A stretch of DNA of 62,315 nt, filler included, from Circinaria calcarea (taxonomy: Eukaryota), in assembly GCA_051942165.1 (NCBI GenBank). It is 4 parts of 4 records of this genome, joined end to end, with 100 filler letters (N's around TTAATTAATTAA, not from the genome) between each part and the next. Parts side by side here need not be neighbours in the genome. Positions count along the whole stretch, not along the records: positions 31,264 to 46,776 come from JAVECS010000363.1; 3 more parts are not named here. One strand, 5' to 3'. A program made the position numbers and the translations under genes. Of the stretch, positions 1-62,315 are shown piece by piece. Numbering within the stretch: the stretch's first letter is position 1; each line of letters begins with the position of its first letter. Under the pieces are notes generated by a model, which did not search any database, was not told where the DNA came from, and was given only the letters and a program-made list of their open reading frames with translations.

Positions 1-753
1 AGTATTCGCGTCGCACCCCAAGCTGTCACACCTTTGGTGGAGGTGCTTCCAACAAGCAAAGAATCTGCATCCAGCTTACAAACGAGTTCACCAGCCACCA
101 CATTATCATCAGATATATCTCGTGTCAACGGTTATACGCAAGGTAATACGGAGCACAACGGAGATTATATTATATCAGTTTCTGGGGAAATACAAAACCC
201 TACTCCGAGTGAGAATCAAACGGACCCACAGATTATTCACCTATCAACACATACACAGACTACACGTGCCGAAGCTCAGGCGGATGTCAAGGTCAATCAA
301 GACAAGCATTTACCAGGTCCAACGCCGCAGAGTCGGGAATCGATTCATCCACATGTGAAACCACACTCCACCGGCCCTGCGAACGTGATGAGCGCAGATA
401 TCGAAGCTCCAGCTGCTGTCATACTCGACCAGCCAACATACAGTTTATGTGGGCCACAAAAGCCCAATTCAACGACTCCACGTGCAAACGATCAATCAGA
501 GCGCCAGGCCCAATCGCCTAGCCGCCCACTCCCGAGAGTGTTCCAATTTACACAGCCTCAAAACCCGTATAGTAATCCATTTATCGGATACTTTTTAGTG
601 CTCAATTTATTTTGCATGGTTGCCGGGCTGATCCTGGGTGAAATTTATTTTCTCTTTATGGCTAATGGCACGTCTGATCCTAGGTTCCTCTATCCGATCC
701 TGGGCGTCGGGCTTATTCTAGGTGTCCTCAGTGGGGCGCCGTCGATGGGGTGA
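1..753 (+). CDS. 3' part of hypothetical protein; Ser/Pro/Thr-rich region with two C-terminal hydrophobic helices
   Basis: Frame open from base 1 to TGA at 753; hydrophobic segments FIGYFLVLNLFCMVAGLILG and FLYPILGVGLILGVLSG. Confidence 0.45.
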   Translation, partial: SIRVAPQAVTPLVEVLPTSKESASSLQTSSPATTLSSDISRVNGYTQGNTEHNGDYIISVSGEIQNPTPSENQTDPQIIHLSTHTQTTRAEAQADVKVNQDKHLPGPTPQSRESIHPHVKPHSTGPANVMSADIEAPAAVILDQPTYSLCGPQKPNSTTPRANDQSERQAQSPSRPLPRVFQFTQPQNPYSNPFIGYFLVLNLFCMVAGLILGEIYFLFMANGTSDPRFLYPILGVGLILGVLSGAPSMG

Positions 754-3700
754 GGGCGTTATCGAAAGTAACCAGGATATTCATGCAACAGCTAAATGTC
801 TCTTTTTTCGGTGGTGCATTCCTTCGAAAATAAAGAAGCTTCCCTTACAGTTCCTTTGAAGAAGGCTGTTCAAATAAACCAGACATCCTAGGGATTAACC
901 CAGCCACAAACATCTAAAAAAACCCCGAGAAATGTAAACAGCGCCGAAGGATTCATATTCTCTACTCCTATCAAGACCAATAATCTAAACACCCAATCGT
1001 GGGCCCGTTCAGAGCTGTATTATTTGAAAATATCTGTTGTAAGATACCATTCCGAGCCGTCTCCGGACGATACTCCGGCGCATTGACTCAAAGTTTCGTA
1101 CTGTCCGCTCTAATCAGCGCAGGGGTGGAGCGGAGGGTGTGTGGATAGGGGGTCCAGCAAAAAGTAATTGAATCGCCGGAGAAGGAGGCGGGAAGACGAC
1201 GCTAATAAGACGCGCGTTTTCTTCTAATATCTCAGCCATCCCCCAAAATTTTTCCAGAAGCAGCATCATATAATCATACACATACACATTTCCCTGCCAT
1301 ATTGCGCCTTTTGCTTTTTAACCTCGCAGTGCCCTCTACCCTGTAATGCTTCTGCTTTTCTCTCGGGCCTACCACCAAACTCGTTTCGCATATTCTTGAA
1401 AAAAGTTCCGACTAGAAGATAGGACCACAGTGGAGTGAGCTTGATGGGCAGGAGCGCCGAGTACAGCTTCGTGGAGATCGAGAGCGTTGGGGAGCTTGAA
1501 TGAACAAAAAACCGCAGAGAATATGTACACGGGGCAGAGGAACATGTTTACATTGAGGGCATTTTTTCCTTTCTAAACTGCCCAGACTACCCTACCTACC
1601 TACTCGTGCTACCTTTCCCCCCTACTCGTTTTCATGGCACTCTTACAGAGACTGGAGTCGGGAAAACTATCGACTTCTTGAAATGGCATGCTGCCTAGGG
1701 TATTCCGTAGTCCTCCGTGCGCTATCTACATTGCTGAATCATAGGGGATTGATATCTTAGCGGAGGAAGTATATACCCGAAAAACTAACATGGTGGGAAG
1801 TCTCATCAGATTTTTTAAATTATTCGTCGGTTGAGAGCTTTGAACAGCCATTTCTCCAATGATAAAAAAAAATCAGCGTAACCAGTTTTGGCAGCCGGAT
1901 TGAAGTAACCGCGACGGCAAGGGTTGCACCCGAACTGCCAGCCAAGGTGGCCGAGTTTTTCTATTATTTGGGGAATCAACTTCCCCTTTCATTTCAATAC
2001 GAGGAGAGAAAGTATCAAGCGATGTCGTCGGCAGCTGCATGGCTGCAGAGCGAAAGAACACAAAGGGTAGGCAGGAAATCGCGCCGTAGAGACTCGATTC
2101 ATACTGGCGCTATTATGATGGAATTATTATCAGAACTCTTTTTGCTCGAACATCGGCACGTAGTTGGTAATTCAGCAGCAGGGCTCGGGGCGGGGAACTG
2201 GCGTAGTGTTTGAGTTTGGTGGTCCGGGACGAATTGATATTTGGGTAGGCGGAGGATAGAGCGGAGAAGGGGTAGAGGAGGTGGAGAGGAGGTGGAGAGG
2301 AGCCGGGCGACTGATATGGCTGGAGACGGTGAGGAGGTTCTCGGTAGGGGGGAGAGGTGTGAATGAGAGCTGGTGTTAATGATAGGAGGTTTCGTGTATA
2401 GCACAGGTTTGGGTGGCATGCTGTGTGACAGATATCAGAGCCATCTGGAATGTTGTCAGAGCCCCTATTCGTAGGACTGATATGGCCCTTAAAACAGGTT
2501 GTTGACAGAAAGAAAAGCACATTCACACTAGGAACGCGAGAAAATGTCTTATTTTGGGACTGAAATGTTAGCAAGGGAGAATGACCTCCATAACGGATAA
2601 AGATCATAGCTCATCTGCCATATCCATGCTTTTGATTGCTAGAGTCACCTTCCTCATCTAATATTTCTAACCCCAACAATTCTCAAGCAGACTTAATACC
2701 CATCTCCGAGAATGAGGTCGATCACGTTGTATACCTATGCAATCCTCCGCATAACTCTTTCAATCCAAGCTCGAGTCACAACACTGTAATTTTTCCTTGC
2801 GCATTATCATGGAAGAATAAACTGGAATTAACGAGGTAGCAGTGGTCCGCCATGCAATATCTGCAAGAACGATAAAGCGATTTGCTGTCCAGCCGCAGTA
2901 TCCTTCGGCTCGAGACGGGCATTGTCCGCCAGCAGCAGTATAGGCAGCAGGGTACATGATTGCTTGAGAACAGATTTCAGAGTAGTACCTCGTATGGAGT
3001 TGATTTGCTGGCAAATTGGGGAATGAAAGGGGAATAATTTGGTCTGAAAGCTTGTCGGGAGATTTATTACCCGCTGAGAGATGTCGTTCAGCAGGTTATT
3101 CCATAGACACCCAAGTTATCCTAAACGGTTTTCTAGGACCACCGGGCGCTTGCTTTACTTTACTATATATAAAATCGATGATTCCCTCTTCTCCATGTCC
3201 AGTGTCTTGCATGGAGTCAGCAATGGTTTAGAGAGACTGATATATTGATTCATAAGCGCAAGGGTGGCAGTTAATGCCTGTTTCATAAGATATCTGGCTT
3301 GGTGTCACGTTCCTATGCGATTTTGGGAGAATAGAAGTATTCTCAAGGGATCCTGAATCCCATTTGACAAGGTATCCGAGCAAAGCTTAGTGCAGTCACG
3401 TGTGATACGGTGGCCGAACTTGTATGGAAGCCAGTCCGAATACGGAGCACGGAGAGTAGATATTCCAGACTTTGTGCTCCAAAGCAATCTTGGATCCCGA
3501 TTCTTCTACTACCGGACTCGATCAGTACTCACAGTCTAATATAGACGTTCCACAGTCATACCTAAGATTAATATTATTAAAGCAATGCGAGCTTCCTGAA
3601 GCGAGCAGGCCAATTTCAACATCCAGAAAGTGTGCCGCATACCTACTGCAGCCCGCCGGCTCAGATGACCCGATGGAGAAGATCGACAGTGCCGCTAGCT

Positions 3701-4022
3701 CAAAAGCATATTCGTATCTTAAAATAGAGCTTCCGACTGGTGAGGGAAGAAAATTGAGCTCCCCCCACCCGCATGACGCACGTTTTCTCCACTTATTTCT
3801 CCCGTTCTGTTTGTCTGTTGTTGTTGCCCTCTCTCCTATTACGGAGTATGTACTTTTACTCTCTCTTTTATTCTTTCTAATATCAATCTTTATTCTACTT
3901 AACCACACTCTCCTTACCTCGAACATAACTTGAGCTGCTTAACTTCTATACTGTACCTTTACATTTTGAGGCCCCATTCGCTGACTACCGTCTTTTATCA
4001 TCTAAATACCATCATCACCAAG

Positions 4023-4892
4023 ATGCATGCCCTATCCACCTTTCTCCCCCTCCTCGCCCTGACTCCACTCGCAACCGCCTACTGGAAAGGCTTCAATATA
4101 GGGGCCGATTTGCCCACTGGGGGCTGCAAAACACAGGCAGACTGGCAAAAAGACTTTACAACCATGGCCGGTCTTCCAGGCCGCTTCACATCTGCCCGCC
4201 TATACGCCTCATCCGATTGCAACACCCTCGCTAACGCGATTCCCGCCGCAATTGCTACCGGAACTAAACTTCTGGTCGGGGTTTGGACGGAGGATGCGGG
4301 ACACTACGCTGCCGAGAAAGCAGCTCTCGAAGCCGCGGTCCGGAAATACGGGCACGATTGGATCCTCAGTGTCAGTGTCGGAAGTGAAGATTTATACCGT
4401 GGAGACACCTCCGCCTCCACTCTCGCCCAACAAATCCACGACGTCAGAGGCATGCTCTCATCCCTCGGTGCCTCGGGCATCCAGGTTGGCCATGTCGATA
4501 CCTGGACCGCTTGGGTGAACAGCGCCAACACCGACGTCATCAAGGCCTGCGACTTTGTCGGTACGGATGGCTACCCGTACTTCCAAGCAGCGACCGCGAG
4601 CGACGGCTACAACGTCTTTTGGCAGAGCGTCCAGGACGTCCGGAATGTTGTCGACAAAGTGAAGCCGGGTACATGGGTCTGGATCACAGAGACTGGATGG
4701 CCTGCGACCGGAGCGAACTTTGGTGCCGCAGTTCCGAGTATCAGCAACGCGCAAATGTACTGGAAGAGTGTGGCGTGCTCGGCGTTTGCCCAGGCACATA
4801 CGTTTTGGTATACGCTTCAGGACTATACAAGTAGCCCGAGCTTTGGGGTCGTGGGTCCCGATTTCAAGCCGTTGTATGATTTGTCTTGCTAG
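4023..4892 (+). CDS. Secreted GH17 endo-1,3-beta-glucanase (EglC/Bgl2-like), no GPI tail
   Basis: Signal peptide MHALSTFLPLLALTPLATA; GH17 motifs CKTQADW, ARLYASSDC, VSVGSEDL, ITETGWP (both catalytic Glu). Confidence 0.9.
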   Translation: MHALSTFLPLLALTPLATAYWKGFNIGADLPTGGCKTQADWQKDFTTMAGLPGRFTSARLYASSDCNTLANAIPAAIATGTKLLVGVWTEDAGHYAAEKAALEAAVRKYGHDWILSVSVGSEDLYRGDTSASTLAQQIHDVRGMLSSLGASGIQVGHVDTWTAWVNSANTDVIKACDFVGTDGYPYFQAATASDGYNVFWQSVQDVRNVVDKVKPGTWVWITETGWPATGANFGAAVPSISNAQMYWKSVACSAFAQAHTFWYTLQDYTSSPSFGVVGPDFKPLYDLSC

Positions 4893-5877
4893 ATGGGGTC
4901 CTTTGCATTGGAGCTGGGACACGGAAGTTGTTTAGAGGGAGTCGGGTCCAGATTTTGAGGAAATTGTATACTACATATGTTCACACAAAGCTGCTAATGT
5001 AATAACATTTCGGATAGCACCTTTGAATCATCCCATCCACTATCCAGAAGACCTCTTACATCAAATGCAACATGCAAAGAACCCCCTAATCAAAACCTGT
5101 ATTGCCATACTTGCGACTTACCATAAGAAAATCAACCAACGCGCAGGCCAAAGTCTTGCTCCTTTGCAAATCGAAGGTAGCAAGCCACCTGCCAGATTCG
5201 TCTGGCAGGTTCAACGGAGGCAGCTAAGCAAAAGGCGCAGTCGACGACATCAACGGATAGGATCGCGGATGCCCCCCTCGCAAATATATCATAGTAGATT
5301 ATTCGTTGTAGCTATCTATGGTAACTCCTTGGCATGGTGCAGTTGCATTTGGTCAACAGATGGTTGATTGGCAGTAGTCTGTGGATGGTTTGTGTACCGT
5401 TTACGGGGCATGCCGTGGCAGGTGAAAGGGGTCCCAAGGGTTATCGACTCGACCCAATAGCCGGGGGCGGTGCATGCACCATAGCCCCGAGGTTTTGTGC
5501 TGCGGTCTACAGGCAGGCCGGGCTTAGAGTTGCCTTGTCTGCCTTGAACACTGGAATCTATTAGGAGATGGAACGTGATAAGATGGTGGATGCCACAGCG
5601 GTGGGCAACCGCTACTCCTGAGCGACTCGTAATTCGTGGTAATAGAGAATTTTAGCCCACCACCTGAACACGGTATAGATACAAGTCAACCCGCTTTGAG
5701 TATGGATACTGTTGCCCTCGTATTTCACACGCCTTGATCAGACATTTCACCAACCCCTGCTTCATATTGAGAATATCGCTGGCTCGGATACATCTTGTCT
5801 ACGTTGGGCATCATTGACCGCACTTAACACACTATCGGGTGTAACTTATACAGCTGTACGTCCACGGTTGTCATATT

Positions 5878-8800
5878 ATGGCCGACCCTCTCAGTGTTGT
5901 GGCCGGTGTTGCCGGCTTGCTCAGCCTTACGATCCAAGTCAGTGATCTCTATAAACATGTTCACGGGATCAAGAACGCCCCGAGAGACGCACAAGAGCTA
6001 GTAGATGAGCTGCAGTCCTTACGCCAAGTCCTCTTGAGCCTTAAGGTGTTTCTTGAATCGCAGGAGATGAAAGGGCATAAATTCAAGGAAACTTCTACAT
6101 TGCTCGGTACCATACACGGTTGCCAAACGAAGATTACTGAGCTTAAGCTTAAAGTTGAAAAACTCATCAATAAGCATGGCTTACCCCAGATTCTGGAGCG
6201 GTCGAAGTGGTATTTTCACCATGAAGAACGTGTCGAACTCATCACAACACTGCATCGATATTTGAATATATTCCAAATATCTCTTACGATTGATGGCATG
6301 TAAGTATGCTTTGAGCTGCTAATTGTGTGTTTATTTTACTTAACTGACTGGAATAGTAATCTTATGTCTAAGTCCATTGACGAAATTGCTCAAGATGTGC
6401 AAGGGCTGAAGGCTGCTATCCCAATTTTGACCCTCAGCTCCCAGACGATACGGCAGCAAGTAGAGAAACAGTTGGATCATCTCCAGTCGATTCTCTCACA
6501 GACTTCAGCATTAGCTGAGAAGGCTACTAAGGACTCAGAAATCCTTCATCGGTGGGATACGAAGTTTCGAGGTATTGACCCGGGACCTGAACGTGGTAAA
6601 TTAGACTGAACGCTTGTAGACAATGAGACTCGGAAAATACTGGACTGGTTATCCCCACTCGATTTCCACGCAAAGCAACGGGACACCTTCGCCAGGATGG
6701 AAAAAGGTACCGGAAAATGGTTTTTTGCAAATCAGACTTTCAGAGATTGGGTTGAAGGAAGCCAAAGGATAATGTGGTGTCCTGGAATTCGTAGGTTTAT
6801 TGAAGTTAAATTTAACAAATGCTTATTGTGCACCAGCGGGAGCGGGAAAATCGATGCTTGCGTATGTATCGAAGCTCAACATGAAGATAAAGACGAAGCT
6901 AATAACAATCAGATCGGCGGCCATTGATCAGCTCTGCCGGATTTATGATACGAATGATGTCGCTGTAGCATTCATATATTGCAGCCACAAGGAAAAAGAT
7001 GATCAGAGCTCGGTTAACCTGGTTGGAAGCCTGATCCAGCAGCTAGCCAGTCAGAAATTGAACATTTCAAAAGAGATCGTAACTCTCTATGAACATTACA
7101 GAGGACAAAGATGGAAAATGCGACCTAGTCTTGCCGAATTCTCCGAATTGCTACGATTTCAAGCCACTAGCTACAGACGAGTGTTTGTTGTCATAGACGC
7201 TCTGGACGAGTGCGACGAGGCAAATGATACTCGTGATAGCCTAATCACCGAGCTTCAGAAACTACCATCCAATGCGCAATTACTAGTAACTTCGCGACCT
7301 ATAGATAACCTCGGAGAAGCTCTCAATTGTTCGAATTGTCTGAGAATATTTGCACACAAGGAAGACATTGAGCTATACATAAATGCCCGGCTTAAAGCTC
7401 AGCCGCGACTAGCACGGCATATTAAGGCAGAGCCAACTTTGAAAGAGCTGATCATTGAAACTCTTGCTGCAAAGGCTAATGAAATGTAAGATTCTCTGCT
7501 CTGATCTACTACAGATGATCAAACTGATGTTTAAAATTCGTTAAGGTTTCTGCTTATTCAGCTTCAGATGGACTCTCTGGCACAGCACGACAACCGCAGA
7601 GATCTTCACAGAGCACTCGCTACATTACCCGAAGAGCTCGATTTAATATACAATGAAGCTATGGAGAGGATCCGAAGCCAATCCCGGTCAAAGACTAAGC
7701 GGGCTATACAAGTTCTGTCCTGGATTTCATGTGCTTTGACTCCTTTGACCGTTCAAGCTCTTGGCCGCGCACTTGCAATTGAACCAGATGATACATATTT
7801 CGACGAAGCAGCTTTGCCCGACCTTGACTCGTTAGTTACGGTATGTGCTGGATTAGTGACAGTTGATCAAGAAAGCCAATTTATTCGATTGGTCCATTAC
7901 ACTACTCAAGAGTACTTCGAGCGAAATGGTTACTTTCACTTCCCTAATGCGCATAGAGATATTGCAACAACATGTATCACCTATATCAATTTCACTCATC
8001 TCCCTCCAAAACGATCTGATACTACTGATGAGTACCGCTACTACTTTTCATTTCTCATTTATTCACGCGAAGACGTCTTTTTTGAATATGCTGTTAAATT
8101 CTGGAGCCACCATGCGAAATGCGTCCTCCAAGATGATTTGAATGATACAATAGTAAGATTTCTCAACCAAGACTCGGAACTTCACTGTTTGGAGCTTCAT
8201 AATCATGGATACGTTGTGTTCCGAAACTCAAACTGGTTTACCCCTAGAGAAATGTATGCAGGTGTAAATGCGTTGTGGGTTGCTGCGATGTTTGGCCTAG
8301 AGAAAGTCGTCCTATCTCTGTTGGATAAGGGCATAAGCGTTGGCAAAGCCAACGGAGGCTGTTTTTACCACGATAACCTGATTGGCAGTAAGCCGTTACA
8401 TGGTGCAGCATTGACTGGGGAGCTGGCTATCGCAAGGCTGCTCATCGAACACCAAGCCGACATTGAGGCAACGAACGCTCGTGGCGAAACAGCATTACAT
8501 GTTGCGGCTTCTAAGGGCCACGAAGGAATTATCGGCTTCCTATTAGAGCGTGGAGCGAACATTGATACTCAGGATTCAGATAACTACACTCCTCTGGCTC
8601 GTGGAGTTATTTCCTCGCGCCTCGCGGCAGCACGAATATTACTAGAGCATAATGCGAATACCGAGGTTAAACTCAAAAACGACGAGACACTGTTATGCTT
8701 TGCTGCTCAATGGGGAGAATCGGCAATGGTCAAAGTACTGCTTGAACATAATGCAAACATCGAGGCCAAGAATGCAGATGGCGACACTCCTTTATACTGT

Positions 8801-9763
8801 GCTGCTGCTCGCAGTAACTGTGTGGAGGTAGTTCAAGTACTGCTTGAACACAATGCGAATGTTGAGGCGAAGAATATGCGTGGCTGGACTCCTTTACTCT
8901 GTGCTGTTCGCCGTGACATTGTGGAAGCAGTTCAATTGCTGCTTGAGCATAATGCGAATACCAAGGCTAAATTCGAAAACGACAAGACACCGTTACGCTA
9001 TGCTGCTCAACGGAGAAAATCGGCAATGGTCAAAGTACTGCTTGAACATAATGCAAACATCGAGGCCAAGAATGCAGATGGCGACACTCCTTTACTCTGT
9101 GCTGCTCAATTTGGCTATGGGGAAGTAGTTCAAATACTGCTTGAGCATAATGCGAATATCGAGGCCAAGAATATCAAAGGTAACACTCCTTTACTTTATG
9201 CTACTCGTTTTGGCCATGGAGAAGTAATTCAAATACTACTTGAGCATAATGCGAACATCGAGGCCAAGAATGCAGATGGCGACACTCCTTTACTTCATGC
9301 TGTTCGGAGATACCGTGTATCTACAGCAGTAGTACATGTGCTTCTTGAACATAATGCGAACATCGAGGACAAGAATGCATGTGACGATACTCCTTTACAC
9401 CTTGCTGTTGAGAATGGGGATATCGAAGTAGTACAGGTGCTTCTTGAACATAACGCGAATATCGAGGCCAAAGATGCACATAACGAGACTCCTGTACTTC
9501 GTGCAGCTCGTTTTGGGCACATAAAAATAGTTCGAATACTGCTTGAACATAATGCGAACATCGAGGCTAAAACCGCAAACGGCGAGACTCCTTTATACCT
9601 TGCTATTCGGAAAGAGTGTGTCGAAATTGTTCAACTACTACTCAAATACAAGGCCGATACGGAAGTACTAGACAACAGGAGCAAAGATTTTTTGGATTAT
9701 TGCAAGTCAAGGTCGGAGATAGAGCAGTTTATCATACATCACAGGCAGACGTTGAGAGAATAA
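5878..9763 (+). CDS. Fungal NLR: HeLo-like/fungal STAND N-terminal domain + NACHT + ankyrin repeats (6 exons)
   Basis: Introns 6300-6356, 6572-6619, 6791-6836, 6862-6912, 7486-7545 give one frame; N-term MADPLSVVAGVAGLL; ILDWLSP; Walker A GIPGAGKS; Walker B VFVVIDALDEC; RLVHYTTQEYF; about 12 ankyrin repeats. Confidence 0.92.
8570..9660 (+). repeat. Highly conserved ~99-bp ankyrin-coding tandem repeats
   Basis: Recurring cttga(a/g)cataatgc(a/g)aa(c/t)atcgaggc; 8718-8794 identical to 9018-9094. Confidence 0.9.
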
Positions 9764-12700
9764 GGGGAAAGGGGAATGGACGGCACATATTGTTGAGCAG
9801 CAATATGTGTGGTTGCATTACTACCTGAGTATGTAACTATCTAAGCTATCTATGCAACGAAAAAGTGCTTTTATGATGTATGTGGAAGTGTTGAGCATGG
9901 ACCTCCTATGCAACACATGCCTCGGTAAGCCCTATGACTTCCAACACATATACCGCTTTCCTATCTTTTCTAACCTATATCAAGCAATCCCGGCGCTAGG
10001 GGCATCAAACCACGGTTCCACCTCAGGAAGCTATTCCATCCATCACACCTTAGTTCAAACAAGAAAGCCCGCTACCGTCAAGGTATAACCAATACTCATC
10101 AATCATACCAAGATCTTTTCGAGCCATTACTCGCCTAAACCCAGCTACCACCAACCTAACCAGATCCTCGAAGCACACTTCATCCATTCCAGACCAAATA
10201 TCCCTTCCATCACCAACGAACCACAAGTTATCCTTGGAAACTTGTATTTCCGCCTGGGAAGCGCCTGCGGCTCCGAGGGGATTTATGCAACAAGCAGTCG
10301 CGAGAGTATCGGAAAGGTTGAAGGGGAGTAAGGGTGGCTTGGAGTGTGAACGGGGAGCTTGGGTTTCAGACCCCGTGGGTTGGGGCGAGGGAGTTGCGAA
10401 AATATCGATTTTCGTAAATACTGCATCTCTTTGTGGGGACTTCACGAGAAATTCGGTAACTGGATAGCCCCTGGCTCCGCAATTTGCTTTTTGCAAACCG
10501 TTTGAAAAAGATTTTCAACTCGATGTTTTCCACTCCAAAGATACCTAACCGGGAACCATGCAAGAAAATTGTCGGTAGAAACCAGCTAACCTAATCCCCG
10601 AACCTACTTCCTTAGTGCGTTTTCTTAAAATCCGAAAGCATGGAAATTCCCCATTTTTTATCTCACTAAACTAGGGAAAGGGCGAAGATCCCTGACTCCT
10701 GAGAGTGTTTTCTCTTCCTTCCCTCTCTCAATTCAATTCAAACGCTTATCTACCCTTGTATTCCCCCTCCCCCCTCGTTCCCGCCTGCTTGGCGGCTCAT
10801 GTCCCTTACTTACTGCCTTATATTTCATAAACCTCATGGTACTGCTGATGACTCATACCTTGTTGTCCAAGACTTCGACTTCGCGCCTTACCTTGCCCGT
10901 TTGGTCCGCCCATCCGCATCCAAATTTCAACCGAGCGTTTCGGGTTCGGAAGGCCCAATTTTGCTATATCGTCACTTTTTTTCCGGGCTTCGCGCCCGCT
11001 TTCTTTCGCTTTGGCAGTTCGAGTTCCGGGCGCCAGAGTGTTTCGAATTTCTCATACTAGTAAGCCTCCCTGCTCCTCCCATGGCTACGGCTGCGATGTG
11101 GGGATCTGAGGCATGGCATACAACCATGGGGCTAACTGCGTGAGGTAGTATGCATAGCATAGTTGCATGCTTTAGTTTGCATTAGCAATGAAAAGAGGAG
11201 GAGAGAAAAAGGGGGAAAAAAGGGGCTATTGAGCCACTGACGGGGTTGGGTCAAGCGAAACCCCTATATTTTCGAAATTGCATATGCTTTTCTAATGTGT
11301 ATTGCTGTTTTACATTTTTTGCTACATGCTATATATACTGCCTTGATGCCCATATGGGATAAATGGATCTTCAGATAATGCGATCATTTAAAACCGGTAT
11401 GGCTTAACTATTCCACCACAGAGCTAGAAATCCCAATACGAATGAAGTTGTTTAGTACCGATTTTGGGCGATGTGTGATTCCCATACCGACCCTTGTGCA
11501 CCTTGGGCTAAGTCCGGTAGAAACGATGGGGCTACATTTGCGTTGGAGATTCTTAGAGGGACGGGTTTCGAACAGATGACGAGATGGAAAGTTGAGGGGC
11601 CGGTCAAAGGAGAGGGAGGGTCGGGTGTGCGTGTTTTGAAGATTTCGATCAACTCTTCCAAGGGGGGTGGTTGTTGACGGATTTTTCACCCCTGTGAGAG
11701 GTAGAATGTTGAGAAACCGATGGGGGTTTAATGAACGCTTTGCTCGATATCAACAGGAAGAGTTGGCTGGACTAAACTTCCCCGAGGGTACCTCGAATGA
11801 AATGATGATGGTGCAGTCGAAATTTGGAGAACTGGTTACAATTGGACGCTGGCTATCGATAATCACTGTCGATGTGACGGAGTGGGCAGTGTACATGTTA
11901 CAGGACGTAGGTGATATACTAGATGTATGAGCTGTTTCTATCTGGAAGTTATCACAGAGACGTATAGAATAAGCCCAGAATAGAAAGGTAGATTCGAGGA
12001 TATTAGGTACTTCATGGTTAGTGTAGATAGTAAACACGGGTATCAAAGTCAGACGCACGGTTCGCCTGGGCTTCCTATGCCAGACTGCGTCTCCTGCTTA
12101 TCCTATACACCGCACTGGTGATATCTATAACAACGTAGCACTCGCCGCACTGAATTTCACTAGCGACATCCGCTAATCCACTTTGAAAGGTAGTACTACT
12201 AGTTGGAGGGAGAGTTTGCCTGGCCTTCGACAGCAGACACTGTAAAGGTACCTGGCAAACGAGATGCTACAGTGTTTAAGGATCAGTAAATGAATCTTGT
12301 TGCGCATTTATGGGTCTTCCTTTTGTGGCAAGCTTGTCTATAACATTGCTATGAAGTATAATACTAGATTACATGATAAGCGGGAGTGTGGGTACATGCC
12401 GAAAGCAATACCAAGCAGTAATCTAAATCCAGTATTTTAACAAGATAGTAATGAAAATCGGTGCATTGCCGATTGATTTATGTAGGACTCGTCTAGCGGC
12501 TGCGGTTCTGACGTTATGTGAAACGAGTAAAATGAGTTGACGACATGACAGCCAGAACAACTGCAAGTCGGTGCTTGGAAGCCAGGAAGATCCAGCGTCA
12601 ACCAACGATCAACCATTAAAGCCCCGACCCACGGCACTTGTATTGACTTCTATTGAAGGTGGACAGACTGAAACCCAAGAGTCGAACACACAAGCTTTTC

Positions 12701-13327
12701 ACCACCTGCCTGTAGAAGATGGCCCCGGTTTCAGCTCTGGATTTGTCAGCAGTGGCTGTGGTGATGCTTATCAAAGTAAGCCTTATTATTCCTGATCTAA
12801 GTCAGTGGTAGCAAAAGGATCATATAGCTTGATTGCTTTAAGCTTTCTGGTCCAATTGTTTCAAGGATTCATCGTAGGGCTTCCCAGATGTGCTCCGTAA
12901 GCGCTAAAATATCCACAAGACATAACCAAGCCTATCATCTGAGTCCGGGTACGATTGGAGCTGTCAACAGAAATATGGCTGTGAAAACGTATAGCCTTGC
13001 CGCGCTGTTTCCACGGTGACAAAAGTACACTGTTCAAGAAGGTGGAGACCTCTCATGGCAAATAAGCAGAGAGGGGTGCGTCGGTGCTGACGGTGGTACT
13101 CAACTCGCGCATTGCTGATCGTGTTGAATGTCCTAAATGCGCAACCGTGTCAAGCTGCCTGAGGTTTGCTGATTCGTGTAAACAACGTCGAAGATCAACA
13201 GCTGGTTCCTATCGGGATCGTAGTGTAGTTTCAAGTGCTCTTCTTGCTACTGGCGCATGGACATGTCTTTTTGTGAGGCTGTCGAGCTTAGCCGTGGCGG
13301 TATCCAATCGCGATCACCGTGTCTGAA

Positions 13328-14128
13328 CTATTTTCCAAAACCCGGTGATATTGATGTGGTCCTTTCTATCTGAGGCTTTTCCTCTGAAACCCTTCTGAGC
13401 GCATCCACGCACTGCTCGGGTGTGCTTCTTAGCATCATCATGTCTTTTGCTTCTGTCCTTAGAAACCCTCGCTCAATAGTTCCATCCACCCATCCTGAAA
13501 TCCCATCCCAAAATCCATCCACGTTGCAGAGGACCATATCTCTCCTATGCACACCCATCTGTCGAGCAGTTATGACCTCCATAATCTCATCCAAACTCCC
13601 GAAGCCGCCACTTAGAGCAATAAATCCGGAATTGGGCCCGGCGGTAGCGATGATCTCAATCATGAGAGCTTTTCGAGCTGCGAGGCTCTCCGTTACCGTC
13701 GTAAGACCGTAAATATTCTCGTTAAGTAATGAGGACTTTGTAGTGTCGGTTGAAGGTAGAGGGCTCGTTTGTTGAGCTACGCAGCATTTGCCAGCGCGCA
13801 CAGAGGTCGAAATCCTATTGAACCATCCCTGGCCATCAACCTTTCCATTTCGTGATATATCCTTGTCCACTTTCCGTTCTGATCCTACCAACGCGCCAGG
13901 CATGATTCCCATGACAGTCTCCTTTCCGCCTAGCCGTACGCGTTCTTTGGCGAGTTCGCCCATCAAGCCGGAAGTACCGCCGCCATATATCAGAAGTATG
14001 TTACGCTCGTGGAGGACTTGAGCCAGCGAGCGGGCGGATTCTAGGTGGAGAGGTGAGTGTCCTGACAGAGTGCTTGCAAAGACGCAGATTTTTGTAGGCG
14101 GACTTGAGAGCACATTTGGAGAAGCCAT
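13328..14128 (-). CDS. LOG family (lysine decarboxylase-like) nucleotide phosphoribohydrolase
   Basis: KICVFAS, LIYGGGTSGLMG, ARKALM, FIALSGGFGSLDEIME, NVDGFWD; ATG at 14128. Confidence 0.85.
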   Translation of the reverse strand: MASPNVLSSPPTKICVFASTLSGHSPLHLESARSLAQVLHERNILLIYGGGTSGLMGELAKERVRLGGKETVMGIMPGALVGSERKVDKDISRNGKVDGQGWFNRISTSVRAGKCCVAQQTSPLPSTDTTKSSLLNENIYGLTTVTESLAARKALMIEIIATAGPNSGFIALSGGFGSLDEIMEVITARQMGVHRRDMVLCNVDGFWDGISGWVDGTIERGFLRTEAKDMMMLRSTPEQCVDALRRVSEEKPQIERTTSISPGFGK

Positions 14129-14800
14129 TCCGAGGAACAGGCAATCAGTCGAGACTCTAGTTCTAGCAAGGACGGAAACAAGAAAGAAGACTGAACAGAT
14201 AGGAGTAGATGCTGGCAAGCTGATATTTATACCACCAAATCAGTCGCGGGCACTTTGTGTTAGAATTCAGCGTATGAGAGCACAGCCTAGACACTTCGGA
14301 AGTAGATAAGGGGTTGCACGGATAGGCAGCAGCAACAACCCAGCTCATATTCTGGTGTAAGACAGTCAATCCTTCAGCATCATTGTACTGCGTTGTCACA
14401 GAATCTGTCCCTTTGGCATTGATTGCTGTACTTAGTTGACTCGAATGGGGATCGAAGGGTAAACTACGGGAAGCCGAAATTTATATGGGGCTCCATGCAG
14501 TCATATAGAGCTTAGGATTGAACCAGCTCAGACCCTTGTAGGACTTAGATAGTTACTATTTGAAAGTTGACATTACCATAGCATACAATTTGTTTGAACC
14601 CTTGCTGACTGTGATAATAGTATAGAGTTGGTTGAGTATTCGCTGACAATGTCAAGAGTCTAAACCTTTACACGCTTTGTATCCTAGACAAAAGACATAG
14701 ATCCTAGGTATCCCGTAGGATGAGCCAATCCTCGGTCCGCAACATGACCGGTCCATACATGAAAAGCCTGTACATCTAAGAGAACATTCACGCTATAAAA

Positions 14801-15542
14801 CTAGAAATCACGAAACGCATCATCATACTTCTCCGCCATCTCTGCTGTATATATGCTTTTGCTTTCCGGTGCCGCATCATAGTCATCGAAATTGCTGGCA
14901 TCAGCTGCATGACGCAGAGGAGGGATGAAGGGTGCTTCCACTCGACGTTGATATAATTCGTCCCAGTTGATGCCACGGAACCAAGGATGAGACTTGACTC
15001 GGGAAGCACCACCGGATATATTACCGAGTCGGTCGGAGGGGTTTACGGTACATAGACCGCTAATCAAATCAATGGCGTCTTCGCTCATGCCATGAGGCCA
15101 GCGAATTTTGCCTTCCACGATCCTAGAATATAAGTTAACATTTGATCAAAAGGGCTTCGAGGCGTGACAACGTACATTCCGTATATTTTGAGGGGGTTTT
15201 GGTCCCAGAAAGGAGGTTGACCAACGAGAAATTCATAAACTAGGATACCGAATGCCCACCAGTCGACCGCGGTACCGTGACCTTTTGAGCAGATTAAAGT
15301 CAGAGTCTGGTAGGAGCAACGAAAAGGTGGGGATAAGCCCAAGTGTACCTGTATTCCTGATAACCTCGGGAGCCAGATACTCCGGTGTACCACATAAAGT
15401 GTATGTTTCCGCTGTACAACATATTCAGCGCTGCCCTTTTCTCACAGGCGTTGTTGACGCTTGTCAAGGACCTACTTTTCCCAATGAACTTTGCAAAACC
15501 AAAATCGACCAGCTTTAGATGCCCCTGTGCGTCTATCAGGAT
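14801..15542 (-). CDS. cAMP-dependent protein kinase catalytic subunit, 3' part (truncated by contig edge)
   Basis: Spliced: GHLKLVDFGFAK, TYTLCGTPEYLAPEVI, GHGTAVDWWAFGIL, AGC tail DASNFDDY; ends FRDF. Confidence 0.9.
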
Positions 15543-15642
15543 NNNNNNNNNNNNNNNNNNNNNNNNNNNNNNNNNNNNNNNNNNNNTTAATTAATTAANN
15601 NNNNNNNNNNNNNNNNNNNNNNNNNNNNNNNNNNNNNNNNNN
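15543..15642. other. Artificial contig linker
   Basis: N44-TTAATTAATTAA-N44 (stops in all six frames). Confidence 0.99.
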
Positions 15643-18600
15643 GACAAAGCATTCCAGTCGTTCCCGGACCCTTCTCCATCAATACCGAATGCGCCTGAAG
15701 CCCTTGAACCTCATCCACTGATGCCATTCTTGCGTTCCCGCATTGAGAAATACGGTACATTCGGGGTCTCGCATACAAGAGTACCTACCGAATCCCGGCC
15801 TGGGCATGTGGCCTTGATCGCTGGCTTATACGAAGATGTTTCAGCAGTCACCACCGGTTGGAAGCTCAATCCTGTCAATTTTGACAGCGTTTTTAATCGA
15901 AGTAGGCACACGTGGAGCTGGGGAAGCCCCGACATATTGCCAATGTTCAAGGAAGGCGCGGTGCCAGGGAGAGTAGATGCTGAGGTGTATGAAGAGGAAG
16001 CGGAGGACTACACGCAGGGTGGGAACATATGACCCCCGAGGAGGACCACGAAAGGCTGATCTCGAACAGATGCCACAAAGTTGGACACTTGGGTGTTTGA
16101 TAGAGTGCAAGGAATGTTCAACGCTGCAGCTGACAATTCGACCCTCGACATAGCCCTGCGTCAGGATAAAAATGTGTTTTTTCTGCATCTACTCGGTTTA
16201 GATACAACTGGGCACAGTTATCGACCCTATTCGAAGGAATACCTCCATAACATAAAGATTGTGGACCAGGGTGTCGAGCACATAACGAGACTAATCGAGG
16301 ATTTCTATGGCGACAATGAAACAGCATTTGTGTTCACGGCCGACCATGGAATGAGTGATTGGGGTAGCCACGGAGACGGGCATCCCGACAACACGAGAAC
16401 TCCATTGATAGCCTGGGGATCAGGGGTTAAGAAGCCGATAATACATACCCAAGGGAAAGCTCCAGGGCATGAGGATGGCTTCTCAGCAGATTGGGGGCTC
16501 GATCAGGTTGCAAGGCATGACGTTGCACAAGCAGACATTGCAGCTCTTATGGCCTACTTAGTGGGACTCGAGTTCCCAGTTAACTCTGTCGGCGAACTTC
16601 CGCTTCCTTATGTCGATGGCGGGCCGGCAGAACAAGCAGAAGCTGCTTTTGTAAACGCCCAGGGTATTCTGGAGATGTACCGAGTTAAAGAGGAGCACAA
16701 GAGGCTAACGGAGCTAAGATACAAACCTTTTGCTGCTTTCGGTACCAATGGAGGTTCAGTACAGGAAAGATTCTCCAAAATCCGCCAATTGATCGAGGAG
16801 GGGAAGTATGAGACATCCATTGAAGAGAGCCGTAAGCTACTGCAATTGGGCCTCAGCGGATTACGCTATCTCCAGACATACGACTGGCTATTTCTGAGGG
16901 CACTTGTAACACTGGGGTATCTTGGATGGATTGCTTTCGCGCTTACAACTGTTATTGACTTGCACGTTCTAGACGGGGAAACTGCTACATCCAGGACTGG
17001 CTCCACCAACGCCGTTTTCGGTACTACTCTGATTGCAATATACTCACTCTTAGTGATCCGTAAATCACCGTGGACTTATTATGCTTATGCCTTCTTTCCC
17101 GTTTTCTTTTGGGAAGAGGTTTTCGCTCGGCGACGCGCTCTATACGCTGGTGGGACTGCGTTGCTAGACCATATAAGGTCAAGGCAAGACCTCCTCATAT
17201 TTGGAATCAAGACCTTATCTTCGATAGGCCTACTAGAAGTACTTGTAAGTCCCGAGGAGCCCTTCCGTTGGTAATTCTGACTTGTTGATCTTGCCAAAAG
17301 GTATTATCATATTTCTATCGAGAGGTTTATACCCTTTGTTTCATTGCCGCTGCCCTTTGGCCTGCAATTTATGGACACGAGTTTTACATGTACAACAGAT
17401 TATTAATTGCCACATGGTCGATTGCATGTGTATCGATGAGTGTTTTCACTATGCTCCCCGTCATCAAGGTAGAGAGCATTACTGTAATGTGAGTTCCCTT
17501 TCCTTTGGGATTGTGCACCAGCTACAATACCTTGCAACTCTCGAAGTCTGTTGATCACTCCATCATATTGGGAGGCACGTGGCTAACGAGCATTTGACGA
17601 GTTAGATTAATTGGGGGTTTTTTGATGTTTAGTGTTGGCCTGCTTTATCTTCTGTTTGAGAAGAGCATCCTTTCGGCGTCAGACAGTGGTCATAGGGGGT
17701 CACCCCCAGCCGACAATTTATCCCGCAAGGTATTAGGCGTACAAGTTGGACAAATAGTGCTTGCCATGATCGTGACGCGTTCCAGCATTCTCTCTTTGCA
17801 AGCAAAGCGCGGTCTACCGTTGGGAAATCAGGTTGTTGCTTGGATAGTACTCCGTAGGCTTTCAGATTCCCAGAGGCTAAATTCTGCTTGCTGACATGTT
17901 CAAGTCACCTCACTGTCGATACCGTTCCTCCATAGCTTGCAACGAAACAGTCATTACCTGCACCGCCTTGTAATCATCTTTCTGACGTTCTCGCCGGTCT
18001 TCATAATCCTTACAATATCCTATGAAGGCCTCTTCTACTTTACATTCTGTGTCACCCTTGTAACGTGGGTCCGCCTTGAACACCATATATACACATACAA
18101 CACCAACCAGCAGGCTTCGCCTTCTTCACCAACGCCCACACCGAAGCCGCTTGCCTCGGCGATCTCATCCATTTCGACGCAATTATCATCTTTGAACGAG
18201 GGCGATGATGGGCGACAATACCGCCGGCTCAATCTGTCCGACGTCCGCATATCCCTCTTCTTTCTCTTCCTCCTGCAATCGGCCTTCTTCTCGACCGGCA
18301 ACATTGCTTCCGTATCTTCCTTCTCCTTGGACAGCGTTTATCGGCTAATCCCCGTCTTCGATCCATTTTCACAAGGGGCCCTTCTGGTCCTCAAGCTCAT
18401 GATCCCGTTCGCAGTTATCTCGGCCAATTTGGGGATACTCAACCGGCGGATCGGCGTTCCACCCTCGAGCCTTTTCATGGTCGTCATGGCCGTTAGCGAC
18501 GTGCTGACACTTAACTTCTTCTGGATGGTGCGGGACGAGGGGAGTTGGCTGGACATTGGTACGACCATCAGTCACTTCGTCATTGCAAGTCTGCTATGCG

Positions 18601-18755
18601 TGTTCGTGGCAATCTTGGAGTTCCTGAGCGAGGTGTTTGTCAGCGGAGTGGATGTGGGGGATGAGCGACGGCCGGGGAAGGGCGCCAATGGGACCGCTGC
18701 CGCAGCGGGCGGCAGGCTGGCGAAGGATGGAGCGAAGGAGAACGGCAAACTGTAG
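15643..18755 (+). CDS. MCD4: GPI ethanolamine phosphate transferase 1, 5'-truncated, multi-exon
   Basis: [59 protein letters not shown]; PigN membrane domain with [15 protein letters not shown]. Confidence 0.96.
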
Positions 18756-19126
18756 AAGATAGGCTGTATAGAAATCGGATCGACATTGCCGCATCTCGTG
18801 CTTGACACAGTCCCTGAAGGCCCGTAGGTGATGTGAGCAGCCGGGTGCCGGATGTTTCATGTTCTGGGCCACATTTAATGGGGACCCTTGATTTCACACA
18901 TGGCCCGGGCGAACCCCCAACCCCACGCCGACCCGGGAATTGATTAAGTTCCGGGGTGGACAGGGATCATTGAGATCATTGGCATGTCACAATTCACTTC
19001 GCCTAACCAGAAGGAGAACCATCACCAGGTGTATTGAGTTGACCGACACGCTCTTTTTTTCCCGCCAACACTTGCAGCAGTACCCTTCATACACAGCTCG
19101 CTCCCATGTAATCGAGTTCAATGATA

Positions 19127-22100
19127 ATGGCAGCGACTCCTTCGCAAAACGGCACGGGAGCCTCAGCGTCAAGTAACCCGGCACCCAATTCGCAAACGCC
19201 TGGTCATCCATCATTCCGGAGGTAACGTATAGACCTCGGGCGAGGACGCGAAAGATTTGATGAACCAGTTGCTGATGCGAATATGATCCTACAGGCAACG
19301 CGCATCGAGAGCGTGTGAGGTACGTGTGGTCAAACATCTTTATTCGAGAAGGTGGAATATCCATAGATTAATCCCTCCACCAACCTCGGCACCTCGGTCA
19401 CTGCACTGGCTAACCACTCCCTCTCTTCGCAGACGTGCCATTCACGAAAGGTCGGTTCTGCCAACCAGGAGCCGCTTGAAGAAGTGCCTCGTCTGGCGTC
19501 TGGCGAATGGTGATTGATCAACTGTACGCAGGTTCGATGCGACGCCGCAAGTTTAGGCGTGCCATGCACCAACTGTGTGGCTTTCTCCATCGAGTGCAAG
19601 ATTCCCGCACCAAAGCGCAAGAAAACCCAAGGGAAAGCGAAAGATTCGGATAGGTAAAGTTCTTTTGCCCTACGTCGTCCGGCAATAGTTGCTTCAAACG
19701 AAGATTAACACGTTATAGTGACTCCGTCCCTGCGCAATCACCTTCAGCAGAGTTACCTTTAGCTTTCAGCGCTGCCCGAGGGAATACTGCGTACAATACT
19801 CAGGATGGAATACCGGAAACCTCATTGTCGAACGCTCAGGCCACGGTACAGGCCCATACCAACACCCACTATGCCCAATTCATGAAACCAAAATTCGCAA
19901 GAGCTCCGATCACGGAAGCTGGAAGAGTCGCATACCTAGGAGAGTCTTCGAACCTGTCGCTGCTGGTCCATGATCGGCACGGCACGACCGATGTTGTGCA
20001 TTATCCTTTGCCGGACACGGTCAAGGGGTCAAGAGCCAGGCTGACGGAGTTGGACGACATCGAAATTGATATATTGCATCGGAGAGGGGCATTTCTTCTA
20101 CCTCCACGCGCTTTGTGTGATGAGTTGGTGGATTCATTTTTCAAATGGGTTGCGCCGGTGGTGCCCGTTATCAATCGGAGTCGATTCATGCAGCGATATC
20201 GAGACAATAAGAATCCGCCTTCTTTGCTCTTACTCCAGGCTATTTTACTTGCTGGATCCAGGGTCTGCTGTAACCCGCAACTAATGGACGCGAATGGATC
20301 AACCACACCTGCAGCAATCACCTTCTACAAGCGAGCGAAAGCACTTTACGACGCCAATTATGAAGACGATCGAGTTACCATTGTTCAGGCTTTGGTATTA
20401 ATGGGTTGGTACTGGGAAGGGCCTGAAGGCGAGTGCAAGGAAGTGCCAACTTGGTAAACGCACGCTCTCTAATGCCGCAGTAGATGTTACGAAGAACGTG
20501 TTTTACTGGAGTAGAGTCGCCACCATTGTTGCGCAGGGTTCAGGAATGCACAGAAGGTGATCTTTCCACTACACACCATTTTCTTGGTCTAGATTGACGT
20601 TAGGTAGTGTTGAGGGCTCACAGTTGAGTCGGCCTGATAAACGTTTATGGAAACGGATATGGTGGACTCTATTCACCCGGGACCGATCCGTAGCTGTTGC
20701 ACTTGGACGTCCAGTCCATATAAATACCGACGATTCGGATGTGGAGATGATCTGCGAAGACGATTTTATTGAGGACGACTTAGATCAGCCAGCAGAGTTC
20801 GCACCTGACCCGATTCATGTACAGTTCTTCCTTCAATATGTACGACTATGCGAGATCATGGGTTTGGTCCTTTCCCAACAATATTCTGTTGCTTCCAAAG
20901 CAAGGCGGCAAAACGCTATCGACCTTACACACAGTGATATGGCTTTGGCCGACTGGTTGCAGAATTGTCCCAAGGAAGTATATTGGGAGAAGCCAAGACA
21001 TCACTTCTGGGCTGCCCTGTTACACTCGAATTACTAGTGAGTCTGATGGAGAATCAGATCGAGGTTGAAACTGACCATTACGCAGCACAACGCTGTGCCT
21101 ACTCCATAGAGCTCATATGCCACCAGCAACCTCCCAAAGTAACGGTCAAGCAAATGGATACCCTGACGATGCCGCATATCCATCGCGTAGAATTGCATTC
21201 CAAGCTGCGGGCATGATCACGTCAATCGTTGAGAATCTTCAACTGCACGACGAGCTGCGGTTTACTCCTGCATTTATGTGTGTATCATTTACCATACTAT
21301 GTAATGTTCATGCTAATACAATTACTAGTGTGTATAGCCTCTTCTCTGCATTGATAATGCATGTGTATCAAATGAGGTCATCAATTCAGTCTATTGTCGA
21401 AGCGACACAAGACCGCATGCAAGTTTGTATGAATGCCCTAAAGGAGGTATCCAAGGTTTGGCTAGTTGCCAAGATGGTCCATACGCTGTTTGAATCAATT
21501 CTTGGCAACAAAGTGCTTGAGGAGAGACTACAAAAGGCACCTGGAAGGCGACATAAGAAGCAACGAACGGACCGTCAGCCACCTCCGCAGGATGAGCAGC
21601 AGAGGCGCCGCTATGATGACCTAGAATTGAGCTTTGCTAATGGACCTCCTGCACCACAAGTATCATACGAACGTTCTCGGCCCCAAACTCCAGCAATCAC
21701 TCCGTCGGGGGACCTTGGCCAAGCAATGCTCGGAGGGTCAATGGCTGCACCTTCGACGGTATCTCCAATTATGCGTCAGACCCACGACGCATTCTTAGGT
21801 GCCAGCAGTTCTCGAAATAACACACGACCGCCAACTCCGTTCAATCCATCATACTCAGTGCCCGCTACACCTCCAGATCTCTACCTCGTTACTCGCAATT
21901 CTCCACCGATTTCACAAAATCTATGGGAGAACTTTCAGCCGGATCATCTATTTCCAGATGGAACGAATCTTGGCTTTCCTCAACATCTCCCTGTACATCA
22001 CCAGCAAAATCTTGATCCACAGCTTCAAATGGCATCTTTGACTAATCCCACAATACAGCAACATTCCATGCACGGTCAACAGCATTTACCCCAACGAACA

Positions 22101-22369
22101 GTGAATATGCAAAGCATTCCTAGTATACAGCAGTCCAACGGAGTGCCCATGTGGTCAAATTTTTCAGCTGATAGCCCCGAAGATAATTGGAGTAATAGCA
22201 GCAAGGGTCAATCGGGTCCGAGTGTGCCTGCCACTTTAAACGTGGAGGACTGGTGAGTCCCATTTTGGCATTCTAGGCAACAGCTAAGCTAATGACTCGG
22301 GTGTGCAGGTTTCAGTTTTTCGGCATGGGAAATAGCGATATGAACGGTATGAATATCGAAGCCATGTAG
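19127..22369 (+). CDS. farA: Zn2Cys6 transcription factor, cutinase transcription factor 1 alpha / FarA orthologue
   Basis: Spliced HPSFRRQRASRACETCHSRKVRCDAASLGVPCTNCVAFSIEC via micro-exons 19295-19319 and 19433-19450; fungal TF domain KRLWKRIWWTLFTRDR; C-term LNVEDWFQFFG; start could be 19121. Confidence 0.9.
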
Positions 22370-22611
22370 ATAATAGCATTGTTGGCGTTAGGAAGATATC
22401 ATGCTGGAAGTCACCGGGTGATTTTATGATAGCCATATGTATTAGCCAGTGAGACAATATTTTTATTTGTCACTTTCGCCTGCTTGACTTTCGTCATATT
22501 TGCTTGGAAACCCATGCCTGCTCATATATCCGCTATAAGATTTGGTCAGTGGAAACGTTTCCGGTTTGAGGCTTGAGGGAAGCCGGCAAGAAGGAGCGAC
22601 CACGCTAACCT

Positions 22612-23041
22612 TTAGCTGTCCTTTGACCCTGTCCCCGCCTCTGCCTCCTTCATTCCGTCCAGCTTCTCCTGGACCTCCTTTTTACTACACTTGAAGCTGC
22701 CGTCCTCCCACAAGTGCAGCGTGGTCAGCCGGCGCTCTCTCGGCCCCTTTTCTCCCCCGTCCCCCCCATCGTCCTCTTCCACCAACTTGTATATTGAGCA
22801 CGTAACGTGCAAGCGTTGGTCCAGGGAGCTTGAGCCGGGTCCGTGAGGTCCGCCCCTGGTGGAAGCTATCAGTATACTTTCGAGCATGAGATGGAATGGC
22901 TCAATCCGCACTTGACGTATGCCTTCAGCTGGCGTTCCGGGACAATCTCCTGCTGCAACACGTCGACGGCCTTCTCTATCTTTGGCTTCCATGGGACGAG
23001 AGAGTTCTCGCCCTTGCCTCATACGCAGAGTGCCTTAAAGG
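22612..23041 (-). pseudogene. Small three-His protein, paralogue A; in-frame TGA at conserved Trp; 5' end unresolved
   Basis: Intron 22856-22911 gives FKALCV*GKGENSL...LKAYVK/GGPHGPGSSSLDQRLHVT...HLWEDG; aligns with neighbour gene; TGA at 23019-23021. Confidence 0.6.
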
Positions 23042-23384
23042 CTTAGGGATGGTCAGTTTGTCTTTGATATTTGAGCTGTAAAGTGTCGGGCTAATTGCGC
23101 GGATCTGCAAGTCAGCATTTTTAATCATATATACAGGATAAGAGACTAAAGGCCCGGGAGCTGTATAGGGAGATTAGTATGCTGAAGGTTACCGGATTAT
23201 GTCACGATGGCATATGTGCGAAACGATGAGCGCATGAGAAGAATTCTCATCACTGTTTTGCTATTGATAGCACCTGCCAAATGCACATATAGTCTGCCGG
23301 ATACTCTAATGTCGACTATACTTTGTTAGTAAAGTATAGCCATTGTTTTTTATTCAGCGGTGACGACATGAGAGATTAACTTTC

Positions 23385-23871
23385 CTATTTGCTCTGTTCT
23401 CCTTGCCCTTCCTCCGCTTCTACCTTTTCGCCTACTCCCTCCCCCACCTCCTTCGCTCTCTTGATGGCGGCCGCCTTCCCTTCATCAAGCTTCCTTTGGA
23501 TGGTTGGCTTGGATAAATTGAGCTGTCCATTTTCGTATAGATGGCCGTTCACGAAATGCTTTCCCACCTTCCCGGTCCCCGTCGCATTCGTCTTGTGGAA
23601 GGATAAGCTCACATGGCTTACTTGATCTTTAGACGAAGACTCTGGTCCGTGGTCTCTGCCTCTGATGGTTGCCGTCAGTATACTGTTGACTCTAAAGTCT
23701 CGATTCCGACCCTTACTTTACTACAACATCTAAAGGCTCATTTTGACTGGTATACTCTTGTACTTCCGCTACGCTGGTCTCGATCACTGGGATCAGAGAA
23801 GGCGATAGCTGCGCTTTAGACTTTCCCCAACGGATTACCGCCTTAGCTTTTTCCACAATGTTAGAAGACAT
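23385..23871 (-). CDS. Small (143 aa) three-His protein, paralogue B
   Basis: ATG 23871; intron 23662-23716 (GTAAGG..CTGAC..CAG); MSSNIVEKAKAVIRWGKSK...VVVK/GRDHGPESSSKDQVSHVS...HLYENG. Confidence 0.75.
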
Positions 23872-24104
23872 TTCGCTTAATATCAGGGGCTTATATCGTG
23901 ATGGATTTGTATTTAGGGTCCACTTAGCTATTGTAATTATATTCTGCTTCTGTAGGCTGTTGTGTCAGTAAGAAATTGAGAAAGCTACATGCTCACCAGC
24001 CGATGTGATTTGATGTGAATCCAACCATGACCAAGTCGGTCATTCACGCCAGTCAACCCCTCCAGCGTCTATCCACAACCTTTACTCTCCTGTTTACGCC
24101 CATT

Positions 24105-25646
24105 ATGGGAACCGTTGTGAAGTTCATCATACGTATCTTAGGAGGCTCGAGACTGCCGTTGTTCAGAGCATCGCCACCCATACTACCTGCGGGAGACTCC
24201 CTTGAGGAAGAGCAATTCGCCTACGAGGACATACCAGATCGATACTACCCTACTTATCTTGGGGACATTTTTCACAACAGGTATCAGATACTGTTAAAAC
24301 TTGGCTATGGAACTACTTCTACAGTATGGCTAGCCCAAGATCTCATGTAAGCCATGTTGAGCCATGTAGCGAGTTCTGCTGTTGATTTGGCCTTGGCAAC
24401 AGGAGATGGAAGAAATATGTGGCAGTTAAGATCTTGACTGTTGATGCCTCGGACAAAGATGGCCAGTCGGATGAGCTGGAAGTCTTGAAACATGTGTCCA
24501 AAGCAGTTCCTCCCGACAAAACACATACAGGACTCTCTTTCTTTCGTAAAGTGATAGACTCGTTTGAAATACAGGGTCCTGGTGGAAAGCATCTCTGTAT
24601 TGTGCAGATCCCTCTACGACAAACTCTCTCAACCTTCATGAGGGAAAGGGCAAACTTGCCACTCAGTATTTACAAGTCAATCTTGGTACAAACCTTCTGG
24701 GCATTGGACTATCTGCATACAGTGTGCAATGTTGTTCATACAGGTATTTCCCCTATCTCTAATTCTAACGTGGCCGGAGCTTCTTGAGCCCTCTACCGAC
24801 TGCGAGATTACTAACCTCACTACCAGATATCAGTGGGCGAAATTTGATGTTCGAAACAAACCGCGCATATTTTGATGATCTATTGGATGCAGAACAGAGG
24901 GACCCAAGTCCACAGAAGGAAACTGGAAATCGCATCATTTATTCATCGCGCTACTCTTGTATATCAAAGCAAGGCACTTTTGGACGACTTATCCTATCAG
25001 ATTTCGGATCTGCACGAATACTAGATCCAGATAAACCCGTCGGGAAAGGGGATATACAGCCTGATGGATACCGAGCACCCGAAGTTATCTTCGGGGCTAA
25101 TTGGAGCTACAGTGTTGACATTTGGAACGTGGCTTGTCTTGTTTGTATCCTCTTTGTTATCAATAAGGACTCTTGGCTTACTCAATACAATACAATAGGT
25201 ATGGGGTTGGATTGAAGATAGCCCATTATTTATCGGTCTCGATCAATTCAATAATGAGGGATACGATCCTGAGATGCATCTAGCGGAAATCAATGCTCGT
25301 ATAGGACCTCCTCCCAAGGACTTGCTCACTCAAGCCGAGCGAAACAAGGATTCCTTCGATCAAGACGGTAAGTTAAGATTACCACAGTTGTCTAGATTCT
25401 GCTCCCCATAGCTCCATCGGCCCTGACCGTCCCTCAACAGGCAAGTGGATAGGTGATATAACCATCACCAGCGACTACACTCTCGAGACCACAGAGAAGA
25501 AGCTTGAAGGCGAAGAGAAGGAGCATTTTCTCCATTTCATGAAGGCCATGCTTCAATGGCTACCTGATGACAGACTCACCGCTCTCAGGCTGCTTGAACA
25601 TCCTTGGTTATGGCTCAACCGATCCCCAATCGTGCGTAGAAAATAG
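24105..25646 (+). CDS. SRPK-like (CMGC) Ser/Thr protein kinase, 5 exons
   Basis: RYQILLKLGYGTTSTVWLA, VAVKIL, VVHTDISGRN, LSDFGSA, YRAPEVI, DIWNVACL; ends after EHPWL. Confidence 0.88.
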
Positions 25647-26661
25647 GGAGGTACGTCCAATTTTATATTACATAGACATGATTATATTCTTCTTAGCCAC
25701 TGATCACCTCTATAAAAAGTATGGTAGCACTCTCGATCATTTACCCCGCCTGAATGTTATTGAGATTGATCGTGCAAGCTTCCTCTCACGTAAGTCTAGT
25801 ATTCGCCCTCTACCGGTCCAATAACACTCAAGTGCGGATTCACAGGGCCAGGTAACTCTACCAAGGCAGGAGAGTTTAACCCACAGAAGAAGTAATTACA
25901 ACTTCTTTTCGCAAGCCTCTAGGCAAACTCAACCCTGAATAGTCATCACATGGGATAGGCAAAGCCGGATCGCAAGAGCTCGCTTTAGGTTCTTAATCTC
26001 AATTACTTAAAAATCGTGCACTGAGTAAGATACAATGAGGTTCTTAAATAATATGAGAACTGTCTGCATGTAGTCATAATCCCTTGTAATCTACGTTAGA
26101 GACTCAACGAACATTGCTCCCCTCCTTTCTTCCGTCCTCATCTTCTTACGATCACCACGTCTTCCAGCTTCATCCAGCAGAGAGCAGTTCTTTACTCAGC
26201 CCGAGAAACCAACAGCTCTAATAGCACAAGGAGAGTCTCATGTTTACAGTATGGGTCGAGCCTGGCTACCACTGAATTGTTTCGGGTCGTATATCTGGAT
26301 AATCGTAGTAGTATTATCTTGAGACGAGGCCAAGTCATTGTCATGAGAATTTACATAAACCCCACACATTATAGGGCTTTTTTGATCATGTACCTCGGAG
26401 AGGTCGTGGTCGGCTAATGCGATGCCGCTTTCGGCGCTATGCCCAATTGGGTGAACATGGGCCAGGATCACGAGCAACAAGCAACAAGCAACAATCGAGG
26501 GGACACCTTCCTAAGCTCGAAGACCACCGCAACTCAGTCGAGACGTCTTGTTATAAGAAATAGGAATGACGAGGGAAACGGGATGAAAAACATCAGTCCT
26601 GCGGAACTGAGAAGCGTGTTACGCTGTCTCCAGCAATCAGGCGACGTCGACATTCTAAGCT

Positions 26662-28437
26662 ATGAACCTCCAACCGTCTTCCACACATACGGCAGCAACC
26701 CTCCGCCCTCGGAACCGCCGTCTCGTTTCTATCGACGACCAGTATGAAACAATAGATACCGCCACTACTCTTCAACACCCACCACATGGATCTGCAACAT
26801 CATCTATCCAACCCTCAAGAGCAGCCTCTCCAATCCCCTCGAGTCACCCATCGCGCTCCACCTCGGCGAATAGGGATACACAAAGGCTACAGCTTAATGG
26901 CAGGCCATTGAGTAATTTTAGTTTTGGAGGATCACAGGCTACACCGACGACGTTCGCAACCGGTCTTTGGGAGACTTCATGGAGCTCTTTGCAAGGGATA
27001 GCTTCGAACTTGCTTGGCAACGACATAGGAGGATCATCAAAAGATAAGGCTAGCCTTGCATTCGGAGGTCCGAGAAAAAGGCGGCCCTTGGAAGCCACAC
27101 ATGGGAAATGGACCAGCAGTAGCCCTGATCAATGGGGACCAAAAGGAAGCGCTGATAAACAAATTGCAAGCGGATCAAAGGAGGATCGATTAGCGCAGCT
27201 GCAAGCGAAGAAAAGGGAAATGCTGTTGGCCGCTAATGGACACGCAGTTCCGGACTCTTCAGGTAGATACAAGCGGAGAAATTCAGGAGCCGGGACACAT
27301 CCTCCTTCACAGTCCCTAGAACAAGACCAAGACGCACTAGTCTACCTTCACCACGTTCAGCCGAATGACACGCTGGCTGGAGTCACGATAAAGTATAACT
27401 GTCCTGCCGCTATGTTCCGTAAAGCAAACCGCCTTTGGCCGAATGATAGCATTCAAATCCGGAAAACAGTGTACCTGCCCATCGAAGCATGCGGCGTTAA
27501 AGGCCGCAAGATCGCGACCCCTGTCCTGGATTCTGACCTCCTCAATGAGACCGACGGGGCGTTTTCTGACCTCACACCAAGGTCTACACCCACTACTCCT
27601 CGCGCGCATTACCCCTATCCTACACAAACCAAAGACCAAGCCTCCTCCGGTTTCACCACCTCCCCGTCCATCTCTGTATCCAATCCGGACGAGGACCCAC
27701 CACCATGGATTCACGACTCTTGGGTCCTCCTCCCTAATAGCCCCGTCCCAATTGAGATCGCCCGCCTTCCCCGCCAAACCCTCGGCTTCTTCCCTCCCTC
27801 CCGTCGAAAATCCCAAACCTATACTGACGACATCTCACCCACCCCTCCGCTCTCCCGCGCTTCCTCAAGATCCCCTCCCCAACAGCGGCAACAAGATGAC
27901 CGTCGCCACCAATCCCGCTCCTCATCTGGCTCCCACTTTGTCTCTCATCTCCAAGGACCCGGTGGTGTTGGCACGTTAGGTCGTGAAGTCCGCTCGCCAG
28001 GTCCTGCCCAGGATGGTCTCAATAAGCTCTTCGCGCCACATCTGCCGAGCGTAGCACCGAGAGCGAGTTTTGAATCCGAAATCAGTATGACGAGTTCGGC
28101 GACTGGGACTGGGATCGAGAATGTAGGAGGTGCGATTGAGGGGTGGGTGAGGAAGATAGCAGGCAAGGCCGCAGGGGCAATTGGGACGCCGCCGTTAAAG
28201 GGAGGGGGAGCGGGGGATCTGATTGAGTTGGTGGATGCATTTGAGTTGGATGAGGGTGGGGAGGATTTGACTGGAGGAAGTGAGGCTAGCAGGGGTAGGG
28301 TGGTTATGGGTGGGTTTGATGGCGATGAAGAGGAAGGGCAGAGAGAAAGGGAAAGAGAATTGAGGGAAAGGTTCCCACCTAGGGGTAGGGTGTTTGTGGA
28401 GGAGAGGAAAGGGAAGGGGACAAGGAAGGCTGGATAG
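26662..28437 (+). CDS. Intracellular LysM-domain protein
   Basis: HHVQPNDTLAGVTIKYNC..FRKANRLWPNDSIQIRKTVYLP in a Ser/Pro-rich 591-aa ORF; no signal peptide. Confidence 0.85.
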   Translation: MNLQPSSTHTAATLRPRNRRLVSIDDQYETIDTATTLQHPPHGSATSSIQPSRAASPIPSSHPSRSTSANRDTQRLQLNGRPLSNFSFGGSQATPTTFATGLWETSWSSLQGIASNLLGNDIGGSSKDKASLAFGGPRKRRPLEATHGKWTSSSPDQWGPKGSADKQIASGSKEDRLAQLQAKKREMLLAANGHAVPDSSGRYKRRNSGAGTHPPSQSLEQDQDALVYLHHVQPNDTLAGVTIKYNCPAAMFRKANRLWPNDSIQIRKTVYLPIEACGVKGRKIATPVLDSDLLNETDGAFSDLTPRSTPTTPRAHYPYPTQTKDQASSGFTTSPSISVSNPDEDPPPWIHDSWVLLPNSPVPIEIARLPRQTLGFFPPSRRKSQTYTDDISPTPPLSRASSRSPPQQRQQDDRRHQSRSSSGSHFVSHLQGPGGVGTLGREVRSPGPAQDGLNKLFAPHLPSVAPRASFESEISMTSSATGTGIENVGGAIEGWVRKIAGKAAGAIGTPPLKGGGAGDLIELVDAFELDEGGEDLTGGSEASRGRVVMGGFDGDEEEGQRERERELRERFPPRGRVFVEERKGKGTRKAG

Positions 28438-28914
28438 TTTGGTCTTGGTTTGGTTTGTCATTATAGGGTCGGAGTTTGCTATCGGCTTAGCGGTTTTCCG
28501 TATAGGAGCTGGGAGGAGGCGTTTTTTGGATGAATGCACGATGAATGGAATGGTTGGAACTGTAGGGAAAGGTAAGAGGAGGGCGCGGAAGAGGGAGTAC
28601 CAGCAACGATGGTGATTACGAGGCTCAAACTTATTAGCTACATAAGCTTTCCGGAGGCCACCTCCTTGCGGAGGGTTACCATGAGTATGGGGGCTATTAT
28701 GTAATAGGGTTTCCGCAATTCGGGAAATTCAAGAAGAATGAGGAGCATGTAACAAATACAAAGCACGACTCATGTAGCTGGAGGACCGTGCCTCCATTAC
28801 GCATCCCTTGTTCTTTTCTCTTCTTCTTTTTCGCTATCTTGAAGCGTGACAAGGGCCTGATTGTTAAGACTGATCTTAGAGCGTGTGGCAGGGATAAATA
28901 TAGATGGAGAAAAA

Positions 28915-29047
28915 CGCGGCAAGGGGCTGAATTGAGCTCGAGCGCGCGCGGTAGCGCTCGAACCTTGCTTAAACGCGGAACTACATTATACCATATGTGA
29001 ACGTCGAGCGCTAGCCGTGCTCGAGTTTAATTTAGCCCCTTGTTGTG
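28915..29047. repeat. Long imperfect inverted repeat (MITE-like or hairpin)
   Basis: 28915-28946 pairs with 29016-29047 (7 mismatches, all C to T in the right arm); perfect inner pair 28952-28961 / 29004-29013. Confidence 0.8.
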
Positions 29048-29290
29048 TGCTCTAAAAGTTAACTCCTCAATAAGCGCGGCTACTAACCTTGTTCACTCAT
29101 GTTTTCCTTCTTTGTCTACAATGAAGCTTAGGAAGAGAGAGTGGGAATGGGAATGGGAGATAGGAGTAAAGCAATCACCAGAGCGCTAGGGAAAATTCAG
29201 AACCGGCGGCAGTTATCAAAGAGACTGGAATTCTCAAGGGTCGTTCGAGAGATTCGGGTGATCGCTCTAGGAAGGTCTGGGAACTTCGAG

Positions 29291-29984
29291 CTATACCCGC
29301 ATGTTCTCAGCCTCTTTTTTTCTTTCCCAAAATCCCCTAATAGGCACGGAGTTTATGTACCATATCCGTACTAATCTCCAATCCATTCTTTTACCAAAAG
29401 TAGTCTTACATTCCCCAGAAGCCTTCATAATGACACTCTGACTCAAACTCTCCATCTCCTTGCCAATATATCCATCCGCAAATTGCTCTAATCGGTCCAC
29501 GCTAGGAGGCGGATCCGGAAATGATGCGAGGCTGCCAATTTGCCATGTAGGGTTCTGGCATAAGCTTCTAATCTTCCCTCTCTATAATCGGTCCAGCCGG
29601 TAGCCGGACGCGTTGCAAAAAGTTTTGTGGCTGGATAGGAAAATTTAGTTTCGCCAAGGTATGTTCCAGGTTCTCCTGGAAGCACTTGAGTGTGGAGGTC
29701 TCCTATGCTGGGGTGTAAAAATGTGCTATACCGTGGTTCGTACCGCCGGGTTGTCAAAGCGTATCCTTCACGAGATCCCTGATCTGCTGGCTCGACTTTG
29801 GAGGATATATCATGGTATCATGCCTTACGTATGAGTCATAGGTATTATTCAATGTCTGGAGGAGGTAGTAGTATACGTTGTTAAAAGAGCGGACAATGTC
29901 GCGACTCTTTGAAATCCATTCTACAATCATTTGAGAATGGACTGGAGCCCAAGACGTTTCTGCCGTAGGAGTCTTGCACAGCAA
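29291..29984 (-). pseudogene. Possible disrupted gene of unknown function
   Basis: Three abutting minus-strand ORFs in different frames with protein-like composition; no family recognised. Confidence 0.3.
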
Positions 29985-30115
29985 GCTATGGTATCACTTA
30001 AATAGCAATGGAAGAGAAACAAAGGAGTTTAGAAGCTTACGACGGCTGAGATGTTTTGTTCTAGATGCACGGAGAGCGACTGTGGCAGAATATCTATAAC
30101 CTTCCGTGAGTATAT

Positions 30116-31163
30116 TTACATCGTCTTCCTAGGTCGACCACGTCCTCTAGTACTCTTCTGGGGCTTTCCACCCGCTGCATGATCACTCTCAACCTTCTGT
30201 GCCACTGCTTCATGTGATGCCCTTTCCGCCTTTGCTGCATTCAAACCTGCAATGTCACCATCATCACTTTCATGTTCGAAATAATGACTCTTGACCGCTG
30301 CTTCGCTTTTCCTTGCTGCATTCCGTTTCGGCGGAGCTCTTAGGGTGTTCTTGCTCGGTACCGGGAGACGGTTTAAGCTTTCTGGAGGAGAAAGATCGGA
30401 TTCGGATGCTTCTGCAATACGTGCTTTGAATTCGCTCTGTCCATCCGATTGAAGGAGTAGATCTTTTCTGCCATTCGTCTTACCTATGCTACTTACTTTC
30501 CTTGGACGACCCGCTTTTCGAGGCTTAGAAGCTTTGGTTTTGGTGGATATTTTCTTTCCGTGGCTATTGGAGCTTATAGACCGGGGTGTTGGCAGTTTTC
30601 CCTCGCTAAAGTCGGCTTGATCGCTAACTTCGCTGTCATCCAACAAGCTTACGGAGGACGATGGCACCCTATTTATGTCGATGGCTTCTGATGGGACGTT
30701 CCGCTGTGGAGTAGATTCTTCGATGATAAAGCCGCTACCTCCGGCATGATTAGCCGCTTCCTGTAAGTGACCTGGTTGAAAGAACCCGCTACCGTCCACG
30801 GCATCTTCATCTTCGTCAGGGAGGAAACCACCAGCCGTCTCTTCATCGTAATGATCAGGTGCCGGGTGTCCATTGGCATCCGATGGATGAGCAGCTATCT
30901 CGGTCTTTGACGACTTTGTCCTCCTGTTCTTGTTTGTAAAGGGATTCATCTCCTCCTTCATGTGAGCCTCTACGTCATCTCCATACTCCTCGTGAACTCT
31001 CTCTACTATCCTTAGTCCAATCAAGAATTTCCTCCACATTGCCAGTGCCATCTTTTCCCGCTTTCCCTCTTCCTTGATCCTACGTTCCACTTCATCCTTC
31101 TCCCATTCATCAATCACCACATTTTCGTACTCGGCAGCAACAACGACACCAGTGATGACTGGA
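30116..31163 (-). CDS. RAD4: DNA repair protein Rad4/XPC, C-terminal part (truncated by contig edge)
   Basis: PVITGVVVAAEYE..EEGKREKMALAMWRKFLIGLRIVERV..EYG, then acidic/basic tail. Confidence 0.85.
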
Positions 31164-31263
31164 NNNNNNNNNNNNNNNNNNNNNNNNNNNNNNNNNNNNN
31201 NNNNNNNTTAATTAATTAANNNNNNNNNNNNNNNNNNNNNNNNNNNNNNNNNNNNNNNNNNNN
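31164..31263. other. Artificial contig linker
   Basis: N44-TTAATTAATTAA-N44. Confidence 0.99.
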
Positions 31264-31320
31264 ATATAAAATATAAAATATAAAATATAAAATATAAAAT
31301 ATAAAATATAAAATATAAAA
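31264..31320. repeat. (ATATAAA)8 tandem repeat at contig start
   Basis: Direct reading. Confidence 0.97.
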
Positions 31321-31622
31321 TTAAGCGGTGTGCTGGCGGATCCGCATCCAGAATCGAGAGCTTTCAACGCCGCTTTTGACTGCCTTTCCGCCAACATTTC
31401 CACCGCTGCTTTTCACTCCACCCGTTCTGCCTGCCTGCCATCCCTTGCCCCTAATCTTCCTTTGCTTGAGAAGATATGATGCCCGCCTCGTCATCCTCCT
31501 GCAACCGATTATCGTTTTCGCTCTCATCTCTCGCGGTCTCTGCTCAGCCTCATTCCGATCCGTCTCAAATCTGGCGTCCTATTTTTCGCCTTCTTTATTA
31601 ACCGTGTACGTTGCCGGTCGAA

Positions 31623-33938
31623 ATGCCCGATACGATGTGGGAGAGGAAGCTCGACGTGTTGCCGCCCGGCAGCGACGATGATCTTTCGCCGGAGCATTAC
31701 ATCAGGATGGAGGAGGCCTTTAACGAGCTGACGGAGACGCGGATAGACTACGAAGAGACAACTATGAAGTTGCAGCAATTCGTCAAGGATCTTTGGTATG
31801 AGTGAGTAGTCTCTATCTAGCCTTCAATACTTCCGTTATTCTGACGACGAAGCAAGATACTTCAAGTTCACCCGTCGAGAACCCGAAGCCTGGAATGCGT
31901 TAAAGAAATTCCCTGTCCCTATCGTCAAAAGCTTCTTTGAATGGACGCTTCGTCATCGACTCCGTATACGTGCCCACAGTACCTTGCAGACATACTACAA
32001 CGTGCTCTGCTTGGTTCGATCAAGGGAGACGGGTATCTTTAGAGTGGATGAGGAGACAAAAAGAAAGATGACGGGGGTATTTAACTCCAGTCTCATCGGC
32101 TGCTCAGGGGCCTAAGAAGTACAGGTGAGCTGACGGATTTACAGGCAAGACAGCAGCTGGCCATTAAGCACAAGCTACGAATGAAGAAAAAGGATAAGCC
32201 GGTAATGCGAGTTGAGGATCTTTTTGAGATCCTCAAGACGATTCTCGTATCGCTGGACATGGTATTCGATCACGAACGGGACCGGATACAAACAATACTC
32301 TGGGTGCAGCTTATCGCTTATACCGGCAATAGACCTGCAGCTATTTCAGCCCTCTGCTACAAGAACTTCAAGGTTGCTCTTATACGGGATCCGGATAAGG
32401 AATATAAGGAAACCCTTGTCATCGATGTCACTGCTGCTGACACAAAAGGCTATCTCGGTGAGAAGGATGCGTGCGTATCCTTCAGTTACCCTCGAGCGAA
32501 AACTTTCTTAGGTCACGCCCATCAGCTGATGCTTTATCCAGGAATACGCTCCCTCTTCCTCCGATACGTCGCGAGCGCTGCCTTTTACTCTGTCTCCAGA
32601 CATCCATCCTTGGCCTGGCATTTGCCGACGAAGCATTTGCCAACGATTTCTCAGCCGAAAAGCTTTACCCTCTGAAACTTCGACCCGATCAGAACGAGCT
32701 GGAGTTGAAGTGGAAAGAGTCTATGGAAAACATGCCCATATTCCGTAGACCCATTCGCACGGTTCATGGCATGCGGACCTCACCCGACTCGGCCACCACC
32801 GCCGACACAATGCGCACGAGATTGAAAAAGAGTGGGGCTATCACAGGCATAGACGTTACAGTGCTTCCCTACAGTGGTCGAAGAGGCTTTGGGGAGGCCC
32901 TCGATAATAGCAGTAAGTCTGAATAAACTGCCTACTCTACAAGCCACTAACGTGGGTGTGCGTGCAGGCCAGATCAGCGTCGCTCAACGTAATCTTCTCA
33001 TGCAGCATGCTAGCTCACGAGTGTTCGAGAAGCGCTATCTCCCGCATCATACTACGGCTGACGTTCTGGCCGCCTACCGAGGACTTGATCCACAAGTTGC
33101 TTTACTGCGAGCAGCCACGGGACTGAGTCGCACGATCGATAGACGGCGGCCTTGGAGACTCAAAGCAGAACAGCGAAAGCGGGTCCAGGACCATCCCAAG
33201 GTCAAAATGTATTCCCACGCTTTGCAAGCATATCAGGAATGGGTCGACGAAGAACTAGGAGGTCTAAAAGTTATTCGAGACAACCCGGACTTCAAAGACC
33301 TTTATGAAGAATACCAGCAGCTCGTCCGAAATGTCCGTAACGAGAAGAGCTTCCAGGAAAGAGCACTTCTGGAAGAGATAAAAGCAAATTTCAGGAAGGA
33401 ACAACCTGTAAAAGACGTTCAAAGGCAGTTGGACGGATTTCCAGTTGAAGAAACCAACAACATATCCGCCGTTGCGGGTAATTACTCACTTCCAGAACGT
33501 GTTCGCGCAATCTCGTCGTTGCTTACCTTTGTCGACTCAGAGGACTCGCTTCCCGAAGTCGAAGAGCAACGACGAACGGAGGCTGTTGAGGCCGTGGCCT
33601 CTTTATGTTGTGCCCATGACGGTCGCCGTAGGACTCGATCGATTATTATCCCAGACGCCAAAAATGAAAAACACTCTTCACCAGCAGAGTCGGCGATGTC
33701 AACGCCATTGATATGTAAACGCCTCCAATGTAGCTTCTGTCTTCATGACGAGCAATTGGACTGGAGCACTCGTGTGAAGGAGTTCGCTAGAATTGACATT
33801 CTCAAGAAGCATCTCGACCGCTTTCACCTTAAGCCTCATCCAGAGGGTAAGCCGATCGCGTGCCCCGAATGTGGATTTGTCTGTGATCATAAAAATCATT
33901 TACGGAATCATGGAGGAGTCCATGGTATCCTGGTCTAG
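31623..33938 (+). CDS. DUF3435 tyrosine recombinase (Starship captain) with C-terminal zinc-finger-like motifs, 5 exons
   Basis: Introns 31802-31856, 32077-32144, 32471-32541, 32913-32967 give an uninterrupted frame; STLQTYYN, YTGNRP (R), DTKG (K), YSGRRG (R), LMQH (H), FEKRY (Y); CSFC..KHLDRFH and CPEC..HLRNH. Confidence 0.9.
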
Positions 33939-34508
33939 TCTTGTTCCATATTTCCCGGTGGACAGCGAGGGATGTGATGTATAAGTGTTAATCTTGTTAA
34001 GCGGGCTGTTTTCCGTCTTTGATTACGATGCATCGCCGGAGTTAAACCATAGGTTCAAATCATCCATTTTTCCTATATTGTTATCATTCGAGCATGTCTT
34101 GAGTTATCTTCTCATTGTCGATTATCAATTGACAAAATTAACGGTGCTTGTCAAACAAGCCAATACAGCATCATGGGCAAAGAAACAAAGTATATTTCAA
34201 ATGTTATCACCTGTGGCGCTGCTTTCTCGCAATAATATACCATGGGAAAGGACAGGGAGGAAGGGGTATTGTATGATTGGGCACTTATTGATATGTTTTC
34301 GACAACGCGCAAAGCATGATGTCCTTACTTTTGAAGCGCGTATAGCATACGACTTCCAGTGGGAATATATTCTCGGTATACATTATCTCTGTTGACTAAG
34401 GCGTGTTGTGGAGGGTTTTGGATTGGATGCTAAAGATTTATAAGGGAATCGTGTACAAGCGATAGCGTATAAAGTATACCGATCCCCATTATCCTTTCCG
34501 AAGCCTAT

Positions 34509-37500
34509 CTATGCCGATTCTCTACATTCAGAGAGTCGAAGGAAGGCAGGAGAATCATGCGGTTCCTCCTTCAAAGTATCCGCATCTGTCTTCTCAAACT
34601 CATACCGATAGCGAAGATCCTTCCTACACAGAATATCATCTACGTGCTCCGAGATCTGCTTGCTGATTTGGCGGAGAAAATCACCACGGTACTTGTCTAA
34701 TACATCTAAAAAGTAGGTGAACAGAGGTAACGACATCTTCTCAATCCTAGATAGTATTAATAGAGGCTTTCAACCATCAGAGTAGCAATGCTCACTCGGA
34801 ATTCTTAATCCCATATTCACCATCTGTAGGGATTAAAGCGAGTATACCACTATGAAACCTTTGCTGCATCAACCACCAATTTCGGCCGGTGTTCAGTCTG
34901 TTTTTCAAAGCTTTCAGCTTTTTTGAATAATCATCATCCGCCTTCCCCATGCGTGGCTTGGGTGACTTCAGATTAGGGTATGTTTCAGCCATTAGATTTT
35001 TCAAAGTCAGAGAAGCCGCGCTTCTATACTGCTTCTCTGAATTTTCCGAGGCTTCGTCAACAGCTTTCAGCCTCTTTGCTGTTCGTTTAGGCATCGTCTT
35101 CTGAGCATGACGTTCCTGTGCAAGTTGATTTTGAAATGCTAAATCTCGTTCCTCGCGGAGTTGAACTAGGTGCGCTAATTGGTAACGCCGGAGGATAGAC
35201 CCAACAGAGACTGCCGTATCTAAAGCTTCCAGATTATGTATTGTCTGAGCAACGTTGCCACCGATTTGAGGGACTACCAAAGCTTGGTTTTCCCGTATGG
35301 CGGTGTAAGCATCACGCAACTGATAGAAAGCATCATGACTAGCGATCGAGACTAGTAGACGGGTCAATGAGTTTGCCTCGGCATTCGATAGAATTCCATC
35401 AACTTTACAATTCAAGAACTCCGTGAATATCTGACTCGGTTGGGAGCGCACGTATGGTGATGGTTGTCGATTAAGGCGCTTTAGGATCTTATCATGTTGT
35501 CTCTCATATTGTTTCCAGGACATGAGGTCGCTGGTAGACTGTTGAGGTGTTTCCAATGTGGGCTTGCTCGCTTTCTTCGATAAAGGCTCCGGCCTTTTCC
35601 TTTTTCTTCCTCCCTTTGCGTGGATAAGTGCTGATTTATCGACAGGACAAGCATCTTCAGTCTCTAGATTAGCAGGATTAATAACCTCTTCCTCCTCCTC
35701 CTCCTCCTGCTCCTCCTCCTCCTCTTCCTCCTCCTCTGCTTCTTCGTCTTCTTGCTCTTCATCTTCGTTGCGCAGGCGCACCTTTTCGCTGTGGATAAAA
35801 CCAGCTGGGCACAATGGTTCTTCGCAGTCTCGGTATCCTAGGATGTTCCACTTTTGATCAGCATAATTGACCGCTTCCGCCAAATTGTAGCCCGCATTGA
35901 ATCCTTGGTGATAGGAACTGGGCAAGGTAACGACGGCTTCGTTGGGCAGCTGAGAAATCATTTTGAAGGAGATCCCCCATGCTTTTAGGGTCGAGCGTGG
36001 TATATACGTCGCGGAGTGACGTACGAATTGTTCACACTTTGTTTGATAATAAGATCCATTGGTGGTAAGAAGTTTGTCCTCTAGACGTTGAGCATGTCCT
36101 GGTGCAATAATCACCCAGACCTTAGGTTGCCCAGCGTAAAGATAGTTGATAGAATGCAGCCGGAGGTCTTCGCAGTGGATAGCAAAAGGTGCTCCAAAGG
36201 CGGGGCTGGCATGGTAAGAAAAAGGCCAATGGAGGCCGGGAATACGCTTTTTGGTCTCAGCGAGACGATCGCCCTTGAGAGGCCAGATTGGAGATTCCCG
36301 GGGAAAGCCGAATGTAGCGCGAGACGAAGGCTCTTTCGCATCTATATCAGCACAGTAATAGACATCTTCCAAGACACCTCCGGCCTGGTCTGTAAGAAGG
36401 CTTTCAAACCGCTGTATGAGTTGTTCAGCTGATGACGTATCTGTCGGACGAAGTTCTGCTTGAGTACTGATGTCGGACTCCTTCCTCTCGAGTTTAAAAG
36501 TACTATTATCTAGACGTTCGACGAGGAACCGATTTCCTTTCTGCGTTGTGGTAATTTGAGGGTCCGAGAGTTTGCGACCAGCCACACCCTCAGGGACTAG
36601 TACCTTGAAAGCACCACTTTCCTCTACACCAAGGGATTCCGCATATTGTAGAAGTCCAGGAAAGTCCTGCCACTGCTCCACAGTGGGTAGCAGCTTGAAA
36701 ACTTTATTTTCGATAGTGTAGTTGATGGAATTGCCGGCACGAGGAGGTGACTGTCTCCCTCTCGTATTGCTCATATATGTAGCGGCATCCACAGAAGGCA
36801 AATCTTCAGAGCTAATCATGGGGGTGGTTTTCTGGATTGTATCGTAAAGTTCTCCAGGAGTAGAGGTACCCTGGGTGATGTCTTCGTTTTCATGGAGGAT
36901 CTCATCAATGATATCTGCAGTAGCTTGAGAGATAACCTTCTCAGCTGTATATTGAATATCTTGACCGGAAAAGTTATCTACGGCTTTCTCAGCGATAGCT
37001 CCTTCGACTGTATGTCCTAGTTTTTCCGTACTGGACACTGGTTCAGCTATGAAGACTGCTCGACCGGGATATTGACCCTTGTCTATGGCAGAGGCCTCCT
37101 GAATCGTACCCCTAACCTCTCCTGATGGAAATGTCTCTTGAAGCGTACCTTGGATCTCATCGGCGGAAGAGGTTTCGGGACTTTGACGTTGAGTGTTATC
37201 GGAGACTACAGAAGCAATCAGAGTCGGAGGTGATACCACAGTCCCATCATGAAGTGGAGAAGCATGAAAAGAAGGCTGAAGTGGAGTATTGAAATCCTTT
37301 TGATAGCTTAGAGACTTGTTATGATTAGTGAGGCAGGATGAGCGCTGGTGGGTATAAAAACATCAGCAACCCCACGTCATGTTAAAAATACAAGTAGCTC
37401 TCATGTTCCGTGAAGACACTCAGGTGGGAAATACTTACAGGAGGAGCCTGAAGACCAAGGATGTAAGTTGACAGTGAGCGTATCCCATCGCTGATTTCTT

Positions 37501-37640
37501 TCGGCCGGTCACCACGGTTCTCCCATAGATCCGCTATTCTAAGACTAACGTCATCTCGAAGTTGTTGAAAGATCTTGAATGATAAGCGATAGACCTTGCA
37601 ATACATTAAGTGTACTTACATCTTCAATCCTAGACGCCAT
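34509..37640 (-). CDS. JmjN + JmjC histone demethylase-like protein (KDM4/Rph1-type catalytic core)
   Basis: JmjN LPTVEQWQDF..GAFKVLVP; JmjC FAIHCEDLRLHSINYLYAGQPKVW and YHQGFNAGYNLAEAVNYA; poly-Glu tract; KGGRKRKR; short 5' exons from ATG 37640 (inferred); last exon ends 34509. Confidence 0.85.
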
Positions 37641-38247
37641 TTGATTTCCAGATAACGCATTGAGGGCAGAAATTCTGTATTGTGGCTTTCTTGAAGTTGC
37701 GATTTTCTAGTCTAAACTAGATTAGGACGATTCGGTTTAACCGTGTTTCAGAGCTCCGTATTTGTTGAATGTCAAGCGAGCCAGCCATTGCGGCACGGCC
37801 TAACAGACGTCCAAAGAAGGTGTACCAAGGTCACGTGATTGAGTACTCTGCGCACACCGAGCATGGTGGTGCTCTCAGTGCTCTCAGTGCTCCAGTCCGT
37901 TCTATGTAGATCCAGTCATTACCCATGGTCTAGGATGCTCAACTCATCAAGTATCCTACACATACTAGTAATGTGCTTCCGCTATCACACCAGTACCTTA
38001 CCCTAGTTCTAGCCCTACCAGGGTCGCGAGCCAACCCCTTGTCCTCCTAGTCTACTGACGAAGCCTCTATTCTTATAGAGTCCAACTCGGAGCGTTACAT
38101 CGAGCAGGATTATCGCTATGTCCGAAGGTCCTCGTCGCTACCTAAGGATATGGGAATTCTCCAACATTTATAAGGATCGGATCGTGTCAGATATCATCCA
38201 ATTGATTATTACTGGGAGTCTGCTCTAGCTATCTCATTCAAGTTACC

Positions 38248-39391
38248 TTAGGCCTTCGTCTTTATCTCAATATCATACTTGGCAAACGGCAGAATGACTT
38301 TCTTACGGCCGTCGTCACCCTGCATCAGTACAAGTTGAGTGAAGAACTCGTCTCTTATATATCTCAACTCTTTGAATTCTTCTCGATCAGGATCGAAATT
38401 CCAAGGTTCTGTAGATGTGTCTGATACGTGGTCCTCAGAAAGTCTTCTCCGTTTCTGCCTAGGATCTTTATTCTCCTTACTCTCAGCATGATCTGCTGAA
38501 ACGTCAAAATCTGTAGCTTTTGGATGGTAGACTAATATGCTGACCTTCAACCCCTTCTACGATTTCCTCTTCGTCTGCAGCTCGTTTCCGTTTCAAGCCT
38601 TCTTCACTTCGTCCGGCTTCCGGGATCGCTTGGTCTTGTTGTGCGGTACTCGAGTATTCCTCACGTGTTAAGCAGCTTTCTTGGCGCAATGGCTCTCTTA
38701 AAGGACTAGGCGATGGACGTTGCCGCTGATTATTGGGGTATCTGGATGCTCGCGGTGTATCCTTCAGCAACTCTCGCTGTTCCCTATGATAAACTCTTAA
38801 CTCCTCGACGTATCTCTTCAACCTAGAATGATGATAATTGAACACTTCGAAGAGCTCTGTCAGGTTATCGCTAATACGCAAAGTGGCCTTTTGGTAATGA
38901 TCATCTCGTTGAAGCTGTTGTGATAGTTGAATAGGCGACGTCTCAGTGTCGGTGCAAAAAGTCTCATGCTGTCCGTTATCTTGTGACGACTGTTGTTTCA
39001 ACGTAGCAGGCGAACCTTCTGCAGGGAAGTCCTCCAGCTGAGAGTACTCCTCATGAATCCATTCCGCCAGCTTAAGAATGCAATATAGCCGTCCGATGAA
39101 GTCCCTAAGATCTGTCGCATAATCAGGGGTCAACCACAACCAGGACCATCCGTCTGAACTCGATCTTCTTGTACTGCATAAGTCGAGGACTAAGTCTTTT
39201 AATAACGTCTCGATCGCCACTTCAAACTCCTCCAAGCAGTCTTCCGAACTAGATCTACCAACCCTTTGCAGGTTTGCCGCTTTCGATTGCAAGTATTTGA
39301 TCCACTCCTCAATAGACTTCGCCCTCTCGAGTATCTTTCCTAGACGCGGGTCTTGTCCAACAGCGTGAGGGGAATTTGAAGTTGACATCAT
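38248..39391 (-). CDS. Hypothetical nuclear-like protein (two exons), possibly 3'-truncated by C to T mutations
   Basis: ORFs 38504-39391 and 38248-38550 join through a 49-nt GTCAGC..TTTCAG intron; basic motifs LKRKR, QKRRR. Confidence 0.55.
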
Positions 39392-40470
39392 TGAAGTTAG
39401 TTAGGAACGATACTGGAAATCGTAACAACGGAGTTTGGATCATTACTGTCTCCAGCAAAGGCGAAAGCGAGCTATATAAGAGGTACAAGGCGGATGCCCG
39501 GCCGTTTATTCCAGATTCAGATGCTCCCTTGCGTGAAATCAGCTCGACAGGTTAGCAGCGATCATCCATGGCAAGGGGGGGAAAGGGAAGGATTTCCGAA
39601 GTGAAACACACCTGTCTCATACTTGACTCCCTGTTACTCTATGTCCAGAAAGATGCCAGGGAGAAGTGTGATCGACTGTAGTTTGCCCTACCAAAACTAC
39701 CTGGTATAAAAATACCGAATAAGATGAGGAGAGGTAAAACAGACTTGCAAGATGAGATGAGAAATATGTGCATAACGTCAGTTCGGCTTCTTTGCCTATC
39801 TTAGCTTTATCCTGTTGACTGCTAACAGACTCAAATCTGAAATAGGCTTCCCAGATGTGTGCCTCTCTAGCTGTGTGACGCACCAACTGCTTTGCCTTAA
39901 GACAGCTATAGTAGTCACAGTGATTATAATCACAAGGCACATCTTGCATGCTTGCTCGATCCGGTGATCATCGGAAATTGTGCCTCTTGAATCCCATTAA
40001 GACTTAGCGCTTCTTCTTTTCCCTATTGCCCTTTTCCAGACATCCGCCATCTTCTAACATGCATTATTAACTCGTAAAGAGCCAATCCAAAGCTCCGTCT
40101 AATAAACCATCCCTGTTCTGTTTTCTCGCCTTCGGCCTGTAGACGGGATGGCTTATTGTCCTCTCATCATTCTAATCATCGACAACTGCAAGCTGAACTG
40201 ACAAGCTACAACCCCAAAGGCATTTTTACGGGGCGTCATGTCGCTCAGACTAGTAGGGATATGCAACCATCACTCCTTTAGCTCCTTTACTCTAGGCCTA
40301 TGCATCTTTGTGGCTCTGTCGAGCTTGTGGGTTTTCCATGTGAGCGTTCCAAAAATGAAGTCAGTAGCCTCTCCCCAGAAACCTGTAGCTGCCTAATCTG
40401 CGTCGCACACAACCAGATCCATGAGATGCATTGAACAAGGTCCCCCGTGCTGCTCAGTTGACCGAGGGTT

Positions 40471-42990
40471 CTAGCTCGAGAAGGTGCCTAGATGCGGCAC
40501 TGAGGTCAGTCTCAGCCGTTTTCCTAACAATCGCAGGGTTTCTGGATTGCTGTGTAAGTTGGCGATGCAAGGTGAGACGGTAAAGGTCCAGGCCGGGCTT
40601 GTTGTAGATCGTAAGGGTTGCCACGCGGGATTTCTTGATGGGTTGAAATTCTTTTTGACAAAGATCCTAGTAACGCTCAAACTGTACTTCGCGGAAGAAA
40701 CATGAAACTTCCAGGTAGAGAGCGTGTAGGGATGATCTAAATGGACTTTGTATGCGTTAGCTAACACTCTTTTATATTGTCGCAATCTGTCACTCCCTAC
40801 CCGGAGTTCAGTGGATAGATCGATTGTAAACGATGGATATCAATCAACCCTAGGCTTCACGACTTCCATCACGTGACACTCCCATTCCTCCTAGAGTATG
40901 TGATTTATAATGATTTTATGAATGTTTATGAACTGTCAAAACTGCACTTACTAAGCGAGAGCCGGCGCCATTAAATCATTCTCTGTACATAGAAACATTC
41001 GAGAGATTTTTGCAGATCTCAATAGATATACAAGATTTACCAATTCCGACACATGATTCCTCAAGTTTCGAAGTTGGCGTGATTGCTATAATGGTATAGG
41101 AGGTAATATCCTGCATTTCTATTAGAGGTGTACTGCTCGTTAATTGCAATATACTATACCACGGTGCCTCCTCCACATCTCCTAAGCGTCTACTGTCAAG
41201 ATTTTCTTTTTGTCCTCTCTTTCCTTCTCCCTTTCTTTATTGCTTTCCTCCCAAGCGTTTCCCCCTTCTTTACATTACCTTCTCGGCCTTCTCCTCTTGG
41301 CCTTCTCTTTCTCGGCTTTCTCCTTCTCGGCCTTCTTCTTTTCTGTCTTTCCTTTTTCGACCTTTCCCTTTGCGGTTATTTCGAGAAAATGTTCTTCGCA
41401 ACGTCTCTGTGGAAAAATATAAGACCAGTACAACGCTTCTAGAATATTACATACCAAAAGCATTTTCCATCTAACCAACGCCTCCGTTGCCACAATCATT
41501 GCTCTTTCGTCGCGTATGGAGAGATTAAATATCCATAATAAACCCTCGAAGGCAGTTACCCAGGCATCGTTATCAACTGCAAAAGCGAAAGCAAAGTTCG
41601 GCAGAGAGTAGGGTGGAAAATGTCGATAAGCCCAGCCAGCAGAGCCTAGAAATCTTATCTGGTCGGGAGTTAATTCATATAGTACTGCCCAGAACACTGA
41701 TTCGCCTATAACGAGAAGTTCTGGTGATTGCTCGCCAAGCCACCTCTGGTAGAATATTGATCGGAGAGCATAATGTGCCCACGAGGAAAGGAGGGAAGTG
41801 ACTGGCATTTTCCGTGTGTGACAATACCATAACTAGTTATACTTAGTACATTTTCAGTCCATTGAAAGAGATACCAACTTACTGCATCTTCGCTTGAACG
41901 AGCTGGCCTTCCAAAGGTCTGGGTGAACCAAATCTTGTAATCCTTTTCGTCGGTTAAAGAATCAAGGTTGTTTACGGGAGCCTGCAAAGTTGCCAAAGTA
42001 GTTATTGCACCTTTCATTCTGTAGGCTAACATGACTTGTCCGTAAAATCATTTGTTGTTTATTGTGATTGTCTTCCTGTTAGTGATTGTTAGCTTACTGG
42101 AAGCCTAATGTATATAAGACATACCCTCCGACGTTCCTCCAAGGTGCCTTCCATTCCCTCCATACTGCGGATATCAGTGCTAATAGTGATGATTGAATTA
42201 GCATACCTGGCGAGACCATGTATATCACACGAGGAAGGCCTTTGATTTAACGTTCAAAGCTCTACCGAATCAAACACCGTCTCCGCTCGTAATATTAAAA
42301 CACCTCGGCTGTGCAACGCACCGAAGAGCGAGCCCAACAGCATTGACTATCCCGGCCATGAAAGATAAGACCTTCTCAATTTGGCATCTGCCGCGATTAA
42401 CAGTTCACGCCACTTACCAAGAGTAGGGTCTCGAGTTTCGCCAGTTTGATTAGTGACGCTATGGCTTCCCCTATGCTGAAAGCTGCACAGCATATTATGC
42501 TCCTAGGCAAACAGGTAAGGGAATATTCCCGCATCGAATTGGATGTACGGATGGCTATGCTAATCCCTGCGGTTTGCAAAAGTGGGACCAGACTCGTCAC
42601 CAAGTAGAAAGCGATTGTCCAATAGCCGTTCCCGTGTTCATACTTCCTCCGACCTAGTCCTCACAATCGCTGCGTCTATTTTAAGTGAGATGACTGGTTG
42701 AATGTGAATGGCTGAGCTTTGAACCTTGTACACATAGCTCGCCCAAACGGATGTTAGCAACATCCATTCGATGCTACTTGGTACCCTTGCCATAACCCAG
42801 ATGGTCGGCATTGCACATAATAAGGAGAGAAGCGGCACAGGCAAAAGCTGGAAGAGGAATGGGGTAGGCAGCTGAGGTGTATGATACCATTCCGCTAGAA
42901 AGTCAATAAGCAGAAGCGTATAATGGTATGCAGGGCAAACGCCAATACTCTTTCTCATTATATAGGAATTGACGGGCATGATCTCTCCGA
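40471..42990 (-). other. Co-oriented coding-like segments; multi-exon orphan gene(s) or pseudogene
   Basis: ORFs 42638-42979, 42397-42603, 41706-42032, 41275-41808, 40471-40785 all on minus strand; no family recognised. Confidence 0.35.
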
Positions 42991-43079
42991 TCTCTTCGGG
43001 GTATAATTAGATCATCAAACTGGTTGGACGCCGAGAAAGCATCTACCATACGTACACACGAGAAGGCAGTTTTAGCGAG

Positions 43080-43216
43080 TAACCGTACCCGACTAAAAGC
43101 ATCCGCTTATGCTTAGTCGGGTACGGTTAATTGCATTTGCATGGCTTTAAACTCAGCACGCTATTCCATTTTCTCTGCGAGAATCTCGTAACAAAAATGG
43201 AATAGCGCGCACCGAG
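43080..43216. repeat. Two adjacent palindromic hairpins
   Basis: TAACCGTACCCGACTAA / TTAGTCGGGTACGGTTA (17 bp perfect, 43080-43129) and CGCTATTCCATTTT / AAAATGGAATAGCG (14 bp perfect). Confidence 0.9.
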
Positions 43217-43300
43217 ATTCCAATGCCAAGTCTCAAATTATCACCAACATCACGACAAGCAAGCAGCCACCATCGCTCAGTAGATGGTACATAAAATTGC

Positions 43301-43639
43301 ATGGACGCGTACTTTGGACCCCGTTATGTATCGTTCCAAAGGGTTACTTCAATGCCGAATCTGGGTTCGCACATCTTGCTGCTCACCGTTTTAATACGTG
43401 CACCAGTGCCAGTGCCGCAGAATGCGACTTCTAATACTGATTCTCCATTACTGTCTCCTCGCCGTATTCGAGACGACATGATTGCTCGGGAGTTGACCGG
43501 GGCATTACGAAAAGGCCTTCTTTGGGAACGGGAGGATAAACGTTCAACATTCAATGCGGTGTCCAAGTGTAGAAACACGGCTTACGATATTAACGAGAAC
43601 TGGGCTGATCCCCAAGACTATCATCAGAGGGGATGGTAG
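43301..43639 (+). pseudogene. Isolated C-terminal fragment resembling conserved fungal DUF3295 proteins
   Basis: LSPRRIRDDMIARELTGALRKGLLWEREDK...DYHQRGW* resembles the family's SPRTTRRNMLATELTESLR..LLWER...YH..GW end (from recall). Confidence 0.6.
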
Positions 43640-43960
43640 ACCATCTCCATAGACTCGTACAATTACGCCTGTCGTGGGTTCCTTCCGCTCACTCCTTTGC
43701 CTGTAAACGTAATTGGCTCAAGCAACTATTTTGATTTACTTAGTTCATTCTCCTGTGGGTCCTCTCTGCAACGTCTACAGCTCCACTGTATGTATGACAA
43801 AGGTAGCGTTGGTGAACTGCTTACTTGCCGTTTTTGCATCCACTTATGCGACAAACATCTAGTCATCCTTAATGGCATTTTATTAGCCCCACGTATCTTT
43901 TTTCCATATATCTACCCTTACTCTCCCTTCAGAGGGTGAATCAACTCTTTCCATCCCAAC

Positions 43961-44160
43961 ATGTGTGATTATACACAGGTCACCTACCTATGTAAACACG
44001 TTCATTACATAGTCAAAGCCTGGTGTACTCGTTATGAGCAGACACATGAGCGGTGTGCTCCAAATGTAGTGGCCTTGTGAGTTAGACTGTCAATTATGTC
44101 AATATTAGAGGGAAACTAACATGTCCTGTCTAAAGAGAAGCTAAGCCTGCAAAATGTGGT
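43961..44160 (+). CDS. Small Cys/His-rich protein; 3' exon unresolved; absent from ORF track
   Basis: MCDYTQVTYLCKHVHYIVKAWCTRYEQTHERCAPNVVAL, then GTGAGT donor at 44077, CTAAC branch, short exon EAKPAKC. Confidence 0.65.
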
Positions 44161-44488
44161 GTGTCCTCCGCTCTCTGTTCTCTGTTCTATGCTCCCTGTT
44201 CCCTCTTCTATACCATAATCCTCTTTGAATGCTGTTCACTAGCCTCACTTCTTTCCGTAATCTCGTTCAATCATTTCTATTCTTGATAAGAGGTCGATTA
44301 CAAACCCACAAACAGTAGCTAAATGCTCAAGACAGTTAAGATCATTGACACAGTGACATTAGGAAAATGTAAAGCTAGTTCGCCGAATCTACCAACCCCA
44401 AAATAGGCCCAACTCCGTTAAAGCACATTAATAATTGAACACTTTCGGAGACTATCTCATCTGCGTCATAGGACGGCGTGAATTCTGT

Positions 44489-45130
44489 CTATACTACGGC
44501 AAACCATCTATTAATCCTACGGTCATGAGGCCTGAACGCAGCTTCAGCCTGTCGCTGTATCACTAGCGCCTTGAGATGTGGCAATCTCGTAGCTTCCTGT
44601 CTACGTTTGAGCTCTTCCAAAGCTTCTCTGTCCCTTCGTTCGCGCTCTGCTTTTTCCAAGTCGGCCTTTAACTTCTCAGCTTTGGCAGCTTCTTCTTCGA
44701 TGGCGGCTTCCGCGGCGCGCATGCTTTCGGCCTGGCGTTGCATTTCTACCTCGAGTTCGTGGGCACGACGTTCGGCGGCAGCTTTATCGCGGAGAAGAGT
44801 CTGCCATGTGGACTTGGATACCCCGGGGTCTCGAGTTTGCGTCGGCTGAGATAGCTCTTCCGGGGTTTCTTGCGAAATTGGGAGTTGTTGACGTCCAAGA
44901 GCCTGATCCAGTAATTTGGTGACCTTGGGTCCGGTGTCCTACGTACTGTCCAATGAGATCTAAAGCCGAGCATTCTTCAACTGTAGCATTTGCCAAAAAG
45001 CCCATCTCATAAAACACTTTGCCAACCTTTCTCGCAGTTGTCGTCTTTCCCATTCCTGATCAGAAGCAATTAGCGCTGCTTAAACATTGAGAGAAGCTTC
45101 CACCATACCTGGAGGGTTTGCCACCGGGCT
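44489..45130 (-). pseudogene. Internally deleted CbxX/CfxQ-type AAA ATPase relic
   Basis: PPG/MGKTTTARKVGKVFYEMGFLANATVEECSALDLIGQYVGH, then frameshift and a coiled-coil tail. Confidence 0.7.
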
Positions 45131-45956
45131 CCACGTCTTGTATACCCGCTCCGGTTCTTGGATCCCATCGTATCGTGAAGAGTTTATAACGACAACATCA
45201 CCACATTACATGATGATGTCCTCCACCTGAAGGACATTGACGAAAGCCTGGCTGTGGAGTCATTTTACATCTGTAGGGAAGGTTGGTAGATTGGGAATGG
45301 TGTTGCGTTATATTGAGCGTTCGAAGGCTGGGCACGTGAAGCAGACCTATCCACGGAAACAGTAAACCTACTGATTAGACGAATGGTCCGATTTATCCGT
45401 TAGAGACAACGAAGGAAGAATGGTGTCACATGTAGCTACGGAAAAGGGCGACGAAGAGATGATTGGTCATGATAAGATTTGAATCAACGAGTCGGCTGCA
45501 TGTCAGGGCTGACTGAACTAAAAACATCAAGCAACCTGATCGCAACGACCCTTCCACCACCATTGTCAAGCCAAAGGACAAGATTACCTCAACTATAACG
45601 AGCCGGGGCTTTAAGGATGCTCGAGACTGGGTGAAGGGATAAAGCGATGAATTTATAATAGCTGTTAATGGCAGGGTGATAGACACGTCCAGACGTCCAT
45701 ATCGGAACCAACTGAGCATAGCACGCTGTCTTCATCGACGAATGAACCCACTCTGTTCGACTCTGACACATCGGCTGACGAACTTACCCTAAAAGCCAGT
45801 TATCTCGAAAACCATTTAACAAGTAGTGAGTGAGCCTCGATTTCGGAACAGGGGAGAAAGCCTATCGCCGCTATATAGACATTCCATACTGACTGGTTCC
45901 AAGTACTTTGCCAGAGTGCTGTGGACCCCTTAGGCTGCCGTACTCTTGGTTATTTT

Positions 45957-46492
45957 CAATGTATGTACACCTTCGTTACATATACGTACACCCAAACCAT
46001 CATATATGTACACCCCCGGATCAGGCAAAAAAATGGAAAATCTGAATAAGCATATGATACGCGATCTTTGAACCCACCAGTGGTAATAAAAGAGGGGTGG
46101 GCAAAGCTACGAAAGCTACGGGGGACCCGGCGAGTGCGTGTTATAGCAGATATAAGATGAGGTAAAAGCGCTAGAAGCTATGGCAGTCGTGGAGGACGAG
46201 GGCGGCGGCGGGGTGAGAGGCGTGGAAGAAATAGAATAGCACTAATAATGGCAGCGGAGTTAATACAGCCAGTATAGCCAGCAGATGAAGGTACATTTAT
46301 CAATTCTCAGCTATATTATCGGAGAATAAAAAGCAATTTATATGGCAGCTTAACTGTATTTTAATATAAATCCCCGAATAATCTAAGCCGTGCGCGTTCA
46401 ACTTATATAACGTCGATTACTGCCAATCCAGGGGGGGGGTGGGGTATGATATCTTGAGTGTACATGTATGTAATAAAGGTGTACATACATTG
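45957..46492. mobile_element. Non-autonomous TIR element (536 bp)
   Basis: 48-bp TIRs 45957-46004 and 46445-46492, 40/48 identical, beginning CAATGTATGTACACCTT; no internal ORF; no clear TSD. Confidence 0.8.
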
Positions 46493-46776
46493 GGATCCTT
46501 TAACAATCGCATAACAGCATATAGCTACCGAGACGAGGTGACTCTATTTGCCTGAGAAAATCCTGGACCATCGGCCCTGCTTTCATCGTTTTCAGACGTA
46601 GTTATGGGCTGGCGCTCATCAGAAAATAAAAAACAAGACCAGTAACGTTCACGAAAGTTCAATGAAACAAGGAATTCTACGGGATATTCTACGATCTGCG
46701 CTCAGATTCGATCCTCCTCACCAGTATAGCAGTGTTCTCAATACCCCACCCCACTTACCCTGGGGTGGGGTGGGGT

Positions 46777-46876
46777 NNNNNNNNNNNNNNNNNNNNNNNN
46801 NNNNNNNNNNNNNNNNNNNNTTAATTAATTAANNNNNNNNNNNNNNNNNNNNNNNNNNNNNNNNNNNNNNNNNNNN
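46777..46876. other. Artificial contig linker
   Basis: N44-TTAATTAATTAA-N44. Confidence 0.99.
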
Positions 46877-47337
46877 ACGCGAGCGAGGGCGGAGTCGATA
46901 TCGGGGGTGGGCCCCACTCCCACCATCTCGCAGTCAATGGCAATATATTTCCCCGCTTCCACAGATGGAGAGAGTCCAGCGTTGATCGAGTCCCCCGCGT
47001 ATTTTGTATCTGGTAACGAGGTAGTTTTTAGGGTTGTGCCGTAGGCAGCTGCAAGGTCTTTGGCGGAAATGTCGTTGTCTTCTGCCCAGAGAGCCAAGGA
47101 GGCAGAGGGGGCGGTGTCAATGACCTTTGAGGTGCCGAAGCCCATACCCTTGTTGGCTGAAGTGACTCTTTCTGATGGTCTCCTGAGCTTCGAGTCCGAT
47201 TTGTATCGTTTGGCACCGTTGCGCTGCGGTTGAAGGATATCCTCGCTGGCTTTGCGCTTGGTGGGCTTGGACGGCTGATCTCTCTGCAGTGACTTTTGAA
47301 GCTGCTTCCAATTACTGGAAAGGTCTTTCAGCTCCAT
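46877..47337 (-). CDS. REX4: RNA exonuclease 4, 5' part (truncated by contig edge)
   Basis: LSSNWKQLQ N-terminus; DEDDh motif I KYIAIDCEMVGVGP..SALAR. Confidence 0.9.
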
Positions 47338-47443
47338 GTCATAGGGTTGATGTTGGAGATGGTCGCTGCCACGTCAAGACTGATTGGCGATGTTCGAGTG
47401 GCAAAGGTTGCCCACTAAGGAGTAGCGCCTACTTTGGTCGTAG

Positions 47444-47574
47444 GGGTATTAGTCGTTAGCACCACGCTAAAGCCACTAAATATTATGGTTAACTGACTGA
47501 TCTAACTGGGGGAGAAAAAGGCTCTAACTACATTAGGCATCGATCTACTAGTGCCACGCTAACGACTAATACCC
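47444..47574. mobile_element. MITE-like element (131 bp)
   Basis: Perfect 17-bp TIR GGGTATTAGTCGTTAGC / GCTAACGACTAATACCC. Confidence 0.6.
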
Positions 47575-47693
47575 ATCCGGCCATAGTAATTTCTCTGTAG
47601 CCTGATTATAAGCTAATTATTGATTAGGCGCTGATGGGGAAGGGTTATAAAACTCGTTCGCTCCATCGATACAGTAAAAAAGGAAGTGCTTAT

Positions 47694-48001
47694 TTGGGGG
47701 TTTTAGCAGAATTTTGTAAGAGGTATGTTATGTAAGGGAGCCCGGCGCCGAGACCTTAAGCCTGATATAGTAAGGCCCAGGTGGCAGGCCTACCATGCTG
47801 GCACAGAATCTGCGCCCTGGTATTGGTTAGAAACGTTCACTAATATACAAAGTAACATAGCTCTGTTGTGGAAGTACAACGGAGCTACGTAAAGCTAAGC
47901 CGGGGTTCTTTTCATGTAGGGTATGTATTGTTTGGGGTCAAAGTTATTCCGCGCCTAGGTTTACATTACACTAACATAACAAGTTTTGCTAAAAACCCCA
48001 A
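47694..48001. mobile_element. MITE-like element (~310 bp)
   Basis: Imperfect TIR TTGGGGGTTTTAGCAGAATTTTGT / ACAAGTTTTGCTAAAAACCCCAA. Confidence 0.55.
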
Positions 48002-48349
48002 TTGTAGAATAAAAATGTAGGGTTTCTATACTTTGATTTGCATAGAGGGCTGGAGGGACCAGGCCTATAGGTAATTCTTGGGGAAAACACGAGATTTGTT
48101 GTGCTTGATGTTCAGGCTGGCTGATTGCCGCTCGTGCAACTGAAGGAATTGGATAAGGGGGGGGGAGTAAGGTTCGTGTGATAAGGTCTTTGGCTTCGCC
48201 TGGGTGATAAACTGACCCTGCATGGTGCCCGCATAAGGTTTATTAATGTATTACTCTACTACTGTTGCCACTACTTAAATTACAACATTCTATAATGCAT
48301 CCCTTCAGCCTTTGCTCTCAAGACTCAGATCGGTATAACTCAAAGGCAC

Positions 48350-49668
48350 ATGGCGATCCATGATAGTCATCCTAAAATTGAAGGGAACTTCGATCTCGAC
48401 AAGAGCGTTATTGAAGGTTTGTACCGCTTCCTATGTATGCAGCTTTTCTTCTAACCTCGCTATCTGACCTTTAGCTCTCCCTGTGCCCGGTACCCGAGTC
48501 ATATCGGCCCATATTTATGGGATGTCAGTATGGGCTCGTCCGGCAAGGATTGTCTGTCAATTACCAAATGGAGAGATAGTCAATTATTTCCTAAAGGTAT
48601 GTGAATAGTAGCGAATCTATGCTACGGAATCGGCTGAAGCTTCCCAAGGTTACAACCGGAGAGAGTGACAGGGTGATGAGTGAGGGTCAATACGAGTCTG
48701 ATAAGGCGATTCACGCCGTCTCTCCGGCCTTTGCCCCAAAAACTTTTGCGTGGGGCAAGTACCAAGCCCAAGGCCCGCCACACTATTTCTTGCTGGCAGA
48801 GTTCCGGGAGATCGGTCAGCAGCCTCCTGAACCCACCAGGCTCGCATCTCGTCTTGCTGAATTCCACAAAAACTCTGTCTCACCAACTGGAAAGTTCGGT
48901 TTCCACACCACAACCTGTCATGGTAAGATCACACAGATCACAGACTGTTGGGAAGACTTGTGGGAGAAGCTCTATCACAAGCAGCTTACCCACATGTTCG
49001 AACTCGATATAAAGAAGCATGGTACTTGGTCGGAGTTCGAGTTCTTGTCTCAACTGGTTCTTGACAAGTGTATCCCTCGCCTCCTGAGGCCACTGCAAAT
49101 GGAAGGCAGGACGATTAGGCCATGTCTCGTACATGGCAATATTTGGGACGAGAACACAGCTACAGATATAGAGACTGGAGAGCCATTCGTCTTCGACGGT
49201 AGCGCGTTCTACGGTCACAACGAATACGAGCTGGGTAATTGGAGGTCACCAAGACACCGGCTAAGTAGCAAGACCTACATTCGGAGCTATAAACGTCACT
49301 TTCCAGCGTCAGAGCCAGGTCAGTATATATCTATTGGTGCCCGCCAAGGAATGGGACTAATGACATCGATCATAAACAGAAGAAGACTGGGATTCGCGCA
49401 ATCTTCTCTATTCGTTGAGGTTTAATGTCGGAGCTGGAGTCCTCATTCCCGGGAGCAATTATCGTGAACTGTATGTTACGTCTCGCAAACTACTCAGCTG
49501 TGGCTAATGCGTTTTGTTTGGAGCGTGTTCGAGGATTTAAAAGAACTCTGCCGGAGAATCTGCCCTGAAGATCTTGCAGCTTTTCAATCGAGCTCTAAAG
49601 AAAGCGGAAGGTATCCTGATAAGGACCAGGGCGAGGAGGAGGAAGAGGAAGAAGAAGAGGAGGAATAA
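48350..49668 (+). CDS. Fructosamine-3-kinase family protein; catalytic Asp replaced by Asn
   Basis: Five hand-spliced exons; NYFLK, SPTGKFGFHTTTCHG, PCLVHGNIWDEN, FDGSAFYGHNEYELG, DWDSRNLLYSLRFN. Confidence 0.85.
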
Positions 49669-50395
49669 AGTCAATAGCCAAATTCCGTGATATGGAGGAT
49701 ACGTGGTAAACCATGCTTGATCTAGTTCGATTTACCTCATGTCATGATATCAGACAGAATTTCTGAAAACCATAACCTGGCCCCCGAGGGGGGTTTTTTC
49801 CCCCCCGAATACTCGGTAGTTAGTCTACTTCCAGTTAAAACTACTCTGAGCTGATCCCGTGTGTAAGAGTCATATCGCTGCCCCATACAAGTGTATCTAA
49901 TTTTTAGGGCCCTAGTGGAAGGATTGATTCCCTCGATTGTCTCCGGAGATTAAAACGGAAACCCCCGTAAGCTAGGAAACAAGCCCCTGTAAACACGGGG
50001 GGGAGATTCTAGCGGGAGCTTTGCCCTGGACCCCTGCATGCATGCAGTCTCGCAACACGAAGTGCGGCTGCCGATGATCGGCGACCAAAATCAAGATCTT
50101 CATGCCTATTGTAACCCCACGGTTGTTCTCCTTGCAGGGTTCTAATCATGCATGAACACAAAGCTATGATAGCTTGGAGTCGATGTTGGGATGCATGCAA
50201 TCTTTCGAAGAGCCACGCGCAAGTCTGAGAATCTAAATATCTTACCACGTAAGATACACGAGATGCCGCAGGTAGCGCCTTAACCTCAACCCTTATCATT
50301 GTCTCGGTTGTGCCAAAGGTCCCTGCTTCAAAGAAAGTGACTTGGACTCTCAACATAATATCTCATCGAATAGCAAATTCAGCGGGAAGTCAAAC

Positions 50396-51722
50396 ATGAT
50401 TCCTCCAAAGTCCTTTTCCTTGAAGGGTACTTCCATTCGTATCCCATCTCGAGGCCTCGGAACGTTCCAACCCGATCCCAAAGCTTATCCAAACACCTCT
50501 GTCAAGGACTCTGTGCTCCAGGCATTGAAAGTTGGCTATCGGCATCTGGATGCTGCTCTGGCGTATGGATTTGGCACGGTAGAGAAGGATATCGGGGCAG
50601 CAATTCGAGAAAGTGGCATTCCAAGAGAAGAGATCTTCATTGTGACAAAATTGTGACTACAACTGATCCACCAGGTGGAATACCCTTTGCTAAACAATGT
50701 TCGCTAGACATAATTGCTTTCACGCTCCGGAAGATGTCAGTGTCGGCATGAACATTAGCCTTCAAAATCTCGGATTAAGCTACGGTAAATATCATCACTT
50801 ATCCTATCTTCGGACTTGAACTCAGCTGAAGATCTGAGTAGTGGACTTGTATCTTATGCACTGTTAGCTCTCTACCAAACATGCAGCATGGTTATAAGTA
50901 TTGCTTGTTGACCTACCTAGTTCCTTACGCATATGTGAAGACCGAAACCTATGGTACCCAGCGAGGCTCTGATGGGAAGGTGAAGCAGTTATTACCCTAC
51001 GTAGCACGAGAATGCTTCTGATGGCTTCTAGCCGCTTATAGACATTCCCATGTCGAAAGCATACAATGTGACTTGGACAGCCATGGAGAAGCTTGTGGAA
51101 GAAGGAAAAACTAAGCTGATCGGTAAGAAAATCCGCTTGAAAGGAGGCTGACCCATCGTTGACGAAAATCATCACTTAGGCGTCTCGAACTTCTCAAGCC
51201 CGAAGTTGAAGAAGTTATTGAAGACTGCTAAGATTCATCCGGTAGCGAACCAAATCGAACTGCATCCGTATTTCCCACAAAAGGGGCTAGTGGAGTATTG
51301 TCAATCCAATGATATTCACATCATTGCACATAGTCCTCTCGGGGGATTACCAATCCCTGTTCTTGTTGGTCGACATGGACCTGGACCGTTGGAGGACCCT
51401 GTTGTACATACTTCACTAGCATGATGAAGAGGATTCATAAACTGATCGATTATAGATATCGGACCTTGCGCAGAAATACTGCAAAACACCGGCGCAGATC
51501 ATTCTCTGTCACAGTCTCTGTCGTGGGATCTCGGTTATCCCAAAAACCAATAACCCAAAGCGCATCGTTGAGAACTTCGATATCTTATTCGATCTCGAAG
51601 AGGATGACTTCCGCAAAGTCGACGAGCTCATGGGGGTCAATGGCGAGAATGGAGTGAGGAATCTGGAGATGACAGCGTATTTGGGCTTTGATAATTTCAA
51701 CGAGGTAACCGAAGAACCCTAA
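50396..51722 (+). CDS. Aldo-keto reductase (multi-exon)
   Basis: GLGTF, GYRHLDAALAY, PREEIFIVTKL, DLYLMH, GVSNFS, NQIELHPYF, SVIPKT..RIVENF. Confidence 0.9.
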
Positions 51723-51810
51723 ACATGAGTGAGAATCAGGTTTGAATAAACGAGGGTTCACATTATACAATCATGCGTTACTTTAGAATTGTTCCCTTCT
51801 CCTATATAAA

Positions 51811-53565
51811 TTATAAATCTCTGGTTTGTACAGCTTGTTGTGTTGCCAGAAGAGCAATGATAGCTGCACCAACACTAGATCCATCCTTTGTAAGGCCAAT
51901 TCTGATCCTCTTTGCGCCACTTGCACCAATAGCTTCCACAGCCCTTAATGCCTCACGCATATATGATTCAAACCTAGGATAGAACTCAACTACACTGCCA
52001 TCAACACCAACGTCGATAATGCCATGTTCATAGATTAAGCCTGAGGGATCTTTTTGGGACATTGTAGTATTGGTCAGGTCTGTCATTGCTGTTCTGGCAG
52101 CTCTTATAATGTCTTCGCTCCCAACGTTTCTGCCATTCAAGCCAAAAGACTCCATGTACTCTACACTCACAGTCAGCGGGTCCACCGGATCGATCAATCG
52201 TCCACTCTGCAAAACGACGGCTCCGATCGCCATACCAGCCAATCTTGCGGCACGTTTACCTATCGCGTGAGCAATCATCTTGACCGCGCGAGCATCCTGG
52301 ATGCTGATAGCTGCAGCCGGGACGCTGAGGCTTTCCTCGATCTTTCGCCTAAGAAAATTTAAATCGTCTGAGTCGTCTGCTTCTGCAATAGAAAGTATGG
52401 ATGAATCAACACCCCACTGCGTATGTAAAAGGGATCTGTCGTTGACGATTTCGGCACTGCTGGGCTTTTGAACGCGGAAGAGACCGATTTGAGGGTCCGT
52501 ATGCATCGCTACTATAACGATCCTGAGAAGCTCGCCCAGGAACATTCCCGAAACACGTTTTTCGAACATTTGATTACCGGGGTTTACACTGGCTTGGTTG
52601 AGTTGCGCGTCATACACAGTGTTTGGAAGGACCAGTAGATTATTGTCGAAAGAGCCCCACTCAATGCTAATGAACATCTCGCCTGTCGATGTATCATAGT
52701 CTCCTCCAAGTGTTTTAGTGATTTTCGAGAGCTTCTCAAGATAAACGCCATTAGTGCCTGTACCAAATATAGCTCCAATCGAGGTACAAGTCTGTGAAAG
52801 AGGTAAGGTATAAGCACGAGATATAATTGTTCCAGTTGCGTCATTGACGAGAGCCGCAACTTTGACCGGAAGGTTTAGAAGATCAATCTCGGACTGAAGG
52901 AGCTTGCAGACGTCTTGCCCAACAACACCTGGGATATCGAACCCTTTAGTCCATCGTAACAGCGTCCCTTCATTGATTCCGGTCTGATGAACAGGGAACG
53001 AGAAGGTAAAACCCAGGCTAAAGGTATGCTGATGTCCACCTTCTGGAGACAGGCTGTTCAAGACATCTAGTTGGAGGCAGTCCTTATGATGGGTTGCGAG
53101 AAAGACCTTGATGTGCTTTGCGATGAATGTAAAGAGCTCTACAGCAAGCTCGGCTACCATAATCTCCTGTGGGACAGGTATTCTCGATTGTAGAACGGTA
53201 TAGGTGGAATCTCCATGGAGGTCGACGGAGCAGACACGTAAATTGGTACCACCGAGGTCAACGCCCAGAGAAAGGCCCTGATACAGTTAGCTAGGGATGT
53301 CACTCTCAATGGTTTTGCGGACTAACCTTCTCTGTGCCTTTAGCTACGCGAGTCACATATGTAGGGCTTTGACACATCGTAGGCGTTGTTCTCCGTAGGC
53401 CTTCAGCTTTCATGGGGTTCAGTCCACTGCCGTTAAAGTTTCAGTATAGGTTGACTCGAACGTACTCATCTGCCGTACAAACTCCGCCACAGCTTTGCGT
53501 ACTCGGTCATCCGTATACTCAAATTGAGCTGCTATCCTCCTAGCTTCCTCGAGGCAAGACATCAT
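51811..53565 (-). CDS. Hexokinase/glucokinase family protein (3 exons)
   Basis: LGVDLGGTNLRVC, LGFTFSFPVHQ, WTKGF, LVNDATG, IFGTGTNG, IEWGSFD, FEKRVSGMFLGE, DGSV, DGSSVGAA. Confidence 0.93.
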
Positions 53566-54966
53566 ATGCGGCTAGACTGGCAGCTCTCTGCAAGAAGGGC
53601 TTATGAGTCTGTGGTTTGATTTCAAAGGGCCGAGCAATGCTGTGGTGATAGTCAACGAAGAAGCTTCATATAGCAACGATAAAACTCTATGATGATTGAC
53701 CCTCGTTGACAGAGGAATCAAGACAACGCGAGCTTGAGGCCAGAAACTGAAAAAGTCAAGCAACAGTTGGGGAAAAGTTTGAAGGGTAATAGCCTAGCCG
53801 TAAAGCCATTGAAAGTTATATTAAAATTTCGCAGGAACAATGTTATTAATGAGTATCACTGATTCGGTACCAAACAGGAAATTATAAGCAACATGTTGAA
53901 TAATAGTCCAATTCGTCCAGCTATCCGTGTTCTGCACGATATTACCGGTTGATATACCAAGCATGAACAAGCCCTTTACTGGGAGTGGCTTGTCCGTTAG
54001 GTCACACTAGACTTGCCAAGGTTCATTGATTGTTCCATGTATGCATATGTACAGGGAATGCGCAGTAAGCTTCCGACGTTATGCACAGACTGCCCTTTTT
54101 GTGATTGAGGCTCAAAAGCCTACCTATCCTTTCAGCCTGCCTTTGAATATGTTTCCCCCGAAAACGGGATGCTGACAATATTGTTGCCGATTAGCTTAGC
54201 TCAATCTCTATGCCGCCCGTGTGGTCCATCGGGAAAACCTAGAAATACTAAAATTGGAATGAGCGATAGGGAAGTAGTAGTACTCACTAAGATTATGCTG
54301 TACTACTATGTAGACCCCGAAATTCGAACACTCACACTCAGGCCACAACGTAGGGATTGGCGGCGTAGGCGCATGCTAGCAGCAAAAGCCGGGTGTAGCG
54401 TCGTAGCGCCTTCAGGCATCACTAATGGAAGTTCGAGATTTTATCGACAAGGGCGAATCCAATTCTTGTGGCTTGTCAAGGATGTAAGCAGCGAGACTCG
54501 TGATTAACGCCTCTGAGCATATTAGCAGGATCTAGGTAACGCAACTGGGAAAGATTGGACGCTTACGGAGTACTGAGAGGATTCTTCCTGCAAGCCTCGC
54601 ACAATATTGGAGAGCTTTGTGGTGATGAAGCCACCACGTAGTAGAATAGTATGCAAGCACGGATCCAGGGGTTTTCCACCCGTCACTTCGGAGGGGCTGA
54701 CTCGTTTTAGATTTGCTAAATAGTGTACGTGGCACAGAGCCGTGCTGTGAGAGCCTCCCATGATGAAAGGTTGGAGCATAATCGGTGCGTGCGGCGACCA
54801 TGTGACTTGATAAGACCCCTTTCTAAACTTGCGGACTAATTACACTATCAAATAATCATCGGGGCAATACATCAGGAAGCACTTGTTCAGATTGAACGTA
54901 TCAAACAAATAGGGGACAAAGGCATATTTTGTTCATAACACAAGCTATTGACGCAATGAGGGAAAC

Positions 54967-57900
54967 ATGGAAATGGTAAGTCCTGACCATATTTTCTGTC
55001 GATGAAGGGGCCGCTCGCTGCAGTTTACCTACTACAAGCTCTGTAATGTACTGATAAACCTTTGGTAGTTCCGCAAGCATAATCACAAATTCGGCTGGCG
55101 TCGCTCAGAAGAAGAGAAAGACAAAGGCGATGATGAGCAAAGAGATTATACTCTTTCTAAAGCCAATACCTTAGCAGAGGGACTCGCTAGCAGCGCTGGC
55201 CCAAACCTGCCTGCAAAAAGAGCTTCTGAACCTTCCACCAGTCGAAGTGAATCCATTACACCTGATCAAGTACAGCGAAATGCCTCAGTTACCTCCAATG
55301 CTGGCTCCGAGTTTCCGGCAAGCGTGTCACACATTGGACAATCCAGTACTATCAATACTTCATCTACGTCTGATCCTCTTGGGTTGACATTAGTATACAT
55401 TTCTCCAGACCCTCTGCTAGACTTAATTTTCGTTCATGGACTGGGTGGGACATCGACAGGGACGTGGTCATGGGAGAGAGATCCAGCGAACTTTTGGCCG
55501 CCTTGGCTTGGCAGGGACGTAGAACTGTCAAGGTCCAGGATATTCAGTTTCGGATACAATGCTTCTTTTGTGGGCAACTACACATCTTTTAACATTCTCG
55601 ATTTTTCCAAAGATCTGCTGTTCCGGATGAAAACGTTCTCGAATGAGTATCAGCACGACGACCCGCCAATCGGAAAGGCACATCCCCAAACTATATCTCA
55701 ATTCCCAGAATTTTAGCTTATGCTTTCTTTAGTTTCCGATTGTTTTTATAGCACATTCCATGGGAGGCTTAGTGGTGAAAAAGGTTTTTTGATGCCCCTC
55801 GTTTCCGAACTCAAGTGCTAAGAACGCAACTATAGGCATATATCATTGGAAAATCCGACCAGCAATTCACCGATATCATTACTCGTGTATCCGCAATGGT
55901 TTTTCTTGCTACCCCTCACAAAGGCTCAGCATTCGCTCAGACGCTTAACAGCATACTTAAGGCAGCACCTGGAGGAAGCGCAAAAGCATACGTGGCAGAA
56001 CTAGAGAAAAACTCGAGTGCTTTACAAGATATCAACGAACAGTTCCGAAATATTTGCGGAGATCTCGAGCTCGTCTCTTTCTACGAGACACAGAAAACTA
56101 GTGTTGGAGCAGGGATTAAGAGAATGGTAAGTGCATAATATTTAGGGTATCCCAATCTTAAGCTACTATAGTTCTGATGTAGGTAGATTGTGGACAGGGA
56201 TTCTGCCATTCTCGGTTACCCCGGTGAAACTTCAAGTTCGTTGGTCGCCGATCATCATGGCATGGCAAAGTTCAGAAGTCCGCTCGACACTAATTATACA
56301 GATGTTAGAAATGTATTGAGATGGCTTATGAAAAGGTTTACTAACGAAAAGGCGATAGAGCCAGGTAAGCCTCGTATGAGGTTACGTTGCTCCACTTATA
56401 ACTAAGCATTGTAGCAGCTCTTATTTACGGAAGCAACAAGCCAGTCCAGGATACCGTAGGACTCATTACAAAGCCGCCGTGTGAAGTATTGGCCAAAGAA
56501 CGACTCATAACTCTTCTTGGAATAAACGAGAGTCTCGAGGATGACTTTGAGTTTCTCGCGGAAAAAATAATGCAAGGGTCCTGTTCATGGCTCTTACACA
56601 GGCAAGCTTTCCGAGAATGGGCTGGGACAAGCCCTAACTCGTCCGGGTTGTATTGGCTAACAGGAAATCCTGGATCAGGGAAGTCAACTTTGGCGAGTTT
56701 TGTTATAGCGTGGATTAAAAATAACTCCTTCGCTGGCACTTGTAACTACCATTTCTTCCTAGCAGGGCATCAGACTAAGAGAACCATTTCGTATCTCCTT
56801 CGGAGTATTGCCTTACAGGCTGCATTATCTCACGGGGTCTTCTGCTCGCGACTTTTAGAGCTCCACGAGAATACTGGAATCAATTTCATTCAATCAAAAG
56901 CTATTGTTATATGGGAGAAGATATTTGAGGGGATCTTATTTCGACTACCTTTGGAAAGACCGTTGTATTGGGTTTTTGATGGTTTAGATGAGGCTGAGTC
57001 ACCTTCGGAGCTTATACGATTCCTTTCGAAAATCAGGTCTGCTACGCGAATCAATATCCTTCTGGTTAGCCGAGCCACCAAGAACCTTATACAGGAGATA
57101 AACCACCATCTACCCACGATGGTCCACGAGACTATTTCCAATGACGATACAGTGGATGATATCCGAGATTATGTACGCTGTTTAGTACAGGAGATTTTGC
57201 CAAGCGACCATGCACAGGAAGAAATCATCCAAGATATTCTTATTAAAGCTTCAGGGTCTTTCTTATGGGTCAAGCTAGCATTGGAGAGGATCAGAGATAA
57301 TTGGCATACTAAAGACGATATCAAGGCCGCACTGACTGAGATTCCTGAGGGAATGGAGCCACTATATGAGAGAATGATTGAGATTATAGCAAGTCAGCCA
57401 CCAAAGCTTCGCGAAATGGCTACTCAGATATTGACCTGGGTCGCATGTTCGTTTAGACCTCTTGATGTCGCCGAGCTGCAAGTTGCTTTAACACCGAGAT
57501 TCGCAAACTTCGTCAATCTCAAACATACAGTCGAGGAGGTTTGCGGGCACTTTGTTATAGTGAACAAGTCTAAGATTACCCTGATTCATCAAACAGCTCG
57601 TCAGTTTTTGCTCCATAAGACCTCAGATCTTCAGATCAAGATAGTGGATCACGAAGGACATAAGCATATCGCCATGATATGCATTGACTTCCTCTCAGAT
57701 ATGCCGAAGTGGAGGCGGATATTTACGGCAAAACAAGCATCCCTGCAGAAGTCATCTTCGAGTGATGTTGCTGTCTTTGATGAACACCCATTCCTATTCT
57801 ATGCTTTATCCTTCTGGACGTATCATATCAGCCTCTCTTCGGTAGATTCCGACGATTTGCTGGAGACTGTTCTGGTATTCTTGGAAATTAACTGCCTGCT

Positions 57901-60232
57901 GTGGATTAACGGGGTGGCTTTATCCCGAAATCTTCGCATCTTGACACGAGCAGCTCAACATCTCAAAACATATGTTAAGAAAAGAGCTTATGGCATATCA
58001 AAGAGGCCACCAATAAGCTTCGCACTAACTCGTGATGCCGAATTACGCCAGTGGGCGACTGATCTAATCCGCGTGGTTAGCCGGTTTGGGAACAACGTTA
58101 CTGAAAACCCATCCTCAATCCATAAGCACGTCATTCCATTTTGTCCTAAGGACTCGATCATTTTTAGGTCCTTAGGTCATGTAGGTCGATCAACATTCTC
58201 AGTAACGGGCATGTCCTCAAATAATTGGGATGACTGTTTAGCACGTTTAACTATGGGCGAAAATCAGACCGCATCTAAGCTGCTTTGTAAAGACACCTTC
58301 TTCCTCACCTTAATCGGCGGCGATGGCACTGTTATTGTATGGGATTCAGAGACCTGCGGAGAAGCTAGAAGAATAACTCATGGCGAGTGGGTTAGTCACA
58401 TGGTCAGTAGTAGAACATCCAATCTCATTGCAACAGCGGGTTTTAAGACCACTTGTGTATGGGATATTACCACTGGTGAAAAATTATTCCGCTTATCCAA
58501 GGAGCGTCACCTTCGCACAAAAGCACTAGCATTCGGGGAGACGGATGATGAGATACTTATAGCATATGATGACTGTTCCATACAGTGCATCGATTTGGCC
58601 ACGTCTGAGACAAAGTGGCAGTTTGTCGCAAAGGAGCCAGGGTCTGATAATCTCAACTGCGCTAGATACATGGCTTTCAGTCCAGATCTTACACAGATTG
58701 CTGTGGTGTTTCGTGGCAAGCCCGTACTGGTATGGACTTTACAACATTCAAACTCCGTTTATTTGCCGCCCAAAAAATGTGTTTGCGCCGAAGACAAGTT
58801 CTTTGCTGAAAGCGATGCTTGGAACAACCCTGAGGTGGCGTTGTGGCAACCGGTCACTGACCGCCTTGTGATACTTTACGAGGATACGATGATCCTCGAG
58901 TGGAACATTGTTGATGATGAGCAACTGCAATATCATCACACAGGCGCAAGAGTAATGGTACTTAGCTCTGATGGCAATCTACTCCTCACCAGCGATAACA
59001 ACGGAACACTGAGTATTTGGATGATCCCCGAGTATCGCCTTACGTATCAGCTTAAATACGACGAGCTTGTAACGGACCTAGCCTTTTCGCCCGACGGAAC
59101 CCGGTTCTATGACATTCGCGGCTCCTTTTGCAATGTATGGGAACCGGACGCGCTCCTCCGGCCAGATGACGTTGACCAAGAGGAGATGTCAAGTACATAC
59201 GAGACCATCACCTCGGAACCAGTATTATCAAATGACGACAATAGTCGGGTGCCAATCACTGCACTTGCTTGTGATGCTACTGATAAATTTTTCTGTTGTG
59301 GAAAGGAGGACGGTACTATTATCATGTATGATATCCCCGACGGAAAGAAGGTACGGAAACTCTTCCATCACTCATCTACAGTATCTGTCATCAAGCTCGC
59401 ATGGTCTTCCTCCGAGAGATACTTTGCATCTGCAGACGATTCGGGCCGTGTTATTGCCAAAAGACTCGAACCACCTACGAGCCAGAATCCGAGAAAGTGG
59501 GCGGTATTTCCACTGTTTGACATGCGTGTTGGCGAAGCGGTTGAGCACTTTCTCTTCAGTGCTAATGACGAACTACTTCTCATTGCTGGTCTTACCTCTG
59601 CGTGTGTTATGCATTTAAAGTTAAAGCAGGAGCTTTGCCGCATACGCCAACCCTTCCAGAAAGGGGGAACGTGGGTAAATCATCCCACGGACCCGACAAC
59701 CTTAATTAGAATGGATGCCGATAACGAGCGCCCGTATCTATGGGCCACTCTAGCTCCCACGAGTAATTCAATCACCGCAATATTAAGAAGCTATCGCCTA
59801 GGCGAACCCGTGGATTTCATTCATAGAGCCGTTAAGCTTCGAGGCCCCTGCCTGATGCTCGAAATACTGGCCGGCTCGAATCACGACCATCCGCGCTCCC
59901 TGAATCGATACATTGAGATGGTTGATCTTCACAGAGTCCGCGATCTCTCGTCCACACAGCCTGCGGTGCGACAAAGAATCGATGGTCTCGCGAAACACGT
60001 GGAGTGTTTAGTCGGATTTTTCCAGGACCGAGTGGTGTTTCTTGATCACCAGTTTTGGCTGTGTACGTGGGAAGTCGAGCGGGAGTACAGCAACCATAGA
60101 CGGCACTTTTTCCTCCCCAAGGATTGGCTGAGTCCGATGACTCTAGGACTAATCGTTTTAAACAACCAAGGGACTTTGCTATGTCCGAGGAACGGAGAAG
60201 TGGTGATTGTACACTCGGGCTTGAAGTACTGA
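54967..60232 (+). CDS. Fungal NLR: SesB-like alpha/beta hydrolase + NACHT + WD40 (6 exons)
   Basis: Introns 54976-55068, 55678-55732 (GC donor), 55784-55835, 56127-56186, 56365-56414; LIFVHGLGG, AHSMGG, FLATPHKGS, ADHHGMAKF; Walker A GNPGSGKS; Walker B WVFDGLDE; WD40 AFSPD motifs. Confidence 0.9.
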
Positions 60233-60319
60233 AGAGCAAGGCTGCCTTGCCTCCCTCTTTCAATTCCTATTGTTTAAAACCTTAACCGCAGTTATGAACA
60301 CTATAGTCTCTAGGCTTTA

Positions 60320-60357
60320 ACCCTACTCTACAATTAGTACCCTACTCTACAATTAGT
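60320..60357. repeat. 19-bp perfect tandem duplication
   Basis: ACCCTACTCTACAATTAGT x2. Confidence 0.95.
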
Positions 60358-60942
60358 CACAACTAAAGCTTCGGCGCACGTTATGCAACCTTTGCCACCC
60401 TCAAATCCTCTATTCAGTCCTTATCCTGGGTCTTGATTCTCCCGGCCGCACTCTATCATTATTCGTTGGATGTTCCCCCAAGCCTAACCAGCTCCGCAGA
60501 CCCTCTTAGCCGTCAAAATTCGCTGCGGCTAGGGGCGGGAAAGCGGGTATGAGGAATAAGGCTAGGTTTATTGGTCCGAACGGATATGGTATCAATCTTG
60601 GATTGCCGCTTGATAATACGTATGGTACGGTTTGACCCTGTGATTGTATCTCTACCTTTGCTACGCTGCAAAATCTAGAAAGCCCATGATCCCCTGTGCG
60701 AAAAATAAAGCAATCAGTACAATTGGAGACAAACGGTACTCGGGATAATAAGGCTACGCTTCAAGAATCATTTTATCCGATTAGCTCGGGGGAACCTCTT
60801 AAGTCTCCTATGTTGTCACATAAAGGTCGTCCAACAGCATCCCGTTCCAGTTTCCATTCCGCAGGTCTTATTACCCTTCAACGGAGATTATAATGTATGC
60901 CTCGCACGTCTATGTTTCCTAACCCCCAGCAAATCAATCAGA

Positions 60943-62057
60943 TTACCTCCCTTCCTTCAACTCCTGCACCCGCAGATACTGTCCCTGCTCACCCGTCACC
61001 AATGGCGGTGCAGGTGCTGGCGGACCCGTCCCACTCCTTCTTCTCCTTTCCCTTTCCACCACCCCCGGTACCTCCCCTGCTCTCTTCGTCTTCCCAGCCA
61101 CCGGCTGGCTCATCCATGCATCGTCATCTTCCTTCCCCAGCCAGTACCCAGTTCCCACACTTACCAGCACTCTTCCCAGTTTTCCTCTCCAGCCGAAACC
61201 AGCGGGGAGGTGCGAGGCGAAGGGGTTCTCAATGTAAGTGCTATCGGCGTTGCTGGCGCGGAGGTTGTAAGTTCGAGTGACGGAGGCCGTGTGTTGCCTC
61301 AGGATGAAGCGGGCGTAGCTGAGAACAATAAAAGTGAGGTAGATGCGTACAGCCCAGAGAGCTAGGATTACGACAAGGCTGCTGATACTTTCCGGTTGGA
61401 CGAAACCAGGACCAAGACTAATTCCCTCTGTGGTTGCAGAAGTGCCGAATGCGGCGGCGGCGGCTCCAGCACCAACTGCTACCGCATCTTGGCCCCCCGT
61501 AAGGCCCTCTGCGGGCGCGGCCACAACTTCCACATGGCTGACGTTGTACTTGGGACTCGTGAATCCGGCTGTTTCATTCACCGTCTCCCCTCCCAACCCC
61601 AATTTTCCACTTCCTGATCCAGTAGCCTGGCTAATTACTAAGAACCAGGTCGTGGCAAACACGGCCGTATATCCTGCATTGATGATCCCGTCAATCACAA
61701 ACACCCATGCCAGGGCGAGGGTTTCTAGCGGCGATTGTTTCCGGACGTGGGGAGCGAGATGCGCAAGCACAATGAGTGCGATGAGAGAGTATATGTACAT
61801 TGAAAGCTGGAGGGGGGAGAGGTGTAAGCCGGTTAGGAGGGCTAGGAGACCATAGAGCCCGGAGAGCTTATTAAGGAGGAGCGAAAGGGTGGCGAGGGAA
61901 GTGCCGGTTCGAAGAGACATTAGGTGGAAGAATGTCTGATTAGGGGATTGTCAGCGGCGCAAGAGGAGCAGGCGGAAGGGAGGTTGAATAAGCGTTGGAA
62001 AGGATTGGGGTTGCTTACTTTTGGTCGAGGTACCTGAAAGAGGCGAAAGGGCGCCAT
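60943..62057 (-). CDS. KEI1: Inositolphosphorylceramide synthase subunit Kei1 (DUF1753)
   Basis: MAPFRLFQVPRPK/TFFHLMSLRTG..LLNKLSGLYGLLALLTG..QLSMYIYS; intron 61936-62018. Confidence 0.85.
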
Positions 62058-62315
62058 AATGATGAGTGAATAGAAGGGTTGATCGCATACAGTGAGGCTA
62101 TGTTGCTCTCAAAGTAGCCACCGGTAATTTGTTTTGTAGGAGAATTATGATTTAGGTTGATGAAGAGGTGACTGGATGGGCATAGGGTTACGATCTGACG
62201 TCGAGAATATTCGTTTAATTCGGAGGACGCGGCATTGCTTACCAGTAGCCTTGTACATGTACGAAGTTAATGTACGAAATGACTAAAATTATGCAAGAAC
62301 ATAAATCTCCAACCT

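What the first reader, a model, noticed from the sequence alone, without database searches (positions are those of the whole stretch)
31623..37640. Captain paired with an intact KDM4-like JmjC demethylase: possible element-encoded anti-silencing module
Seen: the first gene after the recombinase, in convergent orientation, has JmjN and JmjC with Fe(II) ligands H-x-E...H (HCED, YHQG), the 2-oxoglutarate Lys (PKVW), an NLS-like KGGRKRKR and an acidic tract. No PHD or zinc-finger reader is visible, and the C-terminal helical domain is unfamiliar. Both genes are intact while downstream cargo is decayed. Known: KDM4-type enzymes remove H3K9me3/H3K36me3, and H3K9me3 drives transposon silencing in filamentous fungi. 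Inference: the element carries its own chromatin eraser. Best candidate for a new system in this window.
Basis: partly seen in the sequence, partly recalled or inferred. Interest (0 to 1): 0.85.

Follow-up and report, generated by a model that had tools for sequence, protein, structure and literature searches.

The report
Captain beside KDM4-like demethylase gene
A fungal giant-transposon recombinase gene lies tail to tail with an intact histone-demethylase-like gene from a little-studied, many-copied gene family that often rides inside such transposons, but the tight pairing seen here does not recur elsewhere.

Summary
An intact DUF3435 recombinase gene (31623-33938, +; 5 exons, 688 aa) is convergent with an intact JmjN/JmjC gene (37640-34509, -; 4 exons, 980 aa). 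All the iron, 2-oxoglutarate and zinc residues of KDM4 enzymes are present.

Three corrections:
- The window is four contigs glued by artificial linkers. The pair lies on a 15.5-kb metagenome contig (31264-46776), so no element boundary or host flank can be read.
- The gene is not the housekeeping KDM4. It belongs to a large clade across filamentous ascomycetes (Pezizomycotina), sister to canonical KDM4, with its own C-terminal helical domain. Some relatives are fused to SET domains.
- Adjacency to a captain is not conserved. 0 of 7 distinct genomic contexts (29 metagenome loci) hold DUF3435 in the flanks held (2.4-10 kb). In 4 annotated Starships the JmjC gene lies 31-46 kb from the captain.

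JmjC genes are nevertheless annotated in 33 predicted Starships in a published supplementary table that no paper I could search discusses. One relative lies in a segment of at least 22 kb that is duplicated and hypermutated.

Verdict: probably recurrent mobile-element cargo, not a dedicated two-gene module. The anti-silencing role is plausible but untested.

The parts
31164..31263 (.). Artificial contig joint (N44-TTAATTAATTAA-N44). Everything to its left is a different contig.
   Evidence: the same linker occurs at 15543-15642 and 46777-46876
31264..31321 (.). (ATATAAA)x8 microsatellite at the very start of the contig, 302 bp before the captain's ATG
31623..33938 (+). DUF3435 tyrosine-recombinase ('captain'-type) gene. 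Exons 31623-31801, 31857-32076, 32145-32470, 32542-32912, 32968-33938; 688 aa; full-length DUF3435 plus two C-terminal C2H2-type motifs
33939..34508 (.). Convergent intergenic spacer (570 bp). Contigs of runs X2 (2) and X4 (1) match to the right of 34234 but carry the same different sequence to its left. X1 and X2 pieces end at 34226 and 34233.
34509..37640 (-). KDM4-like JmjN/JmjC gene. Exons 37640-37620, 37573-37439, 37344-34796, 34746-34509; 980 aa
   Evidence: The last exon is conserved just downstream of the main exon in 25 of 29 family loci.
36562..36711 (-). JmjN-like segment (residues 23-72 of P0001)
   Evidence: no Pfam JmjN hit
35863..36186 (-). Pfam JmjC match. Fe(II) ligands H442/E444 (36169-36177) and H531 (35908-35910); 2-oxoglutarate Lys K460 (36121-36123), in full-length numbering
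35809..36036 (-). Cys/His positions C489, H495, C559, C564, conserved across the family and lying where KDM4 enzymes bind structural zinc (that placement in KDM4 is recalled)
   Evidence: C248, C318 and C323 (P0001 numbering) are invariant and H254 is at least 90% conserved in 44 sequences; coordinates
35593..35766 (-). Acidic tract (35686-35766) followed by the basic NLS-like KGGRKRKR (35593-35616). AlphaFold confidence is low here (pLDDT below 50 for residues 370-422 of P0001).
34509..35445 (-). Family-specific C-terminal helical domain (P0001 445-661 plus the last exon). The database's precomputed annotation calls it PF28402 in relatives. No solved fold matches.
37641..46776 (.). Rest of the contig: unannotated ORFs (38248-39400, - strand), a DUF3295 C-terminal fragment (43295-43636, +), and a high-copy repeat edge at 46730-46776

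Best explanation
On a 15.5-kb metagenome-derived ascomycete contig, an intact Starship-type DUF3435 recombinase gene reads inward from the contig's start. Tail to tail with it lies an intact gene for a nuclear Fe(II)/2-oxoglutarate lysine demethylase of KDM4 architecture (JmjN-like, JmjC, zinc site).

That gene belongs to a large, fast-diverging, often multi-copy clade found across Pezizomycotina. The clade is sister to the housekeeping KDM4 and has its own C-terminal helical domain; in some lineages a SET methyltransferase domain is fused instead. Members lie in varying, non-syntenic contexts and in duplicated, hypermutated DNA. By annotation, they also occur inside many Starships, usually tens of kb from the captain.

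The gene here is therefore best read as passenger (cargo) DNA of a mobile or accessory region, and its place next to the captain is particular to this element. It is not half of a conserved captain-demethylase unit.

Shown: gene structures, catalytic residues, fold, clade, variable contexts. Inferred: that the enzyme is active, that it acts on H3K9me3/H3K36me3-type marks, and that this benefits the element.
For: Gene models and motifs.

KDM4-like core:
- phmmer against solved structures puts KDM4A-D chains first (E 8e-30 to 2e-28), ahead of Rph1 (2.5e-18) and KDM5 (about 1e-15).
- AlphaFold model of mean pLDDT 83. Foldseek's top hits are KDM4A/D: TM-score normalised to the target 0.64-0.73, 25-28% identity over about 300 columns.
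- H201, H290, C248, C318 and C323 are invariant, and E203, K219 and H254 at least 90% conserved, in 44 sequences.

Separate, large family:
- 136 clusters at E <= 1e-30, of 3888 at E <= 1e-3.
- At least 25 of the 150 listed hits extend through the C-terminal domain.
- The family forms a clade (support 99) apart from KDM4 (support 100).
- Named relatives come from Fonsecaea, Exophiala, Cladophialophora, Cyphellophora, Xylona, Canariomyces, Gaeumannomyces, Peziza, Glutinoglossum, and Pycnora and Chaenotheca MAGs.

Variable context:
- Only the JmjC gene is shared between contig C and the 29 loci (tblastx).
- 0 of 80 loci gave a tblastn hit to the captain's exons at E <= 1e-5.
- 0 of 94 ORFs from representatives of all 7 contexts hit DUF3435.

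Mobile or duplicated DNA:
- 17 loci are copies of one segment of at least 22 kb, with one-directional C>T/G>A hypermutation (1690 of 1766 mismatches between L003 and L021) and 4-20 in-frame stops in the mutated copies.

Starship cargo by annotation:
- 38 JmjC rows in 33 Starship ids of Table S7, PMC11162782.

Constraint:
- 12 of the 20 variant sites shown in the CDS are synonymous.
Against: - I could not fetch the Fusarium, Colletotrichum or Pyricularia Starship JmjC proteins. That they belong to this same clade rests on their annotation (JmjC only, or JmjC+SET, genes of about 3 kb) and on Fonsecaea and Gaeumannomyces relatives being in the clade, not on an alignment.
- No boundaries, direct or inverted terminal repeats, or empty site are available for this contig, so it is not shown that either gene is inside a mobile element.
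- In run X1 a related strain (96-98% identity) appears to keep the captain and the JmjC gene together at even depth (8 overlapping or abutting pieces over 31423-37598). That would also fit a conserved captain-proximal core.
- The tree is FastTree only, with 3 KDM4 rows (2 of them named basidiomycetes, 1 unnamed) and 3 KDM5 rows as outgroups.
- Many of the 33 Starship ids are near-copies in Fusarium oxysporum strains and are not independent.
Confidence: 0.6

Rival explanations
1. The captain and the JmjC gene form a dedicated two-gene unit: the demethylase strips H3K9me3 from the element so that the captain stays expressed and the element stays mobile.
For: Tight convergent spacing of 570 bp. 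Both genes are intact. Run X1 seems to hold the same pair in a strain 2-4% diverged. The captain is 359 bp from the contig start, similar to the 342-611 bp between element end and captain in 5 Starships of Table S7, so the JmjC gene would be the first cargo gene.
Against: 0 of 7 distinct contexts of family members have DUF3435 in the flanks held. In 4 of 4 Starships checked the JmjC gene is 31-46 kb from the captain. Runs X2 and X4 hold the JmjC side joined to a different left flank at 34234. Nothing links the two proteins functionally.
Confidence: 0.12
2. The JmjC gene is an ordinary, if fast-evolving, chromosomal gene of this fungus. A solo or degenerate DUF3435 element, or the end of a Starship lying to the left, happens to abut it.
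For: An alternative left-hand junction at 34234 in runs X2 and X4, with pieces of X1 and X2 ending at 34226 and 34233, marks a breakpoint between the two genes. Summed contig depth in X2 is 20-60 over 33.9-41.1 kb against 4-11 over most of the captain (the tool warns that summed depth is not a copy number). None of the usual Starship accessory genes (DUF3723, ferric reductase, patatin, NLR) were found on contig C.
Against: A captain normally reads into its element, which here means towards the JmjC gene (established knowledge of Starships; layouts in Table S7). The family's non-syntenic, duplicated and Starship-annotated contexts elsewhere argue against a stable chromosomal gene.
Confidence: 0.2
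3. The adjacency is an assembly or binning artefact: a chimeric metagenome contig.
For: The window is a glued set of metagenome-type contigs. Only metagenome runs hold the stretch, at shares of 0.26 or less. De Bruijn-graph pieces break at 34226-34234.
Against: In run X1, pieces 33589-34226 and 34198-34387 overlap by 29 nt at matching depth (5.9 and 6.3) and continue into the JmjC gene.
Confidence: 0.05

Closest known systems
KDM4/JMJD2 histone H3K9me3/H3K36me3 demethylases (human KDM4A-D, yeast Rph1)
   Same: JmjN-like plus JmjC core, HxE...H iron triad, 2-oxoglutarate Lys/Asn, Cys/His zinc positions. Best sequence and fold matches among solved structures.
   Different: A separate clade. No PHD/Tudor or C2H2 reader. 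Its own C-terminal helical domain with no solved-fold match. At least 136 diverged clusters rather than one orthologue. Activity untested.
Starship giant transposons with a DUF3435 captain and accessory genes (PMC9156397 from the search listing only; PMC11162782 Table S7)
   Same: A full-length DUF3435 gene reading inward from a DNA end. JmjC and JmjC+SET genes are annotated in 33 predicted Starships.
   Different: No terminal repeats, target site or empty site can be read here. None of the usual accessory genes are on the contig. In the Starships checked, the JmjC gene is far from the captain.
Fungal DNA transposons that encode a TET/JBP dioxygenase (Kyakuja/Dileera/Zisupton and others; PMC12730594, search listing and start of abstract only)
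   Same: The same idea: a mobile element carries an Fe(II)/2-oxoglutarate dioxygenase that can remove a silencing mark.
   Different: The mark there is DNA 5-methylcytosine and the enzyme is TET/JBP, with cut-and-paste transposases. Here the likely mark is histone methyl-lysine, the recombinase is a tyrosine recombinase, and the linkage is not conserved.
JmjC-SET fusion proteins of Chaetothyriales (Exophiala, Cladophialophora, Fonsecaea, Cyphellophora)
   Same: Their JmjN/JmjC cores fall inside the same clade (E 1e-48 to 1e-56 to the query). 'JmjC,SET' genes are also annotated in Starships.
   Different: They carry a SET domain where this protein has the PF28402-type helical domain.
Enterprise-family Starship captains with a CHROMO domain (passage in PMC11162782)
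   Same: A chromatin-related function carried by a Starship.
   Different: That is a heterochromatin reader fused to the captain, proposed to guide insertion. It is not an eraser encoded by a separate gene.

Membership tests
KDM4-type JmjC lysine demethylase | JmjC double-stranded beta-helix with the HxE/D...H Fe(II) triad | tested here: met
   Pfam JmjC E 1.7e-23. H201 and H290 are invariant and E203 at least 90% conserved in 44 sequences. Aligned to the KDM4 motifs.
KDM4-type JmjC lysine demethylase | 2-oxoglutarate-binding Lys/Asn on the strand after the triad | tested here: met
   N211 and K219 align to the 'SINYLHFGEPKTW' stretch of KDM4 chains. K219 is at least 90% conserved; N211 is invariant in the 12-sequence set. 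The roles of these residues are recalled.
KDM4-type JmjC lysine demethylase | JmjN domain packed on the JmjC core | tested here: inconclusive
   No Pfam JmjN hit at E <= 0.01. The phmmer piece covering residues 23-72 scores 11.7 bits on its own. The KDM4D alignment spans 29-314 and the model superposes on KDM4A over up to 333 columns.
KDM4-type JmjC lysine demethylase | Structural zinc site (Cys, His, Cys, Cys) | tested here: met
   C248, C318 and C323 are invariant and H254 at least 90% conserved. Their equivalence to the KDM4A ligands is recalled, not measured.
KDM4-type JmjC lysine demethylase | Falls within the canonical KDM4 clade; reader domains (PHD/Tudor, or C2H2 as in Rph1) | tested here: not met
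   Sister clade in FastTree (supports 99 and 100). No reader domain found by Pfam.
KDM4-type JmjC lysine demethylase | Demethylates H3K9me3/H3K36me3 | not testable with these tools
   Needs an enzyme assay.
Starship element | DUF3435 tyrosine recombinase as the first gene, reading inward from the 5' end | tested here: met
   Full-length DUF3435, 359 bp from the contig start and reading inward.
Starship element | Defined ends (direct repeats, often terminal inverted repeats) and an empty site in other genomes | not testable with these tools
   The contig ends at 31264 and 46776. No genome is held. The runs are short metagenome contigs.
Starship element | Large cargo, with frequent accessory genes (DUF3723, ferric reductase, patatin-like, NLR) | tested here: not met
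   None of these were found on contig C. The NLR genes in the window lie on other contigs.
   0 of 29 family loci by tblastn. 0 of 94 ORFs from all 7 contexts by Pfam. 31-46 kb apart in 4 of 4 Starships read.

The most novel reading that the evidence does not exclude
Starships and similar giant mobile DNA of filamentous ascomycetes recurrently carry their own KDM4-like histone demethylase, in some lineages fused to or accompanied by a SET methyltransferase. This enzyme rewrites H3K9/H3K36 methylation over the element, keeping the captain and cargo expressed after arrival in a new genome. That would explain why some Starship families escape heterochromatin, a pattern reported as unexplained for Arwing-family elements in Pyricularia (bioRxiv 10.64898/2026.01.28.702382; passages read).
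Probability: 0.2. Interest if true: 0.8.

Novelty: new variant of a known kind. Interest (0 to 1): 0.5.

Why it matters
How giant transposons avoid or tolerate heterochromatic silencing after moving between fungal genomes is an open question. A recent preprint reports that some Starship families stay euchromatic and offers no mechanism.

A histone-demethylase family that is multi-copy, fast-evolving and repeatedly annotated inside Starships is a concrete candidate. The question can be tested with existing ChIP-seq data and Starship catalogues.

I found no paper that mentions Starships together with JmjC or histone demethylases. Searches for 'starship'+'jmjc' and for 'starships'+'histone demethylase' each returned 0 papers. 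'starship'+'demethylase' returned 7. In the two that concern Starships, the passages read are about sterol and pisatin demethylases. The other five I judged unrelated from their titles in the listing. The main text of the paper whose Table S7 lists these genes never mentions them.

If the gene is ordinary cargo, the finding is a new member of an uncharacterised KDM4-like clade.

Tried and rejected
- No whole genome is held for the window, so copy number and the host's own KDM4 could not be checked.
- Earlier findings of this scan: nothing by place, sequence or words that bears on the pair.
- No RNA holder is listed among the sequencing runs, so splicing and expression are untested.
- Parts of contig C without cover in the four runs (41.1-43.2 kb and 44.2-45.8 kb) are not interpreted.
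- The records behind the loci could not be searched whole, so captains more than 10 kb away remain possible.
- A word-index search with a 44-sequence profile found no new full-length family member and reached no Fusarium or Colletotrichum proteins. Its only new rows were one 348-aa near-identical fragment (96% identity) and three canonical KDM4/KDM5-type proteins.
- The captain search among longer proteins found nothing, so the captain's family and taxon are unassigned.
- 30 cluster look-ups gave 13 named relatives but none from Fusarium.
- C-terminal domain: the Atlas gave no usable hit. The domain-only model has pLDDT 68, and its best structural match has Z 4.5, with none at Z >= 5 among 48,161 chains. 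No fold is assigned.
- The Atlas on the catalytic core only repeats JmjC/JmjN.
- The IQ-TREE quick search did not finish; FastTree was used instead.
- The loose-end consensus at 34234 does not occur elsewhere in the window.
- Classical RIP on contig C is rejected: TpA/ApT is 0.61-0.96 and (CpA+TpG)/(ApC+GpT) is 1.03-1.35.
- No complex prediction was run, because no binding is claimed.
- An enrichment figure for JmjC in Starships was considered (38 rows beside 601 'cap' rows) but not claimed. The stored table is cut, many elements are near-copies, and I had no genome-wide background.

Full report
WHAT IS THERE

The window is not one stretch of DNA. Three identical artificial joints (44 N, TTAATTAATTAA, 44 N) at 15543-15642, 31164-31263 and 46777-46876 glue four contigs together. 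The finding lies wholly on the third contig, 31264-46776 (15.5 kb). The GH17, NLR, PIG-N, hexokinase and Kei1 genes elsewhere in the window are therefore not its neighbours.

Only metagenome runs labelled metagenome, rock or biocrust hold parts of the stretch, at shares of 0.26, 0.25, 0.06 and 0.05, and none is RNA. The source is probably a metagenome-assembled ascomycete genome. No whole genome is held.

THE TWO GENES

The contig opens with (ATATAAA)x8. The captain's ATG follows at 31623, which is 359 bp from the contig start.
- Pfam DUF3435 is matched end to end (profile 1-417 of 418), but over three frames.
- Four GT..AG introns of 55, 68, 71 and 55 nt restore a single 688-aa frame with no internal stop.
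- The frame ends in two C2H2-type motifs.

The JmjC gene lies on the other strand, with its stop 570 bp from the captain's stop.
- It starts at 37640, has introns of 46, 94 and 49 nt, and ends at 34509, giving 980 aa with no internal stop.
- The last exon is conserved just beyond the main exon in 25 of 29 related loci, which supports the last intron.

THE ENZYME

- Among solved structures, KDM4A-D are the best sequence matches (E 8e-30 to 2e-28). The KDM4D alignment runs from residue 29 to 314 of the main exon and so includes a JmjN-like start.
- An AlphaFold model built on 44 sequences has mean pLDDT 83, with a disordered acidic/basic linker at residues 370-422.
- Its core superposes on KDM4A/D with TM-score 0.64-0.73 (normalised to the target) and 25-28% identity.
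- Across 44 family members the two iron histidines and three cysteines are invariant. The iron glutamate, the 2-oxoglutarate lysine and a histidine are at least 90% conserved.
- Of the 20 variant sites that read laying showed inside the coding sequence, 12 are synonymous, as expected for a gene under constraint.
- The C-terminal helical domain is conserved in the family and carries the label PF28402 in the database's precomputed annotation. My Pfam copy lacks that model. Folded alone, the domain reaches only pLDDT 68 and matches no solved fold (best Z 4.5).

NOT THE HOUSEKEEPING KDM4

- The word-index search returned 22 proteins. Eleven have JmjC plus PF28402 (E 5e-278 to 7e-77). Five are JmjC-SET fusions from Exophiala, Cladophialophora and unnamed sources. 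Proteins with the canonical KDM4 or KDM5 domain sets appear only at E 8e-17 to 9e-12, over 23-30% of the query.
- The exhaustive search found 3888 cluster representatives at E <= 1e-3 and 136 at E <= 1e-30. At least 25 of the 150 listed extend through the C-terminal domain.
- Named relatives span Chaetothyriales, lichen-fungus MAGs, Xylona, Sordariales, Magnaporthales, Pezizales and Geoglossales.
- In a FastTree tree of 54 rows rooted on 3 KDM5 rows, the 48 family rows form one clade (support 99) and the 3 canonical KDM4 rows another (support 100). The outgroups are few and the method is quick. An IQ-TREE run did not finish.

IS IT TIED TO CAPTAINS?

One scan of metagenome contigs gave 80 loci, of which L001-L029 carry family members.
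- They fall into 7 distinct genomic contexts.
- tblastn with the four captain exon translations found nothing in any of the 80 loci at E <= 1e-5.
- A Pfam scan of 94 ORFs of at least 110 aa, from one representative of each context, found no DUF3435. Flanks ranged from 2.4 to 10 kb.
- tblastx shows that nothing but the JmjC gene is shared between contig C and these loci.
- Contigs of runs X2 (2) and X4 (1) match the window to the right of 34234 but share a different sequence to its left. The JmjC side therefore exists in at least one other left-hand context.
- Against this, run X1 covers 31423-37598 in 8 overlapping or abutting pieces at 96-98% identity and depth 4-8. A related strain seems to keep the pair.

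IS IT MOBILE-ELEMENT CARGO?

Two lines of evidence say the family often is.

First, 17 of the 29 loci are copies of one segment of at least 22 kb.
- Assemblies hold an intact copy (0 in-frame stops in the JmjC exon of L003 and L010) and copies carrying 4-20 stops.
- The differences are almost all one-directional C>T/G>A: 1690 of 1766 between L003 and L021.
- That is the mark of repeat-targeted hypermutation on a large duplicated unit.
- Its flanks hold SRF-type, DnaJ and patatin-like ORFs; the SRF and patatin hits are weak.

Second, Table S7 of the starfish paper (PMC11162782) lists 38 rows annotated JmjC or JmjC,SET in 33 predicted Starships.
- By my reading of the genome codes they come from Colletotrichum, Fonsecaea, Fusarium, Ilyonectria, Lasiodiplodia, Macrophomina and Pyricularia.
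- Most are genes of about 3 kb with no other domain.
- Where I read both coordinates, the JmjC gene lies far from the captain: 30.6 kb (colaen1_s04027), 46 kb (fonped1_s04882), 35.5 kb (fusoxy21_s05919) and 32 kb (fusoxy22_s05925).
- One Pyricularia element holds two JmjC genes and a SET/zf-MYND gene.

I could not fetch those proteins, so their membership of this clade is inferred from annotation and from Fonsecaea and Gaeumannomyces relatives in the clade. The paper's main text never mentions JmjC, demethylase or histone.

HOW IT MOST LIKELY WORKS

- Shown: the protein has an intact KDM4-type active site, a basic nuclear-localisation-like patch, and a conserved extra domain.
- Inferred: it enters the nucleus and removes methyl groups from tri- or di-methylated lysines, most likely H3K9 or H3K36 as KDM4 enzymes do.
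- Speculative but testable: as a passenger of mobile or accessory DNA, it could thin heterochromatin over its own neighbourhood.

A 2026 preprint reports that Arwing-family Starships in Pyricularia carry little H3K9me3/H3K27me3 and 'appear to be avoiding' heterochromatin. It names no mechanism (passages read) and does not mention element-encoded chromatin enzymes.

The nearest described parallel is the set of fungal DNA transposons that encode TET/JBP dioxygenases (PMC12730594, listing and start of abstract only).

VERDICT

The gene is a new member of an uncharacterised KDM4-like clade that tends to travel with mobile DNA. The specific claim of a captain-demethylase module fails its own proposed test of co-occurrence. 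The broader idea of a Starship-borne chromatin eraser survives as an unpublished, testable lead.

Noticed in passing
window 15543-15642, 31164-31263, 46777-46876: Three identical artificial joints (N44-TTAATTAATTAA-N44) show that the window is four separate contigs glued together. Any reading that relies on linkage across them is unsafe.
   Followed up: yes
L003:1-21950 against L016, L021, L028 and L029 (whole loci): A segment of at least 22 kb carrying a JmjC homologue exists as intact and as hypermutated copies. The C>T changes hit the first C of 5'-CpC: 1556 of 2137 CpC sites (73%) between L003 and L021, against 1-4% at CpA, CpG and CpT, and TCC at 86%. This differs from the usual CpA preference of RIP. 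One paper search ('repeat-induced point mutation' + 'CpC') listed only general RIP papers, which I did not read.
   Followed up: partly
P0014-P0016, P0018, P0019, P0096, P0102, P0113: In Chaetothyriales (Exophiala, Cladophialophora, Fonsecaea, Cyphellophora) the same JmjN/JmjC core is fused to a SET domain: an eraser and a writer of lysine methylation in one protein. 'JmjC,SET' genes are also annotated in four Starships of Table S7.
   Followed up: partly
Table S7 of PMC11162782 (parts 292, 297, 305, 347); L003:222-677, L003:4076-5972, L017:3961-4599, L024:10644-11198: Starships that hold JmjC genes also hold SRF-type MADS, DnaJ, F-box, dynamin, BTB and SET/zf-MYND genes. The flanks of the metagenome JmjC loci contain several of the same domain types. 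'SRF-TF' occurs 116 times in the stored part of the file.
   Followed up: no
window 46730-46776: The right end of the contig is the edge of a high-copy repeat. Contigs of runs X1 and X3 match from 46730 on, with differing sequence before it, and summed depth there is 18-85.
   Followed up: no
window 43295-43636 (+): An isolated match to the C-terminal part of DUF3295 (profile 395-457 of 496, E 7e-18). It could be a gene fragment or an exon of an unmodelled gene.
   Followed up: no
window 5845-9763 (+) and 56402-60232 (+): Two NLR-type genes (SesA/PigL_N + NACHT + ankyrin, and NACHT + WD40) lie on other contigs of the window and are not linked to the captain.
   Followed up: no
P0028: A 1604-aa predicted protein matches the JmjC query in 15 separate stretches (E 6e-119). 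It may be a tandem array or a read-through of repeated copies.
   Followed up: no
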